Below are positions 1 to 64,000 of a stretch of 64,000 nucleotides of DNA, piece by piece. A program made the position numbers and the translations under genes. A model generated the notes under the pieces. The model saw only the letters and a list, made by a program, of their open reading frames with translations. It had not been told where the DNA came from and made no database searches. The DNA comes from Betaproteobacteria bacterium (GTDB taxonomy: Bacteria; Pseudomonadota; Gammaproteobacteria; Burkholderiales; Ga0077523): assembly GCA_016125475.1 (NCBI GenBank), contig WGLR01000003.1, positions 7,945 through 71,944 of the forward strand, read 5' to 3'. Position 1 is the stretch's first letter, and every line of letters starts with the position of its first letter.

Positions 1-695
1 ACTGGCGTGGCGTGTCGCACAACCTGAACTGCTACGTGGTCGAAGGCTTCATCGACGAAGTGGCTGCGGCGGTCGGCAAGGATCCGATCCAGTACCGGAT
101 CGACAACCTCGAGTACACCGGCGAGAAGCACAAGTGGTCGGGTCTCTCCGCGGGCGTGCCGGTCGGTGGCCGGATGAAGGTGGTGCTCGAGGAAGTTCGC
201 GCGAAGTCCGGCTGGGGCAAGAAGCTGCCTGACGGCCAGGGCATGGGCGTCGCCGTGATGGAAGGCTACAACACGGTCATGTCCGCGGTTGCCCAGGTCT
301 CGGTCACGAAGAACTACGACGTGATCGTCGACAAGGTGACCTACGTCGTCGACGCGGGCCAGGTGATCCACCCCGACCAGGCGAATGCGCAGATCGAGAG
401 CTGCACGGTCTTCGGCATGTCCGCCTGTCTCTGGGGCGAGATCACGGTCAAGAACGGTGGCGTCCAGCAGGACAACTTCGACCAGTACCGCGTCGTTCGC
501 ATGAACGAGGCGCCGAAGTCGATCGACATCCACTGGATCAAGCCCGCCAAGGACCAGCCCCCCGGCGGTCTCGGCGAGCCCGCCACGGCCGTTGTCCAGG
601 CTGCGATCGGCAACGCGATCTTCGCGGCGACCGGTATCCGCGTGCGTGAGATGCCGTTCACGCCCGAGAACATCAAGGGCGCCATGTCGGCCTGA
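1..695 (+). CDS. Molybdopterin-binding large subunit of a xanthine dehydrogenase/aldehyde oxidase-family oxidoreductase (IorB-like), C-terminal ~230 aa; 5' end lies upstream of the window
   Basis: The frame is open from the window edge (codons in phase with nt 3) to TGA 693-695. The translation ends ...KDQPPGGLGEPATAVVQAAIGNAIFAATGIRVREMPFTPENIKGAMSA. This is the conserved C-terminal signature (GLGEP...NAI..ATG.R.R..P) of this family. Confidence 0.85.
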   Translation, partial: WRGVSHNLNCYVVEGFIDEVAAAVGKDPIQYRIDNLEYTGEKHKWSGLSAGVPVGGRMKVVLEEVRAKSGWGKKLPDGQGMGVAVMEGYNTVMSAVAQVSVTKNYDVIVDKVTYVVDAGQVIHPDQANAQIESCTVFGMSACLWGEITVKNGGVQQDNFDQYRVVRMNEAPKSIDIHWIKPAKDQPPGGLGEPATAVVQAAIGNAIFAATGIRVREMPFTPENIKGAMSA

Positions 696-747
696 CGCGA
701 GTCGGACCGACAGCGAGTTTCGCCCGGGCCCCGGCCCGGGCGCTTCC

Positions 748-798
748 GGCCTCAACGATTCCGCCTTCGGGCGGGGTCGTTGAGGCCGGTTTGTTTTT
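748..798 (+). terminator. Rho-independent terminator downstream of the oxidoreductase subunit gene
   Basis: GGCCTCAACGA (748-758) pairs perfectly with TCGTTGAGGCC (777-787). An inner CCGCC/GGCGG stem surrounds a TTCG loop (761-774). The hairpin is followed directly by GGTTTGTTTTT (788-798) and lies 53 nt after the stop codon. Confidence 0.8.
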
Positions 799-960
799 GA
801 GGCATCCTTGACCGGTCGGGGACCGCGCGAAAAACGAGCGCGCCCTGTTCCCGCCCAGCCCGACGCACGCGACGCCCGCCCTGCGGGCGACCGTCCGCTC
901 GGTTCCGGCGCAAGTTGCCACCGCGATGACCGCCGATTCCCAGAGGAATGTAGTGACGAA

Positions 961-1962
961 ATGGACAGTGTCGACCTTCAAGTGCTGAAAAGTGCCGCCC
1001 AGTGGCTCGAGGAAGGCCACCGTGTCGTGCTCGCGACCGTGACCGAGACGTGGGGATCCTCGCCGCGGCCGGTAGGTGCCATGCTCGCAGTCCGGGGCGA
1101 CGGGCTCGTCGCGGGTTCGGTGTCCGGCGGCTGTGTCGAGGACGACCTCATCGACAAGGTACGCGGCAAGGCCGTCGCGGCCGACCGGCCCGAAGTCACG
1201 ATCTACGGCATCACGAAGGAAGACGCCCAGCGATTCGGCCTGCCGTGCGGCGGCCGGCTCCAGCTCGTGCTCGAGCCCGTGCGCGACCAGGCCTCCGTCA
1301 AGGGGCTGCTCGCGGGCATCGAGCGTCACGAACTCTTCGCGCGCGAGCTCGACATGGCGAGTGGCGAGGCACGGCTTCGTGCCGCCAGCCGCAACGACGT
1401 GCTCGCATTCGACGGCACGACACTCGTGACCATTCACGGACCCCGCTGGCGCCTGCTCGTGATCGGTGCGGGCCAGCTCTCCAAGTACGTCGCGATGATG
1501 GCGCAGGCGCTCGATTACGACGTGATCGTCTGCGATCCGCGGGAGGAGTACGCGATCACGTGGGACGTCCCCGGCACGACCCTCACGCGGGACATGCCCG
1601 ACGACGTGGTGCTCGAACTCAACCTGGACAGTCACAGCGCGGTCGTGGCCGTGACCCACGACCCGAAGCTCGACGACCTCGCGCTGCTGGAGGCGCTCAA
1701 GTCGCCCGCCTTCTACGTGGGAGCCCTCGGGTCCCGCCTCAATACGCAGAAGCGCCGCGAACGTCTCGAACAGTTCGACCTCTCGCAGCAGGAACTCGAC
1801 CGCCTGCACGGGCCCGTGGGCCTTCGGATCGGCAGCAAGACGCCGCCCGAGATCGCCGTCGCGATCATGGCGGAGATCACGGCCGTGCGGCACGAGGTGC
1901 CGCTCGATTCGGTCGGGATCAAGACGCTGGACGCGAGCGCCACACAGACGGTCTGCCGCTAG
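961..1962 (+). CDS. XdhC/CoxI-family molybdenum-cofactor insertion (accessory) protein
   Basis: Track ORF 808..1962. I place the start at ATG 961. MDSVDLQVLKSAAQWLEEGHRVVLATVTETWGSSPRPVGAMLAVRGDGLVAGSVSGGCVEDDL matches the XdhC N-terminal domain (GS.PR, GGC.E). RLLVIGAGQLSKYVAMMAQALDYDVIVCDPRE matches the Rossmann-like XdhC C-terminal domain. The 51 upstream codons are Arg/Pro-rich filler. The only SD-like GAGG (943-946) is 14 nt upstream, so the start is less certain than the gene. Confidence 0.85.
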   Translation: MDSVDLQVLKSAAQWLEEGHRVVLATVTETWGSSPRPVGAMLAVRGDGLVAGSVSGGCVEDDLIDKVRGKAVAADRPEVTIYGITKEDAQRFGLPCGGRLQLVLEPVRDQASVKGLLAGIERHELFARELDMASGEARLRAASRNDVLAFDGTTLVTIHGPRWRLLVIGAGQLSKYVAMMAQALDYDVIVCDPREEYAITWDVPGTTLTRDMPDDVVLELNLDSHSAVVAVTHDPKLDDLALLEALKSPAFYVGALGSRLNTQKRRERLEQFDLSQQELDRLHGPVGLRIGSKTPPEIAVAIMAEITAVRHEVPLDSVGIKTLDASATQTVCR

Positions 1963-2089
1963 ACCCTGTCCGGGCCGTCACGCCCGGCCGGATCGATCGA
2001 CGAAATTCTTCGCGCGACGAGCATTCGGTCGCGCGTTCTGCGGTCGCGGGGCATGCGCCCGCAGACCGCCACAACATCGGGAGCAATGC

Positions 2090-2845
2090 ATGAGACTGAA
2101 GGACAAGATCGCGATCGTCACGGGGGGAAGTTCCGGATTCGGCGAGGGGATCGCCAAGCGGTTCGCCGCGGAAGGGTGCAGGGTCATGGTCGCGGACATC
2201 AACGACGAAGGCGGTCAGCGTGTGGTGTCCGAGATCACCGCGGCCGGCGGCAAGGCCGCGTTCCAGCACTGCGACGTCACGAAGGACGCCGACTGGGCGG
2301 CGCTCGTGAAGGCGACGAAGGACACCTTCGGCGGGCTCACGACCGTGATCAACAACGCTGGCACCACCCATCGCAACCAGCCGATGCTGAACGTGCCCGA
2401 GGACATGTTCGACCTGATCTACGCGGTCAACGTGAAGAGTCTCTTCCACAGCGCGAAGCACTGCGTGCCCCATTTCCGTTCGGTGGGCGGCGGTGTGTTC
2501 GTGAACGTGGCCTCGACCGCGGGTGTGCGTCCACGCCCGGGTCTCACCTGGTACAACGGATCGAAGGGCGCGGCGATCGTCACGAGCCGGTCCATGGCCG
2601 TCGAACTCGCGCCCGACCGGATCCGCGTGTGCGTGATCAACCCGGTGGCGGGTGAGACCGCGCTGCTCGGACAGTTCATGGGTGAGGACACGCCCGAGAT
2701 GCGCGCGAAGTTCCAGGCGACGATTCCCCTCGGACGCCTCTCGCGTCCCTCGGACATCGCGAGCACCGCGCTCTGGCTCGCCTCGGACGAGGCCGAGTTC
2801 ATCACGGGTGCCTGCGTGGAGGTGGACGGCGGGCGCTGCGTCTGA
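2090..2845 (+). CDS. Classical short-chain dehydrogenase/reductase (SDR) family oxidoreductase
   Basis: 251 aa. Motifs seen: IAIVTGGSSGFGEGIA (TGxxxGxG), NNAG, ASTAG...YNGSK (Ser/Tyr/Lys catalytic set), and the tail PLGRLSRPSDIASTALWLASDEAEFITGACVEVDGG. GGGAG at 2079-2083 lies 6 nt before the ATG. Confidence 0.9.
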   Translation: MRLKDKIAIVTGGSSGFGEGIAKRFAAEGCRVMVADINDEGGQRVVSEITAAGGKAAFQHCDVTKDADWAALVKATKDTFGGLTTVINNAGTTHRNQPMLNVPEDMFDLIYAVNVKSLFHSAKHCVPHFRSVGGGVFVNVASTAGVRPRPGLTWYNGSKGAAIVTSRSMAVELAPDRIRVCVINPVAGETALLGQFMGEDTPEMRAKFQATIPLGRLSRPSDIASTALWLASDEAEFITGACVEVDGGRCV

Positions 2846-3372
2846 CGGCGCTGACCGCATTCGAACCGGCGACTCGCGCCGCCTCCTTCCGGCGCGATCG
2901 CCCCCGCGACGCCAGGCCCGTGCTCGCGTCCGGCGTCCGTCGGAGCCACGGTTTCCCGATGCCGCGTGGCACGCACCGGGTTACGTGGTGCCCGTGCCCC
3001 GGACATCCCCGGGACGGGAACACAACGCCCGTCCGCGATGGACAAACCTGACAAACTGAAGTACTTTCGGTCAAAACCGAGGGAGACCAGTCCTTTTCCC
3101 GTGAAGCCTTGACGGTCACGGTGCCCTCACGAACAAAGCAAGCTGCGATCGTCCGGCCCGAGTGCCGGTGCGCATACGCAGCCGTCGACGTACTTGACGA
3201 AGAGAGAAGAACCGGCTGGAGCCGGTGAGGCGCATTGGTGTGACCGCGTGCGGGTGGCGTTCGGCCGTCCGTGTCCCCGTCAGTTTTCCCAACTGCGAGC
3301 CTTGACCGGCATTCAGGGTATCGTCGGTTGCGCTCGCCGCCTTTCGGGCGCGGCCGTGTGTTGGAGGCCGCC

Positions 3373-6300
3373 ATGCTTGCAGAAAGGGTCCTGTCGCGTC
3401 TGTTCGCTCGCAGTCGAGCCGTTCCGGTTCGGCCGCGTGAGCTGCCATTTCGAAGAAAGGCGCTGTTCGAGGCGCTGGAACCGCGGCTGCTCCTCTCGGC
3501 GGACCTCGCACCCAATTCCCAGAGCCTGATCAACGACGGGCTGCAGAAGCTCGGCGACTGGTCGGACAACCTCGCGACGGTCGGCGAACTCGCGGAGAAG
3601 CTGCCGGTCGTCAACACCGCGATCGGCCCCGCGCTCGACGTCGGCCAGATCCTGCAGGACCGCATCGTCGTGCCGGTCCAGAACTATCTCGCACAGGCAG
3701 GCACTCCGAACACCGACGGTGTCGTGTCGGCGCTCGCCTCGGCGCTCGGCGCCGCGGGCACCGTGAGCGGCGACCAGTTCGGTGACGAGATCCGCTTCGA
3801 CGTGACGCTCGACGAAACGCGCACGCTCGCCGATCTCCCGTTCGCGCTTGCCGCGACCGAGTCCGGCATCGCGCTCACCGCCGACGCGAACGGCAGGCTC
3901 GATCTCGACCTGTCCCTCAACCTGGATTTCTCGTTCGGTCTCGACCTGTCGGACGGGCTCGCCCCCGAGGAGCGGTTCTTCGTCCGCGTGAGCGACTTCA
4001 CGGCGGGCGCGAGCGCGAATGCCTCGCTCGATTTCGGGCTCGCCGTGGGATTCCTGGATGCGCAGGTGCAGGGCGGCACGATCGCACTCGACGCGCAGCT
4101 CGACATCGGACTGCTCAATCCGGACGCCGACACGAAGGGCAACATCACGCTCGCGGAACTGCTCGGCACGACCATCGAGACGCTCGTCGATCCGCAGGTC
4201 GTCACGGCGACGCTGGACGGCAACCTGCCGGTATCGGTGCAGGCGCTCGGCAGTTTCGATGCCGGCAACGCGGCCGTCACGATCACGGGCACCGACGTGT
4301 TCGCGCAGACACCCACCGTGTCCGTGACGGGCACGTACGCGGAGGACATCCTGAACTTCGGTCGCGCCCAGCCCGAAGCCGTCCTCCAGACGCTGAACCA
4401 GGTCGCGGCGTGGCTGAACGGCCTGCGCACCTCCGACGCGTTCGACGGCATCATTCCGCTCGCGAAGAACCGCACGTTCGGCGAGGTGCTGCGCTTCGCG
4501 GAAGGGTTCACGAGCGGTCTCGTCGATCAGCTCACGGACGCCGACGGCGTGGCGACGTTCGCGTCCGCGCAGAGTTTCGCGCAGCGTCTGTCCGACCTGC
4601 TCGGACTGCCGCCCGAGGCGATCAACGCGTCGTACAACCCGTCGAACAACCAGCTCACGTTCTTCCTGCGTGTGCAAAGCGGCTACGAGGCGTCGTCCGA
4701 CCCCATCAAGTTCGATCTGAACCTCGCTCCGCTCGGCGGCATCACGACATCGAGCGTGCTGTCGATCGACGCGAGCGGGACCGTCCAGTTCGTGCTCGGA
4801 TTCGACCTCTCGCCGTTCACGGCCGTGCTCGTCGCGGACGACGTGCTGCCCGCGAACGGCGTGCTGTCGGACGACGCGACGTTCAAGGTGTCGCTCGACA
4901 GCAGCGAATACGTGGACGTGACGGTCGCGCGCGACACCACGAACAGCACGCGCCAGCACCTCGTCGCGGACATCAACGCCGCGCTGAACGCGGCCGGCCT
5001 CGTCGGGCTCGTCGCGTCGCTCGACAGCAACCGGCTCAAGTTCACCTACGGTGGCGGATTCACCGGCGCCTTCGTGAACATCCTCGTGCCGGACGTCGCG
5101 ACGAACACGGCGGCCTCCGAACTGCACCTGAAACCCACGAACACCGCGGTCGACGCGCTCTCGAAGAAGGCGTTCCTGCGCGACGTGCGCGCCACGGGCA
5201 ACGTCACCGCGTCCGCGACGGACGTCGACGCGACGGCCGACTTCGGCTTCTTCGGGGTCTCGATCCAGAACGGCACGGCGTCGGCGTCGGCCGCGATCGA
5301 CCTGCAGTTCCGCAAGCCCGGCCAGCCATCCGCGATCCTGCGCTTTCCCGACCTGTTCGAGGGTCTGAACAACATCCCCCAGTGGACCTCCATCCAGTCC
5401 ACGGGCACGCTGACGGCCGACCTGCCGATCGCGGTGACGGGCAACATCATCGGCCTGCCCGGCGCGCCCAGGGTGCACGTGAACATGAGCAACGTGTTCC
5501 AGCCCGGGACGCTCGAGGTCACGTTCCCCGATCTCGATCCGCTGCTCAACTACCGGCAGCTCGACGCCGGGGACGTCGTGAACGCCCTGGGGCAGATCGT
5601 CACCTATCTGGGCACGATCGAGGGCTTCTCGTTCCTGAACCAGGACCTGCCGCTCGTGGGCCGGAGCGTGACCGATCTCGTGAGCTTCCTGTCGGCGTTC
5701 ACGGACGCGAAGAACGCGCTGGGCAGCGCGGGCGTGCAGACGATCCAGGGGCTCGAGCAGGCCATCGAGCAGGCATTCGGCATCGCGCCGAGCGCGCTGT
5801 CCGTCGTGCTCGCGAACCAGTCGATCGAGTTCAGCCTCGATCTGTCGCGGACCTACTCCGATCAGCTCGCGCTCGACCTGAACCTCGGCCAGCTCGCGGG
5901 CTACACGAACACCGACGGCACGAACCTGAACGGTGTCGCGAACCTCATCGACGTCGGCGGGAGCGGGAAGTTCGACGTCGACGCCGCCGCTTCGCTGAAC
6001 CTCGTCTTCGGCTTCGATCTCGCGAATCCCGCCACGCCGCGCGCCTACATCCGCGACGACTCGCACATCGCGCTCACCGCCAGGGTCGCGGGTTCCGGCC
6101 TCGATTTCGACGCCGCCGTCGGACCGCTCGGCATCTTCATCCGCAACGGGTCCGTTTACCTCGACAACGGCAGCGGCATCCCCGCGACGTTCGGCGTGGG
6201 CTTCAAGCCCGTCGCGGGCGACCGCTACTACGCGAACCAGTGGAGCACGTCCGCCCTCGACGTCTCGCTCGCGGGACGCGCGGGTGCGACCCTGCCGGTC

Positions 6301-9300
6301 TATTTCCCGACCGAGACGAACCCCGTGGGCGGCGCGGGCAACAACGCCATCGCGCTCACGATCGGGGACCTCTCGCACATCTCGACCACGACAACGCTCA
6401 CCGCGCCGGACCTGGCGGCCGAGATCGGCAGCATCGACCTGTTCAGCAACATGAACAGCTTCGTCGACGGCATCGACCTCGTGCTCGCGACGATCCAGGA
6501 CGCGCTCGACGGCCAGGTATTCGGGATCAACCTGCCGTTCGTCGGCGACGGCCTGAAGGGCGGTGCGCAGTTCATCCAGGACCTCCGCACGGAGGTCGTG
6601 CAGCGTCTGGACGACGCCCTCTCCGGCGACACGCAGACCGCGACACAGGTGAAACAGATCCTGTTCGACGCGTTCGGCCCCGGCGGCATCGGCATCCTGC
6701 TCGACGGCAACGACGCGGGCACGCAGGTCACGGTCGACGACGTGGGGTTCACGACGGTCGACAACAACTCGGACGGCCTCGTCGACGACGTGCTGTTCAA
6801 CCTCAGACTCGGCAAGGTCGCGACGCTGCCGATCGACGCGGCCTTCGACATCGGCCTGCCCGGTCTCGGACTCGCCGTCGCGGACAATTCCGCCGTCGAC
6901 CTGTCCGTGGGCTTCAGCTTCGATCTCGGTCTCGGCGTGAGCCGCAGCGACGGTGTCTATCTCGACACGTCGAAGCTCGACGAGGTCGGCGTCACGCTCG
7001 ACGCGCGTCTCAAGGACTTCGCGCTGGGCGGCACGCTCGGGTTCCTGCGACTCAAGATCCAGGACGAGACCGAAGATCCCGACGGTCAGGATCCGAGCTT
7101 CTTCAGCGGCGGTTTCACGATCGACCTGAAGGACCCGGTCGGAGGCAACAACCGGCTCACGTACAACGAACTGGCGGGTGGCAGTCTCAGCTTCGCCCAG
7201 GTCGTGGACGCCGAACTCTCGGCCGACGCGGTCATCAATCTCGATCTCACGCTGGGGGTTCCCGGCGACTTCGGCGTGACCGATCCCAATGCCGCGAACT
7301 TCCTGAGCGACCAGTTCCCGTCGCTCACGTCGGACTTCAACCTCACGTGGCACTTCACGCCCGCGACCGGTCTCGACGGCAGCCTCGAGAACGTGTCGTT
7401 CGACAACGTCCACCTGAACTTCGGCGAGTTCCTCGACAGCTTCCTCGGTCCGGTCGTCGACAACATCGCGGGCATCTTCGATCCGCTGAAGCCGATCATC
7501 GACGCCGTCACGACGCCGCTGCCCGTGATCTCGGACGTCGCCGGCCACGACTACACGCTGCTCGACCTCGCCGCGGACTTCGGCTACATCCCGCAGTCGA
7601 CGTCCGACTTCGTCGAGGCCGTGGGCGACATCCTCGACTTCGTCGACATGATCCAGTCGACGAGCGCGAGCGGCACCTACATCGACTTCGGCAGCTTCAA
7701 CCTGAACGGCACCGACCTGCGGCAGGCGTCGTCGAACGGCCAGCTCTCGAACGCGAACATCCTGACCGGCCACACGACCGGCCCGTCCTCGAGCCTCGAG
7801 GACCAGTTCAACAGCCTCGCACCGGGGCTCAAGAGCCAGAAGGACAAGATCAAGGGGGCCGAGGAGGGCTTCAGGATCCCGCTGCTGGAGGATCCGCTGT
7901 CGGCGTTCAGGCTGATCCTGGGCCAGAACGTCGACCTGTTCACGTACACGACGCCGAAATTCGAGTTCGGGTTCGACTTCGAACTGGAATTCGGGCCCGT
8001 CGCCGTCGTTCTCGGCGTGCCGATCTACGTGATATTCGGCGGAGGCGCAGGTCTCGAGGGACAGTTCACGTTCGGCTACGACACGCAGGGCATCTTCGAC
8101 TACTCGGACTCGGGCTTCGCGGGCGACCTGCTGAACGGCTTCTTCGTGGCCGACTGGGACGCCCAGGGCAAGGACGTCGACGAGATGGCGATCACCTCGC
8201 AGATCTACGTCGGCGCGAAAGCAGACGTCGTGATCGCCGAGATCGGCGCGAAGGGCGGGATCTTCGCCGACGTCTACATGAACATCAACGATCCGAACGA
8301 CGACGGCAAGCTGCGCGGCAAGGAACTGTTCGAGGTCATCGGCAGCGGCTTCCTCTGCGCGTTCGACTACCGCGGCGAGATGGGGGCGTTCCTGTCCGTG
8401 TTCGCGGAGGTGGGCATCTGCCCGTTCTGCCTGTCGTTCGACTTCGAGATCGCGCGCGTCACGATCATCAGCTTCGACGTGAGCTGCGACGAGCCTCCGC
8501 CGATCCTCGCGACGCTCGACGAGAACACGGGGGAGCTCTCCCTGAACATGGGGCCGCGGTCGGCGATGCGCGTGAACGGCGACCTCTCCGACGGCGACGA
8601 GCACTTCACCGTGAAGCAGATCGGCGCGGGCACCGTGATGGTCGAGGCGTTCGGCTACCAGCAGCTGTACGGCCGCTTCTCCGACCTCGAGAACGGACAG
8701 CTCGGGCCGGACGTCACGAAGATCATCGGCTACGGCGGCGCGGGCAACGACTCGATCGAGATCAAGGAGAACGTCGACGTGCCCGTCGAGCTCTGGGGGG
8801 ATTTCACCGCGCCCAGCGCGCAGGACGGTGAGGACATCCTCGTCGCGGGCGGCAGCGGCGTCGCGCGGCTGCAGGGCGGCGGCAAGGCCGACAAGCTCTA
8901 CGGCGGCAGCAACGCCGACGTGATCTACGGCTTCCTCGAGAACGACGCGGGCGACGACGGCACGGGCGACATCATCTACGGACGCGGCGGCAACGACCAG
9001 CTCTTCGGTCAGGGCGGTGCGGACCAGATCGACGGCGAGGCCGGCGACGACACGATCGACGGCGGGGCCGGCGACGACGTGCTGTACGGCGCGGACGGCA
9101 GCGACGTCATCCGCGGCGGCACCGGTGACGACCAGATCTACGGTCAGGCGGGTGTCGATGTCCTCGAGGGCGGCGGCGGCGCGGACGCCCTCATCGGCGG
9201 GGCCGACAACGACGTGCTGTACGGCTTCAGCGTGAGCGGCGCCGGCGACGACAACGCGCGCGACCTGCTCTGGGGCGATTTCGCGACCGGCACGGAATAC

Positions 9301-12300
9301 GAGCGTGCCGGCGACGCGGGAGCGTCCGGCAACGACGTGCTGTACGGGCAGGGCGGCAACGACGACCTCTACGGTGAGGCGGGCGACGACCTGCTCTACG
9401 GCGGCACAGCGAACGACAACATCTTCGGCGGTGCGGGCGAGGACACGATCTACGGCGAGGCGGGCGCAGACACGATCTCCGGCGGCACCGCGAACGACCT
9501 CATCCACGGCGGACTGGACGGCGACCACATCAGCGGCGACCAGGGCAACGATCTGATCTACGGCGACGAGGGGAACGATACGATCCTCGGCGGCGCGGAC
9601 GACGACACGATCCTCGCCGGGACGGGCAACGACGTGGTGCGCGGGCAGGAAGGCGACGACCAGGTGTTCGGGGAGGACGGCGACGACCAGCTATCCGGCG
9701 ATCTCGGCGACGACATCCTCGTGGGCGGGCGCGGCAACGACCTCGCCTGGGGCGGCGTCGGCCGCGACCGCGTGTACGGCTCGGACGGCAACGATCGTCT
9801 CTTCGGCGGTGTCGGTGACGACGCGCTCTACGGCGAGGCGGGCGACGACACGATCTACGGCAACGAGGGCGAGGACCTCCTCGACGCCGGGACGGGGCTC
9901 GACTCCCTGTTCGGCGGTGCCGGGAACGATCTGCTCCTGGCCGGCGTCGGTGTCGGCAAGCTGCTGTCCGGGGACGACGGGGACGACCGCATCGTGGGCT
10001 CGGACGAGGGTGGCGAGGACCCCGATTTCAGCGACGGCGTCTGGTTCGGCGACCGGATCTTCGGCGGGGCCGGCGACGACACCGTCTGGGGGCTCGGCGG
10101 AGCGGACTACATCGACGGCGGCTCCGGCGACGACACGCTCGACGGCGGCGTCGCGGGGGACTTCATCCTCGGCAACGCCGGGCGCGACCGGATCTACGGC
10201 AGCTTCGGCAACGACCGGCTCTCCGGCGGGGACGACGACGACTACCTGGACGGCGGCTTCGGCGTCGACACGATCCACGGTGATGCCGGGAACGACGAAC
10301 TGCTCGGGGGCGGAGGCAGCGGCGACGACCTTCACGGCGACGACGGCGACGACATCCTGCGCGGGTCGGACGACGGTGCGGACATCCTGGCGGGCGACGC
10401 CGGGCGCGACATCCTCTACGGCAACGGCGGCAATGACACGCTGCGTGGCGGGGCGGGTGACGACATCGTCGACGGCGGAGCGGGCGACGACCTCATCGAG
10501 GGCAACGCCGGCATCGACGTGCTGCTCGGCGGCGCGGACCACGACGTGCTCTACGGTCACAGCGCGAGTGGCACCGGCGACGACTCGGCGGTCGACTGGC
10601 TCTACGGCGATTTCGGTACGAACGGCGACGAGGCCGGGTCGGGCCGCGACCGGCTGTTCGGTCAGGGCGGCAACGACATCCTGTTCGGCGAAGGCGACGA
10701 CGACTTCATCGACGCCGGCGGGGGTGCCTCGAACATCGTGAATTACGGATCCGGCGAATCCGGCGTCCCGTCGGCTTTCGTGACGCCCGTCGCAACGCCG
10801 AACCCCGTGGTCGTCCCGTCCGTGGCCGACCCGCGTGCGACAGGGTTGCTGCCGGCCGGGCCGGACTACCGTGGCTGGTGGGGCGAGTTCTCCGGTTCGG
10901 GCAGCGGTTCGGGCGTCAGCGGCGGTGGCAGCGTCGCGCTCGAACCGGCGGTTGCGGTCACGAACACGGCCCGCTACGTGGCCTGGGCCGACAGCCGCAA
11001 CGGCAACTACGAGATCTACGTCGCGCGCGATCAGGGTGGCGTCTGGTCGGAACTCGCGGGCAGCGCCGCGTTCACGGGCGTGAGCGCCACGCTCGCGCAG
11101 TCCCGTCGTCCGAGCCTTGCGCTCGATGCGGGCGACCCCGTCGTCGCGTGGACGGAGATCGCCGCGAACGGGACGTCGAACATCAGGGTCGCGAAGTTCG
11201 ACGGCTCGTCGTGGATCGCCCTCGGCGAATCCCTCGACGCGAACGGCATCAGCAACACGAATGCCGCCGACGAGGCGCAGCTCGTCATCACGGACGCCGG
11301 ACCGGTCGTCGTCTGGATCGATCGTTCCGGCGGCACGCCGCAGGTCTTCGCGAAGCGCTTCGACGGCGCCAGCTGGGTCGCGCTCGGTGCGAGCTTCGCG
11401 GTGACCGCGGCGGCCGGCGGTGTCTCGGATGTCGCCGTGACGACCGACGGCGGCCGGCTCGCGGTCGCGTGGGTGCAGGGCGCGGGCACGGGCGCCGAGG
11501 TGTACGCGCGCCAGTTCACGTTCGCGTCGTCGTCGTGGGTGTCGCTCGGCAACGTGAGCAACAACGGTGGTGCAAGCCTCGCGCCGACGCTCGCCTATCA
11601 CGGCGGCAACCTGTTCGCGGCGTGGCAGGACCAGAGTTCCGGCCGCGAGGAGATCTACGCACGGCGCTACAGCGGCGGCGCCTGGGGCGACGCGGGGGCG
11701 TCGTCCGCCGCCGGTCAGGGCCTGTCGGCGACGACGGGCCGCACGTTCTCGCCGCAGCTCGTCTCGGGAGGCGGCACGCTCTCCCTCGTCTGGGCCGACG
11801 ACAGCGTGCAGGAACGCCCGGACAACACGGTCGCGTTCTACGTGAAGCAGTGGACGGGGTCGGCGTTCGCGGAAGTGCTGTCCGGGGATGCGTCGAACCG
11901 CGGCGTGAGCGGCACGGGCGGCTTCGTGCAGTCGCTGGCGGCGACCGTCGACGCGCTGGGGCGTCCGTACATCGTCTGGAACGACGCGGGCACCGGGTCT
12001 CCCCAGGTCTACCTCCGCGGCAACCTGCAGGCCGCGAACCGGGTGCTCGTCGCGGACGGCGCGACGAGCGTCCAGAACCTGCTCGACAACAACGATCTCG
12101 GTGCGGGCGACGTGATCGTGGTGGGCCCGGGCGAGCACGCGGGTTTCACGATCGGCACGAACGACAGCGGGGTGCTCGTCATCGGCGCACCCACGCAGGA
12201 CACCGTCTTCACGAGCACCGTGACCGTGTCTGCCGGCGTGTCCGCCACGCTGCAGCGGCTCGGGTTCGACGCCGGGCTCCAGCTGAACGGCGCCACCGGC

Positions 12301-15300
12301 ACGACCGTCGTCGACAGCGTATTGCGCAATGCCGGCCTCGTCGTGAACGGCGGCAGCGACCTGCAGATCGTGCACAACCGTCTGGTCTCGGGTGCGACCC
12401 TCGCGATCGATGCCGCGGCGGCCGGCATCATCGCGCACAACACCCTCTCGGGGGGCGGCAACGGACTCGAGATCAACGCTGCCTTCACCGGGGCGATCCG
12501 CGACAACGACATCACCGGCAACGCGGTCGGCGTGCGCTACGAGGCGGGCGCAGAACTCGTGGCCAACCGCATCCGGGGCAACGCGACGGGCGTAAGGAGC
12601 ACGGTTTCCGGTGCGGCGGCCCTGGGCTACGTCGGGGCTGCCGTCCCGAACGAGATCACCGGCAACACGACAGGCGTGGCGCTCGTCGACGCACGCGTGC
12701 GCGGGCAGGTCGTGCGTGACAACACGACCGGCGTGAGCGGCACCGGCACGATCGGCGGCGACACCTTCGAGGAGGCCAACCTCGTCGAGTCAAACGACAC
12801 GGGCATCGGTGCGTTCAGCGGGACGATCCAGTTCAACCGGATCGCGTCGAACGCGACCGGCATCGCCGCGACGGACGGCCTCACGATCGTGCACAACCTG
12901 ATCTACCGCAACTCGGGGGCGGCCGTGCTCGTCTCGGGCGTGACCGACGTGCGGATCGTGAGCAACACGATGTACACGCCGAGTGGCGACCTGATCCGTC
13001 TCAACGGGGGAGCCTCGAACGTCGAGGTGTGCGGCAACGTGCTCTGGACCGAGAACGGCTACGACGTCTTCGTCACGAACGACTCCCAGACGGGCTTCTT
13101 CAGCGACTACAACGATCTGTTCGCGAGCGGCAACGGCAGGATCGGGTACTGGACCCGCGACTTCGACGACATCCTCGACTGGCAGGCGGACATCGCGCGG
13201 TTCGACCTGCACTCGATCGGTCGCACCGACGTGAACCCGCAGTGGGCCGAGCCGCGCTTCATGGATCGCGGACAGGACGACTACCGGCTCATGCCCGTGG
13301 TCGCGGAACTGCGCTTCACGAGCCCCGGCATCGACGACGGCGATGCGCGCACCGACATCGGCGTCTCGCCCGACTTCACGAACCTGATCGTGAACGGCGG
13401 CTTCGAGTCCGGGCTGACCGGCTGGACGCAGGTCAACGTGGGCGGCGCGACGCGTGCGGCGAATCCCGATCCGCACAGCGGGAATGCGTACTTCGCACCC
13501 GGCACCATCGACGAGGGATACGTCGAGCAGGTCGTCGACCTCGCGCAGAACGGCGTCACGACCGCGATGCTGGACAGCCAGGACCTCGAACTCGTCTTCG
13601 GCGGGCGCATCCGTGTGGCCGCCGAGAACGTGTCCGACCGCGGCTCGATCGAGATCCGTTTCCTCGACGCGGGCGACGCCGACATCGGCAACCCCGTCAC
13701 GGTGGATGCCGCGAACACGACGACTCGCTGGGAACTCGTGGGCGGACAGGCGGCGATCCCCGTCGGCGCGCGCAAGGCCGTGTTCCGGTTCGCGGCGGAC
13801 CGCAAGACGGGCACGACCAACGACGTCTTTCTCGACGGTGCGTTCGCCTACGTGCGCAGCGAGGCGCAGGGCATCGACCTGGGTGCCTACGGCAACACGA
13901 TCGCCGACGTGCCGCGGGCCGGCACGCCACGGATCTCGCTGCGCTACCCCGACCTCTACGCGGACCTCGAAAAGGACAAGCCGCTCACGATCCGCTGGGA
14001 GAGCTTCGGGAACGCGGCCGAGTCTCCCGTCCGGATCGATCTGTACCAGGATGGTCCGGACGGTCCCGGACTCCGCACGACGATCTCGGCCGCGACGCCG
14101 GACGACGGCGAGTTCATCTGGATTCCGTCGTCGAGCGGGCTCGACTTCGGCACCTACGGACTGCGCATCCAGGTATCCCTCGTGAACGTGCCCATCGCGA
14201 TCGACCGTTCGCAGGAAACGTTCACGGTGCCCGAGGACGGCAGCACCTACTGGGTCGACGACGGTTCGAACACGAACGACGAATACACCCCAGGCGGCAT
14301 CGGGGACAACCGGAACACCGGCAAGCTCGCGACGGCGCCCAAGCCCTATGTCACGAATCTGCTGCGCGTCTACGACCTCGGTGCGGCCGACGTGCTGAAC
14401 GTGGACACCGGCAGCTATTCGATGATCGATCCGGTGGCCATCTCGGGGACCACCGATCTCGGGCTCGGGCTCGACGAGGGGTTCCCGCTCCGGGGGCCGG
14501 CCGACGTCTCGAGGATCGCGTCGCTGTTCCCGGCGATCCCGGGCGACCGCACGCAGCCGGTCATCCTTCTCGACGACGCGGACAACATGGTCGTGTCGCA
14601 TCTCACGCTCTCCAGCGCGCTGCGCGGCATCGAGGTGCGCAACGGCAGCGACGGCTTCGCCGCCTCGTACCTGACGGCGTTCGGGCACGCCTCCGACGGG
14701 ATGCGCATCGACACGAACGCACCGTTCGCGGCATTCGACCACCTCACCGCGTACTCGAACACGGGGCGCGGGCTCTCCGTCAACGGGCCGATCGCGAGCT
14801 TCACGAACGGCCTGGCCCACGACAACACGACGGACGGCATCTACATCACCGGCACCGTCGGCGTCGTGAGCGACTCCGTCGCCTACGACAACGGGCAGAC
14901 CGGTATCGAGGTGCAGAGCCCGGGGGCCGGCGCCCGTGTGGAGGCCAACACCGTCTTCGGCAACAACGTCGGCCTTTACGTGTACAGCCAGGCCTCGGGT
15001 GCCGAGGTCGTCGCCGGCAACGCGGACCTCGCGCCGGGTCGCGGCAACCTCGCCTACGGCAATCGCCAGATCGGCATCCAGGCGGGAGGCAACGTCCGCA
15101 TTGCAGGCAACACCGTCCAGAACCAGACCAACACGTTCTCGTACGGCATCTCGACGTTCTCGGGCGCTGCCGTCTCGCGCAACATCGTGTCGGGCAACTA
15201 CTACGGCGTCAGCGTGTCCTCCGGCGCAGACGTGAGCGAGAACCGCGTATACGGGAACACCGGGTTCGGCATCACCGGATACGCGAGCGGCGGATTCAAC

Positions 15301-18300
15301 GGCAATGTCGTCTATTCGAATCCGACGAACGTCAGGGTCAGCGGCAACACGGTACTGCGCAACAATCTCATCTACGACAGCGAGGACTATGGCGTCCTGG
15401 TAGCGGGTACGTCGGGTACCCAGCTCGTCAACAACACGATCTACGCAGCGGTCGGCGACGCGGTCCGGCTGCAGCAGAGCTCCTCGAATTTCGTTCTGCG
15501 CAACAACATCATCCGCGTGGACGGCGGCCATGGCGTCTCGGTGACCGCGGACGCGCAGTCGGGATTCTCGTCGGACTACAACCTGTTCTACACGACGGGC
15601 GCGGCCGACGTCGGGCTGTGGCAGGGCGTCGATCGGACGACGCTGGTCAGCTGGCGCAACGCGACCTTTGGCGACAGGAACAGCGTGTTCGGGGATCCGC
15701 TGTTCGTCGATGCGGACGGAGGGGACGGAACGCTCGGCTACGCGGGCATCGGGAGCGACGGCCGCGACGACGACTTCCACGTGCGCAGCCAGTTCGGCAG
15801 CTTCAAGGGTGCCGCGCTCGCTCCCGTGCGAGATGCCGCCACCGGACTGCCCGTGTTCCTGCCGGTCCCGGGCGCCACGCTCGACGGCGCGTCGTCACCG
15901 GCCATCGATCGCGGCGCGCCGACCGATGCATTCGTGAACGAGCCCGCGAACAATGGCGGATACGTCAACGTCGGCGCCTACGGCAACACCGCGCAGGCGT
16001 CGAAGAGTCCCGCGCAGTTCATGCTCGTGACCAATCCGAACGGCGGCGAGGCGATCCCGCAGGAGACGGCCTACGAGATCCGCTGGCGCTCCACCGGATT
16101 CGGCGGCAACGTCGCGATCGACGTCGGCACGCAGGCCGCGGCGGGAGGAACGATCACCTGGCAGGTCCTCGCGGACGACGAGGCGAACGACGGCTCCTAC
16201 GCGTGGACGGTCGATCCGGCCGTGTTCGGCGTGGGCAGCGACTATCTCGTGCGCGTGCGTTCGATCGACACCGCCGCGATCCAGGACCGGTCCGACGCCA
16301 CGTTCGCGATCACGCCCCCGATCAGCCTGTTCTACGTGAACGACGGCTCGCTCGCCGGCGACCAGTACACGACGGCGATCGGTGACGACGCGAACGACGG
16401 CCTGACACCCGGCACACCGAAGGCAACGATCCGCTCGGTGCTCGAGACCTACGATCTCGACGCGGGCGACGTGATCCGTGTCGACACGGGTGACTACCTG
16501 CTCACCGCGAACATCCTGCTCGACGCGCAGGACTCCGGCGTCACGATCGAGGGCCCGACGCTCCCGGGCAGCCGGGCCGTCATCGACCGCGGCAACACGT
16601 CGAGCACGAGCTACGCGTTCCAGCTCACGGGCGCGGACGACGTCACGCTGCGCAATCTCGCCATCACGGGCGGTTACTACGGCATCTACGCAGCGTCGAA
16701 TGCCGGGTCCGACGGCCTCACCGTCGAGAGTTCGGAGATCTATCGCAACAGCCTGTACGGCGCGTACGTCGTCGACGGCAATGCCGATGCGACGTTCAAC
16801 GACAACGAGATCTACCTGAACGGATCGTGGGCGCTGTACCTGACGGCATCGGGCGCGCGCGCGACGGGCAATCATGTCTGGGGCAACGGCGGCGGTATTT
16901 TCGCGAGCTACAACGGCCAGGGGGCGCGGATCGAGATCGTCGACAACGTCGTGCACGACAACAACAGCACCGGAATCGACGGCAACTACTGGGTGCTGGT
17001 GTCCGGCAACACGGTGTACGGCAATGCCGGCTCCTGGGGCATCAACATGTACAGCAGCCGGTCGCTCACGATCGGCAACGAGGTCTTCCGCAGCCCGAAC
17101 GGCATCAACCTCTCCGTCGGGGCCGTGGGCGTCGAGAACCGGGTCTACGACAACGCGGGCACCGGCATCGGCCTGGGCGGCGGCGGCGGGGCCGTCGCGG
17201 AGCGCAACATCGTCTACGGCAACGACATCGGAATCGGCGAGAGCTCGTCGCGCGTCGCGAACAATCTCGTCTACGACAACCGGACGGCCGGTATCCAGAC
17301 GAGCGGTTACCGCGGCGCCGGCGACGGGGTCTTCAACAACACGGTCGTGCAGCCGGTCGGCGATGCGATCCGGGTCGCAGCCAATGCGAACGGCGTGCTG
17401 ATCCTGAACAACATCCTCGAGGTGGGCACGGGCTACGCGATCGACGTGCCGTCCAGTGCCCAGAACGGGTTCGCGAGCGACTACAACCTGTTCCATCTGA
17501 CGGGCACCGGCCGGATCGGATTCTGGGAAGACCGGGATTTCCTCACGCTCGAAGACTGGGTCTACGAGATCGGTCGCGATACCGAAAGCCTCGTCGCCGA
17601 ACCACAGTTCGTCGATTCCGCCGGTGCGGACGGCATCCGTGGTTTCAGTGCGGACACGGTGGGCAGCAGCATCGTCATCGACGACGGAGATGCCGGGTTC
17701 TCGGTCGTGGGCCCGTGGACGCAGGTGATCGGCGCGCTCGACGAGCCCGGCGACCCGGCAACCCAGCTGGAGAAGTCGGTCTACAACACGGCGTACGGCG
17801 CGGACGTCTGGCAGATTCCCGGGGGCGGCGACGGGACGAACGTCGCACGCTGGAGCTTCGACGGCCTCGAGGACGGCCTCTATCAGGTGGCCGTGCGGTG
17901 GCCGAACGGCAGCGGCGTGGCGGGGACGAGCGCCCAGTACCGCCTCTACGACGGCGTGATCGACGTCGCCCACGTCGTGGCCATCGCGAACAACGTGACG
18001 CAGGGCGGTGCGCCGAACGACTTCACGGCGGACGGCACGACGTGGGAGCGCCTGGAGACCGTCGAGATACGCAACGGCAGGCTCGTCGTGGAACTCTCGG
18101 ATGCCGGTGGCGGCACGTCCAGTCGTGCCACGGCGGATGCCGTGCGCATCCAGCGCATCGTCGGTGACATGGGCGTGGACGACGACTTCCACCTCGCGCT
18201 CACGAGCCCCGGTGTGGATCGGGGCGATCCGGCGTCCCGCTTCGAACTCGAGCCGGTCGACAACGGCGCGCGTGTCGACATGGGGGCCTACGGCAACACG

Positions 18301-21300
18301 CCCGAGGCCACGCAGAGCCCGGCGCAGCTCGTGCAGGTCCTCAACCCCAACGGGCTCGAGAAGATGGAACTGGGGCAGACCGTCCGGGTCGATTTCCGGT
18401 CGGCCGGCCTGACGGCGTACGACCCTGTCCTGCTCATGAACCCGGGCGGCGGCGCCGTGAGCGGCCCGGGGTTCTGGGCGGCGGAGGACGCGCCGTCGAC
18501 GGGCGGGAACACCACCACGGGGTCCATCGCGGCCTCCCAGGTGCTGGATCTCGGTGCGGCCGACACCGGGCCGGAAGCCCTCTATCGCAGCTACCGGTAT
18601 TCGAACGCCGGCGTGGACGCAACGATGGGGTGGGACGTCGACATCCCGGACGGTGACTACGTCGTGAAGCTGCACTTCATCGAACCCAGTTACACGACCG
18701 CGAACTCGCGGCGATTCGAGGTCAGCCTGCAGGGCGCGGTCGTGGAGGCCGGTCTCGACATCGTCGCCGAGACCGGCGCACGCTACGAGGCGCTCGTGAA
18801 GTCCTACGACGTCACGGCCGCGGGCGGCGAAGGGCTGTCCCTGCTGCTCCGCAATCTCACGACTGCCGGCGCGCTCGTTTCGGGGATCGAGATTCTCCGG
18901 GCGAATCCCGGCGGTGTCGCGAGCCCGACGGTCGACCTCGAGGTCACGACCGATGGCGGCGCCACCTGGGCGCCGGTCGCGAGCGGCATTGCCGTGGACC
19001 GGTACGGGCTGGGGAGCTTCAACTGGACGGTCGGACCGCAGACCGGCAATGCACGCGTGCGCGCCACCGCACACGCTGGTGCCGTCACGGTGCAGGACGT
19101 CTCCGACGCACAGTTCCAGATCGCCAACGCGGGGACCGCCTACTACGTGAACGACGCGTCCACGGCGGGCGACGAATACACGACGGCCATCGGCGACAAC
19201 GCGAACGACGGCAAGACGGCGGCGACACCGATGGCGAGCCTGGCAGCGCTGCTGCGCGCCTACGATCTCGACGCGAACGACGTGATCTACGTGGATACCG
19301 GCGTGTACGACCTCGCGACGAATGTCCTGCTCGAGGCGCAGGATTCCGGCGTCACGATCCGCGGCGCGCAGGGCGACGGACACGTGACCCTGCTCGATCG
19401 CGGCAACACGGCGCAGTACGTGTTCGAGCTGGCCGGTGCGGACGACGTGACGATCGAGCACGTCGCGATGACTGGCGCCCAGCGTGGCGTCGACGGCAGC
19501 GGCAACGTCGATTCGGACCGGATCACGCTCGACGCCGTGACGGCCTACGGCATGAGCTACGGCGCGTTCATCACGTCTTCGAACGATTCCTTCACGATCC
19601 GCAACAGCGAGCTCTACGGCAACTCCCAGGCCGGCCTGTACCTGGCGACGCCGCACGGCCTCGTCGAGGACAACCTCGTCCACGACAACGGTACCGGCCT
19701 GTCGCTGAACGCAGGTTCGGCATCCACGTACGCGGACGGCATCTTCGTGCGCGGCAACGAGGTCCGCAACAACGGCACGGGAATCGGTGCCAGCTACCGC
19801 ACGACCATCGAGGCGAACGTCGTGCACCACAACACCACGGGCATCTCGGGCGATCAGTCCGTCATGATCGTCGGCAACACCGTGTACTCGAACGCGAACA
19901 TGGGCATCCAGGGGTCGAACGGCACGTCGATTCTCGACAACCGGATCTTCGATCAGACGGGTAACGGTTCGACGACGGGTGTCGGTCTCTACGTCCGCAG
20001 CGGTGTGGCGCAGGGCAACCAGGTCTACGGCAACACGATGGGTGTCCAGCTCGACAGCAACAGCGAGGTCCGGAGCAACCTCATCTACGGCAACCTGCTC
20101 TACGGCGTGCGCATGAACGGCTACCAGGGAGCCGGCGACGGCCTGTTCGGGAATACCATCTACCAGCTCACGGGCGATGCGGTGGTCGCGACCGGCGGCG
20201 GATCCAACACGTCGATCCGCGACAACGTCGTCGTGGCGGCCGGCGGCTACGCGCTGAGGGTGTCCGACGACACGCAGGTCGGCTTCGCGTCGGACTACAA
20301 CCTCTTCCACACTTTCGGTACGGGCAGGCTCGCGCAGTGGGAAGGCAGGGATTTCCTCACGCTCGCCGACTGGTCGCTCGAGACCGGTAACGACTTCGAG
20401 AGCCTCGTCGCCGATCCGCAGTTCGTCGACATCGACGGGGCGGACGACGTGCTGGGCTTCTCCGGCATCGACGGCGGGGCCGACGACGACTTCCGGCTGG
20501 CCGTCGGCAGTCCCGGCGTCGACCGTGGCGATCCGGCGTCGCTGTTCGTGGCCGAACCCACGTTCAACGGCGGTCGCGTGGACATCGGCGCATACGGTAA
20601 CACCGCACGAGCCACGCAGAGCGCGGCCCAGCTCGTGCAGGTCCTGAATCCGAACGGGCTCGAGAAATTCGAGGTCGGGCAGGAAGTCGAAGTGAAGTTC
20701 CGGAGCGCCGGACTGACCGCCTACGACGCCGTCCTGCGCCTGAATACGGGCGCGGCCACGGCGGCGGTCGATGGCTGGGCGCCGGACGCCTACCGCACCG
20801 GCGGACGCGTGACCACGTACGGCACGTCCGTGAATTCGTCGGCACTCGCCGACGCCGGTCCTGCCGCGATCTACCAGAGCTACGCCTACTCCGACTATGG
20901 TGCCGGCAACGGCCTGAGCTACCTGCTGCCCGTCACCGACGGTGACTACGAGATCGTGCTGCACACCTTCTCGGGCACTGAAGGGGCGGGTACCTACCAG
21001 TTCAGCGTTTCCCTCCAGGGCGCCGTCGTGCAGCCGTCGGTGGATCGGCGTGCGCTGGCCGGCGCGACGAACACGGCGCTCACGCTCGCGTATTCGGTCT
21101 CCGCAGCCGGTGGTCAGGGCATCGCCCTCGACCTCACCAACGTCACGAACAACCAGGCGGTGGTACTGGCAGGCATCGAACTCCGGCGCGTGAACGCGGG
21201 TGGTGTCGCGAAACCGACCGTCGATCTGGAAGTGTCCGTCGACGGCGGAACATCGTGGCTGCCCGTGGCGGGTGGCGTGACACTCGACCGGTTCGGCGAG

Positions 21301-24300
21301 GGCAGCTTCGTCTGGAACGCGGGGCCGATGGCCGACAGTGCGATGCTGCGCGCGACCGGACACGCCGGCGCGGTCACCGTGACGGACGTGTCGGACGCCC
21401 CGTTCCAGATCGCGAACGCGGGCAATGCGTACTACCTGAACGATGGTTCGCTCGTCGGCGACGAGTACGCGACCGCGATCGGCAGCAATGCCAACGACGG
21501 CAAGACCGCCGCGACGCCCATGGCCAGCCTCGCGGCGCTGCTGCGGGCTTACGACCTCGATCCGGGCGACGTGATCTTCGTCGACACCGGCGTCTACGAG
21601 CTGAGCACGAACATCGTGCTGACCGAGGAGGATTCCGGCGTCACGATCCGGGGGCCGGTGCTGCCCGCCCACGACGCGGTGCTCGACCGGGGGAACACCA
21701 GTGCGCAGCAGCGCGTGATCTCCTTCCAGGGCGCGTCGGACGTCACGCTCGAATGGCTGAACCTGACGGGCGCGCAGAACGGCATCGAGGCCGTCGGCTC
21801 CGTCGGCAACGATCGCATCACGCTGCAGAACCTGGACGTCTACAACAACTCGTCCGTGGGCATCGAGTTCGGTTCCGGAGACTCCGACTGGGTCGTCCGC
21901 GACAGCAAGGTCCACAACAACACGACGTACGGCATCCAGGCGAGCAGCACCGAGCGGGCGCTCATCGAGGGCAACGAGGTCTACGCCAACGGCAATTCGG
22001 GGATCATCGCGAGCGGCAGTTCCGAGTCCAACCGGGTCCAGGTCGTCGACAACGACGCCCACGACAACGGCACCTACGGCATCAACATCGGCAGCTACGC
22101 GACGGCCCGGCAGAACCGCGCCTACAACCAGAACGGCTCGGGCGACGTCGGGATCTACAGCTACAACGCGACCTCCGTCATCGAGGACAACGACGCCCAC
22201 GACAACACGACCGGCATCCGGACGGGCTACCAGGGCTGGGTCGTTGGCAACCGCTCGTTCGACAACGGTATCGGGATCGCCAGCTACTACTCGTCCAACA
22301 TCTCCCGCAACCAGGTCTACTCGAACTCGACGGGTATCGTCGACGACGGCTACTCGGAGATCTTCGACAACCTCGTCTACGCGAATACCAACCGGGGCAT
22401 CGACGTGTCCTACTCCCACGTCGCCGGCAGTCGCAGCGTGTACAACAACACGATCTGGCAGGACACCGGCGACGCGATCCGCGTGGCCGGTTCGAGCACG
22501 AGCAACGTCCGGATCCGCAACAACATCCTGTCGGTCGGCAACGGCTACGCGATCAATGTCGAGTCCAACGGCCAGACAGGCTTCTCGAGCGACTGGAATC
22601 TCTTCGATCCGAGAACCGCGGCCGCCAAGATCGGCCGCTGGGGGGCTGCTGAGCAGGCGTCGCTCGCGGCGTGGCAGGCCCTCCCGGGCGTGCACGACCA
22701 GTCCGGCTTCGTGGGCGACCCGAAGTTCCTCGACATCGACGGGGCGGACAACGTGCTGGGTGACCAGGACGTGACGACGGGTGACGGCTACGACGACAAC
22801 TTCAGCCTGGACGCGTTCTCGGACGCCATCGACGCCGCGAACGCCTACGAGGCGGCGCGTCCGACGCCGACCTATCCTCACGATGCGGCGCTGCGGGACA
22901 TCGAGGACCGCATGCGCCAGGACGACCCCGCCACGCCGAACACGGGCATCGGCTGGGGCCGCTTTCAGGAATCGGTGCCGGGCGGCAGCAGCTACGCCGA
23001 GACCGGGACGGCGATTCCGCTGCGGTCCTCCTTCAACGTCGCGACGGTCGACCTCCCGTTCACGTTCACCTATTTCGGTGTCGACTACACGAGCGTGTCG
23101 GTCTCCGTGAACGGCTACCTGCACTTCGGCGGCCTCGACAACGCGGTGACCGGCGACGACAACTCCCAGGACATCTTCCTGCGCAACGCGCGCATCGCGC
23201 CCCTCTGGGACAACCTGCGCACCGACCAGACGCAGTCGGCCGCGTCGGGTTCGACCGAGGGCAACGTGTTCGCCGACGACACCGTGGCGGACCAGGTCAC
23301 GATCCGCTGGGCCGCGACGCGGCAGGCCACGGGCGGCGGCGACGTGAACTTCTCGGTCACGCTGTTCGCGAACGGCGACGTGCGCTTCGACTACGGCGAC
23401 GGCAACCAGGCTCTCTCGCCGACCGTGGGACTCAGTGCCGGCAACGGCATCACGTTCGTCCTCTCGCAGTACAGCGGCGCCTCGGACCTGAACAACGCGC
23501 AGTCCGTGATCTTCACGCGGAACGAGGGTCTCACGTACTTCGACATCGGCGCGTACGAGTTCCTCGGCGACTCCGGCGACACCACGCCGCCGCAGGTCAC
23601 GGCGATCACGCAGCTGCCGCCGGAAGGCGGCTCGACGGCGGCCGCCTTCTCGAGCGTGCAGGTCACCACGACGGAGGCGCTCAACACGATCAGTGCGCGC
23701 AGCCCCGCCAACTACGATCTGCGCAGCAAGGGCGTCGACGGCCTTTTCGACACCCCGGACGACGTGATCGTCCCCGTGCGGCCGTCCTACTCGTATCCCG
23801 AGACCAATCTCACCCTCGAGTTCCTCGTCGGTGCGAATGGCACGCCGGGCATCCTGCCGGATGGCGACTACCGCCTCACGCTCTCGGGCACGAACGCGAT
23901 CTACGACCTGTCCGGCAATCCGCTCGACGGCGACGCGAACGGCACGGGCGGTGACGATTACATCCGCCTGTTCACGATCGACCGCACGTCGAACATTCGG
24001 CCCGTGGCGAACGACCAGACCGTGAGCGTGAACGAGGACACCGGGGTGACCGTCACGCTCTCCGCGTCCGACGGCAACGGCGACGCGCTCGTCTACACGC
24101 TCGCGAGCGCGCCCCAGCACGGCACGCTGAGTGCGTTCGACCCCGCGAACCGGACCGTGATCTACACGCCGGACGCGGGCTATACCGGGGCCGACAGTTT
24201 CGACTTCGCGGTGGACGACGGCAATGCGGGCACCGACACCGGCACGATCACGTTCACGGTGCAGCCGGTGAACGACGCGCCGGTCGCTGCCGACCAGTCC

Positions 24301-27300
24301 GTCACGCTGGACGAGGACACCCCGCGATTCATCGTGCTCGACGGCTCGGACACCGAAACCGCCCGCGCCGACCTGACGTTCCTGCTCGGCGACGCGCCGC
24401 AGCACGGGTCCATCGTGCAGGGGCCCGCAGGCGGATGGACCTACACGCCCGACGCCGATTTCTCGGGCGAGGACAGCTTCACGTACTCCGTGCGCGACCG
24501 GGGCGATCCCGACGGCTCGAACGCGAACGTGCTCACCTCCGCGCCGGCGACGGTCACGCTGACGGTGGCTCCCGTGAACGATGCGCCGGTCATCGACGCG
24601 GTCGCGGATCAGGTGGTGCTCGAGGGATCCGTGCTGCTCGTGGACCTCGACGCGACGGACCCGGAAGGTCAGTCCCTCTCCTGGAGCCTCGATGTCGCGC
24701 CGGCCGGCATGACGATCGACGCCGCAACGGGCCTCGTCACCTGGACGCCCGTCGACGGCCCCGATACGGTGGACGTGACCGCGCGCGTGACGGACACGGG
24801 GACGCCCGCGGCATCCGCGACCATCGGGTTCCGGATCACCGTGCAGAACGTGGCGCCGACACTCACGCTGAGCGGCGCGTCGTCCGTCGACGAGGGTGCG
24901 CCGTACACGCTCGATCTCGCACACTCCGATCCCGGTGCGGACACGCTCCAGACGTGGGAGATCAACTGGGGCGACGGCGTCGTCGAGACCGTCGACGGTG
25001 CAGCCGCTTCCGCGACGCACACGTACTTCGCGGGAGGAGCCACGTACGGGATCACCGCGACCGCGACCGACGAGGACGGCACCTACGACGCGACGGGCAT
25101 CGACGTCACCGTGCTCGCACCCAACGCCGCTCCCGTGCCGCAGTCGCAGACCGTGTTCCTCGACGAGGACACGACGGCCGACATCGCGCTAGCCGCGACG
25201 GACATCGACGGGGACACGCTCACGTTCACGATCGAGACCGGGCCGACGCGCGGCACGCTGGGCGCGATCGACCCCGTCACGCACGTCGTCAGGTTCACGC
25301 CGGACGCGAACGTGCGCGGCAACGACAGCTTCACGTTCCGCGTGAGCGACGGGCAGGCGAGTGCGGTCGGAACCGTCACGCTGAAGGTCCGGCCCGTGAA
25401 CGACGTACCCGTTGCCGACGAGGCCTCGTTCGGCACCGACGAGGACGTCGCACTGACCGGCCGGCTCACGGGGAGCGACGTCGAGACGCCCGCCGACCAG
25501 CTCGCGTTCGCTGTGGCGACCGGACCGGCGAGCGGCACGCTCGACCTGAACGCCGACGGCACGTTCACGTACACGCCGGACCCCGACTTCTCCGGAGTGG
25601 ACACGTTCACGTTCACGGTGACCGACACCGGCGACGACGAACTCGATTGCGGCTGCCCGCTGGAGCCCTCCGGCTTCGTCGCGGACGGACCGGACACGAG
25701 CCCCGTCGCGACGGTCACGATCACCGTTTCCCCCGTGAACGACGATCCGGTGGCCACGGACGACGCGTACGCGGTCCACGCCGGCGGGACACTCACGATC
25801 CCGGCGCCCGGCGTGCTCGCGAACGACACGGATGTGGACGGAGGCGCGCTCGGCATCGACTCGACCGACACGTCCGGCCTGCAGGGCACGCTCTCGATGG
25901 GAGCGGACGGCGCGTTCACGTTCACGCCGACACCAGGCTTCTCCGGGCAGACGACCTTCGCCTACACCGTCGGCGACGGGGCGGGTGGTTCCGACACGGC
26001 CACGGTCACGATCGACGTGACCAACACGGCGCCCGTCGCGAACGACGACGCCTACGCCGTGCCGGTGGGCGGCACGCTCGTGATCGCGGCCCCGGGCCTG
26101 CTCGCGAACGACACTGACCCCGATGCCGACGGACTCTCGGTCGACGCGACCGACGTCACGGGGCTGCAGGGCACGCTCTCGACGGGAGCGGACGGCGCGT
26201 TCTCGTTCACGCCCGCGACCGGTTTCTCCGGCATCACGAGCTTCGACTACACCGTGTCGGACGGTGTCGGCGGGGGCGACACCGCAACGGTCACGATCGA
26301 TGTGCAGCTCACGACGTTGCGGGTCTCGGGGGTCGACGTGACGCCGAGCGGTGTCCACGTCGCGTTCACGGGCCCGATCGACGCGTCGCGCCTGAATCTC
26401 TTCGACGCAGCGGGCTTCGGGTTCGGGGCGGCGGACGTCACGCTCACGGGCGCGACGACAGGGGCGGTGCGCGGGTCGCTCGTGCTCGACGACGACGGCG
26501 CAGGGCTGAGTTTCGTGAAGACCGGCGGCGTGCTCGCGCCCGATGCGTACACGCTCACGGTGCGGAGCGGTGCCGGCGGCCTCGCGGACCTGCTCGGCGG
26601 TGCGCTCGACGGGAACGCCGACGGCGTGACCGGTGACGACTTCTCGACCACCTTCACCGTCGCGGCGACCGCGCAGCCCGTGCTGAGCGTGCCGGACCTC
26701 GCACGCGGTCCGGGGCAGGGGGCCATCCTGCCGGTCACGCTGTCCGAGGCGGGCGGTGTGACGGGCATCGCGTTCGACCTCGTGCACGACGGCGCGCTCG
26801 TGATCGACATGGTCGAACTCGCGCCGGGTTACTCCGGAACGCTCGGCACGAGCCTCGTGCCGGGGGGCATACACGTCGACATCCTGTTCGACGCCCCGCT
26901 TCCATCGGGACAGGCGGACCCGGTCACGCTCGTCGTCTCCGTGCCGGACACGGCACCCTATGGAAAAGCCGGCCGGATCGCGTTCGAGAACGTGTCACTC
27001 GCGCTCGGCGCGGCGGGAACCACGGATCAGGTGGTGGCCGACGAGGCGGTACACGTCTCCGGCTTCTTCATGGACGCGAACGGGAACCGCGCGTACACCA
27101 TGCTCGACGTGCAGCAGGTTCAGCGCGTCGTCGTGGGGCTCGACAGCGGCTTCGGCGCCTACGCGGCGATCGATCCGGTGATCGTGGGCGACCTGAACGG
27201 GAACGGCGCGATCACGTCACTCGACGCGAGCCGCTTCATGCAGTTCGTGCTGGGGCAGCCGCGCCGCGAGATACCCGCGCTGCCGGCCGGCAACGTGTCG

Positions 27301-28050
27301 CTCGAATTCGGCGGGCCGGAGCGGACGTTGAGCCTCGGCGGCACGACCTCCGTGGAACCCGGCGCAGCGTTCAGCGTGCCCGTGATCCTCGACGACGCGC
27401 GGGGCGTCGAGGGCGTCACCGCGACGATCTCTTTCGATGACACGCAGCTCACCTACGTGGGGACACGTCTCGTCCAGGACTTCTCGTATCGTCTGGTGCG
27501 TCAGACGGGTGGTGTGATCACCCTGGATCTCGCGCGCCCGACGGCCATCGCGTCGAGCGGTGCGGTCACGCTCGTCGAGATCGACTTCGAGGCGAAGGCC
27601 GACGCGGTGCCGGGCACGCTGCCCATCGACTGCGAGGCGTTCACATACGCGGGCGCAGGGTTCTCGCGCGTCGCGCCGTCGGTCGCGGGTGCGGATCCGA
27701 CCGATGGCGAGGTCGTCGTCGTGGCGCCGGCTTCGTCCCCTGCCTCGGTGGCGCCGATGGCCGCGAACGTCGAAGCGGCACCGCTTCCGGCAGCGGCGAC
27801 CGTAAAGGGTGCCGACACCTTCGGACCCGTGTCCCTGGCCCCCGTCGTCGACTGGAGCGGCAAGTTCACGGTGCCCGGGGTGTCCACGGGCACGACGGCG
27901 GCCCGGGACCCGGACGAATGGAAGCGGGCGCCCTGGGCGCGTGACCTCGCCACGCGCCTGACGGAGCTTCGCTCCGGCAGCGAGACGGGCGGGGCGGGCA
28001 TCCTGAAGAGTCTCGGGAAGACGTTTGGCAGAACATTCTGGAAAATGTGA
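3373..28050 (+). CDS. Giant secreted/surface multidomain protein G1 (8,225 aa from ATG 3373; the track ORF starts at GTG 3271)
   Basis: A single frame is open for 24.7 kb and is dense in recognisable motifs (RTX GGxGxD nonapeptides, PbH1 beta-helix turns, malectin-like, PKD WGDG, cohesin/dockerin). GGAGG at 3363-3367 lies 5 nt before ATG 3373, whereas GTG 3271 has no SD. With this start the LEPR leader motif falls at residues 27-45. Confidence 0.93.
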   Translation: MLAERVLSRLFARSRAVPVRPRELPFRRKALFEALEPRLLLSADLAPNSQSLINDGLQKLGDWSDNLATVGELAEKLPVVNTAIGPALDVGQILQDRIVVPVQNYLAQAGTPNTDGVVSALASALGAAGTVSGDQFGDEIRFDVTLDETRTLADLPFALAATESGIALTADANGRLDLDLSLNLDFSFGLDLSDGLAPEERFFVRVSDFTAGASANASLDFGLAVGFLDAQVQGGTIALDAQLDIGLLNPDADTKGNITLAELLGTTIETLVDPQVVTATLDGNLPVSVQALGSFDAGNAAVTITGTDVFAQTPTVSVTGTYAEDILNFGRAQPEAVLQTLNQVAAWLNGLRTSDAFDGIIPLAKNRTFGEVLRFAEGFTSGLVDQLTDADGVATFASAQSFAQRLSDLLGLPPEAINASYNPSNNQLTFFLRVQSGYEASSDPIKFDLNLAPLGGITTSSVLSIDASGTVQFVLGFDLSPFTAVLVADDVLPANGVLSDDATFKVSLDSSEYVDVTVARDTTNSTRQHLVADINAALNAAGLVGLVASLDSNRLKFTYGGGFTGAFVNILVPDVATNTAASELHLKPTNTAVDALSKKAFLRDVRATGNVTASATDVDATADFGFFGVSIQNGTASASAAIDLQFRKPGQPSAILRFPDLFEGLNNIPQWTSIQSTGTLTADLPIAVTGNIIGLPGAPRVHVNMSNVFQPGTLEVTFPDLDPLLNYRQLDAGDVVNALGQIVTYLGTIEGFSFLNQDLPLVGRSVTDLVSFLSAFTDAKNALGSAGVQTIQGLEQAIEQAFGIAPSALSVVLANQSIEFSLDLSRTYSDQLALDLNLGQLAGYTNTDGTNLNGVANLIDVGGSGKFDVDAAASLNLVFGFDLANPATPRAYIRDDSHIALTARVAGSGLDFDAAVGPLGIFIRNGSVYLDNGSGIPATFGVGFKPVAGDRYYANQWSTSALDVSLAGRAGATLPVYFPTETNPVGGAGNNAIALTIGDLSHISTTTTLTAPDLAAEIGSIDLFSNMNSFVDGIDLVLATIQDALDGQVFGINLPFVGDGLKGGAQFIQDLRTEVVQRLDDALSGDTQTATQVKQILFDAFGPGGIGILLDGNDAGTQVTVDDVGFTTVDNNSDGLVDDVLFNLRLGKVATLPIDAAFDIGLPGLGLAVADNSAVDLSVGFSFDLGLGVSRSDGVYLDTSKLDEVGVTLDARLKDFALGGTLGFLRLKIQDETEDPDGQDPSFFSGGFTIDLKDPVGGNNRLTYNELAGGSLSFAQVVDAELSADAVINLDLTLGVPGDFGVTDPNAANFLSDQFPSLTSDFNLTWHFTPATGLDGSLENVSFDNVHLNFGEFLDSFLGPVVDNIAGIFDPLKPIIDAVTTPLPVISDVAGHDYTLLDLAADFGYIPQSTSDFVEAVGDILDFVDMIQSTSASGTYIDFGSFNLNGTDLRQASSNGQLSNANILTGHTTGPSSSLEDQFNSLAPGLKSQKDKIKGAEEGFRIPLLEDPLSAFRLILGQNVDLFTYTTPKFEFGFDFELEFGPVAVVLGVPIYVIFGGGAGLEGQFTFGYDTQGIFDYSDSGFAGDLLNGFFVADWDAQGKDVDEMAITSQIYVGAKADVVIAEIGAKGGIFADVYMNINDPNDDGKLRGKELFEVIGSGFLCAFDYRGEMGAFLSVFAEVGICPFCLSFDFEIARVTIISFDVSCDEPPPILATLDENTGELSLNMGPRSAMRVNGDLSDGDEHFTVKQIGAGTVMVEAFGYQQLYGRFSDLENGQLGPDVTKIIGYGGAGNDSIEIKENVDVPVELWGDFTAPSAQDGEDILVAGGSGVARLQGGGKADKLYGGSNADVIYGFLENDAGDDGTGDIIYGRGGNDQLFGQGGADQIDGEAGDDTIDGGAGDDVLYGADGSDVIRGGTGDDQIYGQAGVDVLEGGGGADALIGGADNDVLYGFSVSGAGDDNARDLLWGDFATGTEYERAGDAGASGNDVLYGQGGNDDLYGEAGDDLLYGGTANDNIFGGAGEDTIYGEAGADTISGGTANDLIHGGLDGDHISGDQGNDLIYGDEGNDTILGGADDDTILAGTGNDVVRGQEGDDQVFGEDGDDQLSGDLGDDILVGGRGNDLAWGGVGRDRVYGSDGNDRLFGGVGDDALYGEAGDDTIYGNEGEDLLDAGTGLDSLFGGAGNDLLLAGVGVGKLLSGDDGDDRIVGSDEGGEDPDFSDGVWFGDRIFGGAGDDTVWGLGGADYIDGGSGDDTLDGGVAGDFILGNAGRDRIYGSFGNDRLSGGDDDDYLDGGFGVDTIHGDAGNDELLGGGGSGDDLHGDDGDDILRGSDDGADILAGDAGRDILYGNGGNDTLRGGAGDDIVDGGAGDDLIEGNAGIDVLLGGADHDVLYGHSASGTGDDSAVDWLYGDFGTNGDEAGSGRDRLFGQGGNDILFGEGDDDFIDAGGGASNIVNYGSGESGVPSAFVTPVATPNPVVVPSVADPRATGLLPAGPDYRGWWGEFSGSGSGSGVSGGGSVALEPAVAVTNTARYVAWADSRNGNYEIYVARDQGGVWSELAGSAAFTGVSATLAQSRRPSLALDAGDPVVAWTEIAANGTSNIRVAKFDGSSWIALGESLDANGISNTNAADEAQLVITDAGPVVVWIDRSGGTPQVFAKRFDGASWVALGASFAVTAAAGGVSDVAVTTDGGRLAVAWVQGAGTGAEVYARQFTFASSSWVSLGNVSNNGGASLAPTLAYHGGNLFAAWQDQSSGREEIYARRYSGGAWGDAGASSAAGQGLSATTGRTFSPQLVSGGGTLSLVWADDSVQERPDNTVAFYVKQWTGSAFAEVLSGDASNRGVSGTGGFVQSLAATVDALGRPYIVWNDAGTGSPQVYLRGNLQAANRVLVADGATSVQNLLDNNDLGAGDVIVVGPGEHAGFTIGTNDSGVLVIGAPTQDTVFTSTVTVSAGVSATLQRLGFDAGLQLNGATGTTVVDSVLRNAGLVVNGGSDLQIVHNRLVSGATLAIDAAAAGIIAHNTLSGGGNGLEINAAFTGAIRDNDITGNAVGVRYEAGAELVANRIRGNATGVRSTVSGAAALGYVGAAVPNEITGNTTGVALVDARVRGQVVRDNTTGVSGTGTIGGDTFEEANLVESNDTGIGAFSGTIQFNRIASNATGIAATDGLTIVHNLIYRNSGAAVLVSGVTDVRIVSNTMYTPSGDLIRLNGGASNVEVCGNVLWTENGYDVFVTNDSQTGFFSDYNDLFASGNGRIGYWTRDFDDILDWQADIARFDLHSIGRTDVNPQWAEPRFMDRGQDDYRLMPVVAELRFTSPGIDDGDARTDIGVSPDFTNLIVNGGFESGLTGWTQVNVGGATRAANPDPHSGNAYFAPGTIDEGYVEQVVDLAQNGVTTAMLDSQDLELVFGGRIRVAAENVSDRGSIEIRFLDAGDADIGNPVTVDAANTTTRWELVGGQAAIPVGARKAVFRFAADRKTGTTNDVFLDGAFAYVRSEAQGIDLGAYGNTIADVPRAGTPRISLRYPDLYADLEKDKPLTIRWESFGNAAESPVRIDLYQDGPDGPGLRTTISAATPDDGEFIWIPSSSGLDFGTYGLRIQVSLVNVPIAIDRSQETFTVPEDGSTYWVDDGSNTNDEYTPGGIGDNRNTGKLATAPKPYVTNLLRVYDLGAADVLNVDTGSYSMIDPVAISGTTDLGLGLDEGFPLRGPADVSRIASLFPAIPGDRTQPVILLDDADNMVVSHLTLSSALRGIEVRNGSDGFAASYLTAFGHASDGMRIDTNAPFAAFDHLTAYSNTGRGLSVNGPIASFTNGLAHDNTTDGIYITGTVGVVSDSVAYDNGQTGIEVQSPGAGARVEANTVFGNNVGLYVYSQASGAEVVAGNADLAPGRGNLAYGNRQIGIQAGGNVRIAGNTVQNQTNTFSYGISTFSGAAVSRNIVSGNYYGVSVSSGADVSENRVYGNTGFGITGYASGGFNGNVVYSNPTNVRVSGNTVLRNNLIYDSEDYGVLVAGTSGTQLVNNTIYAAVGDAVRLQQSSSNFVLRNNIIRVDGGHGVSVTADAQSGFSSDYNLFYTTGAADVGLWQGVDRTTLVSWRNATFGDRNSVFGDPLFVDADGGDGTLGYAGIGSDGRDDDFHVRSQFGSFKGAALAPVRDAATGLPVFLPVPGATLDGASSPAIDRGAPTDAFVNEPANNGGYVNVGAYGNTAQASKSPAQFMLVTNPNGGEAIPQETAYEIRWRSTGFGGNVAIDVGTQAAAGGTITWQVLADDEANDGSYAWTVDPAVFGVGSDYLVRVRSIDTAAIQDRSDATFAITPPISLFYVNDGSLAGDQYTTAIGDDANDGLTPGTPKATIRSVLETYDLDAGDVIRVDTGDYLLTANILLDAQDSGVTIEGPTLPGSRAVIDRGNTSSTSYAFQLTGADDVTLRNLAITGGYYGIYAASNAGSDGLTVESSEIYRNSLYGAYVVDGNADATFNDNEIYLNGSWALYLTASGARATGNHVWGNGGGIFASYNGQGARIEIVDNVVHDNNSTGIDGNYWVLVSGNTVYGNAGSWGINMYSSRSLTIGNEVFRSPNGINLSVGAVGVENRVYDNAGTGIGLGGGGGAVAERNIVYGNDIGIGESSSRVANNLVYDNRTAGIQTSGYRGAGDGVFNNTVVQPVGDAIRVAANANGVLILNNILEVGTGYAIDVPSSAQNGFASDYNLFHLTGTGRIGFWEDRDFLTLEDWVYEIGRDTESLVAEPQFVDSAGADGIRGFSADTVGSSIVIDDGDAGFSVVGPWTQVIGALDEPGDPATQLEKSVYNTAYGADVWQIPGGGDGTNVARWSFDGLEDGLYQVAVRWPNGSGVAGTSAQYRLYDGVIDVAHVVAIANNVTQGGAPNDFTADGTTWERLETVEIRNGRLVVELSDAGGGTSSRATADAVRIQRIVGDMGVDDDFHLALTSPGVDRGDPASRFELEPVDNGARVDMGAYGNTPEATQSPAQLVQVLNPNGLEKMELGQTVRVDFRSAGLTAYDPVLLMNPGGGAVSGPGFWAAEDAPSTGGNTTTGSIAASQVLDLGAADTGPEALYRSYRYSNAGVDATMGWDVDIPDGDYVVKLHFIEPSYTTANSRRFEVSLQGAVVEAGLDIVAETGARYEALVKSYDVTAAGGEGLSLLLRNLTTAGALVSGIEILRANPGGVASPTVDLEVTTDGGATWAPVASGIAVDRYGLGSFNWTVGPQTGNARVRATAHAGAVTVQDVSDAQFQIANAGTAYYVNDASTAGDEYTTAIGDNANDGKTAATPMASLAALLRAYDLDANDVIYVDTGVYDLATNVLLEAQDSGVTIRGAQGDGHVTLLDRGNTAQYVFELAGADDVTIEHVAMTGAQRGVDGSGNVDSDRITLDAVTAYGMSYGAFITSSNDSFTIRNSELYGNSQAGLYLATPHGLVEDNLVHDNGTGLSLNAGSASTYADGIFVRGNEVRNNGTGIGASYRTTIEANVVHHNTTGISGDQSVMIVGNTVYSNANMGIQGSNGTSILDNRIFDQTGNGSTTGVGLYVRSGVAQGNQVYGNTMGVQLDSNSEVRSNLIYGNLLYGVRMNGYQGAGDGLFGNTIYQLTGDAVVATGGGSNTSIRDNVVVAAGGYALRVSDDTQVGFASDYNLFHTFGTGRLAQWEGRDFLTLADWSLETGNDFESLVADPQFVDIDGADDVLGFSGIDGGADDDFRLAVGSPGVDRGDPASLFVAEPTFNGGRVDIGAYGNTARATQSAAQLVQVLNPNGLEKFEVGQEVEVKFRSAGLTAYDAVLRLNTGAATAAVDGWAPDAYRTGGRVTTYGTSVNSSALADAGPAAIYQSYAYSDYGAGNGLSYLLPVTDGDYEIVLHTFSGTEGAGTYQFSVSLQGAVVQPSVDRRALAGATNTALTLAYSVSAAGGQGIALDLTNVTNNQAVVLAGIELRRVNAGGVAKPTVDLEVSVDGGTSWLPVAGGVTLDRFGEGSFVWNAGPMADSAMLRATGHAGAVTVTDVSDAPFQIANAGNAYYLNDGSLVGDEYATAIGSNANDGKTAATPMASLAALLRAYDLDPGDVIFVDTGVYELSTNIVLTEEDSGVTIRGPVLPAHDAVLDRGNTSAQQRVISFQGASDVTLEWLNLTGAQNGIEAVGSVGNDRITLQNLDVYNNSSVGIEFGSGDSDWVVRDSKVHNNTTYGIQASSTERALIEGNEVYANGNSGIIASGSSESNRVQVVDNDAHDNGTYGINIGSYATARQNRAYNQNGSGDVGIYSYNATSVIEDNDAHDNTTGIRTGYQGWVVGNRSFDNGIGIASYYSSNISRNQVYSNSTGIVDDGYSEIFDNLVYANTNRGIDVSYSHVAGSRSVYNNTIWQDTGDAIRVAGSSTSNVRIRNNILSVGNGYAINVESNGQTGFSSDWNLFDPRTAAAKIGRWGAAEQASLAAWQALPGVHDQSGFVGDPKFLDIDGADNVLGDQDVTTGDGYDDNFSLDAFSDAIDAANAYEAARPTPTYPHDAALRDIEDRMRQDDPATPNTGIGWGRFQESVPGGSSYAETGTAIPLRSSFNVATVDLPFTFTYFGVDYTSVSVSVNGYLHFGGLDNAVTGDDNSQDIFLRNARIAPLWDNLRTDQTQSAASGSTEGNVFADDTVADQVTIRWAATRQATGGGDVNFSVTLFANGDVRFDYGDGNQALSPTVGLSAGNGITFVLSQYSGASDLNNAQSVIFTRNEGLTYFDIGAYEFLGDSGDTTPPQVTAITQLPPEGGSTAAAFSSVQVTTTEALNTISARSPANYDLRSKGVDGLFDTPDDVIVPVRPSYSYPETNLTLEFLVGANGTPGILPDGDYRLTLSGTNAIYDLSGNPLDGDANGTGGDDYIRLFTIDRTSNIRPVANDQTVSVNEDTGVTVTLSASDGNGDALVYTLASAPQHGTLSAFDPANRTVIYTPDAGYTGADSFDFAVDDGNAGTDTGTITFTVQPVNDAPVAADQSVTLDEDTPRFIVLDGSDTETARADLTFLLGDAPQHGSIVQGPAGGWTYTPDADFSGEDSFTYSVRDRGDPDGSNANVLTSAPATVTLTVAPVNDAPVIDAVADQVVLEGSVLLVDLDATDPEGQSLSWSLDVAPAGMTIDAATGLVTWTPVDGPDTVDVTARVTDTGTPAASATIGFRITVQNVAPTLTLSGASSVDEGAPYTLDLAHSDPGADTLQTWEINWGDGVVETVDGAAASATHTYFAGGATYGITATATDEDGTYDATGIDVTVLAPNAAPVPQSQTVFLDEDTTADIALAATDIDGDTLTFTIETGPTRGTLGAIDPVTHVVRFTPDANVRGNDSFTFRVSDGQASAVGTVTLKVRPVNDVPVADEASFGTDEDVALTGRLTGSDVETPADQLAFAVATGPASGTLDLNADGTFTYTPDPDFSGVDTFTFTVTDTGDDELDCGCPLEPSGFVADGPDTSPVATVTITVSPVNDDPVATDDAYAVHAGGTLTIPAPGVLANDTDVDGGALGIDSTDTSGLQGTLSMGADGAFTFTPTPGFSGQTTFAYTVGDGAGGSDTATVTIDVTNTAPVANDDAYAVPVGGTLVIAAPGLLANDTDPDADGLSVDATDVTGLQGTLSTGADGAFSFTPATGFSGITSFDYTVSDGVGGGDTATVTIDVQLTTLRVSGVDVTPSGVHVAFTGPIDASRLNLFDAAGFGFGAADVTLTGATTGAVRGSLVLDDDGAGLSFVKTGGVLAPDAYTLTVRSGAGGLADLLGGALDGNADGVTGDDFSTTFTVAATAQPVLSVPDLARGPGQGAILPVTLSEAGGVTGIAFDLVHDGALVIDMVELAPGYSGTLGTSLVPGGIHVDILFDAPLPSGQADPVTLVVSVPDTAPYGKAGRIAFENVSLALGAAGTTDQVVADEAVHVSGFFMDANGNRAYTMLDVQQVQRVVVGLDSGFGAYAAIDPVIVGDLNGNGAITSLDASRFMQFVLGQPRREIPALPAGNVSLEFGGPERTLSLGGTTSVEPGAAFSVPVILDDARGVEGVTATISFDDTQLTYVGTRLVQDFSYRLVRQTGGVITLDLARPTAIASSGAVTLVEIDFEAKADAVPGTLPIDCEAFTYAGAGFSRVAPSVAGADPTDGEVVVVAPASSPASVAPMAANVEAAPLPAAATVKGADTFGPVSLAPVVDWSGKFTVPGVSTGTTAARDPDEWKRAPWARDLATRLTELRSGSETGGAGILKSLGKTFGRTFWKM
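3451..3507 (+). other. LEPR-type N-terminal leader motif of G1 (RRKALFEALEPRLLLSADL)
   Basis: Read directly from the sequence. G2 carries nearly the same motif at 28440-28493. It is preceded by a basic, non-hydrophobic segment (MLAERVLSRLFARSRAVPVRPRELPF). I recall the RefSeq name 'LEPR-XLL domain-containing protein' for N-termini of this kind. Confidence 0.7.
3510..8520 (+). other. Orphan N-terminal region of G1 (~1,650 aa) with recurring xGFDL beta-strand motifs and a terminal four-cysteine cluster
   Basis: I recognise no known domain here. A recurring motif appears as LNLDFSFGLDL (~3910), VQFVLGFDL (~4790), LNLVFGFDL (~5995), LSVGFSFDLGLG (~6900) and FEFGFDFELEFG (~7965). The first cysteines of the protein occur as C-x20-C-x2-C-x18-C (codons at 8356, 8419, 8428, 8485). 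Confidence 0.6.
8824..10745 (+). repeat. RTX (hemolysin-type Ca2+-binding) nonapeptide repeat block, ~640 aa, several dozen units
   Basis: There are long runs of GGxGxDxUx, for example GRGGNDQLFGQGGADQIDGEAGDDTIDGGAGDDVLYGADGSDVIRGGTGDDQIYGQAGVDVLEGGGGADALIGGADNDVLYG. These continue with short interruptions to GNDILFGEGDDDFIDAGGG. Confidence 0.9.
10960..12030 (+). repeat. ~7 degenerate ~50-aa blade-like repeats (beta-propeller-like)
   Basis: A recurring pattern P.VAW.....G...IY..R..G..W..LG is visible. Examples are ARYVAWADSRNGNYEIYVARDQGGVWSEL, PVVAWTEIAANGTSNIRVAKFDGSSWIAL, PVVVWIDRSGGTPQVFAKRFDGASWVAL, LFAAWQDQSSGREEIYARRYSGGAWGDA and PYIVWNDAGTGSPQVYLRG. Confidence 0.6.
12040..13370 (+). 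other. Right-handed parallel beta-helix (PbH1/NosD-like) module 1 with C-terminal cap
   Basis: 22-24-aa turns are visible, such as ITGNAVGVRYEAGAELVANRIRGNATGVRS, ITGNTTGVAL and FNRIASNATGIAATDGLTIVHNLIYRNSGAAVLVSG. The module ends in GFFSDYNDLF...DDYRL, which matches the caps of the later modules. Confidence 0.75.
13375..13860 (+). other. CBM-like jelly-roll (NGGFE...GW start, CBM4/9-type look)
   Basis: The segment runs from FTNLIVNGGFESGLTGWTQVNVGG to TNDVFLDGAFAYVR. G2 has a similar module at 61260-61795. Confidence 0.5.
17671..18162 (+). other. CBM-like beta-sandwich insert ending ADAVRIQRI (resembles the golvesin C-terminal-like module)
   Basis: The translation reads IVIDDGDAGFSVVGPWTQV...WSFDGLEDGLYQVAVRWPNGSGVAGTSAQYRLYDG...WERLETVEIRNGRLVVELSD...ATADAVRIQRI. 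The family assignment is from memory of that motif pattern only. Confidence 0.35.
18571..18903 (+). other. Malectin-like carbohydrate-binding domain, copy 1
   Basis: The translation reads PEALYRSYRYSNAGVDATMGWDVDIPDGDYVVKLHFIEPSYTTANSRRFEVSLQGAVVEAGLDIVAETGARYEALVKSYDVTAAGGEGLSLLLRNLTTAGALVSGIEILR. This fits the malectin pattern (Y...R......Y......G.Y.V.LHF.E......R.F.V...G..v...lDi......A.....). Confidence 0.65.
20860..21192 (+). other. Malectin-like carbohydrate-binding domain, copy 2
   Basis: The translation reads PAAIYQSYAYSDYGAGNGLSYLLPVTDGDYEIVLHTFSGTEGAGTYQFSVSLQGAVVQPSVDRRALAGATNTALTLAYSVSAAGGQGIALDLTNVTNNQAVVLAGIELRR. It is paralogous to copy 1 and sits at the same position in the next super-module. 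Confidence 0.65.
22963..23520 (+). other. NIDO-like (nidogen-like) beta domain
   Basis: The translation reads VDLPFTFTYFGVDYTSVSVSVNGYLHFGG...IAPLWDNLRTD...VTIRWAAT...FSVTLFANGDVRFDYGD. The pattern F.F.FyG..Y....V..NG.l.F ... iAP.W.D is what I associate with NIDO domains. Confidence 0.4.
23992..26306 (+). repeat. Eight tandem ~95-aa Ig/cadherin-like units (six cadherin-like 'VNDAP'-linked, one He_PIG-like, one PKD)
   Basis: Units are bounded by PVNDAPV/PVNDVPV/PVNDDPV/TNTAPV linkers at ~24285, 24590, 25400, 25745 and 26030. Each unit has ...EDT......SD.DGD.L.....P.HGTL.......YTPD..F.G.DSF.F.V.DG. The last two units (25745-26306) are the closest paralogs. Confidence 0.8.
24847..25116 (+). other. 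PKD domain (G1)
   Basis: The translation reads NVAPTLTLSGASSVDEGAPYTLDLAHSDPGADTLQTWEINWGDGVVETVDGAAASATHTYFAGGATYGITATATDEDGTYDATGIDVTVL. The WGDG...H.Y...G.Y.....A.D.DG motif is present. Confidence 0.8.
26307..26670 (+). other. Ig-like module of the 'LNL(F/Y)D ... GLSFV.TGG.L..D.YTL' type (SbsA/Big_5-like), G1 copy
   Basis: The translation reads LRVSGVDVTPSGVHVAFTGPIDASRLNLFDAAGFGFGAADVTLTGATTGAVRGSLVLDDDGAGLSFVKTGGVLAPDAYTLTVRSGAGG...LDGNADGVTGDDFSTTF. The same module recurs twice in G2 (62631 and 63696). Confidence 0.6.
26680..27066 (+). other. Cohesin-like domain 1 (G1)
   Basis: The translation reads VLSVPDLARGPGQGAILPVTLSEAGGVTGIAFDLVHDGALVIDMVELAPG...VTLVVSVPDTAPYGKAGRIAFENVSL. It has the cohesin layout (v.vp..a..G....vpV.l....v.g..F.l.yD...l.v..v..G ... 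i.f.v...a..G). Confidence 0.6.
27073..27255 (+). other. Dockerin-like duplicated EF-hand segment (G1)
   Basis: Segment 1 is DANGNRAYTMLDVQQVQRVVVG and segment 2 is GDLNGNGAITSLDASRFMQFVLG. The second is a near-canonical dockerin Ca2+ loop plus helix (D.N.NG.I...D.......LG). Confidence 0.65.
27328..27650 (+). other. Cohesin-like domain 2 (G1)
   Basis: The translation reads LSLGGTTSVEPGAAFSVPVILDDARGVEGVTATISFDDTQLTYVGTRL...GAVTLVEIDFEAKADAVPGTLPIDCEA. Confidence 0.6.
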
Positions 28051-28055
28051 CGGGA

Positions 28056-28093
28056 GACGCGAGATCTGGCGCGATTCGCGCTAGGATCGCGTC
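28056..28093 (+). promoter_or_regulatory. Imperfect GC-rich hairpin/palindrome just after the G1 stop (possible weak terminator or operator)
   Basis: The outer stem is GACGCGA (28056-62) paired with TCGCGTC (28087-93). The inner stem is GCGCG (28069-73) paired with CGCGC (28077-81) around an ATT loop. No T-tract follows. Confidence 0.2.
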
Positions 28094-28304
28094 AGACGTG
28101 CAGTAACGCATACAACGATCGAACGCTCCGTGTCGTGGCCGTGGCGCCGCGACGCACAAGGGTGCGCGACAATCAGAAAAAGAGTCCACAGGACCGGGCC
28201 GACCGGCGCACAGACCGCCGGACGGAGACGAGACCGACCCATCGGGGACCGCAAACCGCCACCGGCACGGAGCCGCTCGACGCTCTCAGGAGACGAGGCG
28301 ACCT

Positions 28305-31300
28305 ATGGCGAGTCCGGTCATGAATCTCGCGCGCAACGCGCGGCAGTTCTTCCGACTTCCCCATCGTTTGACACGCGCGGCGGCGGCGAGGCTGCACGGT
28401 CACCTGACCGGCCGACCGAACGGCGCCCCGCCGTTCCGGCGCAAGCCGCTGCTCGAGATGCTGGAGCCGCGCGTGCCGCTGTCGGCCGATGCCCTCGTAC
28501 CGCGCATCGACGCCGCGCTCGACGTGCCGGGCGAGGTCGACCGCTACGGGTTCCAGATCGAGAACACGACACGCATCGTGTTCGACTCCCTCACGAACGA
28601 CAGCAACAAGCGGTGGTCGCTCGAAGGGCCGGACGGGACCCTCGTCTCGAACCGGCGCTTTTCGCAGAGCGATTCGGCGGATCTGCAGGGCGACGTCGCG
28701 CTCGAACTCGCACCGGGCGACTACACGCTGACCGTGGACGGAGTCGGCGACGACACGGGCGCCTACGGCTTCCGACTGCTCGATCTCGGCCAGGCGGACG
28801 AGATCACGCCGGGCACGCCCGTTTCGGGCCGGATCGATCCCGGCAACGAGACCGACGCCTACCGTTTCAGCGCGCTGGCCGGCAGCCGTTTCTACTTCGA
28901 CCGCACGGCATCGGGTGGTGACGTCTACTGGCGCCTGATCGATCCGTTCGGGCGAACGGTCTGGGGGCCGACGTGGCTCGGTACCGACGCAGGCGAGACC
29001 ACGCTCCGGTTCGACGGCAGCTACACGTTGCTGCTGGAAGGGCGCGACTCGTCCGCGACGGCCGCGGACTACACCTTCAACGTCGTTCCCGTCGTCGAAG
29101 CCGAGGACGCGCTCGCGCTCGACGAGGTCGTGTCGGGGGATATCGCTTCTCCGGGCATGCGTGCGAAGTATTCCTTCCGGGTCTACGAGGAGACGCCGGT
29201 CCTGTTCGACTCGCTCATCGCACGCCCGGATTTCAACTGGAGCCTCGCCGGGCCGCGCGGGTCCGTCGTGAGCGGTCTCGCATTCTCGCGCTCGGATTCC
29301 TTCGACCGCACGGGCAGCACAGCGATGCTGCTGCCCGCGGGCGATTACGTCCTGACGGTCGACGGCGACGGCGACGCCACGGGCACCTACCGGTTCCGTC
29401 TGCTCGATCTCGGCAACGCCCGCGAGATCGTTCCCGGTGAGACCGTCACCGACACCCTGTCGGACGGCGGTGCCACGGCTGCGCGCATGCACTCGAACGA
29501 AGGCGCCCCGCTGGCGTCTCCCGGATCGCCCGCGAACGGATCCCTGGTCTCTGGTACCGGGACGGCCTTCCTCCAGATGGGGGCGAACCCCGTGTTCGAG
29601 GCCGACAGCGCGCTGACCGTCGAGGCCTGGATCCGGCCGACCGGGAGCGGATCCGGTGCGAACGGGACCGGCGGCATCATCGTGAACAAGGAGGGCGAGT
29701 ACGAGATCGCGCGCTACGCGGACGGCACGATCCGGTGGGCGCTCGCGAATGCGACGCCCGGGTGGACCTTCGTGGATACCGGCTACGTCGCACCCGTCGA
29801 CACCTGGACGCATATCGCGCTCGTCTACGACAACGGTCGCGTGGACACCTATGCCAATGGCGAACTCGTGCACACGTTCGACGGCGCCGGCGCGATCGGG
29901 GACTTTCACGCTGCCCAGGACGACCTGCGCGTGGGCAGCCGTCAGATCGGCGATCAGACGTTCCAGGGCAACATCGACGAGGTACGTGTCTGGACCGTCG
30001 CACGCAGCGCGGCGCAGATCGCCGACCACTACCGGTCCGATCTGAACGGGGACGATGCCGGTCTCGCGGGCTACTGGCGATTCGCCGAGGCCGACGCTCT
30101 CGTGTTCGCGGACAGTTCCGTGAACGGCGCGGACGCGAGGATCCTCAACGTACCCGCCGTGGATACGCGTCTCTACCGGTTCACGGCGGTAGAGGGGGAG
30201 CGCTACTTTCTCGACCGGACGTCGTTCTCGGGTTCGAGTACCTCCCTGCGCATCCTCGATCCCTTCGGGGGGCTCGTGACGGGCCCTGCCGGGTTGGACG
30301 ACTACGGCGTGTTCACCGCGGCGTTCTCCGGCGACTACCTGATCGCCGTCGAAGGCAGGATCTTCAACACCGGCGGCACGGACTACTCGTTCGTCGTGCA
30401 CCGTGTGGAGGACGTGAGTGACACGCTTGCGCCGGACAGTCGCGTGGACGGTGCCATCGAGGTGCCCGGACAGCGGGTCCGGTTCGCCTTCTCGCTCGCG
30501 AACGACACGAGGCTGGTGTTCGATTCGCTCACGAACCGGTCCGACCTTTCCTGGTCGCTGACCGGACCTCGCGGGACGGACGTGTCGGGGCGCAGCTTCA
30601 CGCGCAGCGACTCCGTCGACCTCGCGGGAGACACGGTGCTCGATCTCGAAGCGGGCGACTACACGCTGATCGTCTCGGGCGACGGAGATGCCACCGGTGG
30701 CTTCTCGTTGCGCATGCTGGACCTCGCGACTGCCGCGCCGATCACGCGCGACACCGACGTGACCGCGCAACTCGATCCGTCGAACGAGACGGACGCATAC
30801 CGGTTCGTCGCGCAGTCCGGCGACCGGGTCATGGTCGAACTGAAGAGCGTGAGCGGCACGAACCCCTACTGGCGTCTCATCGATCCGACCGGCAAGGTCG
30901 TCGCGGGTCCCGCGATCGCGTCGAGTCTGGGAGAACTCACGCTGCGCCTCGACGGCACCTACACGCTGCTCGCCGAGAGCCGGATCGTGACGGGCGCCAC
31001 GACCGACTACACCTTCGCGGTGACGCTGCTCGGGAACGACCCGCTGCCCGAACTCACGGGGACCGCGATCGCTCCGGGCACGTCCGTGAACGGCACCCTC
31101 TCGGCCGTCGGCGAAGTCGACACCTATGTCTTCGACATCGCGGCGCCGACGCGCATCCTCATGGACAGCCTCGCGCCCGACGACAACGGCGGGTTCCTCT
31201 GGGCGCTGCAGGGGCCGCGCGGCACCGAAACGAGCCAGCGGTCGCTCTACTACTCCGAGTCGTTCGAGCTCGGTGCGACCTCGCCGGTGGTTGCGCTCGT

Positions 31301-34300
31301 CGTGCCGGGACGCTACCAGGTCCGAATCACGGGCAGCGGTTTCACGACGGGCACCTACGGCTTCCGCCTGCTCGACCTCGACGCGGGCACGACCATCACG
31401 CCCGGTGCGGAAGTCTCGGGGCAACTCGACCCTGCGAACACGACCGACATCTACCACCTCGACGTGAGCGAGCCGGGCACGACGCTCTTCGTGGACCGCC
31501 GTGCGCTCACGGGCGGGGTCGGCACCGACTGGGTGAGCTGGCGCGTGTTCGACGACAGTGGCCGGCAGGTGCTGGGACCGGCCTACTTCGACGACTTCTC
31601 GTTCACACCGGAGCGCAGCGGGCGCTACACGCTGATCGTGGAGAGCCGGATCTGGACCACCCGCTACCGCAGTGCGATCGACTATGGCTTCCTGATCCAG
31701 CCCGTCACGAACGACGAGGCCGTACTCACACTCGGCGAGACGGTGTCGGGCGACATCTCGCACGCGGGGCAGCGCGACGTCTACACGTTCGACGTCTCCG
31801 ACACCACCTACGTCTATTTCGACGCGCTCACGAACGACGCGTCGTTCAACTGGACGCTGCAGGGACCACGCGGCACGCTCGTGTCACAGCGTGCATTCAC
31901 CCAGACCGACAGCTACGACGGCCTTTCCATGGTCGAACTGCGCGCAGGCAGCTACCGGCTCACGATCGACGGTGCGGGCGACGCCACGGGTGGCTACTCG
32001 TTCCGGCTCTCCGATCTCGCGCAGGTGACCGAACTGATTCCGGGCACGCAGGTGAGCGGCACACTCGACCCCGCCCTGGGTTCGGCGCTCTACCGGTTCG
32101 ACGCTCTGGCGGGTGACCGCGTCTACCTCGACCACCTGTCGCGCAGCGGCGCGACGCCATACTGGCGCCTGCTCGACCCATGGGGTCGCAGCCTCGTGGG
32201 CCAGGTCTCGTTCACCTCCGACCAGGAGCTCACCCTCCCGTACGACGGGACGTACACGATCGCGATCGAGGGCCGGATCTACTCCACCGGCGCGACGGAC
32301 TACGCCTTCAATGTCGTGCCGATCGTCGACGAGACCGGCTCTCTCGCGATCGGTGAGGTGGTCGACGCGCACATCACGCATCCCGGGCAGAGGATCTCGT
32401 TCCGGTTCGACGTCGCGCAGCCGATGCGCGTGCTCTTCGACGCGCTCGCGAACCAGCCCTCCGCGTACTGGTCGCTCTCCGGCCCGCGCGGCACGATCGT
32501 GTCCGGACGCAGCCTCTCGGGTTCGGACTCGTACGATCTCGGCGGCAACACGCTGCTCGACCTCGTTGACGGCAGCTACGTGCTCACGGTGGACGGCGGT
32601 GGTGACTTCACGGGGTCGGTGCCGTTCCGTCTGCTCGACGTGGCGACTGCCACCGCGATCGCGCCGCTCGACGTCGTGACAGGCACCCTCGGCGACGCCG
32701 GCCTCGGCCTCTCGACGGTGCGCGTGCCGTCCACGGCGCCGCTCGACAGTCCGGTGCAGGACGACGGCGCACTCGACCTGCGGCCCGACAACCGTTACGT
32801 GCTCGTGGCCGACAGCGATTCCCTGCGACCGGAGACGATCACGCTCGAGGGCTGGGTGCTGAAGTCGCCCGGAGACTCGACGTGGCAGACGGTCGCCATG
32901 AAGAGCACGAACAGCAGCTGGGGGGATGGTTACGGGCTCGCGTTCTACAACGACGGTCGCCTGCATTTCTTCCTGAACGGCTATCGCACCGCGGAAGTCT
33001 CCACCGTCCTCGAGACGGATACCTGGACTCACGTCGCGGCGACCTACGACGGTGCCGAGATGAGGCTGTACGTGAACGGCGAGGTCGTCGCGAGTCGTGC
33101 CTACTCGGGCGCGATCAACCACACGACCGCGCCGCTGCTGCTCGGACAGGGGGCAGGCGGATACCGATGGGCCGGCATGCTCGACGAGATGCGCGTCTGG
33201 AACGTCGCGCGCACGCCGGAGGAGATCGCGGCGAGCTATCGCCGGAAGGTCGCAGGCGACGAGGCGGGGCTCGTCGGCGCGTGGTCCTTCGACGAGCCGG
33301 CGGGGCTCGCGGTCACGGACGCCTCTCCCGAGGGCAACGATGGCCGGCTCGTCAATTTCCCGTCACGCGAGACACGGCTCTACAGCTTCGATGCAGAGGC
33401 CGGGCAGAGGTTCTTCCTCGATCGGCAGGCGCTTTCGGGCGACAGCTTCGCCGTGCGCGTCTTCGACCCCGCGGGCAACCTCTTCTACGGGCCGAGCACG
33501 TTCAACGACATCGACGTATTCACCACCACGCTCCCCGGGACCTATCTGATCGCACTCGAGGGCCGCGTCTACAACAACGGGCCTTCGGACTACCGGTTCG
33601 CGCTGAACGGCGTCGACGACGCGGCCGCCACGCTCACGGTCGGCGACACGCTCTCGAGCGCGCTCGAGCACGCGGGCCAGCAGAAGTCCTTCACGTTCAC
33701 GCTCGACGCCGACGCGCGAATCTATTTCGACGCGCTCACGAACGACAGCCAGATCCGGTGGACTCTCGCCGGGCCGCGCGGCACGGTCGTGAGCGCGCGT
33801 CCGTTCACCCAGACCGACGGCTACGCCGGAACGAGCATCCTCGATCTCGTGGCCGGAGACTACGTGCTGCGCATCGACGGCAACGGCGACACGACGGGTG
33901 CCTTTGCGCTTCGCGTGCTCGATCTCGCCGACGCGACCGCGATCGCCTACGACGAGGCCGTGAACGGCCAGCTCGACCCCGCCACCGCGACCCGGGCCTT
34001 CAGGTTCGACGCGACAGCCGGTGACCGCGTGTACTTCGACTCGACGAATTCCTCCGTCGGCAACACCTACTGGCGTCTGCTCGACCCCTTCGGCCGAACC
34101 GTATTCGGCCAGTCCCACATGGGCTCGGACGCCGGGCGTTTCGTGCTCGACTTCGACGGCACCTACACGCTGCTCGTCGAAGGCGGCATCAGTCCCGGCA
34201 ATCCGTCCGGCTTCGGCTTCCGGATCGCGTCCGTGAGCGACACCGAAATCCCGATCGTTCCCGGTCAGGATCTCGGCATGGCGCCACGGTGGATCGATGG

Positions 34301-37300
34301 TCAGGTCGGCGGTGCGCTCGAACTGAACGGCCGGCAGTACGTCGAGATTCCCGCGGCGCCCGAGATTGCCTTGACCGGTTCAGTGACCTGGGAAGGGTGG
34401 TTCCGCGCGGATTCGTTCGCGAATTCCTGGATGCCGGTCTTCTTCAAGGGAGACGGCGATGCCGCGAGCCACCGGACCGTGTCGCTGTGGCTGAACAGCA
34501 GCGGCTATCTCCACCTCTCCGTCGCCAACGGCACGTCCAACTACACCGTCGACACGGCGTCCGGACTCATCCGGTCGGGCGAGTGGAACCACCTGGCCGC
34601 GGTGGTGGACCGCGCCACGAACACGATGCGGATCGTCGTGAACGGCGAGGAGGCCGCGACCCGTACCGACGCGGGGCTCGCGACGCCCTGGGAGAGCACC
34701 GGTCCGCTCCTCGTCGGCGCGACGTCGGAATTCTCGACGTCCTACGCGGACTTCGACGGCGCGGTGGACGAGGTGCGCCTGTGGAACGTCGCCCGCACGA
34801 CCGCAGAGATCGCCGGGGCGATGTCCACGGCGATCGCGAACCCCGTGGACGCACTGCTCGCGCGCTGGGCCTTCGACGAGACCGGCGGGGCCGTCGTCGC
34901 CGACGTGTCCGGCAACGGGCACGACGGTGCCCTGCGCAACACCGGCAGCGGCACCGTCATCGGCCGGGTCGCGCACCCCGGCGACCGCGTGATGCACACC
35001 TTCACGCTCGCGACCGACACGCGCCTCTACTTCGACTCGCTCACGGACAGCCCGAATCTGCGCTGGAGCCTGTCGGGGCCGCGCGGCACGCTCACGAGCG
35101 ACCGCGGGTTCAACACGTCCGACTCGGTCGACGGCACGAGCATCTATTCGCTCGTCGCGGGCGACTACACGCTGACGGTCGAGGGCCGCAACGACACGGT
35201 CGGGGATTATGCATTCCGGCTGCTCGCACTCGAAGACGGCACCGACATCGCGTTCGGCGACCGCGTGGACGGCACGCTGGCCCCCTCCCGGGAAACCGAC
35301 GTCTACCACTTCGATGCCGTCGCCGGCGACCTGCTGTACCTCGATGTCCTGAGCGAGACGGGTGGCGACATCTACTGGCGCGTGCTCGACCCCTACGGCC
35401 GGACCGTGACGGGCCCGACGAACTTCGCGGACGTCGAAGCCGGACCGCTGGGCGCGGACGGCACCTACACGCTGCTCGTTGAGGGACGCCGATACACGGG
35501 CGGAAACGCCGCCTACAGCTTCCGCCTCCTGAGTCCGGAGGTCGCGGAGCAGACGCTCGTGCCCGGCGAGCCCGTGAACGGCACGATCGCGAACCCCGGC
35601 GACTCCGCGCGCTACACGTTCACGCTCGCGGACGCGCGCCAGATGGTCTTCGATTCACGCACCAACCGCTCCGACATGCGGTGGACGCTCACCGGGCCGC
35701 TCGGCACCGTCGTGTCCTCGCGACAGTTCACGCAGTCGGACTCCGCGGACTTCGCCGCGAGCCCCGTGCTCGCGCTCGGTGCGGGTGACTACACGCTCAC
35801 GATCGACGCGACGAGCGACTCGACGGGCGACTTCTCGTTCGCGCTGTTCGATCTGGCGGCGGCCGGCGAGATCACGGCCGGCCAGGAAGTGACGGGTCGT
35901 CTCGAGCCCGGCAGCGCGACCGATCTCTACCGGTTCTCCGCGAACGCGCGCGACCGCGTGACGTTCGACATGCTGTCCGAGAGCACGAACTCCGCCTACT
36001 GGCGTGTGCTCCATCCCTTCGGTGGCGAGATCTTCGGTCCCGTCAACTTCGCCGACGCGGGCACGTTCACGATGCCGTTCGACGGAACGTACTACGTGCT
36101 CGTGGAGGGCCGGTACAACGAGGGCAACGCGGTCGACTACGGCTTCCGGCTCGTGCGGGAGGCCCAGGACAACCCGGACGGCCTGACCGCCCAGGGTTTC
36201 GACACGGCCGGGCTGCCCTATGCGCTCTTCAACGGATCGGGAGCCGCAGCGGAGGTGCTGGACGGCGGCCCCACGGGGCAGTTCCTGAGGCTCGCGAACA
36301 CCACGCGGCAGTCCGGCAACTCGGTGGCCTTCGCGAACACGACTGCGGGACCGTACGCTTCCATCGCGATCGACTTCGATTTCCGGATGCAGCCCGGCAG
36401 CGGTCGTGCCGACGGTTTCGGCCTCGCGTGGCTCGATGCCGACGCATGGGGCACGGGGGGGATCGTCGGTGCGTTCGGCCCGGAACCCGATCTCGCGAAA
36501 TCGTTCGGCCTCGGATTCGACATCTACAACAACGGCGAGGTGAACAACAACCACCTCTCCGTCCACTACGACGGGGTCAGGCTCGCAGAGTTCGGCAGTC
36601 CGGGTTTCGACCTCGCGAACGGCGTGTTCAACCACGCGCGGGTGGTTCTCACGCAGGGGGAGGGCGGCAGCTTCGTCACGGTCGAGCTCACGCCCGACGG
36701 GGGCGACACCGTCACGCCGGTCGACGACTACTTCGTGAGCGGTCTCGAACTCCGCGAAGGCCGCCTCGCGTTCGGAGCCTACTCCGGTGGCCAGACCGCG
36801 AACCACGACCTCGACAACATCGCGATCGAGACCACGCCCGGTCCCGCGGTGCAGTACCCGGGGATCGCATTCGGCGAGACGGTGTCGAGCACGCTCGGTA
36901 CCGCCAGCGAGATCGACCGGTACGTGTTCACGGTGGCGGAAGCGAAACGGCTCTATGTCGATTCCTTCACGAACAACGGCAACATCCGCTGGACCCTCGA
37001 GGGACCGCGCGGAACCGTCGTGTCGCAGCGCGCCTTCTCGCAGTCGGATTCCTGGGAAGGGCTCTCGCTGATCGACGCCGTCGCGGGCGACTACGTGCTC
37101 ACGGTGACAGGGTCCGCGGGCGCCTATTCGTTCCGCGTGCTGGATCTCGCCGACGCGACGCCGATCCAGCCGGACGAGGCCGTCTCCGGCACGCTGGACC
37201 CCGCGAACGAGAGCGATGCCTACCACTTCGAGGTGACCGCCGGAGACCGCTTCTATTTCGACCGCACCGCGCGAAGCGGCGGCGACATCTACTGGCGGCT

Positions 37301-40300
37301 CGTCGATCCGGTCGGCCGCGTCGTGTTCGGTCCGTCCGCGATCAACGGCAACAGCGACATCGACGCGACGACGCTGGGCCGCACCGGGACCTACACGCTG
37401 TTGGTGGAAGGTCGCGCGTACACCACGGGCACCGCGACGTACGGCTTCACGGTCCGGACGGTCACCGACGAGTTCGCCACGATCTCGCCGGGCGAGGTCG
37501 TGAGCGGCGCGATCGACTCGAACGGACAGCGCGACACGTACACGTTCCAGCTCGCCGGGGACACGCGTGTGTACTTCGACAACCGCACCGCGAACACGTC
37601 GTTGCACTGGAGCATGACGGGGCCGCGAGGCACCGTCGTCGGTGACACGACCCTGTACAACTCCGATTCGCACGACGGCACCCGCATCCTCGATCTCGTG
37701 GCCGGCGAGTACACGATCGTGATCGACGAGCCCGGAGAGGGCACGGCGGACTACGGATTCCGGCTCGTCGACCTCGACACCGCCACGCCGATCACCGTCG
37801 ACGAAACCGTCGAGGGCACGCTCGATCCCGCGAACTCGAGTGCGTTCTACCGGTTCGACGCACGGGCTGGCGACACCCTGTTCTTCGACCGCATCGCGAA
37901 CAGCGGCGGGGACACGTACTGGCGCCTGCTCGATCCGTACGGCCGCACGTGGTGGGGTCCGAGCCAGATGGCGGCCGACAACGTCGGCACCCGCACGCTC
38001 GCCTACGACGGCACCTGGACGCTCATCGTCGAAGGACGCTACTACGTGTCGGGCACGGCCTCGTATTCGTTCCGGATCGCGCCCGTCGCCGTCGACACGG
38101 CCGCGATGACGCTGAACGAGCGCGTGACGGGCAGTCTGTCGGGGCCGGGCGAGACGGATCGCTACACGTTCACGCTCGCCGAGGCGAAGCGCGTGTACGT
38201 CGACACGCAGACGAACGATTCGAATCTCGCCTGGAGCCTCGCCGGGCCGATCGGCACCCTCGTATCGGGGCGGCGCTTCCACCAGACCGACTCCTACGAG
38301 GGTTTGAGCATCCTGGATCTGGTGCCAGGCGACTACACGCTGTCCGTGGAAGGCCTCAAGGACACCGTCGGCGACTATGCGCTGCGCGTGCTCGATCTCG
38401 CCACGGCCGTCCCCATCGAGCCCGGCACGCTCGTCTCGGGCACGCTGAGTCCCGCGTCCGCGACGGACGCGTACCGGTTCGATGCGCAGGCCGGGGACCG
38501 CTTCTTCTTCGACCGCACCGCGAACAGCGGCGGCGACACGTACTGGCGACTGCTGGATCCCTTCGGCCGCCCCGTCTGGGGGCCGCTGTACATGCCCGGC
38601 AACGACGTGGACGTCACGACGCTCGCGTACGACGGGACCTACACGCTGCTCGTCGAGGGCCGCTACTACGTGGGCGGCAACGCGACGTTCGGGTTCAACG
38701 TCCAGCCCGTGCCGCTGCAGGACCGCATCATCATCACCGGGCTCGGGACACAGGCCGGGGCGGACCTCGTCGTCGAGAACGTGTCCGTCACTGCGACCGT
38801 CGGCGACGTGCGCGCCGGCGGGGAGGTCACCGTCTCGTGGGAAGTCGTGAACGGTGGCAGCGAACCTGCCGCGGGCCCGTGGCTGGATCGCGTGCTCGTG
38901 CGCAACGTCGATCGCGGCGAGCTCGTGCGCAACCTGCTCGTGAACTACGACGACCTCGGCGACCAGGCCGCCGATCCCCTCCTGCCGGGGGAACGGCGTT
39001 CGCGCTCGGTCACGTTCGACCTGCCCGCCGGAAACCAGGGGGTCGGGAACCTGCGCTTCGATGTCACGACGGACGTGTCGAATGTCGTGGAGGAACTGGG
39101 AGGCGCCACCGCGGAGATCAACAACACGACGAGCGTCACGCTCGTGTCCGCCGCGTCGCCGTATCCCGATCTCAGGGTCACCGGGCTCGCGGCGTCCCCC
39201 GCTTCCGGCTGGGCGGCCGGCGACCAGGTCACGCTGACCTGGCGCGTCGAGAACACGGGCGACGCACCTGCCGACGCGTCGTGGCGCGACAGCATCGTGG
39301 TGCGCAACCTCGGTACCGGCCAGACGATCGTCGACACGACGCAGCGTCACGACGCCGACGTGGAGGGAGCCCTTGCGGCCGGAACCTCGCGCGAACGCAG
39401 TCTCACGTTCACGTGGCCCGCAGGCACGGCGGGCTCCGGGCGGTTCGACTTCACGGGGGTCACCGACGTGGCGGGTGAGCTCTTCGAGTCCAACGCTCAG
39501 GACACCGCCGAGACCAACAACACGCAGCGCATCACGATCGCGTCGGCGCCCGACCTCGTGGTCCAGAGCGTCGCCGTGGCACCGGCGACGATCGGCGCTG
39601 GCGACATGGTCACGGTGCGCTGGGAGGACTCGAACACCGGGCTCGCCGAGACTCCCGCGGGGTGGAGCGACCGGATCCAGGTCCGCAATCTGGACACCGG
39701 CGAGGTTCTGCTCGACACCGCGAGCGCCTACGACCCGACGGCTCCCGGAAACGGCGCGCTCGGCGTGGGGGCCGTCCTCGCGCGCGAGTACAGCTTCCGG
39801 TTGCCCGACGGGCAGCGCGGGACCGGGCGCATCGAGGTCACGATCACGGCCGACCAGAACGCGAACGGGCAGGGCGCGCTCGTGGAATACACGCAGGCCG
39901 GGACGAGCGCCGAAGGCAACAATTCGGCGACCGCCACGTTCACGGCGCAGGAGAAGGTCTACCCGGATCTCGTCGTGACCGACGTGACCGTGCCGCTCAC
40001 GGGAAGGGGCGGCGAGACCGTGAACGTCGCGTGGACGGTCGTGAACCAGAGCACGGTGGGGACCGGCAGCGGCTTCACCGACAGGATCGTGCTCAGCACG
40101 GACACGGTGATCGGCAACGCGGACGACGTCGAACTCGGGACCCTCGTTCACGGCATGGCGCTGGACGGCGGGGACTCCTACACGGCGTCGGCGGACGTCA
40201 CGCTGCCGCTGCGGCTCGACGGCACGTTCCACGTCGCGGTGACGACGGACGCGCTGATGGCGGTCGTCGAACCCGACACGCGCACGGACAACACGTCGGC

Positions 40301-43300
40301 GCCGGTCATGATCGACCTCACGGCGCCGCGTGCGGACCTGCAGGTCGAGGTCGTCGATGCGCCCGCGAGCGCGCGGGGCGGCGAATCCGTCACGATCTCG
40401 TGGCGCGTGCGCAACGCGGGCGATTTCGCGACCGACGCGGGAAGCTGGCGCGACACGGTCTACCTGTCGGCGGACGACGTGCTCGACGCGTCGGACCTGC
40501 TGCTCGGGCAGGTGACGCGCACGGGTGACGTGGCAGCGGGATCGACCTACACGTCGAGCGCGACCGTGTTCGCCCCCAACGACGTGACGGGAGACTACCG
40601 CGTGCTCGTGCGCGCGGACGCCGGCAACGACGTGTTCGAGGGCAATCTCGACGGCAACAACGTCGGCGCGGCACTGACGCTCACGGCGCTCGCGCCGGCC
40701 CCGGTCGCGGACCTGCAGGTGACGGACGTGAGCCTGCCGGCGGGCGGCGTGCCCCGCGAGACGCGGACCGTGCAGTACACCGTGCGCAACGCAGGCGATG
40801 CGCAGGTGTCCGGCACCTGGACCGACCGGATCTACCTGAGTGCATCGGGAACGACGAGCGGCGCGGTACTCGTGGCGAGCGTCGACGTCGCACGCACGCT
40901 CGCGGCGGGCGAGGCTTACACGGCGTCCGCGCAGCTCACGCTGCCCGACCTCGCGGACGGGGACTACCGGGTGCTCGTCGTGACCGACGCGACGCAGCGC
41001 ATCTACGAAGTTCCCCACGAGGACAACAACCAGGGGCTCGCCGACGGCGTCGTCGCGATCGTGCATCCCGATCTCGCCGTCGATGCAGTCCGTGTCGCGG
41101 CGACGGCCGAGTCGGGCACGGTGCTCGACATCGAGTGGGACGCGGCCAACGCCGGCACGAGCGCACTCGCCGGAACCTGGACCGATCGCGTGTATCTCTC
41201 GCGAGATGCGACGATCGGCAGCGGCGACACGCTGCTCGCCGAGTTGACTGCGACACGTTCACTCGCGGCGGGCGAAGGCTACACGGCCGCCGCGCAGTTC
41301 GAAGTGCCGATCGGCGCGACGGGCGAGTATTTCATCATCGTCTCGACGGATGCCCCGAACGACGTCCGCGAACTGGGTTCCGAAGGCAACAACACGCTCG
41401 CGACCGCGTTCTCGGCGGATCTCGCGCCCTACGCCGATCTCGCCGTGTCGGATGTCGTCGCGCCCGCGGTCAGCATCGGCGACCCGGTCGAGGTGACGGT
41501 CTCGTGGGTCGTCACGAACGAGGGCAACGGCGCGGGTCGGACCACCGAGTGGACCGACGCCGTCGTCGCGTCCCGCGATGGCGTCGCGGGCAACGGCGAC
41601 GACGTCGTGCTCGCGCGCTTCACGCACACGGGCGCGCTCGACGTCGGCGCAGGCTACTCCCGCAGCGAGACGTTCCTGCTGCCCGCACGCTTCCAGGGTC
41701 GCTACACGCTCTTCGTGCGCACGGACGTCGACGACACGGTCTTCGAAAACGCGCAGGACGCGAACAATGCCGCGCCGCTCGCGGAGCCGTTCGACGTGAT
41801 GTTCATTCCGTATGCGGATCTCGTGGTCGATTCGGTGGCGCCGACCGGACCCGCTTCGAGCGGACGTGGCCTCGAGGTCACCTGGCAGGTCCGAAACGCG
41901 GGCATCGGAATCACCGACCGGAACGACTGGTCCGACAGGGTGTACCTGACCACCCGGGCGGACGGAAGCCAGCGCACGCTGCTCGGAAGCTTCACGCACA
42001 TCGGCCAGCTCGGGCCGGACGGCGCCTACACGCGCACCGCGACCGTGATCCTGCCCGACGGCATCGAGGGCGCGTACCACCTCGTCGTGGAAACGGGCGG
42101 ACCGTTCGAGTTCGTCTACACGGACAACAACACGCGCGTCTCCGACGCCTTCGACGTCGCGCTCACGCCGCCACCGGATCTCGTGGTGACGTCGATCGTC
42201 GCACCCGGCACGGCGTCGGAGGGATCCGCGATCGACGTCTCCTGGACGGTGCTGAATCAGGGCCAGGGCGACGCGAACGGAACCTGGGTCGACAGCGTCT
42301 ACCTGCGTGAATTCGGCGACACGGGACCTGGCACGCAGATCGGGACCTACACGTTCCAGGGACCCCTCGAGGCCGGAAAGTCCTATACCCGTCGCGAACT
42401 CGTGAACATCCCGCTGCACACGAGCGACCGCTACGAGATCATCGTCCGCACGGACGCCCAGGACGCCGTCTACGAGCACGCCCGGGAGGACAACAACCAG
42501 TCCGTCGACGACACCCAGATCTCCGTCACCGTCCTGCCGCGGCCGGATCTGCAGGTGGCAGACGTGTCGGGGCCGGACGTCGTCGACGCAGGCGGCACCG
42601 CCTCGCTCGAATTCGTCGTGATCAATCAGGGGCCCGTCGCGACGGACGTGGCGAACTGGACCGACCGGGTCTACCTCTCCCTCGACGACAGGATCACGGT
42701 CGACGACATCCTGGTGAGTTCGCTCACGAACGGCGCCGCACTCGCGCCGGGGGAGCAGTACCTGTCGCTCACCTCGACCTTCCAGGTGCCGAAGCGTTTC
42801 CGCGGCACGGTCTACGCGATCGTCTCGGCAGACCACGGCAACGCCGTGGACGAGTGGCCGAACGACACGAACAACATCGCGCTCCATCCGATCTACGTGA
42901 ACCCCTGGCCGTTCGCGGACATCGTCGTGAGCGACGTCGTCGCGCCCGCACAGGCATTCGAGGGCAACCAGGTCGAGGTGCGCTACACGGTCACGAACCT
43001 CGGCAGCGGTCCGACCGACATCGGGAAATGGACGGAACAGATCTGGCTCACGAAGGACAGGAACCGCCCCCACCCCGGACAGGGAGACGTGCTGCTCTCG
43101 AGCTTCGCGTACACGGGCGGGGCGCTCGGCCGCAACGCCGGCTACGACCGTGTCGTGACGGTGAAGCTGCCCGACAGCGTGGTGTCCGGCACGTACTACC
43201 TCACGCCCTGGGTCGACCCCTATGCGCAGATCCTCGAGGACACGCTCGCGGTCAACGTGAATCCGGACGACCCCAGCGAGGTGAACAACAACAACTACAA

Positions 43301-46300
43301 GGCCCGCGCGATCGACCTGATCGGCATACCGCCGGTTCTCCAGCCGCATCCCGACCTCTCCGTCGAATCGGTCGTCGCGGAGGCCTCGGAATTCGCGGGC
43401 GAGGAGTTCACGTTCTCGTGGACCGTCGCGAACACGGGCGAGGGCGCCGCGTCCGGCGGCTGGCTCGACAAGGTGTATCTCTCGGACAACGCGGTTTTCG
43501 ATGCGCCGGGTGCGCACCAGTTCGCGCTCGGTATCTTCGCACCGGCGAAAGCCCTGAATCCGGGCGACGCCTACACGAGCACGCAGACGATCCTGCTCGA
43601 GCCCTCTGCGAAGGGTCAGTACGTTCATGTTCGCCTCGACACGGGGAACGTCCGGCCCTCGGAGCTCGATGCGTCGAACAATCACGCCGTCACGACCACG
43701 TCGGTCACGGACCGCATTCCGGACCTCAGGGCGACGGAAGTCGTGCCAGCCGCGAGCGCGTACTCCGGCGAGAAGACGACGGTGCGCTACACCGTCACGA
43801 ACGACTCGGACGAGACGATCTGGCGCTACACGCAGTACTGGACCGACAAGATCTACCTCTCCAGGGATCCGGTTTTCATCGCCGAGCCCGGTCGCACGAC
43901 GCTGCTCGCGACGATCCAGCAGCCGAACACCGGCCCCCTCGGCCCGCACGAAAGCTACACGCGCGAGATCGAGGTCACGCTGCCGCCCGGCATCGAGGGC
44001 CAGTACTACCTCTACGTGTTCGCGAACGTGGATCCGCAGGGCCTCCCCGGAACGCTCGCCTGGCCCGTCGAGAGCGGGGACGGCATGTTCGTGGCAGGCA
44101 GCGCGCTCGAGTACTACTACCAGCACGCCTACGAGGTCGCGACGAACAACATGGCACGAGGCGAACTGCCCGTCGTGTACCGCGAGCCCGACCTGCGCGT
44201 GACGGACCTCCAGGTGCCGGACACGGTCGCGGCGGGCAGCACGGTGGACGTCACGTTCACCGTCACGAACGTGGGCACGCGCGACACGCGCCAGGACGGC
44301 TGGACCGACCGCGTGTTCCTGTCGGCCGACACCTCGCTCGACACGTTCGACGCGGTGCTGCAGGACGAGTCCAACCCCGCGAGACCGGTGGCCGCGGAGT
44401 TCGTGCGGAAAGGCGTCCTGAAGGCCGGCGAGTCCTACACCGCGACGGTTCGCGTGACGCTGCCGTTCGACGTGTCGGGCGATCTCAACGTCCTCGCGAT
44501 GACCGATGCCACGGCCGATGCCTCGCCCTACAACGCATCCAGCCTTACCGCGCGCCTGTCCGGGGTGCGTTCCGCCCTCGACCGTGTCCGCGAATTCCAG
44601 GGGGAGGGCAACAACCTCACGGCCGCGGCCGTCACCGTGACACCCTACGTCCCGCCGGACCTGCAGGTGACCGTGCTCGGGGTTCCGCTCCGTGCGATCC
44701 GGGGACAGGGCTTCGACGTGAGCTACACGGTTGCCAACCTGGGCGGCGACACGCCGTTCCAGCAGTCCGGCTGGGAGGACCTCGTCTACCTTTCGCGCGA
44801 CGCCTTCCTCGACACGCGCGCGGACCGGTTCATCGCGTCGATCCGGCACGAAGGCGGTCTCGCCGCCGGCGGGTCCTACGACATCGCACGCACGTTCACC
44901 GTGCCGACGGACCTTGCCACCGAGGCGTATTACGTCTTCGTGGTCACGGACCCGGCGCGCTACGACGCGCGCGGCGCCGTGTTCGAGGGAGGCAACGACC
45001 GCAACAACCAGCGCTCGAGCGACGTGCCGATGGTGATCGAGCTGCCGCCTCCCACGGACCTCGTCGTCACCGATGTCGCGGTGCCGTCCGAGGCACGCTC
45101 GGGCGAACCCGTCTCGCTGTCGTGGACGGTCACGAACCAGAGCACGGTCGAGGCGTCCGGTACGTGGTCGGATTCCGTCTACCTCTCCGAGGATGCGACC
45201 TGGGACATCACCGACCGGCCGCTCGGACGCGCGGGCTTCTCGGGCACGCTCGCACCGGGCGCGTCGTACACGCTCGACCTGGACACGCTCATGCCGGGCG
45301 CGACCCCGGGCCACTATCGCGTGATCGTGCGCACCGACATCTTCAACCAGGTGTTCGAGGGCGTCGACGAGGCGAACAACCGGACCGGTTCCGCCGACGA
45401 TCTCGTCGTGTCCGTCGACGAACTGCTGATCGGCACGCCGCTCGACACGGTCCTCGCGAACGGACAGGAGAAGCTCTACCGCATCACGGTGCCGCGCGAC
45501 CAGACCCTGAGGCTCACGCTCACGGCCGGCGACGACCAGAGCGCGAACGAGATCTTCGTGCGACACGACGCCGTGCCGACCTCGGCCGTGTTCGACGCGA
45601 CGTACTCGGGACTGCTCTCGAGCGACCTGACCGCGATCGTGCCCTCGACCGAGCCCGGCACGTACTACGTGCTCGTGCGCAACTTCCGCGCTGGCACCGA
45701 GGGAACCGACGTCCGGCTGCTCGCGGAACTCCTGCCGCTCGTGATCACGGACGTGCACACGGACGCGGGCGGGGACAGCCAGCACGTGACCACGACGATC
45801 CGCGGTGCGCAGTTCCGGGACGGTGCGATCGTGAAGCTCGTGCGGCCGGGCATCGCCGAGTACGAACCGGTCAGGTGGGAAGTCGTCGACAGCACGAAGA
45901 TCATCGCGATGTTCGATTTCACGGACGCGCCGCACGGCCTCTACGATCTCGAGGTGATCAATCCGAACGGCGACACGGCCGTCGTCCCCTATCGCTTCCT
46001 CGTCGAGCGCGCGATCGAGCCGGACGTCACGATCGGTCTCGGCGGGCCGCGCGTGATCCTCGCGGGCGATCAGGCCACGTATTCGGTGGCGCTGCAGAAC
46101 CTTTCGAACCTGGACGCGCCGTACACCTACTTCGAGGTCGGCGTCCCCCAGCTCAACATCAATCCGATCGTCTACGGGCTGCCGTACCTGGAATTCTTCA
46201 CGAACGTGCGCGGCGCGCCTGAAGGGGCGGCAGGTTCCGACAATGCCTCGGTGCCGTTCGTGCAGATGGAGTCGATCACGAACACGATCGGCCAGCTGTC

Positions 46301-49300
46301 GACGTCGGGATTCCTGTTCGACGAGGCGGCCGACGGTTTCGCGGGTTTCTCGTTCAACGTCGCGACCTATCCCGGCCTGCAGGCGCTCCACGAACGGGCA
46401 TTCGACGACTTCCGCGCGCGCATGGCCGCCTCGTTCCCGGATCTCGACGAGAAGCTCGCCGACGGGCCCGCGGGAATCGGCGACTGGTGGAACGCGCTCC
46501 GCGACAAGGCCGACCAGATCCAGCCCGGACTCGGCGCGATCATGGGCAACATCGATTTCGTCGGGCTCTACAACCAGAACGAGGCAGTGCCGAGCGACTG
46601 CGTGATCCCGTTCATCCCGTTCCGGTTCCACATCTACGCGAGTTCCACGTCGATGACGCGCGACGAGTTCGTCGCGTTCCAGACGCAGGAGGCGATCGAC
46701 CTGCGTGACGCGATCCTCGAGGCCGACGACGCGCCCGCGGCCCTGCTCGCGATCGCCGCGAACGAGCAGGACTGGGTGAATCTCTATCTCGCCGCGCTCG
46801 AGGACGCGCAGATCCTGCGGCCGGACGGCGAGACGCCCCCGATCCGCACGCAGCAGCACATCGTGAGCCTCATGAGCATCCTCGCGTCCGGCATCCTCTT
46901 CGGACCCGCGGGCAGCGAGATACGCAGCGACGGCGACCTGCTGGGCTTCTTCGAGACCGTGCGCACGCTGTACGGCCACCAGCAGGACCGGCTCGCGCAG
47001 ATCGAGTTCTGGGATCCGCGCGAGAGCGACTGCTACGAGGGCGAGGTGCCCGTTCCCGCGATTCCGGAGTTCACCAGCCAGGACCTGGGCCTCTCGCAGG
47101 CCACGCACTTCGAGGCGTTCCGCGTCTACGTGCCGTGGATGGATTTCGAGAGTCGCGGCAACGGCCTGCCGCTCGACTTCCAGATCAACGGTCCGCAGCC
47201 CGTCGACGGCGACGAGTTCGCGGCGCTCGACTTCTCGCGCTACCTCATGGGCGAGAGCGGCGGCACGGGCCGTCTCGCGTCGATCACCGGGCCCCAGACG
47301 TTCGACACCCAGGGCTGGCTGCCTGCCTCCGCGCCACTGCCCTACACCGTGAACTTCGAGAACAGCGCGAGTGCGTCGACCTACGTGAACGAGGTGCGCG
47401 TCGTGACCGAGCTCGATCCCGACCTCGACGCACGCTCGTTCGAGCTCGGCGACATCAGGATCGGCGACATCACGATAGACGTTCCCGAAGGAAGGGCGCT
47501 CTACCAGACCGAGCTCGACTTCACCGACACGCGCGGCTTCCTGCTGCGCGTGAGCGCGGGCGTCGATCTCTACCAGGACACGCCGTCCGCGACGTGGCTC
47601 ATCCAGGCGATCGATCCGCTCACGGGCGAACTCCTGAAGGACACGACACGCGGGCTGCTCGCCCCGAACGATGCGCTCGGCAAGGGTGCGGGATTCGTGT
47701 CGTACTCGGTGCAGGTTTCGGACGACGCGCAGACGGGCGCTTCGGTCTCGGCGCAGGCGCGCGTGCTGTTCGACACGCAGGCGCCCGAGGACACCGCGGT
47801 GCTCGAGCAGAGGATCGACGGCGGGGCGCCCGTCACCTCGCTCGACGCGACGCGCATCGGCACGACCGACAACTACACGCTCGCCTGGACCGTGCAGGAC
47901 GACGACGGCGGCTCGGGCTTCGACCACCTCACGCTGTACGTCGCCACGGACGGCGGGGACTTCAGGATCTGGCAGCGGGACGTCGACGCGCAGAACGGTT
48001 CGCTCGTGTTCACGGGCGAGAGCGGGCACACATACGAGTTTCTCGCGCTCTCGACCGACGTCGCGGGCAACCGCGAGGCGCCCGCACCCGGCGTGAACGC
48101 GGTCGCCGACGACTCGGGCGTGAACCTCGGTGCGCTGCCGAGCGTGCCGGGCACGACGCCGCCCAACTTCGGCGTCGCACCGGAGCCGGCCCCCGAACCG
48201 TCGACGAACCCCCTGTTCGTCGCGGCGGAGGCGGGGATTCCGAACGCGCAGCCGTTCACGCAGGTGTCCGAGTTCGACGCGGTGCTGCGGCCGTTCGTCG
48301 CGCAGTCGTTCGTGACCGGGGTCGGGCGCAGCAACGCGGACATTGGACCCATGGCCATCGTCGAGACGCCCGACGGCGACTATCTCGTGTCCGGTGGCGC
48401 GAACCGCAGTGACCTCTACAGGGTCTCGCGGGAGGGGGGCGACGCGGGGGGCCCGTGGGCGAGCCTGGACGACCCCGTCTTCAACCTCGCGTTCGACGGT
48501 CAGGGGCAGCTCTGGGCGACGACGGGCGGCGGTGCGCTGCTCCAGCTCGACCCCGGGACCGGCGAGGTGCTGAACCGCTTCGGCGACGGCGTCACGATCG
48601 CGCTCGCGGTCGAACCGGGCACCGATCGCCTGTTCGTGTCGACGAACGCCGGCGTGCAGATCTTCGACCCGGACACGGGCGTGTTCACGCAGTACAGTCG
48701 CGACCGGGACCTGCGCGTCGGCAGTCTCGCGTTCGACGACGCCGGTGCCCTCTGGGCCGTCACCTGGCCCGATCGCCGGCAGGTCGTGCGCTTCACCGAA
48801 CAGCGTCGCGCCGAGATCATGCTCGAGTTCGATTCCGACATCGACTCGCTCGCATTCGGCCGACCCGGCACCGCCCTGGAGAGGCTGCTCTTCGTCTCGC
48901 ACAACTCGGGGCGCGTCTCGAGCACCGGCGCGGCGGCGGAAGGGGCCGACCTCACGATGGTGGACGTCGCGACGCTGCGTCGTGTCGAGGTCGCATCGGG
49001 GGGCACGCGCGGAGACGTCGTGTTCGCGACGTCCGACGGTCGCCTGCTCGTGAGCCAGTCGCACCAGGTCGATGTCGTGAATCCCGTGTTCGCGCCGAGC
49101 GTGGTCGCGACCTATCCGGTCGCGGATGCCGTGATGCCGCTGCCGTTGCCGTTCGTGTCCGTCGTGTTCAACCAGGACATGTTCACGGGGGACGCCACGG
49201 CCGGGGAGAGCGTGCTGAATCCCGCGAACTACGTGCTGGAAGGCGCGGGCACGGGCACGCAGACGGTGCAGTCCGTCGTGTACGACGCAACCACGCGCAC

Positions 49301-52300
49301 CGCGCTGCTCGGCTTCGCGAACCTGCTGCCGGACGACTATTCGCTGACCGTGCGCGAAGCGGTCTCGAGCGTGTTCGGACAGCCGCTGGCGGCGGATTTC
49401 CAGGTGACGTTCACGGCCGTGAGCGACCTCTCCGCCTATCTCGACATCGGCTTCGGCCTCACGCGCTACGACCGCTCGCTCGGCACGGTGTCCTACGACG
49501 TCACGATCACGAATCGCGGCGACATCGACATCCTGCTGCCGGCGCTGCTCACGCTCGACCCCTCCGACGGCTACGCGGGTGTGCCCGTGGATGCCGCGGG
49601 GCGCACCGACGACGGACGCTGGCTCGTCGACCTCGCGGACAACCTCCCCCCCGGCGGGCGGCTCGCACCCGGTGCGACGACGACCGGGCACACCGTGTCC
49701 GTCGCGAGCCCCGACCGGCGTCGCGTGGAATTCACGACCGGTGTGGCCGCGGCGACACAGCTCAACCGTGCGCCGGGATTCACGTCCGAGCCACCCCTCG
49801 ACGCCAGCGTCGGCGAGACCTGGACGTACCAGGCGCAGGCGCAGGATCCCGACGGCCACGCGACGGTGTTCTTCCTGATGAGCGGGCCCGAGGGCATGAC
49901 CGTGGACAGCGAATCCGGCCTGCTCTCGTGGGAGGTCCAGCCGGGCGTGCCTGCGACACAGCCCGTCGTGCTGCAGGTCTTCGACAGCCGCGGCGCATCC
50001 GCGCTGCAGCGTTTCGTGCTCGACGTCGGTGGCGGCAACCGCGCGCCCGAGTTTCTGTCCGCGCCGACCCAGGTCGAAGGCCGCGAGGGCGTCGCCATCG
50101 AGTTCGACGTCGTGGCGTCCGATCCGGACCAGGACCCGCTCACGATCTGGGCCGACAATCTTCCGGCCGGTGCGTCGTTCGATGCCGATACGCGCACGTT
50201 CAGCTGGCTGCCGGGCTTCGATGCCGCCGGCACGTTCGAGGACGTGCGCTTCTACGCGTCCGACGGTCACTCCGTCACGAACGTCGCGGTGGACATCCTC
50301 GTCGCGCAGGGGTACCGCACGCCCGAACTCGTGCGACCGGCCGACCGCACGGTTCGCGAGGGCGACACGGTCCGGTTCTTCCTGCAGGCGAGCGGCGACG
50401 AGACGCGCGAGCTCACGTTCTCGAGCGCCGTGCTGCCGTGGGGCGCGCAGCTCAACGCCAGGAGCGGACTGTTCGAGTGGACGCCGCTCTTCACGCAGGC
50501 CGGCGAATACGACGTCCCGCTGAGCGTGAGCGACGGGACCTACAAGTACACGGTGTCCACGCACATCAGCGTGACCAATGCGAACGGCGCGCCGCAGTTC
50601 GACCCGCAGGAGGGCTGGGAGGTCTTCGAGGGGCAGCCGCTCACGATCAAGCTCTACGCGTTCGATCCGGACAATCCCTTCTACGAGCCGGGGTTCCGCG
50701 ACGCGGACGGCAACTTCGCGGAGATCGCGCAGACGCCCCGCACGGTAACGGTGTCGGCCGGCAGGCTGCCCGACGGGGCCACGTTCGATCCCGAGACGTT
50801 CGATTTCGAATGGCGTCCCGGTCCTGCGCAGGCCGGCGACTACGCGGTGACGTTCACGGCCGTGGATGACGGCGACGGCACGGGCAGTCCGCTGACCGAC
50901 ACGATCACCGTGCCGATCCGCGTGCTGAACCTGAACCGTACGCCCGTCATGGAACCGGTCGAGAACGTGACGCTCGCGCGCGGCGAGTCGCGCGACGTCC
51001 TCGTGCGCGCCACCGACCCGGAGGGCGGGCAGATCACGCTCGGCGCGACGAGCGAACAGCCGGGCTATCCGCTGCCCGCGTTCATGAGCTTCACGGACAA
51101 CGGCGACGGCACAGGCACGCTGCATCTCGCTCCCGGCGTCGGAGACCGCGGCGAGCACGCGGTGCGCATCGTCGCGAGCGACGACGGCGACGGGGGCGAC
51201 CCGCAGTCCGCGGATTACGTCTTCATCGTGGACGTGACGAGCGCGAACGAACCCCCGAAGCTCGTTTTCCTCGGCGACGTCGTCGCGGTCGCGGGGCAGC
51301 CCGTGCAGATTCCCGTGATCGCGAGCGACATGGACCAGGACCCGCTCACGTTCGGCATCGACGGGCTTCCGGCCGGTGCATCGATCGCGACGACGGCCGT
51401 GTACGGCCACGCCCTGATCACCTGGACACCGCAGACCGGCGACATCGGTTCCCGCGACGTGACCGTGAACGTCGCGGACACCGGAAACGGTGGTGCCGCT
51501 GAAGTCGGAACGGACTCGGGTGCCTTCCGTCTCGTCGTGCGCGACGCGAACACGTCCCCCGTGCTGATCCCCGTCGGGGACAGGCAGGCCACCGAAGGGC
51601 AGACACTCGCGTTCCGGCTCCGCGCGGTCGATGGCGAGGACGATCCCGTGACGTTCCGCGCCGACGGTCTGCCGGCCGGCGCGACGCTCGATCCGACGTC
51701 TGGCGAGTTCAGCTGGACGCCCGCGCTCAACCAGGCCGGGACCCACGACGTGACGTTCACGGCCACCGACGGCAGCGGCTCCAGCGAGGAGCGCATCGCG
51801 ATCTCCGTCGCGAACGCGAACCAGCTGCCCGTGTTCGTGCCGATGCTCACGCAGCTTGCTCGCGAAGGCGCGCAGCTCACGTTCACGGTGGTGGCGGCCG
51901 ACCCGGACGGCGACCCCGTGGTGCTCGCCGCGGGCCACGGTCTGCCCGAGGGGGCGCTGTTCGTGCCGGACCGCGGGGAGTTCCAGTGGACGCCTGCCTT
52001 CGACCAGGCCGGGGAGCACGTGATCACGTTCACGGCCGCCGACCCGAGCGGGACACCGGTGAGTCTCGACGTGACGGTGCGCGTCGCGAACGTGAACCGT
52101 GCACCGGTGCTGCAGGAATCCGATCACGCCTTCCTGATCGGCGAGACGCGCGAGTTCTTCATCCGGGCGACCGACCCCGACGTGGGTACCGCGCTCACGT
52201 ATGGCGCGATCGACCTGCCGTCGGGCGCGACGATCGATCCGGACACGGGACTGTTCTCGTGGACCCCCGGTCCGGGCCAGTCCGGGGACTACCTCGTCAC

Positions 52301-55300
52301 GCTCACGGCCGACGACGGCCAGAGCGTGGACCGGCAGAACATCGTGCTGCGGGCGTCGCTCGAACCTGTTCCGCCCACGCTGCTCGTCGAACTCACGCCG
52401 GGCTTCCCGGCCCTGCCGGACCAGGGCGTGCTGCTGCACGCTGTCGCCGACAGCTTCTCCGCGCTCGCGTCGCTGCGCGTGTTCGTGGGTGGGCAGGAGA
52501 TCGCACTCGACGACGACGGGCGCGCGTTCATCAGTGCGTCGACGCCCGGCAAGATCGAGGTGCGGGCCGTCGCGACCGACGTGGACGGCGGTGTCGCGGA
52601 ACGTACGCTGTTCTTCAAGGTCCGCGATCCGGACGACAGGGCGGCGCCGGTCGTCGCGCTTGGGGCGGACGTCGTCCGGGCCCGCGTGACCGGCGCGATC
52701 GACGTCGACGCGTCGGTGTCCGACGTGAACCTCGACACGTGGCGTCTCGAGATTTCCGGCGACGGCAGCCACTGGCAGGTGCTCGCGGAGGGGGACGACT
52801 CCGTCGACGGCGCGCTCGCCCAGTTCGACGGCCGCCGTTTCGCGAACGGGTTCTACACGCTCCGCGTCACCGCACGCGACATCGGCGGGCGCACGACCGT
52901 CGCGACGACCCGGATCGAGGTCGACACGGCGACCAAGCTCGGGCAGTACACGCGCGACGACACGGACCTCGTGGTCGATCTCGGAGGCGGCGTGACGTGG
53001 ACGCTCGCGCGTGCGTACGACTCCCTCGGCCAGACGGGGGCGTTCGGTGCAGGGTGGCACCTGCCTGGCCGGGACGTCGACTTCGAATCGAACGTGCCGC
53101 TCACGGGCCGCGAACATCTCGGCGTCTTCGATGCGTATGCGGACGGCACGCGGGTCTACCTGACGCTCCCCACGGGCGAGAGAGCAGGCTTCTCGTTCAC
53201 GCCTACGGAGGTGGACGTCGGCGGCGTGAAGTTCTGGCGTGCGGCCTGGGCGGCCGCGGACGGCAGCGGCTACCGGCTGTCCTCGTCCGCAGTGCTGCTC
53301 ACGAAGGCTGGTGGCAGCTACTACCGCTCGGCGGACGGGCAGCCCTACAACCCGCTCTCGCCGGCCGCGGACGGCACCGACTTCACGCTCGAGGCGCCGG
53401 ACGGCACGCGCTATCTCATCGACGCAGCCCGGGGAACGCAGGAGATCGTCACGGCCGCGGGCAAGCGCCTCTTCCTGAGCGACAACGCGGTCACGGCCGA
53501 GAACGGGGCCGCGCTCACGTTCCTGCGAGACCCGGCAGGACGGATCGTGCGCGCCGTCGCACCGGACGGCACGACGGTCACGTACCGCTACGACGCGGAC
53601 GGCCGGCTCGTCGCCTCCCGGAATCTCTCCACGGGCGAGGGCGCGCGCTATGCCTACGAGCAGGGCCGCCTAGTCGGCGTGTCGATCGTCGGGCAGGGGG
53701 GCGAAGCGATCGCCTATGGTGGTGACGGTACCGTCGTCGTGAGCGCGATCGATGCCGATCTCGGCGGTTCGGCCGAGTTCACGGGGCGCGTGACGGATGG
53801 CGACGTCACCGCCGGCGAAAGCGACCGTTACACGTTCAGCGTGCGGGCGAGCGAGGTCCTCGGCACTGCCGGCGGACAGCTCATCGTGCGGGCGGAAGTC
53901 GAGGGGCTCGGCGGCTTCACGGCATCGGATCCCGCGGTATCGGGTCTCGCGCCGCTCTCCGTCGAACGCGACGGTGATCGCGTCACGGCGCTTTTCGCGG
54001 TGCAGGAGGAAGGGCTCTACACGCTCGCGGTGAGCGGGGAAGCCGGAACCGGGGGAAGTTACCGGCTGTCGCTGTCGATCGCGGGCGACCTCGATCTCGA
54101 CGGCACCGTGGACGGTGTCGACAGCGGGCTCATGGACGCGGGCGGCGCGTCCGCGGACATCGACGGCGACGGCACGACGGACCGCACGGACCGGCAGGTG
54201 CTGTTCGCGAACTTCGGCTTCACGCAGAACGTCGGGCCGCAGATCGCCGCGGACCTGCCGGACGTCTTCACGCACGAGGCGCTGCAGGTGCTCGTCGACC
54301 TCGCCGCGGTCGCGGACGATCCCGATGGCGACGCGGTCTATTACCGTGTGCTCTCGAGCGAGCACGGCGACGCCGTGCTGTCCGCGGACGGACGGTTCGT
54401 GATCTTCACGCCCGAGGCGGGATTCTCCGGCGACGCGAGCTTCCGGATCACCGCAGACGACGGATTCAACAGCTCGCCCGAGGTCGACGTGCCCGTGACG
54501 GTGAGCGACGCACCGCTCGTCGCGATCGACTTCGCGGAGCGGCGCCTGCTCGTCGACGTCGGGGAGACGTCCGTGATCCGCGTGATCGGCGACTTCGCCG
54601 ATCAGCAGGACGTCGCGCTGCCGCTCGCGTACGTCAACGCCCGCGTGCTCGATCCCGCCGTCGCGACGCTCACCCCGCAGGGTCTGCTCACCGCCGTGAA
54701 GGACGGCCACACGGTGCTGATGGCGAGCCGCGGTGCGGCCGCTGCGGCCACCGTGATCGGGGTCGGGATGCCCGCGGACGACAATCTCATGATCTCCCGG
54801 GTGCTGGGCATCGACGCGTATCCGGACAGCGTGACCATCGTGCCTCAGGGAGGCACGCGCCAGATCGTCACGTCGCTCGGCTTCGGCCAGCAGACGTTCG
54901 TCACCGAAGGCGAAAACGGCACGCGTTACGTCATCGGCAACACCGACGTCGCGACGGTCACCGAGGACGGGCTCGTCGAGGCCGTCGGGGCCGTCGGGGC
55001 CGGCGAAACCACGGTGACGGTCATCTACGGACATGGCGAGGAAGTCATCCGCGTCAAGGTCGAGGCGCCGGTCACCACGACCGGGACCGCGACCATCGGG
55101 GAGAACGGCGGTGTCGTCGCGAACGGCGAAGGCGTGATGGTCGCCTTCGGACCCGGACAGGTCACGGGTGACGCGGTCGTGACGGTCACGACCGTCGCGG
55201 AGCAGGACCTGTCGCTCGCCCTGCCGTCGAACCCGCAGGGCGAGACGACGTTCGATTACGTCGGTGCGTTCGATCTCGACATCGCGGGCGGTGAGTTGAA

Positions 55301-58300
55301 CGGACCGCTGCAGCTCGCGGTTCCCGTCGCGCCGGGAGCCGCCGAGCCGGGCGACACGGTCTATTTCTTCCAGAAGCGCATCCTGCCGGTCGGGCCGGAC
55401 GGCGAATTCATGGATGTCTGGACCGTCGTCGATTCCGGCAGGGTCGGCGCGGACGGGATGGCGCGCAGCGCCTCGCCGCCGTTCCCGGGCCTCAGCAACC
55501 GCGGCAACGTGCTGGTGGCCCGGGCGGCGCAGCCGCTCGGGATCATCCGGATCGACCTCGGCTACACGGCCGGGCTCACGATGGCGTTCTCGCTCGCGAT
55601 CGGCATCGCCGCGACGGGCGGCCTCGCGGGCGCCGTGGTGGGTGCGGGCCTCATCGCGGGTTATGCCGGCATGCTCGTGCTGCCGCTCGCGTACCAGGCC
55701 CAGCAGCTCCGGATCTGGCGCGACTGGGCCGCGAACCCGCAGGGTTACGACCTCGACGTGAACGTGCCGCCGAACGCGCCGATCACGCAGATCATTCCCG
55801 ACATCCCGGCGCCGCCGACGACCGGGGGCGATCCGACACTGCCGCGCATCGACACGCTCGACGCGACCGTCGACGGCAACGGCGACGTGCAGCTCACGAT
55901 CGGCGGCTACAGCTTCTTCGACCTGCAGAGCCCGGCGTTCGCGGGTGACGTGATCGGCGACGACATCCGGGACGCACGCGTCGTCTTCCAGATGCAGGGG
56001 CGGGAAGTCGTCGTGAAGGGCGAGGACTTCGTCGATGCCTACAGCGAGGTCGACGCCTCGGGCGCGTTCCACAGCACGCTGGTTCTCGACGTGCCGCAGG
56101 ACGTGCTGCTCGGCATGAGCGACATCCGCGTCGACCGGCCACACTACGAGGTCGCGGCGAGCGCCGGCGGCGTGGACGTCGACGTGGCCTGGACCGGCAG
56201 CACGACGGCGAGCATCGACAACAAGGGCGGCTACGGCTTCACGGGGCACTGGGGGCCCGGTGGCGCCGCGGTGCTGGACGTGATCGACATCGCGCGCATC
56301 GACGAGACGAACGTGACCGAACGCGTGATCAAGCAGATCGCGTTCGACGGTGCGGGCTCGGTCTGGGACGCCATCGCGACGCCCGACCTCTCGCGCGTCT
56401 ACGTCGCGACGAACGACGGCATCGGGGTCGTCGACGCGTTCACGCTGCAGCAGTTCGACGTCGACCCCGACGCGGCCGGCATCAATCGCATCGACATCCC
56501 GTTCGGCGGGCGCGTGACGGATCTCACGCTCGACCCGTCGGGTCGGTACCTGTACGCGGCCGGGACCGGTCTCGTCTACATCATCGACCTGAATCCGGGA
56601 TCGCCGGACTTCCACAAGGTCACGACGGTGCTCGGCGTCGACTCGCCCGCGAACGGCAAGATCAACGACATCCGCGTGAACGCGGACGGCACCCGGCTGT
56701 TCGTCGCCGTGCCGCACACCGAGCTCTTCGGCCCGATGAGCTGGAACAGCGGCAGCCGCGAGGCCGGGAAGATCATCGTCTACAACGTGGACGAGAACGA
56801 CCGCACGAGCAGCGGCAATCCGGGCGGTTCGCGCAGGTGGCACGAGGTCATCGGCACGTTCGACGCCGGCCTCGAGCCCTTCGAGATCGAGGCGACGACC
56901 GACCGCGATCTCATGATCTTCACGTCGCGGCTCGATCTCAGGAAAGGCCTGCATCCGCTGCGCATCACGAACGACAATCCGAACGGCTTCCAGGTCTCGA
57001 TCGGGACGATCGGCCTCACCCTCAACAACGAACGCGTCGGCGTACGGACGTTCGGGGGCAGCTACGACCCGTTCGGCTACTACCCGGGGTTCACGACGCG
57101 GCTCACGGGCCAGGTCTTCGACCTCGACGTGCGCAACGCGACGGGTGTCGCGGTCACGCCCGACCGCAAGTACGCTTTCGTGGGCGACTGGTACATCCCG
57201 CGCCTGTTCTACATGGACCCGATGACCGCGGTCGAGATCGAGGACCTGCACCACGTGGGATCGAAGATTGCCGTGGTGAAGGATCCCTTCGGGCCGAACC
57301 CGACCGTGCTCGGCGCGACCTCGCCGATCCCGATGTCGTTCCTCGAGGAGGTCGAGGTCGATGCCGCCGGCAAGAAGCTCTACGTGAATTTCCGCAACGT
57401 CGGCAACGTCGCCGTCTACGACATCGAGAAGCTCGAACTGCGCGCGGAGTCGGGAGCCCAGGACTTCCACGACCTGCCGCTCGACCACGCGTGGGCGGAC
57501 GATTCCGATCCCGCGAACGTGTTCAACCTGCCCGCCATCGACGTGCAGGAACTGAGCCGCGGTCTCTCGCTGCAGGAGAACCAGGTGCTGCGGCTCATCG
57601 CACCGACGGGCGTCGTCGATCTGGACGGCACGGGCAACGAACCGCTCACGTTCGAGTGGGAGATCGACACGGGGCTGCTCGGCGAGGCCGACTACCGGTC
57701 GCGGCTCTACTTCAGCGCGCTCGCGCCGGGCGAAGGGCTGTACCCGGACGATCCGTATCGCGACCGCAAGGAGAATGCGCCCGGAGATTTCGCGTTCGGA
57801 CAGGCCACCTTCCTGGATCTGCTCGAGTACGCGTTCAGCGATCCGCCCAGCGTGCCGGACGACCAGGATGCGAATCCCGGGAGGATCCTCACGATCGGGC
57901 AGGGGCTCGAGATCGGCAGGAAGTACCGTGTCGACGCCGACGGGAACGTCTCCGCGATCGGCGACGCACCGGACCCGAAGCGCACGATCGTCGAACTCGA
58001 TGCCGCGTATCGAAAGGCGCTCACGGCCGGACAGTTCTACTACTGGGGGGTCGAGATCGAGAACCGGGGGATCGACCGGGCCGAGGCATTCACGGCGAAG
58101 CACGTCGAGAACACGGGTACGTACAACGGCGTGACCGTGCTCACGCACGGCTTCCAGCTCGACCCGCGGACGGATCTCGCCAACTCGTCGTTCCAGCAGC
58201 CCGAAGCGTTCATCGATCTCGCGCGGCTCATCTCGACCGCGGGCGGTGGCGGGGTCGTCATGCTCTACGACAAGAACACGGGGCAATGGCGAGAGGTGAA

Positions 58301-61300
58301 GGCCGACGGCAGCTTCGGTGCCACCGGCTCGGCGGCCCTCCTGCCGGGCAAGCCGGTCGTGCTCGTGTCGGACTGGAACCGCGAGTCCGACATCAGCGAT
58401 TCCGGTTTCTCGGAGGCCGCCGCGGATGCGCTGTTCGCGTCGTTGCTGGATCTCGACGTACAGACGGGTCACACGCTGCTGAAATCGCCGCTGCACTTCA
58501 TCGGCCACAGCCGGGGTACGTCCGTCAACAGCGAGATCATCCAGCGGCTGGGCTGGTACGACATCGTGACGAGCGGCATCCAGATGACCACGCTCGATCC
58601 GCACGAGTTCGAGCAGAAGAGCCTCGACGTACCGCTCACGCAGCTCGTCGAGTATGCGCAGGCGGCCCTCACCGCGGTGTCGGTCACCTCGACCGTTGCT
58701 TCGCTGGCGGGTGGCAATGTCCCGCTCGCGATCAAGATCGCGATCTGGACGTGGAAGCTCGGTCAGTGGCTCGCGAACGCGACGACGTCCGTCGCCAAGA
58801 ATCTCGGGGTGCAGATCAAGCCGATCCCCTACGCAGACTTCAAGGATCCCGATGTCAAGGTATGGGCGAACGTCGCATTCGCCGACAACTACTACCAGAC
58901 CGCAGCCAACCCGAACGCGACGCCGGGGCTGCTTCTGAACCATTTCACCGCCACACCCAACGGACGTTCCATCCCGGGTGTCAGTCTCGACGTGAACCTC
59001 AACCTCGTCTCGGGCTTCCAGCAGGAGGACTTTCTCGGCTTCGGCATCGACATGGGTGTCGGCGGGCCGCACAGCCGTGTCTGGCAGTGGTATGCCGGCA
59101 CGGTCAACACCGGGATTCTCGAGTTCGACGGCAATCCGATCTGGCGTTCACTCGGCGACGAGGGGCTCGCGACCGAGGCACTCGGGCTGCCGATGAAGGA
59201 CTACCAGTTCGGCACGACGCCCTGGTATTCGGTCGATCCGGCGTGGGTGGACTCGGGACAGTGGGGCACGAACGGCAGCATCACGGAGGGCGTGGGCGCC
59301 GGCTGGTACTTCAGCCCAACCGGAGGCGGCATGGCGTACCGACCCGGTTCCGGAGGAACCGTGGCGTTCAGCACCGACAACACGGAAGTCACCGACGCGC
59401 CGGCGGGATTCCCGGACGTCAACTCCGTCTTCAACGGGAGCTTCGAGTACGGCACGCGCCAGTCCCTGCTCAACTACATCGCATGGAAGGCGTCCGGGGC
59501 GGCGGATCTTCCTGGCGACCTGGGACGCTTCCCCGTGTCCTACGAGATTCCCGGCTGGTCGATGCACGGCGGCCAGGGCTTCACGGTCGGGGTCCCGGTC
59601 TTCGGTGACATCGACATCGGCGGGCTCTTCATGGTCGAGACCTCGCCGACGGAGAACTTCAAGCGGTTCGTGAAGTACGCGATCGACACTTACGTCGACA
59701 AGATGTTCGAGACCGCCCAGCAGACCGTGCTCAAGTTCGTCCTGCCGGACATCCCCGGCACGCGGGACCAGAGACTGCTCAAGTTCGCCGAGCAGAAGCT
59801 GCTCGCGAAGTTCGGCGTGCCGCCGTCCCAGGCCGTGCTCGGCAAATACTTCTCCGCAGTCAAGGCACTCGACAAGGCAGGTCAGCTCGCGATCTTCTTC
59901 CTCGACAAGATCATCACCCAGATCGCGTCCGAGACCGGCACGCCGGGTCCGAATCTGCAGGATGCGATCACGGGTGCACCGGGGCCCAACGGACTGCCGC
60001 TCGGGATCGACAACATCAAGGCCTACCTTCAGTTCGGGATCGACCAGGGCGTGAGTTTCCTCCCCAACTTCCCGAGCGACTACGCCCTGATCATGGGTGC
60101 CGGTGAAGCGCTCCGCAGCGTGATCGGGAACGGTCTGCCAGACGGGGCGAGCACGCTGCGTGACGCCCTGCTGAATTACCTCGACTACAACTCGAATCTC
60201 GACAGCATCACGCACAACCGCCTGTACATCCCCGCGGGCAAGCAGTTCCTGCGCTTCAATGTCTGGACACCCGTCGCATTCCTGCCGGACTCGAAGCTCG
60301 AGATCACGTTCACGAAGCTCGACGGCACGAGTGCGACGGTCGAGAAGGTCATCGAAGAAGGGCTCTTCTCCGGCAAGGATTACGCCGTGCCGATTCCCGA
60401 CGGTTTCGCGGGCGAGATCGCGACGTTCACCGTCAGGCACGAGGGCATGGGCGTCACGGAAGAGTTCCGTCAATACCTCCAGGATCTCGTGGACATCGAT
60501 GCGTTCGACGGGACTGCGGCCGAATCGATCGGTGGCGTGATCCAGTATGCGGCCGGTGCCTTCGCGGGCGTCGTCGGCGGAATGAGCCAGCTCATGCTCG
60601 TGGACGACTTCCAGTTCACGGACACCGAGACCGGCACGCCGCTGCTCGGCGAAAGCTTCGCGATGACCGGCACGGCGGACACCTCGGGTGGCGTCACCCT
60701 GGACGACGTCGAGGCGATGGCGGACCTCGCGCGAACGCAGTGGCTCACCGTGGACGGCCTTGACGACGTCGCGGCGACGCTGGAGTCGATCCGGTTCGAC
60801 GTGACGGACCTCACCGGCACGTCGCTCGCGGTCTTCGACAACGGCGTGATCCGCGTCGACCGGGACGCGGCGGGGATGGGATGGTTCGTCGACGCGACGC
60901 CGGACGACGCCGCGGAGTTCGCCGCAACGAGCCAGGCGGGCGAGTGGCGGGCGTCCGCGACGTCCGCCGCGTTCGGCCGCTACGACCTGCTCACGGTGAT
61001 CTCCCACGAGATGGGCCACGCGCTAGGGCTCGCGGACGTGTCCACGAGCGTGGAACCCGGGCGGCTCATGACTGCGTCGCTCGGGACGGGCACGAGGCGG
61101 ATGGCCTCGGTGCAGGACGTCCCGACAGCGGACTCGAGCGGGGCCGGCACCGTCGACACGCTCCCTGCCGCTCCGATCGTGCTGAACCTCGCGTCACCGC
61201 GATCGCCTGCCGTGACCGTCGCGGCCCCGCAGACACTGGCCGGATCGGGATCCCCGCTCCTCGAAGGCATCACGAACGGCACGTTCGCGGTGAGTGACGG

Positions 61301-64000: not shown

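Follow-up and report, generated by a model that had tools for sequence, protein, structure and literature searches.

Does the product of a giant bacterial gene carry an enzyme near its residue 10,000, and if so, of what kind? In the window, the 64,000-nt stretch of DNA analysed here, the ORF read-out shows the frame of gene G2 open on the + strand from 28107 to beyond 63998. The ATG at 28305, from which the N-terminus reads MASPVMNL, is the likely start codon and leaves 11,898 codons visible, and the full-length protein is probably ~12,200 aa. A preliminary description of this DNA had placed a pancreatic-lipase-like domain near residue 10,000, as a "lipase head" on an adhesin-like stalk. The placement was accurate, with the domain starting at residue ~9,941 from the ATG, or ~10,007 if numbering begins with the open frame. 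The "head" was not: the domain is internal, with at least 1,486 further residues of G2 within the window, and the closest orthologue (L001, 80% identical in the hydrolase domain) ends 1,815 aa beyond it.

Table 1. Features of G2 in the window; residues are numbered from the codon at 58098 (residue 1)
Feature	Coordinates	Strand	Basis or remark
G2, giant gene holding the hydrolase domain	28305..63998	+	continues past window end
Conserved collinear block, hydrolase as one fixed element	50499..62400	+	BLASTP
Catalytic core, predicted alpha/beta-hydrolase domain, 351 aa	58098..59150	+	AlphaFold2, Foldseek, family homologues
VTVLTHGF	58131-58154	+	G2 frame
HGF oxyanion-hole motif, His17-Gly18-Phe19	58146..58154	+	directly after first core strand (residues 12-16), model
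Strand beta4 and conserved helix, VVLVSDWNRESDISDSGFSEAAADALFASLL	58356..58448	+	model, alignment
LHFIGHSRGTSV, GxSxG string	58491-58526	+	Ser codon 58509-58511
Ser138, predicted nucleophile in GHSRG	58509..58511	+	nucleophile elbow: strand 132-137, helix 140-154 (model)
TTLDPHEF	58587-58610	+	Asp codon 58596-58598
Asp167, predicted triad acid in TTLDPHE	58596..58598	+	directly after strand 161-166 (beta6), model
Inserted helical hairpin, helices 180-204 and 210-235, canonical lid/cap position	58611..58832	+	AlphaFold2; holds the hydrophobic stretch
Hydrophobic stretch	58695-58775	+	G2 frame
Strand beta7 motif, VWANVAFADNYYQT	58860..58901	+	model strand 259-266; family alignment
TATPNGRS loop	58947..58970	+	family alignment
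GGPHSRVWQWY	59061-59093	+	His codon 59070-59072
His325, predicted triad base in GGPHSRVWQWYAGT	59070..59072	+	N-terminal end of helix 324-336, after strand 297-300 (beta8), model
Conserved C-terminal extension of the family, TPWY...EGVGAGWYFSPTGGG..RP	59151..59426	+	inside family profile
Downstream partner domain, VFNGSFEYG..IPGWSMHGG to ..MLVDDFQF	59427..60620	+	same order in homologues
HExxH zinc-peptidase-like motif block, AAGMGWFVDATP ... LLTVISHEMGHALGL	60867..61031	+	sequence motif

A predicted alpha/beta-hydrolase fold

All five motif strings picked out in the preliminary description lie in the G2 frame on the + strand (Table 1), and both of its spacings were reproduced, with 29 residues from Ser to Asp and 158 from Asp to His. 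Such strings could arise by chance in a very long low-complexity protein without any hydrolase domain: GxSxG and HG are short, G2 has ~12,000 residues, and no Pfam or NCBIfam model matches the window's domain (PF00151, the pancreatic-lipase family, not even at E ≤ 10). We give this reading next to no credence and regard it as refuted, by thousands of homologues with the same motifs and by the structural results that follow.

Two AlphaFold2 models built from the family alignment reached pTM 0.85 and 0.86, the latter, for the core, with pLDDT 87.4. Locally, pLDDT rose to 95-98 near Ser and Asp and was ~89 near His. When the core was compared with the PDB using Foldseek, the top 50 matches were all alpha/beta-hydrolases (best E=1.7e-5), with hydrolase probabilities of ~1.0. 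As modelled, the segment has the alpha/beta-hydrolase fold, as had been proposed. TM-scores to solved hydrolases are low (0.25-0.45), so the details of the active site are without backing from a close template.

The long Asp-to-His distance, for which a hydrophobic lid or membrane-contact insert had been suggested, arises because ~60 residues are inserted at the canonical lid position, right after the predicted catalytic Asp, where AlphaFold2 predicts two long helices (pLDDT ~66-77). Kyte-Doolittle means of 1.03 and 0.38 mark the hairpin as amphipathic rather than transmembrane-grade. The hairpin is also rich in Trp. All giant-embedded copies have it and stand-alone enzymes do not: between Asp167 and Trp256 lie 88 aa in this copy, the family median being 25, and all 79 giant-context loci that could be aligned fall within 57-112 aa.

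Conservation of the predicted catalytic residues

Conservation was counted over 195 aligned domain instances of the family. Of the HGF motif, which aligns with IIHGF of human pancreatic lipase, 170 instances retain the oxyanion His and 183 the Gly; Trp93, in the beta4/helix segment, is kept in 192, and this segment aligns with pancreatic lipase CICVDWKGGSRTGYTQA..AEVAYFVEFL inside the 89.8%-probability profile match described below. Ser138 (158/195, with Gly140 invariant at 195/195) aligns with Ser152 of pancreatic lipase, and Asp167 (193/195, with Thr164 at 195/195) with Asp176. In the model this acid follows beta6, the position that it occupies in pancreatic lipases and in thioesterase domains. 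The beta7 motif retains Asp263 in 192 and Tyr265 in 182 instances, and the TATPNGRS loop, which a global profile alignment sets against FFPNGG of pancreatic lipase, retains Gly289 in 193 of 194. His325 (188/195, with Tyr332 at 191/195 and Thr335 at 192/195) has His263 (ACNHLRSYKYY) as its partner when the profiles are aligned globally with hhalign, but the His region alone is not significant. The Ser, Asp and His originally singled out are therefore the ones that the alignment shows to be conserved and that the model puts at canonical points of the topology.

The oxyanion His, Ser, Asp and His are found together in 157 of the 195 instances and in all of the nearest orthologues (L001-L025), as in the window's copy, and this four-residue conservation across phyla points to selection for catalysis. 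Ser has become Gly in 32 instances, 20 of which have also lost the oxyanion His, a joint loss that ties both residues to one function. Among 80 orthologous giant proteins, Ser is replaced by Gly, Asp or Asn in 15 (~19%), 9 of them with His replaced as well, and these Ser-less orthologues retain the domain, Asp167 and the flanking block; catalysis is thus dispensable in some lineages, where the giant protein can function without it. Such replacements, together with the fixed place of the domain in a long collinear architecture, could mean that it is mainly a structural or binding module that holds a ligand or a neighbouring domain, with catalysis vestigial or irrelevant. We consider this unlikely, given the intact residues of the window's copy and its closest relatives and the existence of stand-alone secreted versions, which make sense as enzymes.

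A fixed element of a collinear block

The block around the domain is joined by single BLASTP HSPs of 3,000-4,000 aa, at 37-71% identity, to giant ORFs from Burkholderiales, Thiobacillaceae, Sphingobium, Sphingopyxis, Rhodobacterales, Chromatiales, Pirellulaceae/Planctomycetota and Acidimicrobiales; in Trichormus and Verrucomicrobiia it is split into pieces. Judged from these alignments, the hydrolase domain holds a fixed place in a collinear stretch of 4,000 aa or more that several phyla share, with a propeller-like/Ig region on one side and a jelly-roll and HExxH block on the other. Directly downstream of the core, the C-terminal extension reaches pLDDT 85-93 over residues 401-430 and is of low confidence outside them. 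The partner domain that follows has no Pfam match and probably forms a jelly-roll interrupted by a long insert, and the HExxH block, which resembles Peptidase_M10 at E=4.5e-4 (20.6 bits, under the cut-off of 24), likewise lies downstream of the hydrolase domain in P0006 and L001. Elsewhere in G2, Pfam finds Laminin_G_3, CARDB, He_PIG, Big_9, Cadherin_5, PKD and Cohesin domains. A CBM_35 hint and a single isolated RHS-repeat match were also seen in G2, and the neighbouring gene G1 has Malectin and 21 RTX nonapeptide repeat matches.

A large secreted family and its likely activity

A word-indexed search returned 114 homologues of the segment, with E down to 6.5e-77, and a profile search recovered at least 3,155 cluster representatives (50% identity) at E ≤ 1e-3, 1,423 of them at E ≤ 1e-30. 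Profile similarity thus makes the domain a member of a very large bacterial family that is absent from Pfam and NCBIfam, a secreted enzyme family unnamed in any public domain library; in the sources, its members are called only "hypothetical", "YD repeat" or "CARDB". They are either secreted enzymes of ~500 aa or embedded in giant proteins. The stand-alone members have a signal peptide and, at their end, a dockerin or a PEP-CTERM-like tail, and the family is extracellular.

We favour, as the probable answer, that 58098-59426 encodes an extracellular alpha/beta-hydrolase with a complete predicted Ser138-Asp167-His325 triad and an HG oxyanion motif, most likely a serine carboxyl-ester hydrolase of the esterase, lipase or phospholipase-A1 type. 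Esterase activity of the window's copy is likely. Ser138 would attack the ester carbonyl to form an acyl-enzyme, with the backbone NH groups that follow HG and Ser stabilising the oxyanion. The hairpin would gate the active site or anchor it at a hydrophobic surface, and the enzyme would act outside the cell, still attached to the giant protein. The contact-dependent membrane attack or lipid harvesting suggested in the preliminary description is not directly supported; candidate substrates are lipids, phospholipids and other esters.

The stand-alone layout of signal peptide, hydrolase, jelly-roll and dockerin bears on that substrate, as a hydrolase combined with a CBM-like jelly-roll and a dockerin is characteristic of carbohydrate esterases and not of lipases. 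The domain might thus be an active serine esterase, tethered to a surface fibre, whose substrate is an esterified polysaccharide or other polymer (EPS, cell-wall glycan, cutin or PHA) and not membrane lipid, a possibility to which we assign a real but minor share. The richness of G2 in lectin- and CBM-like modules (Laminin_G_3 and the CBM_35 hint), the Malectin of G1 and the presence of cutinases and a PHB depolymerase among the Foldseek matches would fit it; however, the CBM_4_9 and CBM_35_2 hints at the jelly-roll position are far under Pfam cut-offs (E 0.02-0.25), the closest family by sequence is a lipase family, and the lid position holds an amphipathic, Trp-rich hairpin, in keeping with interfacial activation at a hydrophobic surface.

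Comparison with known systems

The pancreatic, lipoprotein and vespid lipases (PF00151; human PNLIP Ser152-Asp176-His263) are, on profile evidence, the closest known family by sequence. When the family profile was run against all PDB sequences, five of six sub-threshold matches were pancreatic lipase-related proteins 2 and 1 (best E=0.012), the sixth being a carbonic anhydrase. Five of ten relatives gave sub-threshold PF00151 matches (at most 17 bits against a cut-off of 27), and hhalign matched the PNLIP/LPL profile over beta4-Ser-Asp at 89.8% probability (E=1.8e-6), against 0.7% for Bacillus LipA and 0.2% for a reversed profile as negative controls. The domain and these lipases share the fold, an HGF motif behind the first core strand, a DW strand leading into a conserved helix, a GHSxG elbow, the acid in LDP directly after beta6 at ~25-29 residues from Ser, a PNG loop, and a His followed by x-R-x-aromatic-x-aromatic-Tyr at a helix start, and the motifs are collinear in profile-profile alignment.

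The original likeness to pancreatic lipases thus stands as nearest sequence kinship but not as membership of PF00151, which is ruled out by the Pfam cut-off and by the lack of a disulfide lid and a PLAT domain. Unlike those lipases, the domain has no cysteines, so that it shares none of their disulfides and a disulfide-bounded lid such as Cys237-Cys261 is impossible; its lid-like insert follows beta6 instead of preceding the His; Pfam finds no PLAT (colipase-binding) domain; and it comes from a bacterium, where it forms part of a giant protein. Pancreatic lipase is also absent from the Foldseek PDB top 50, which places thioesterases, bacterial lipases and cutinases above it.

The best-populated group among the top Foldseek matches comprises NRPS/PKS type I/II thioesterases (PF00975; SulM TE 8w2c, Pik TE 2h7x, RedJ 3qmw and Vlm2 TE). 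In thioesterase domains (DEBS, Pik and Srf TE structures) the acid follows beta6 and a helical lid is inserted after it, as predicted here, and three of ten relatives gave sub-threshold PF00975 matches. A thioesterase-, acyltransferase- or peptidase-type hydrolase might serve in processing of the giant protein itself, or in acyl transfer or cyclisation, instead of cleaving external esters, and processing enzymes may cluster here, with the HExxH block ~600 residues downstream. We nevertheless hold this to be improbable: TM-scores to these thioesterases are only 0.28-0.42, the Pfam search found no carrier-protein, condensation or other assembly-line domain anywhere in G2, the PDB-sequence profile search returned pancreatic-lipase relatives and no thioesterase, and the family is extracellular.

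The top Foldseek E-values belong to DUF915 "cell surface hydrolase" structures (3lp5, 1.7e-5; 3fle; 3ds8), and to small bacterial lipases and cutinases (LipC12, 6cl4, 4e-5; Streptomyces MAS1, 5h6b; Fusarium cutinase), which like the domain have a minimal alpha/beta-hydrolase core and Ser-Asp-His and are extracellular. The part aligned with 3lp5, 3fle and cutinases covers only ~165-180 columns, identity to this group is 11-14%, acid position and inserts differ, and neither Pfam nor the family profile against PDB sequences gave a sequence-level signal to it.

At the level of the whole protein, the carboxyl-ester hydrolase of G2 would recall modules of giant surface and toxin proteins, such as the RTX adhesins MpIBP and LapA, the MARTX alpha/beta-hydrolase PLA1 effector domain and the T6SS Tle lipases, where a hydrolase or binding module sits in the C-terminal part of a very long, repetitive extracellular protein. 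The parallel is one of general background, with no sequence or fold match to these systems among the matches obtained. Unlike them, G2 is without RTX repeats, a cysteine-protease processing domain or a Rhs/PAAR toxin-delivery signature, and its hydrolase module, unlike a variable C-terminal toxin, is conserved at a fixed position across phyla.

Catalytic motifs in the frame of a giant gene

The window (GC content 65-72%) contains two adjacent giant genes on the same strand, G1 and G2, the G2 open frame beginning 56 nt after the stop codon of G1. The preliminary description had read five short strings as signs of a pancreatic-lipase-like hydrolase; all five lie in the G2 frame where it had placed them, and the spacings agree as well, with 29 residues from Ser to Asp and 158 from Asp to His. 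Counting from the first codon of the hydrolase domain, the predicted triad is Ser138, Asp167 and His325, and His17-Gly18-Phe19 is the oxyanion motif. Very long reverse-strand ORFs, with stop-free runs of up to 4,136 codons, overlap G1 and G2; long antisense open frames are expected because the coding DNA has 68% GC, and these ORFs were without homologue support, all hydrolase homologies falling in the forward frame.

G1 carries 21 RTX nonapeptide (HemolysinCabind) stretches, many right-handed beta-helix/NosD repeats and Malectin domains, and its tail is of the same kind as that of G2 (Big_9/Cadherin/He_PIG/PKD). A common motif, FRRK.L.E.LEPR..LSAD, occurs soon after both N-termini (FRRKPLLEMLEPRVPLSADA in G2, FRRKALFEALEPRLLLSADL in G1) and may serve both proteins for export or sorting; a classical signal peptide is absent from both proteins.

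Features of the window and of the hydrolase domain. Residues are counted from the first codon of the domain; secondary structure is from the AlphaFold2 (AF2) model; "kept" gives aligned family instances out of 195.
Feature	Window position	Strand	Residues	Kept	Remark
G1	3271-28050	+			8,259 aa
N-terminal motif, G1	about 3490-3530	+
G2	28107 to window end	+			open frame; likely start ATG at 28305
N-terminal motif, G2	28449-28493	+
Antisense ORF	41259-53117	-			3,952 aa
Hydrophobic window	46860-46917	+			hydropathy >1.6
Collinear block	50499-62400	+			last ~4,000 residues of G2; one HSP, 37-71% identity
Antisense ORF	53670-59072	-			1,800 aa
Glycine-zipper-like segment	55560-55694	+			~45 residues
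Hydrolase domain	58098-59150	+	1-351
VTVLTHGF	58131-58154	+
LHFIGHSRGTSV	58491-58526	+
Ser138 codon	58509-58511	+
TTLDPHEF	58587-58610	+
Hydrophobic stretch	58695-58775	+
GGPHSRVWQWY	59061-59093	+
HExxH block	60867-61031	+			within 60621-61268
Hydrophobic window	62961-63018	+			hydropathy >1.6
Strand			12-16		then H17-G18-F19
Oxyanion His17				170
Strand			87-90		VLVSDW
Trp93				192
Helix			104-122
Strand			132-137		then Ser138 (G-H-S138-R-G elbow)
His133				193
Ser138				158
Helix			140-154
Gly140				195
Strand			161-166		Asp167 immediately after
Thr164				195
Asp167				193
Two long helices			180-204, 210-235		the insert
Strand			259-266		FADNYYQ
Asp263				192
Strand			297-300
Helix			324-336		His325 at start
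His325				188
Tyr332				191
Thr335				192

A large bacterial family lacking a domain model

Searches of the domain and of a 1,200-aa context against Pfam-A and NCBIfam returned no hydrolase match even at E<=10; matches to Arc and TmcA_N were spurious, and the sole phmmer match among PDB sequences, of "YDKNTGQWREVKADGS" to designed beta-trefoils, was rejected as a short repeat-like coincidence. A word-indexed protein search recovered 114 homologues with E-values down to 6.5e-77, dozens of them between 6.5e-77 and 1e-30, and almost all 114 lack a precomputed Pfam domain. Run against 1.84 billion cluster representatives, a profile of the homologues retrieved 3,155 proteins at E<=1e-3, of which 1,423 reached E<=1e-30. 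The family motif set THGF / DW..ES / HFIGHSRG / TTLDPH / FADNYYQ / TPNG / H....WYxGT is found complete in the window's hydrolase domain and the similarity is significant over its whole length, so that the domain is, judging from these alignments, a member of an unnamed bacterial family defined here.

The family has members of two sorts. In the first, proteins of ~500 aa, a signal peptide directly precedes the TTVITHGF strand and the C-terminal end is formed by dockerin repeats or a PEP-CTERM-like tail; in the second, the domain is part of a larger protein, of up to 7,711 aa, which sometimes contains two or three copies of it. Such tandem copies occur in the homologous proteins P0115 (3,322 aa; copies at residues 418-820, 1188-1543 and 1916-2281), P0116, P0117 and P0122. 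Members bear public names such as "hypothetical protein", "YD repeat protein" and "CARDB domain-containing protein", and the source names of ten members made no mention of a hydrolase. The gene neighbourhoods of two stand-alone homologues held housekeeping or unannotated genes and gave no functional clue, and our literature search found no paper on bacterial relatives of Pfam Lipase (PF00151) or on this hydrolase domain in giant proteins.

Predicted fold and a clade-specific hairpin

AlphaFold2 models built from the family alignment reached pLDDT 79.9 and pTM 0.85 over 481 aa, and pLDDT 87.4 and pTM 0.86 for the 351-aa core. Their secondary structure follows the canonical alpha/beta-hydrolase order of nucleophile, acid and histidine, with the acid after beta6. 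In Foldseek searches of the PDB, both models returned only alpha/beta-hydrolases among the top 50 (probability up to 1.00). The best match was 3lp5, a DUF915 "cell surface hydrolase" (E=1.7e-5), and the set included the NRPS/PKS thioesterases SulM, RedJ, Pik and Vlm2 as well as bacterial lipases (LipC12, Streptomyces MAS1), CALB and cutinases. The pTM values and this ranking bear out the fold proposed beforehand, and the earlier structural interpretation was largely right: the models place the hydrolase domain in the alpha/beta-hydrolase fold superfamily, and its predicted fold and chemistry are ordinary.

One segment sets the window's domain apart from much of the family. Between Asp167 and Trp256 it has 88 residues, against a median of 25 in the family, whose lengths fall into two groups at 20-30 and 60-90; in 79 of 79 alignable giant-context loci the same segment spans 57-112 residues (median 82). 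AlphaFold2 models the insert as a two-helix hairpin (pLDDT ~66-77) at the site where alpha/beta-hydrolases place a cap or lid, and without the ~60 extra residues the distance from Asp to His would be ~95, compared with 87 in pancreatic lipase. The two helices have Kyte-Doolittle means of 1.03 and 0.38 and few charges, with three Trp in the second; by its composition, the insert is amphipathic rather than transmembrane-grade. A transmembrane hairpin was rejected on these hydropathies, set against 1.94 for the glycine-zipper segment of the same protein. The feature is real and clade-specific, and to describe it as a lid or membrane-contact insert is reasonable, although the function itself we only infer.

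Conservation and loss of the catalytic residues

Of the 195 aligned instances, 157 retain the full set of four catalytic residues. Ser138 is replaced by Gly in 32, and in 20 of these 32 the oxyanion His has gone too (to Arg, Pro, Gln or Asn), a joint loss which argues that the two act together. Among the giant-ORF loci, 63 of 80 retain all four residues, including 25 of the 25 closest, and 15 have replaced Ser138 (by Gly, Asp or Asn), which would make the catalytic residues the majority state as well as the state of the window. His325 is also replaced, by Ser, Asp or Thr, in nine of the 15 Ser-less loci (L026, L029, L032, L036, L037, L043, L046, L047, L050, L051, L057, L060, L064, L065 and L079), whose lineages include Rhodobacteraceae, Sphingopyxis and Novosphingobium, among others. 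Predicted catalytically dead variants also occur among the homologous proteins P0019, P0028, P0036, P0037, P0039 and P0040, and the Ser-to-Gly change in stand-alone or short cyanobacterial forms often goes along with a change of THG to TRG or TPG; every Ser-less variant listed retains Asp167. As read from these replacements, catalysis has been given up repeatedly while the domain was retained, and the Ser-less orthologues imply that the domain also has a role with no need of catalysis.

Several polar residues outside the triad are near-invariant: His133, His169 (173/195), Asp263, Asn264 (171/195) and Tyr265 (182/195). Together with Glu170, which adjoins His169, these residues might make up a site beside the active site that binds a metal or the substrate.

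A fixed component of a giant protein shared across phyla

The closest genomic relatives of the window's domain come from Burkholderiales MAGs (80%, 75% and 63% identity), which makes a Burkholderiales origin of the window probable. In nearly every one of 80 loci the hydrolase domain lies within a giant ORF, which in most loci fills the whole 10-kb upstream part (3,333 aa) and, in most of those with a visible stop codon, ends 1,200-2,800 residues past the hydrolase. When the last 4,500 visible residues of G2 were compared with these ORFs, the alignments came as single HSPs of 3,000-4,000 aa with an identity of 37-53%, or 71% in the case of L001, the closest orthologous locus. Collinear loci were found in Burkholderiales (L001), Thiobacillaceae (L014) and Zoogloea (L078) on the betaproteobacterial side; in Sphingobium (L016), Sphingopyxis (L046) and Rhodobacterales (L068, L033) on the alphaproteobacterial side; and in Chromatiales (L067), Pirellulaceae of the Planctomycetota (L012, L006) and Acidimicrobiales (L035). 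The block accordingly spans Beta-, Alpha- and Gammaproteobacteria, Planctomycetota and Acidimicrobiales; in the cyanobacterium Trichormus (L071), in Verrucomicrobiia and in other Planctomycetota the alignment comes in pieces. It looks like an orthologous giant gene across phyla, presumably spread by horizontal transfer.

In order, the block comprises He_PIG repeats, a YD/RHS-containing region, Cadherin and Big_2 domains, the glycine zipper, a propeller-like region with only weak Lactonase/WD40 hints, an Ig-like LTAGQFYYWGV domain, the hydrolase domain, an NGSFE...PGWS jelly-roll-like domain, the HExxH block, a second (NGTF) jelly-roll-like domain, then Cadherin, Big_9, He_PIG and PKD domains, and finally cohesin-like and dockerin-like modules. 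This order, with the conserved position within it, makes the hydrolase an internal, fixed component, and therefore not the terminal head on a giant stalk that had been suggested at the outset. A polymorphic-toxin tip was ruled out likewise, the domain being internal, fixed in position and conserved across phyla. By collinearity, the hairpin-bearing clade is a fixed part of the conserved giant protein.

About 600 residues past the hydrolase lies the HExxH zinc-peptidase-like block (AAGMGWFVDATP ... YDLLTVISHEMGHALGL), which matches Peptidase_M10 at E=4.5e-4, under the Pfam cut-off, with weaker hints of Reprolysin. It also follows the hydrolase in the homologous protein P0006 and in L001, so the two hydrolase-type modules travel together. 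The glycine-zipper-like segment (GYTAGLTMAFSLAIGIAATGGLAGAVVGAGLIAGYAGMLVLPLAY) is strongly hydrophobic, its 19-aa hydropathy of 1.94 being the highest in G2, and is conserved in L001; it sits within a supposedly extracellular giant protein, and two further windows of G2 exceed 1.6. In L001 the orthologous giant gene is directly followed, at 17238-19726 of that locus, by genes for a LuxR-type response regulator of 217 aa on the + strand and a hybrid sensor histidine kinase of 610 aa on the - strand; the counterpart of this region falls past the window end.

Relation to pancreatic lipases and thioesterases

Searched against 177,635 distinct PDB sequences, the family profile gave six matches at E<=10, five of them to PLRP2 and PLRP1 and the sixth to carbonic anhydrase; the best was 1bu8 (PLRP2; E=0.012), aligned on HxIGHSxG...T.LDP. 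PF00151 itself, with a gathering threshold of 27 bits, gave no match to the window's domain at E<=10, and matched five of ten relatives below that cut-off (10.9-17.4 bits, E 0.003-0.29). Sub-threshold matches to PF00975 (Thioesterase) were obtained in three of the ten relatives (12-17.6 bits, threshold 26.4) and none in the window's domain, and G2 contains no PP-binding, condensation or KS domains; by the PF00975 threshold and by assembly-line context, the hydrolase domain is not an NRPS/PKS thioesterase.

For profile-profile comparison, a homologue search meant to yield a diverse PF00151 alignment returned only mammalian PNLIP, PLRP1 and PLRP2, to which human LPL was added; the resulting lipase profile held human PNLIP (identical in sequence to 1lpa), human LPL (identical to 6oau) and 120 PNLIP/PLRP homologues. 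Local hhalign of the 195-sequence family alignment against it gave a probability of 89.8% (E=1.8e-6) across the 76 columns that run from beta4 to the Asp, and the controls gave 0.7% (Bacillus subtilis LipA) and 0.2% (reversed lipase profile). Global alignment over 228 columns paired HGF with HGF, SDW with VDW, GHSRG with GHSLG, TTLDP with TGLDP, TPNGR with FPNGG and GGPHSRVWQWY with ACNHLRSYKYY. Taken alone, the N-terminal HG region scored 53% and the His region 0.2%, which is not significant, its best local alignment being exactly the His motif; the equivalence of His325 and pancreatic-lipase His263 hence rests on the global alignment, position and conservation. With the trimmed-core model, pancreatic lipase did not rise in the Foldseek ranking.

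Taken together, the profile search and hhalign make a distant relationship of the hydrolase domain to PF00151 most probable; the two share the unusual acid-after-beta6 arrangement. The pancreatic-lipase assignment of the preliminary description survives as distant kinship and a predicted likeness in working, but not as membership by the Pfam criterion.

Discussion

What is new here is a large unannotated family with a specific but distant link to pancreatic lipases. At least 3,155 clusters of predicted secreted bacterial serine hydrolases have no Pfam or NCBIfam model, and a family definition would give an annotation to thousands of proteins, among which new esterases or lipases of environmental bacteria are likely.

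In the account we regard as most likely, the giant protein would be exported, as suggested by the signal peptides of stand-alone relatives and by the possible sorting role of the N-terminal motif of G1 and G2, and the hydrolase would work outside the cell as a serine carboxyl-esterase. His325 and Asp167 would activate Ser138, backbone groups following HG and Ser would stabilise the oxyanion, and the amphipathic hairpin would control access to the active site or anchor it at a hydrophobic surface. Because the nearest family is that of pancreatic lipases, a lipid or phospholipid substrate is suggested by analogy; an ester of a polysaccharide or other polymer is a serious rival, since the hydrolase of stand-alone relatives comes with a CBM-like jelly-roll and a dockerin. 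Contact-dependent membrane attack is a conjecture with which the glycine zipper and HExxH block nearby are compatible. We hold it improbable, as a bolder proposal, that the family is an unrecognised bacterial sister of animal pancreatic/lipoprotein lipases whose giant-clade copy is the esterase of a conserved, horizontally spread extracellular machine of >10,000 aa (Proteobacteria, Planctomycetota, Actinobacteriota, Cyanobacteria), combining a transmembrane-grade glycine zipper, a lidded serine esterase and an HExxH zinc-peptidase-like block and acting by contact on another cell's envelope or hydrophobic surface.

Whichever substrate applies, the domain serves as a fixed landmark: the giant protein around it is collinear across several phyla over its last ~4,000 residues. 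A single Ser codon offers a testable enzymatic handle on this class of giant surface proteins, and the natural Ser-less and His-less variants provide a built-in comparison of catalytic with non-catalytic roles.

The domain departs from pancreatic lipase in its lid. PNLIP has a disulfide-bounded surface lid (Cys237-Cys261) between beta8 and the His, in addition to other conserved disulfides; residues 1-351 of the hydrolase domain contain no cysteine and therefore have no disulfide lid, only ~24 residues separate strand 297-300 from His325, and the large insert comes after beta6 instead. PLAT (PF01477), carried by all vertebrate homologues found, had no match in 56001-63998. Thioesterase domains match the hydrolase domain in Ser/Asp/His spacing and also have a helical lid following beta6, which accounts for their high Foldseek rank, and they remain the second-closest family. 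The likeness to PF00151 lies in the core: LTHGF (58140-58154) aligns to IIHGF, with the oxyanion motif after the first core strand, and Asp167 stands directly after strand 161-166, 29 residues past Ser138, with T-T-L-D-P aligned to ITGLDP. Schrag and colleagues reportedly described in 1992 that in pancreatic lipase the Asp, part of an LDP motif, directly follows beta6 and lies ~24 residues past the Ser. This distant link bears on the origin of the animal lipase gene family.
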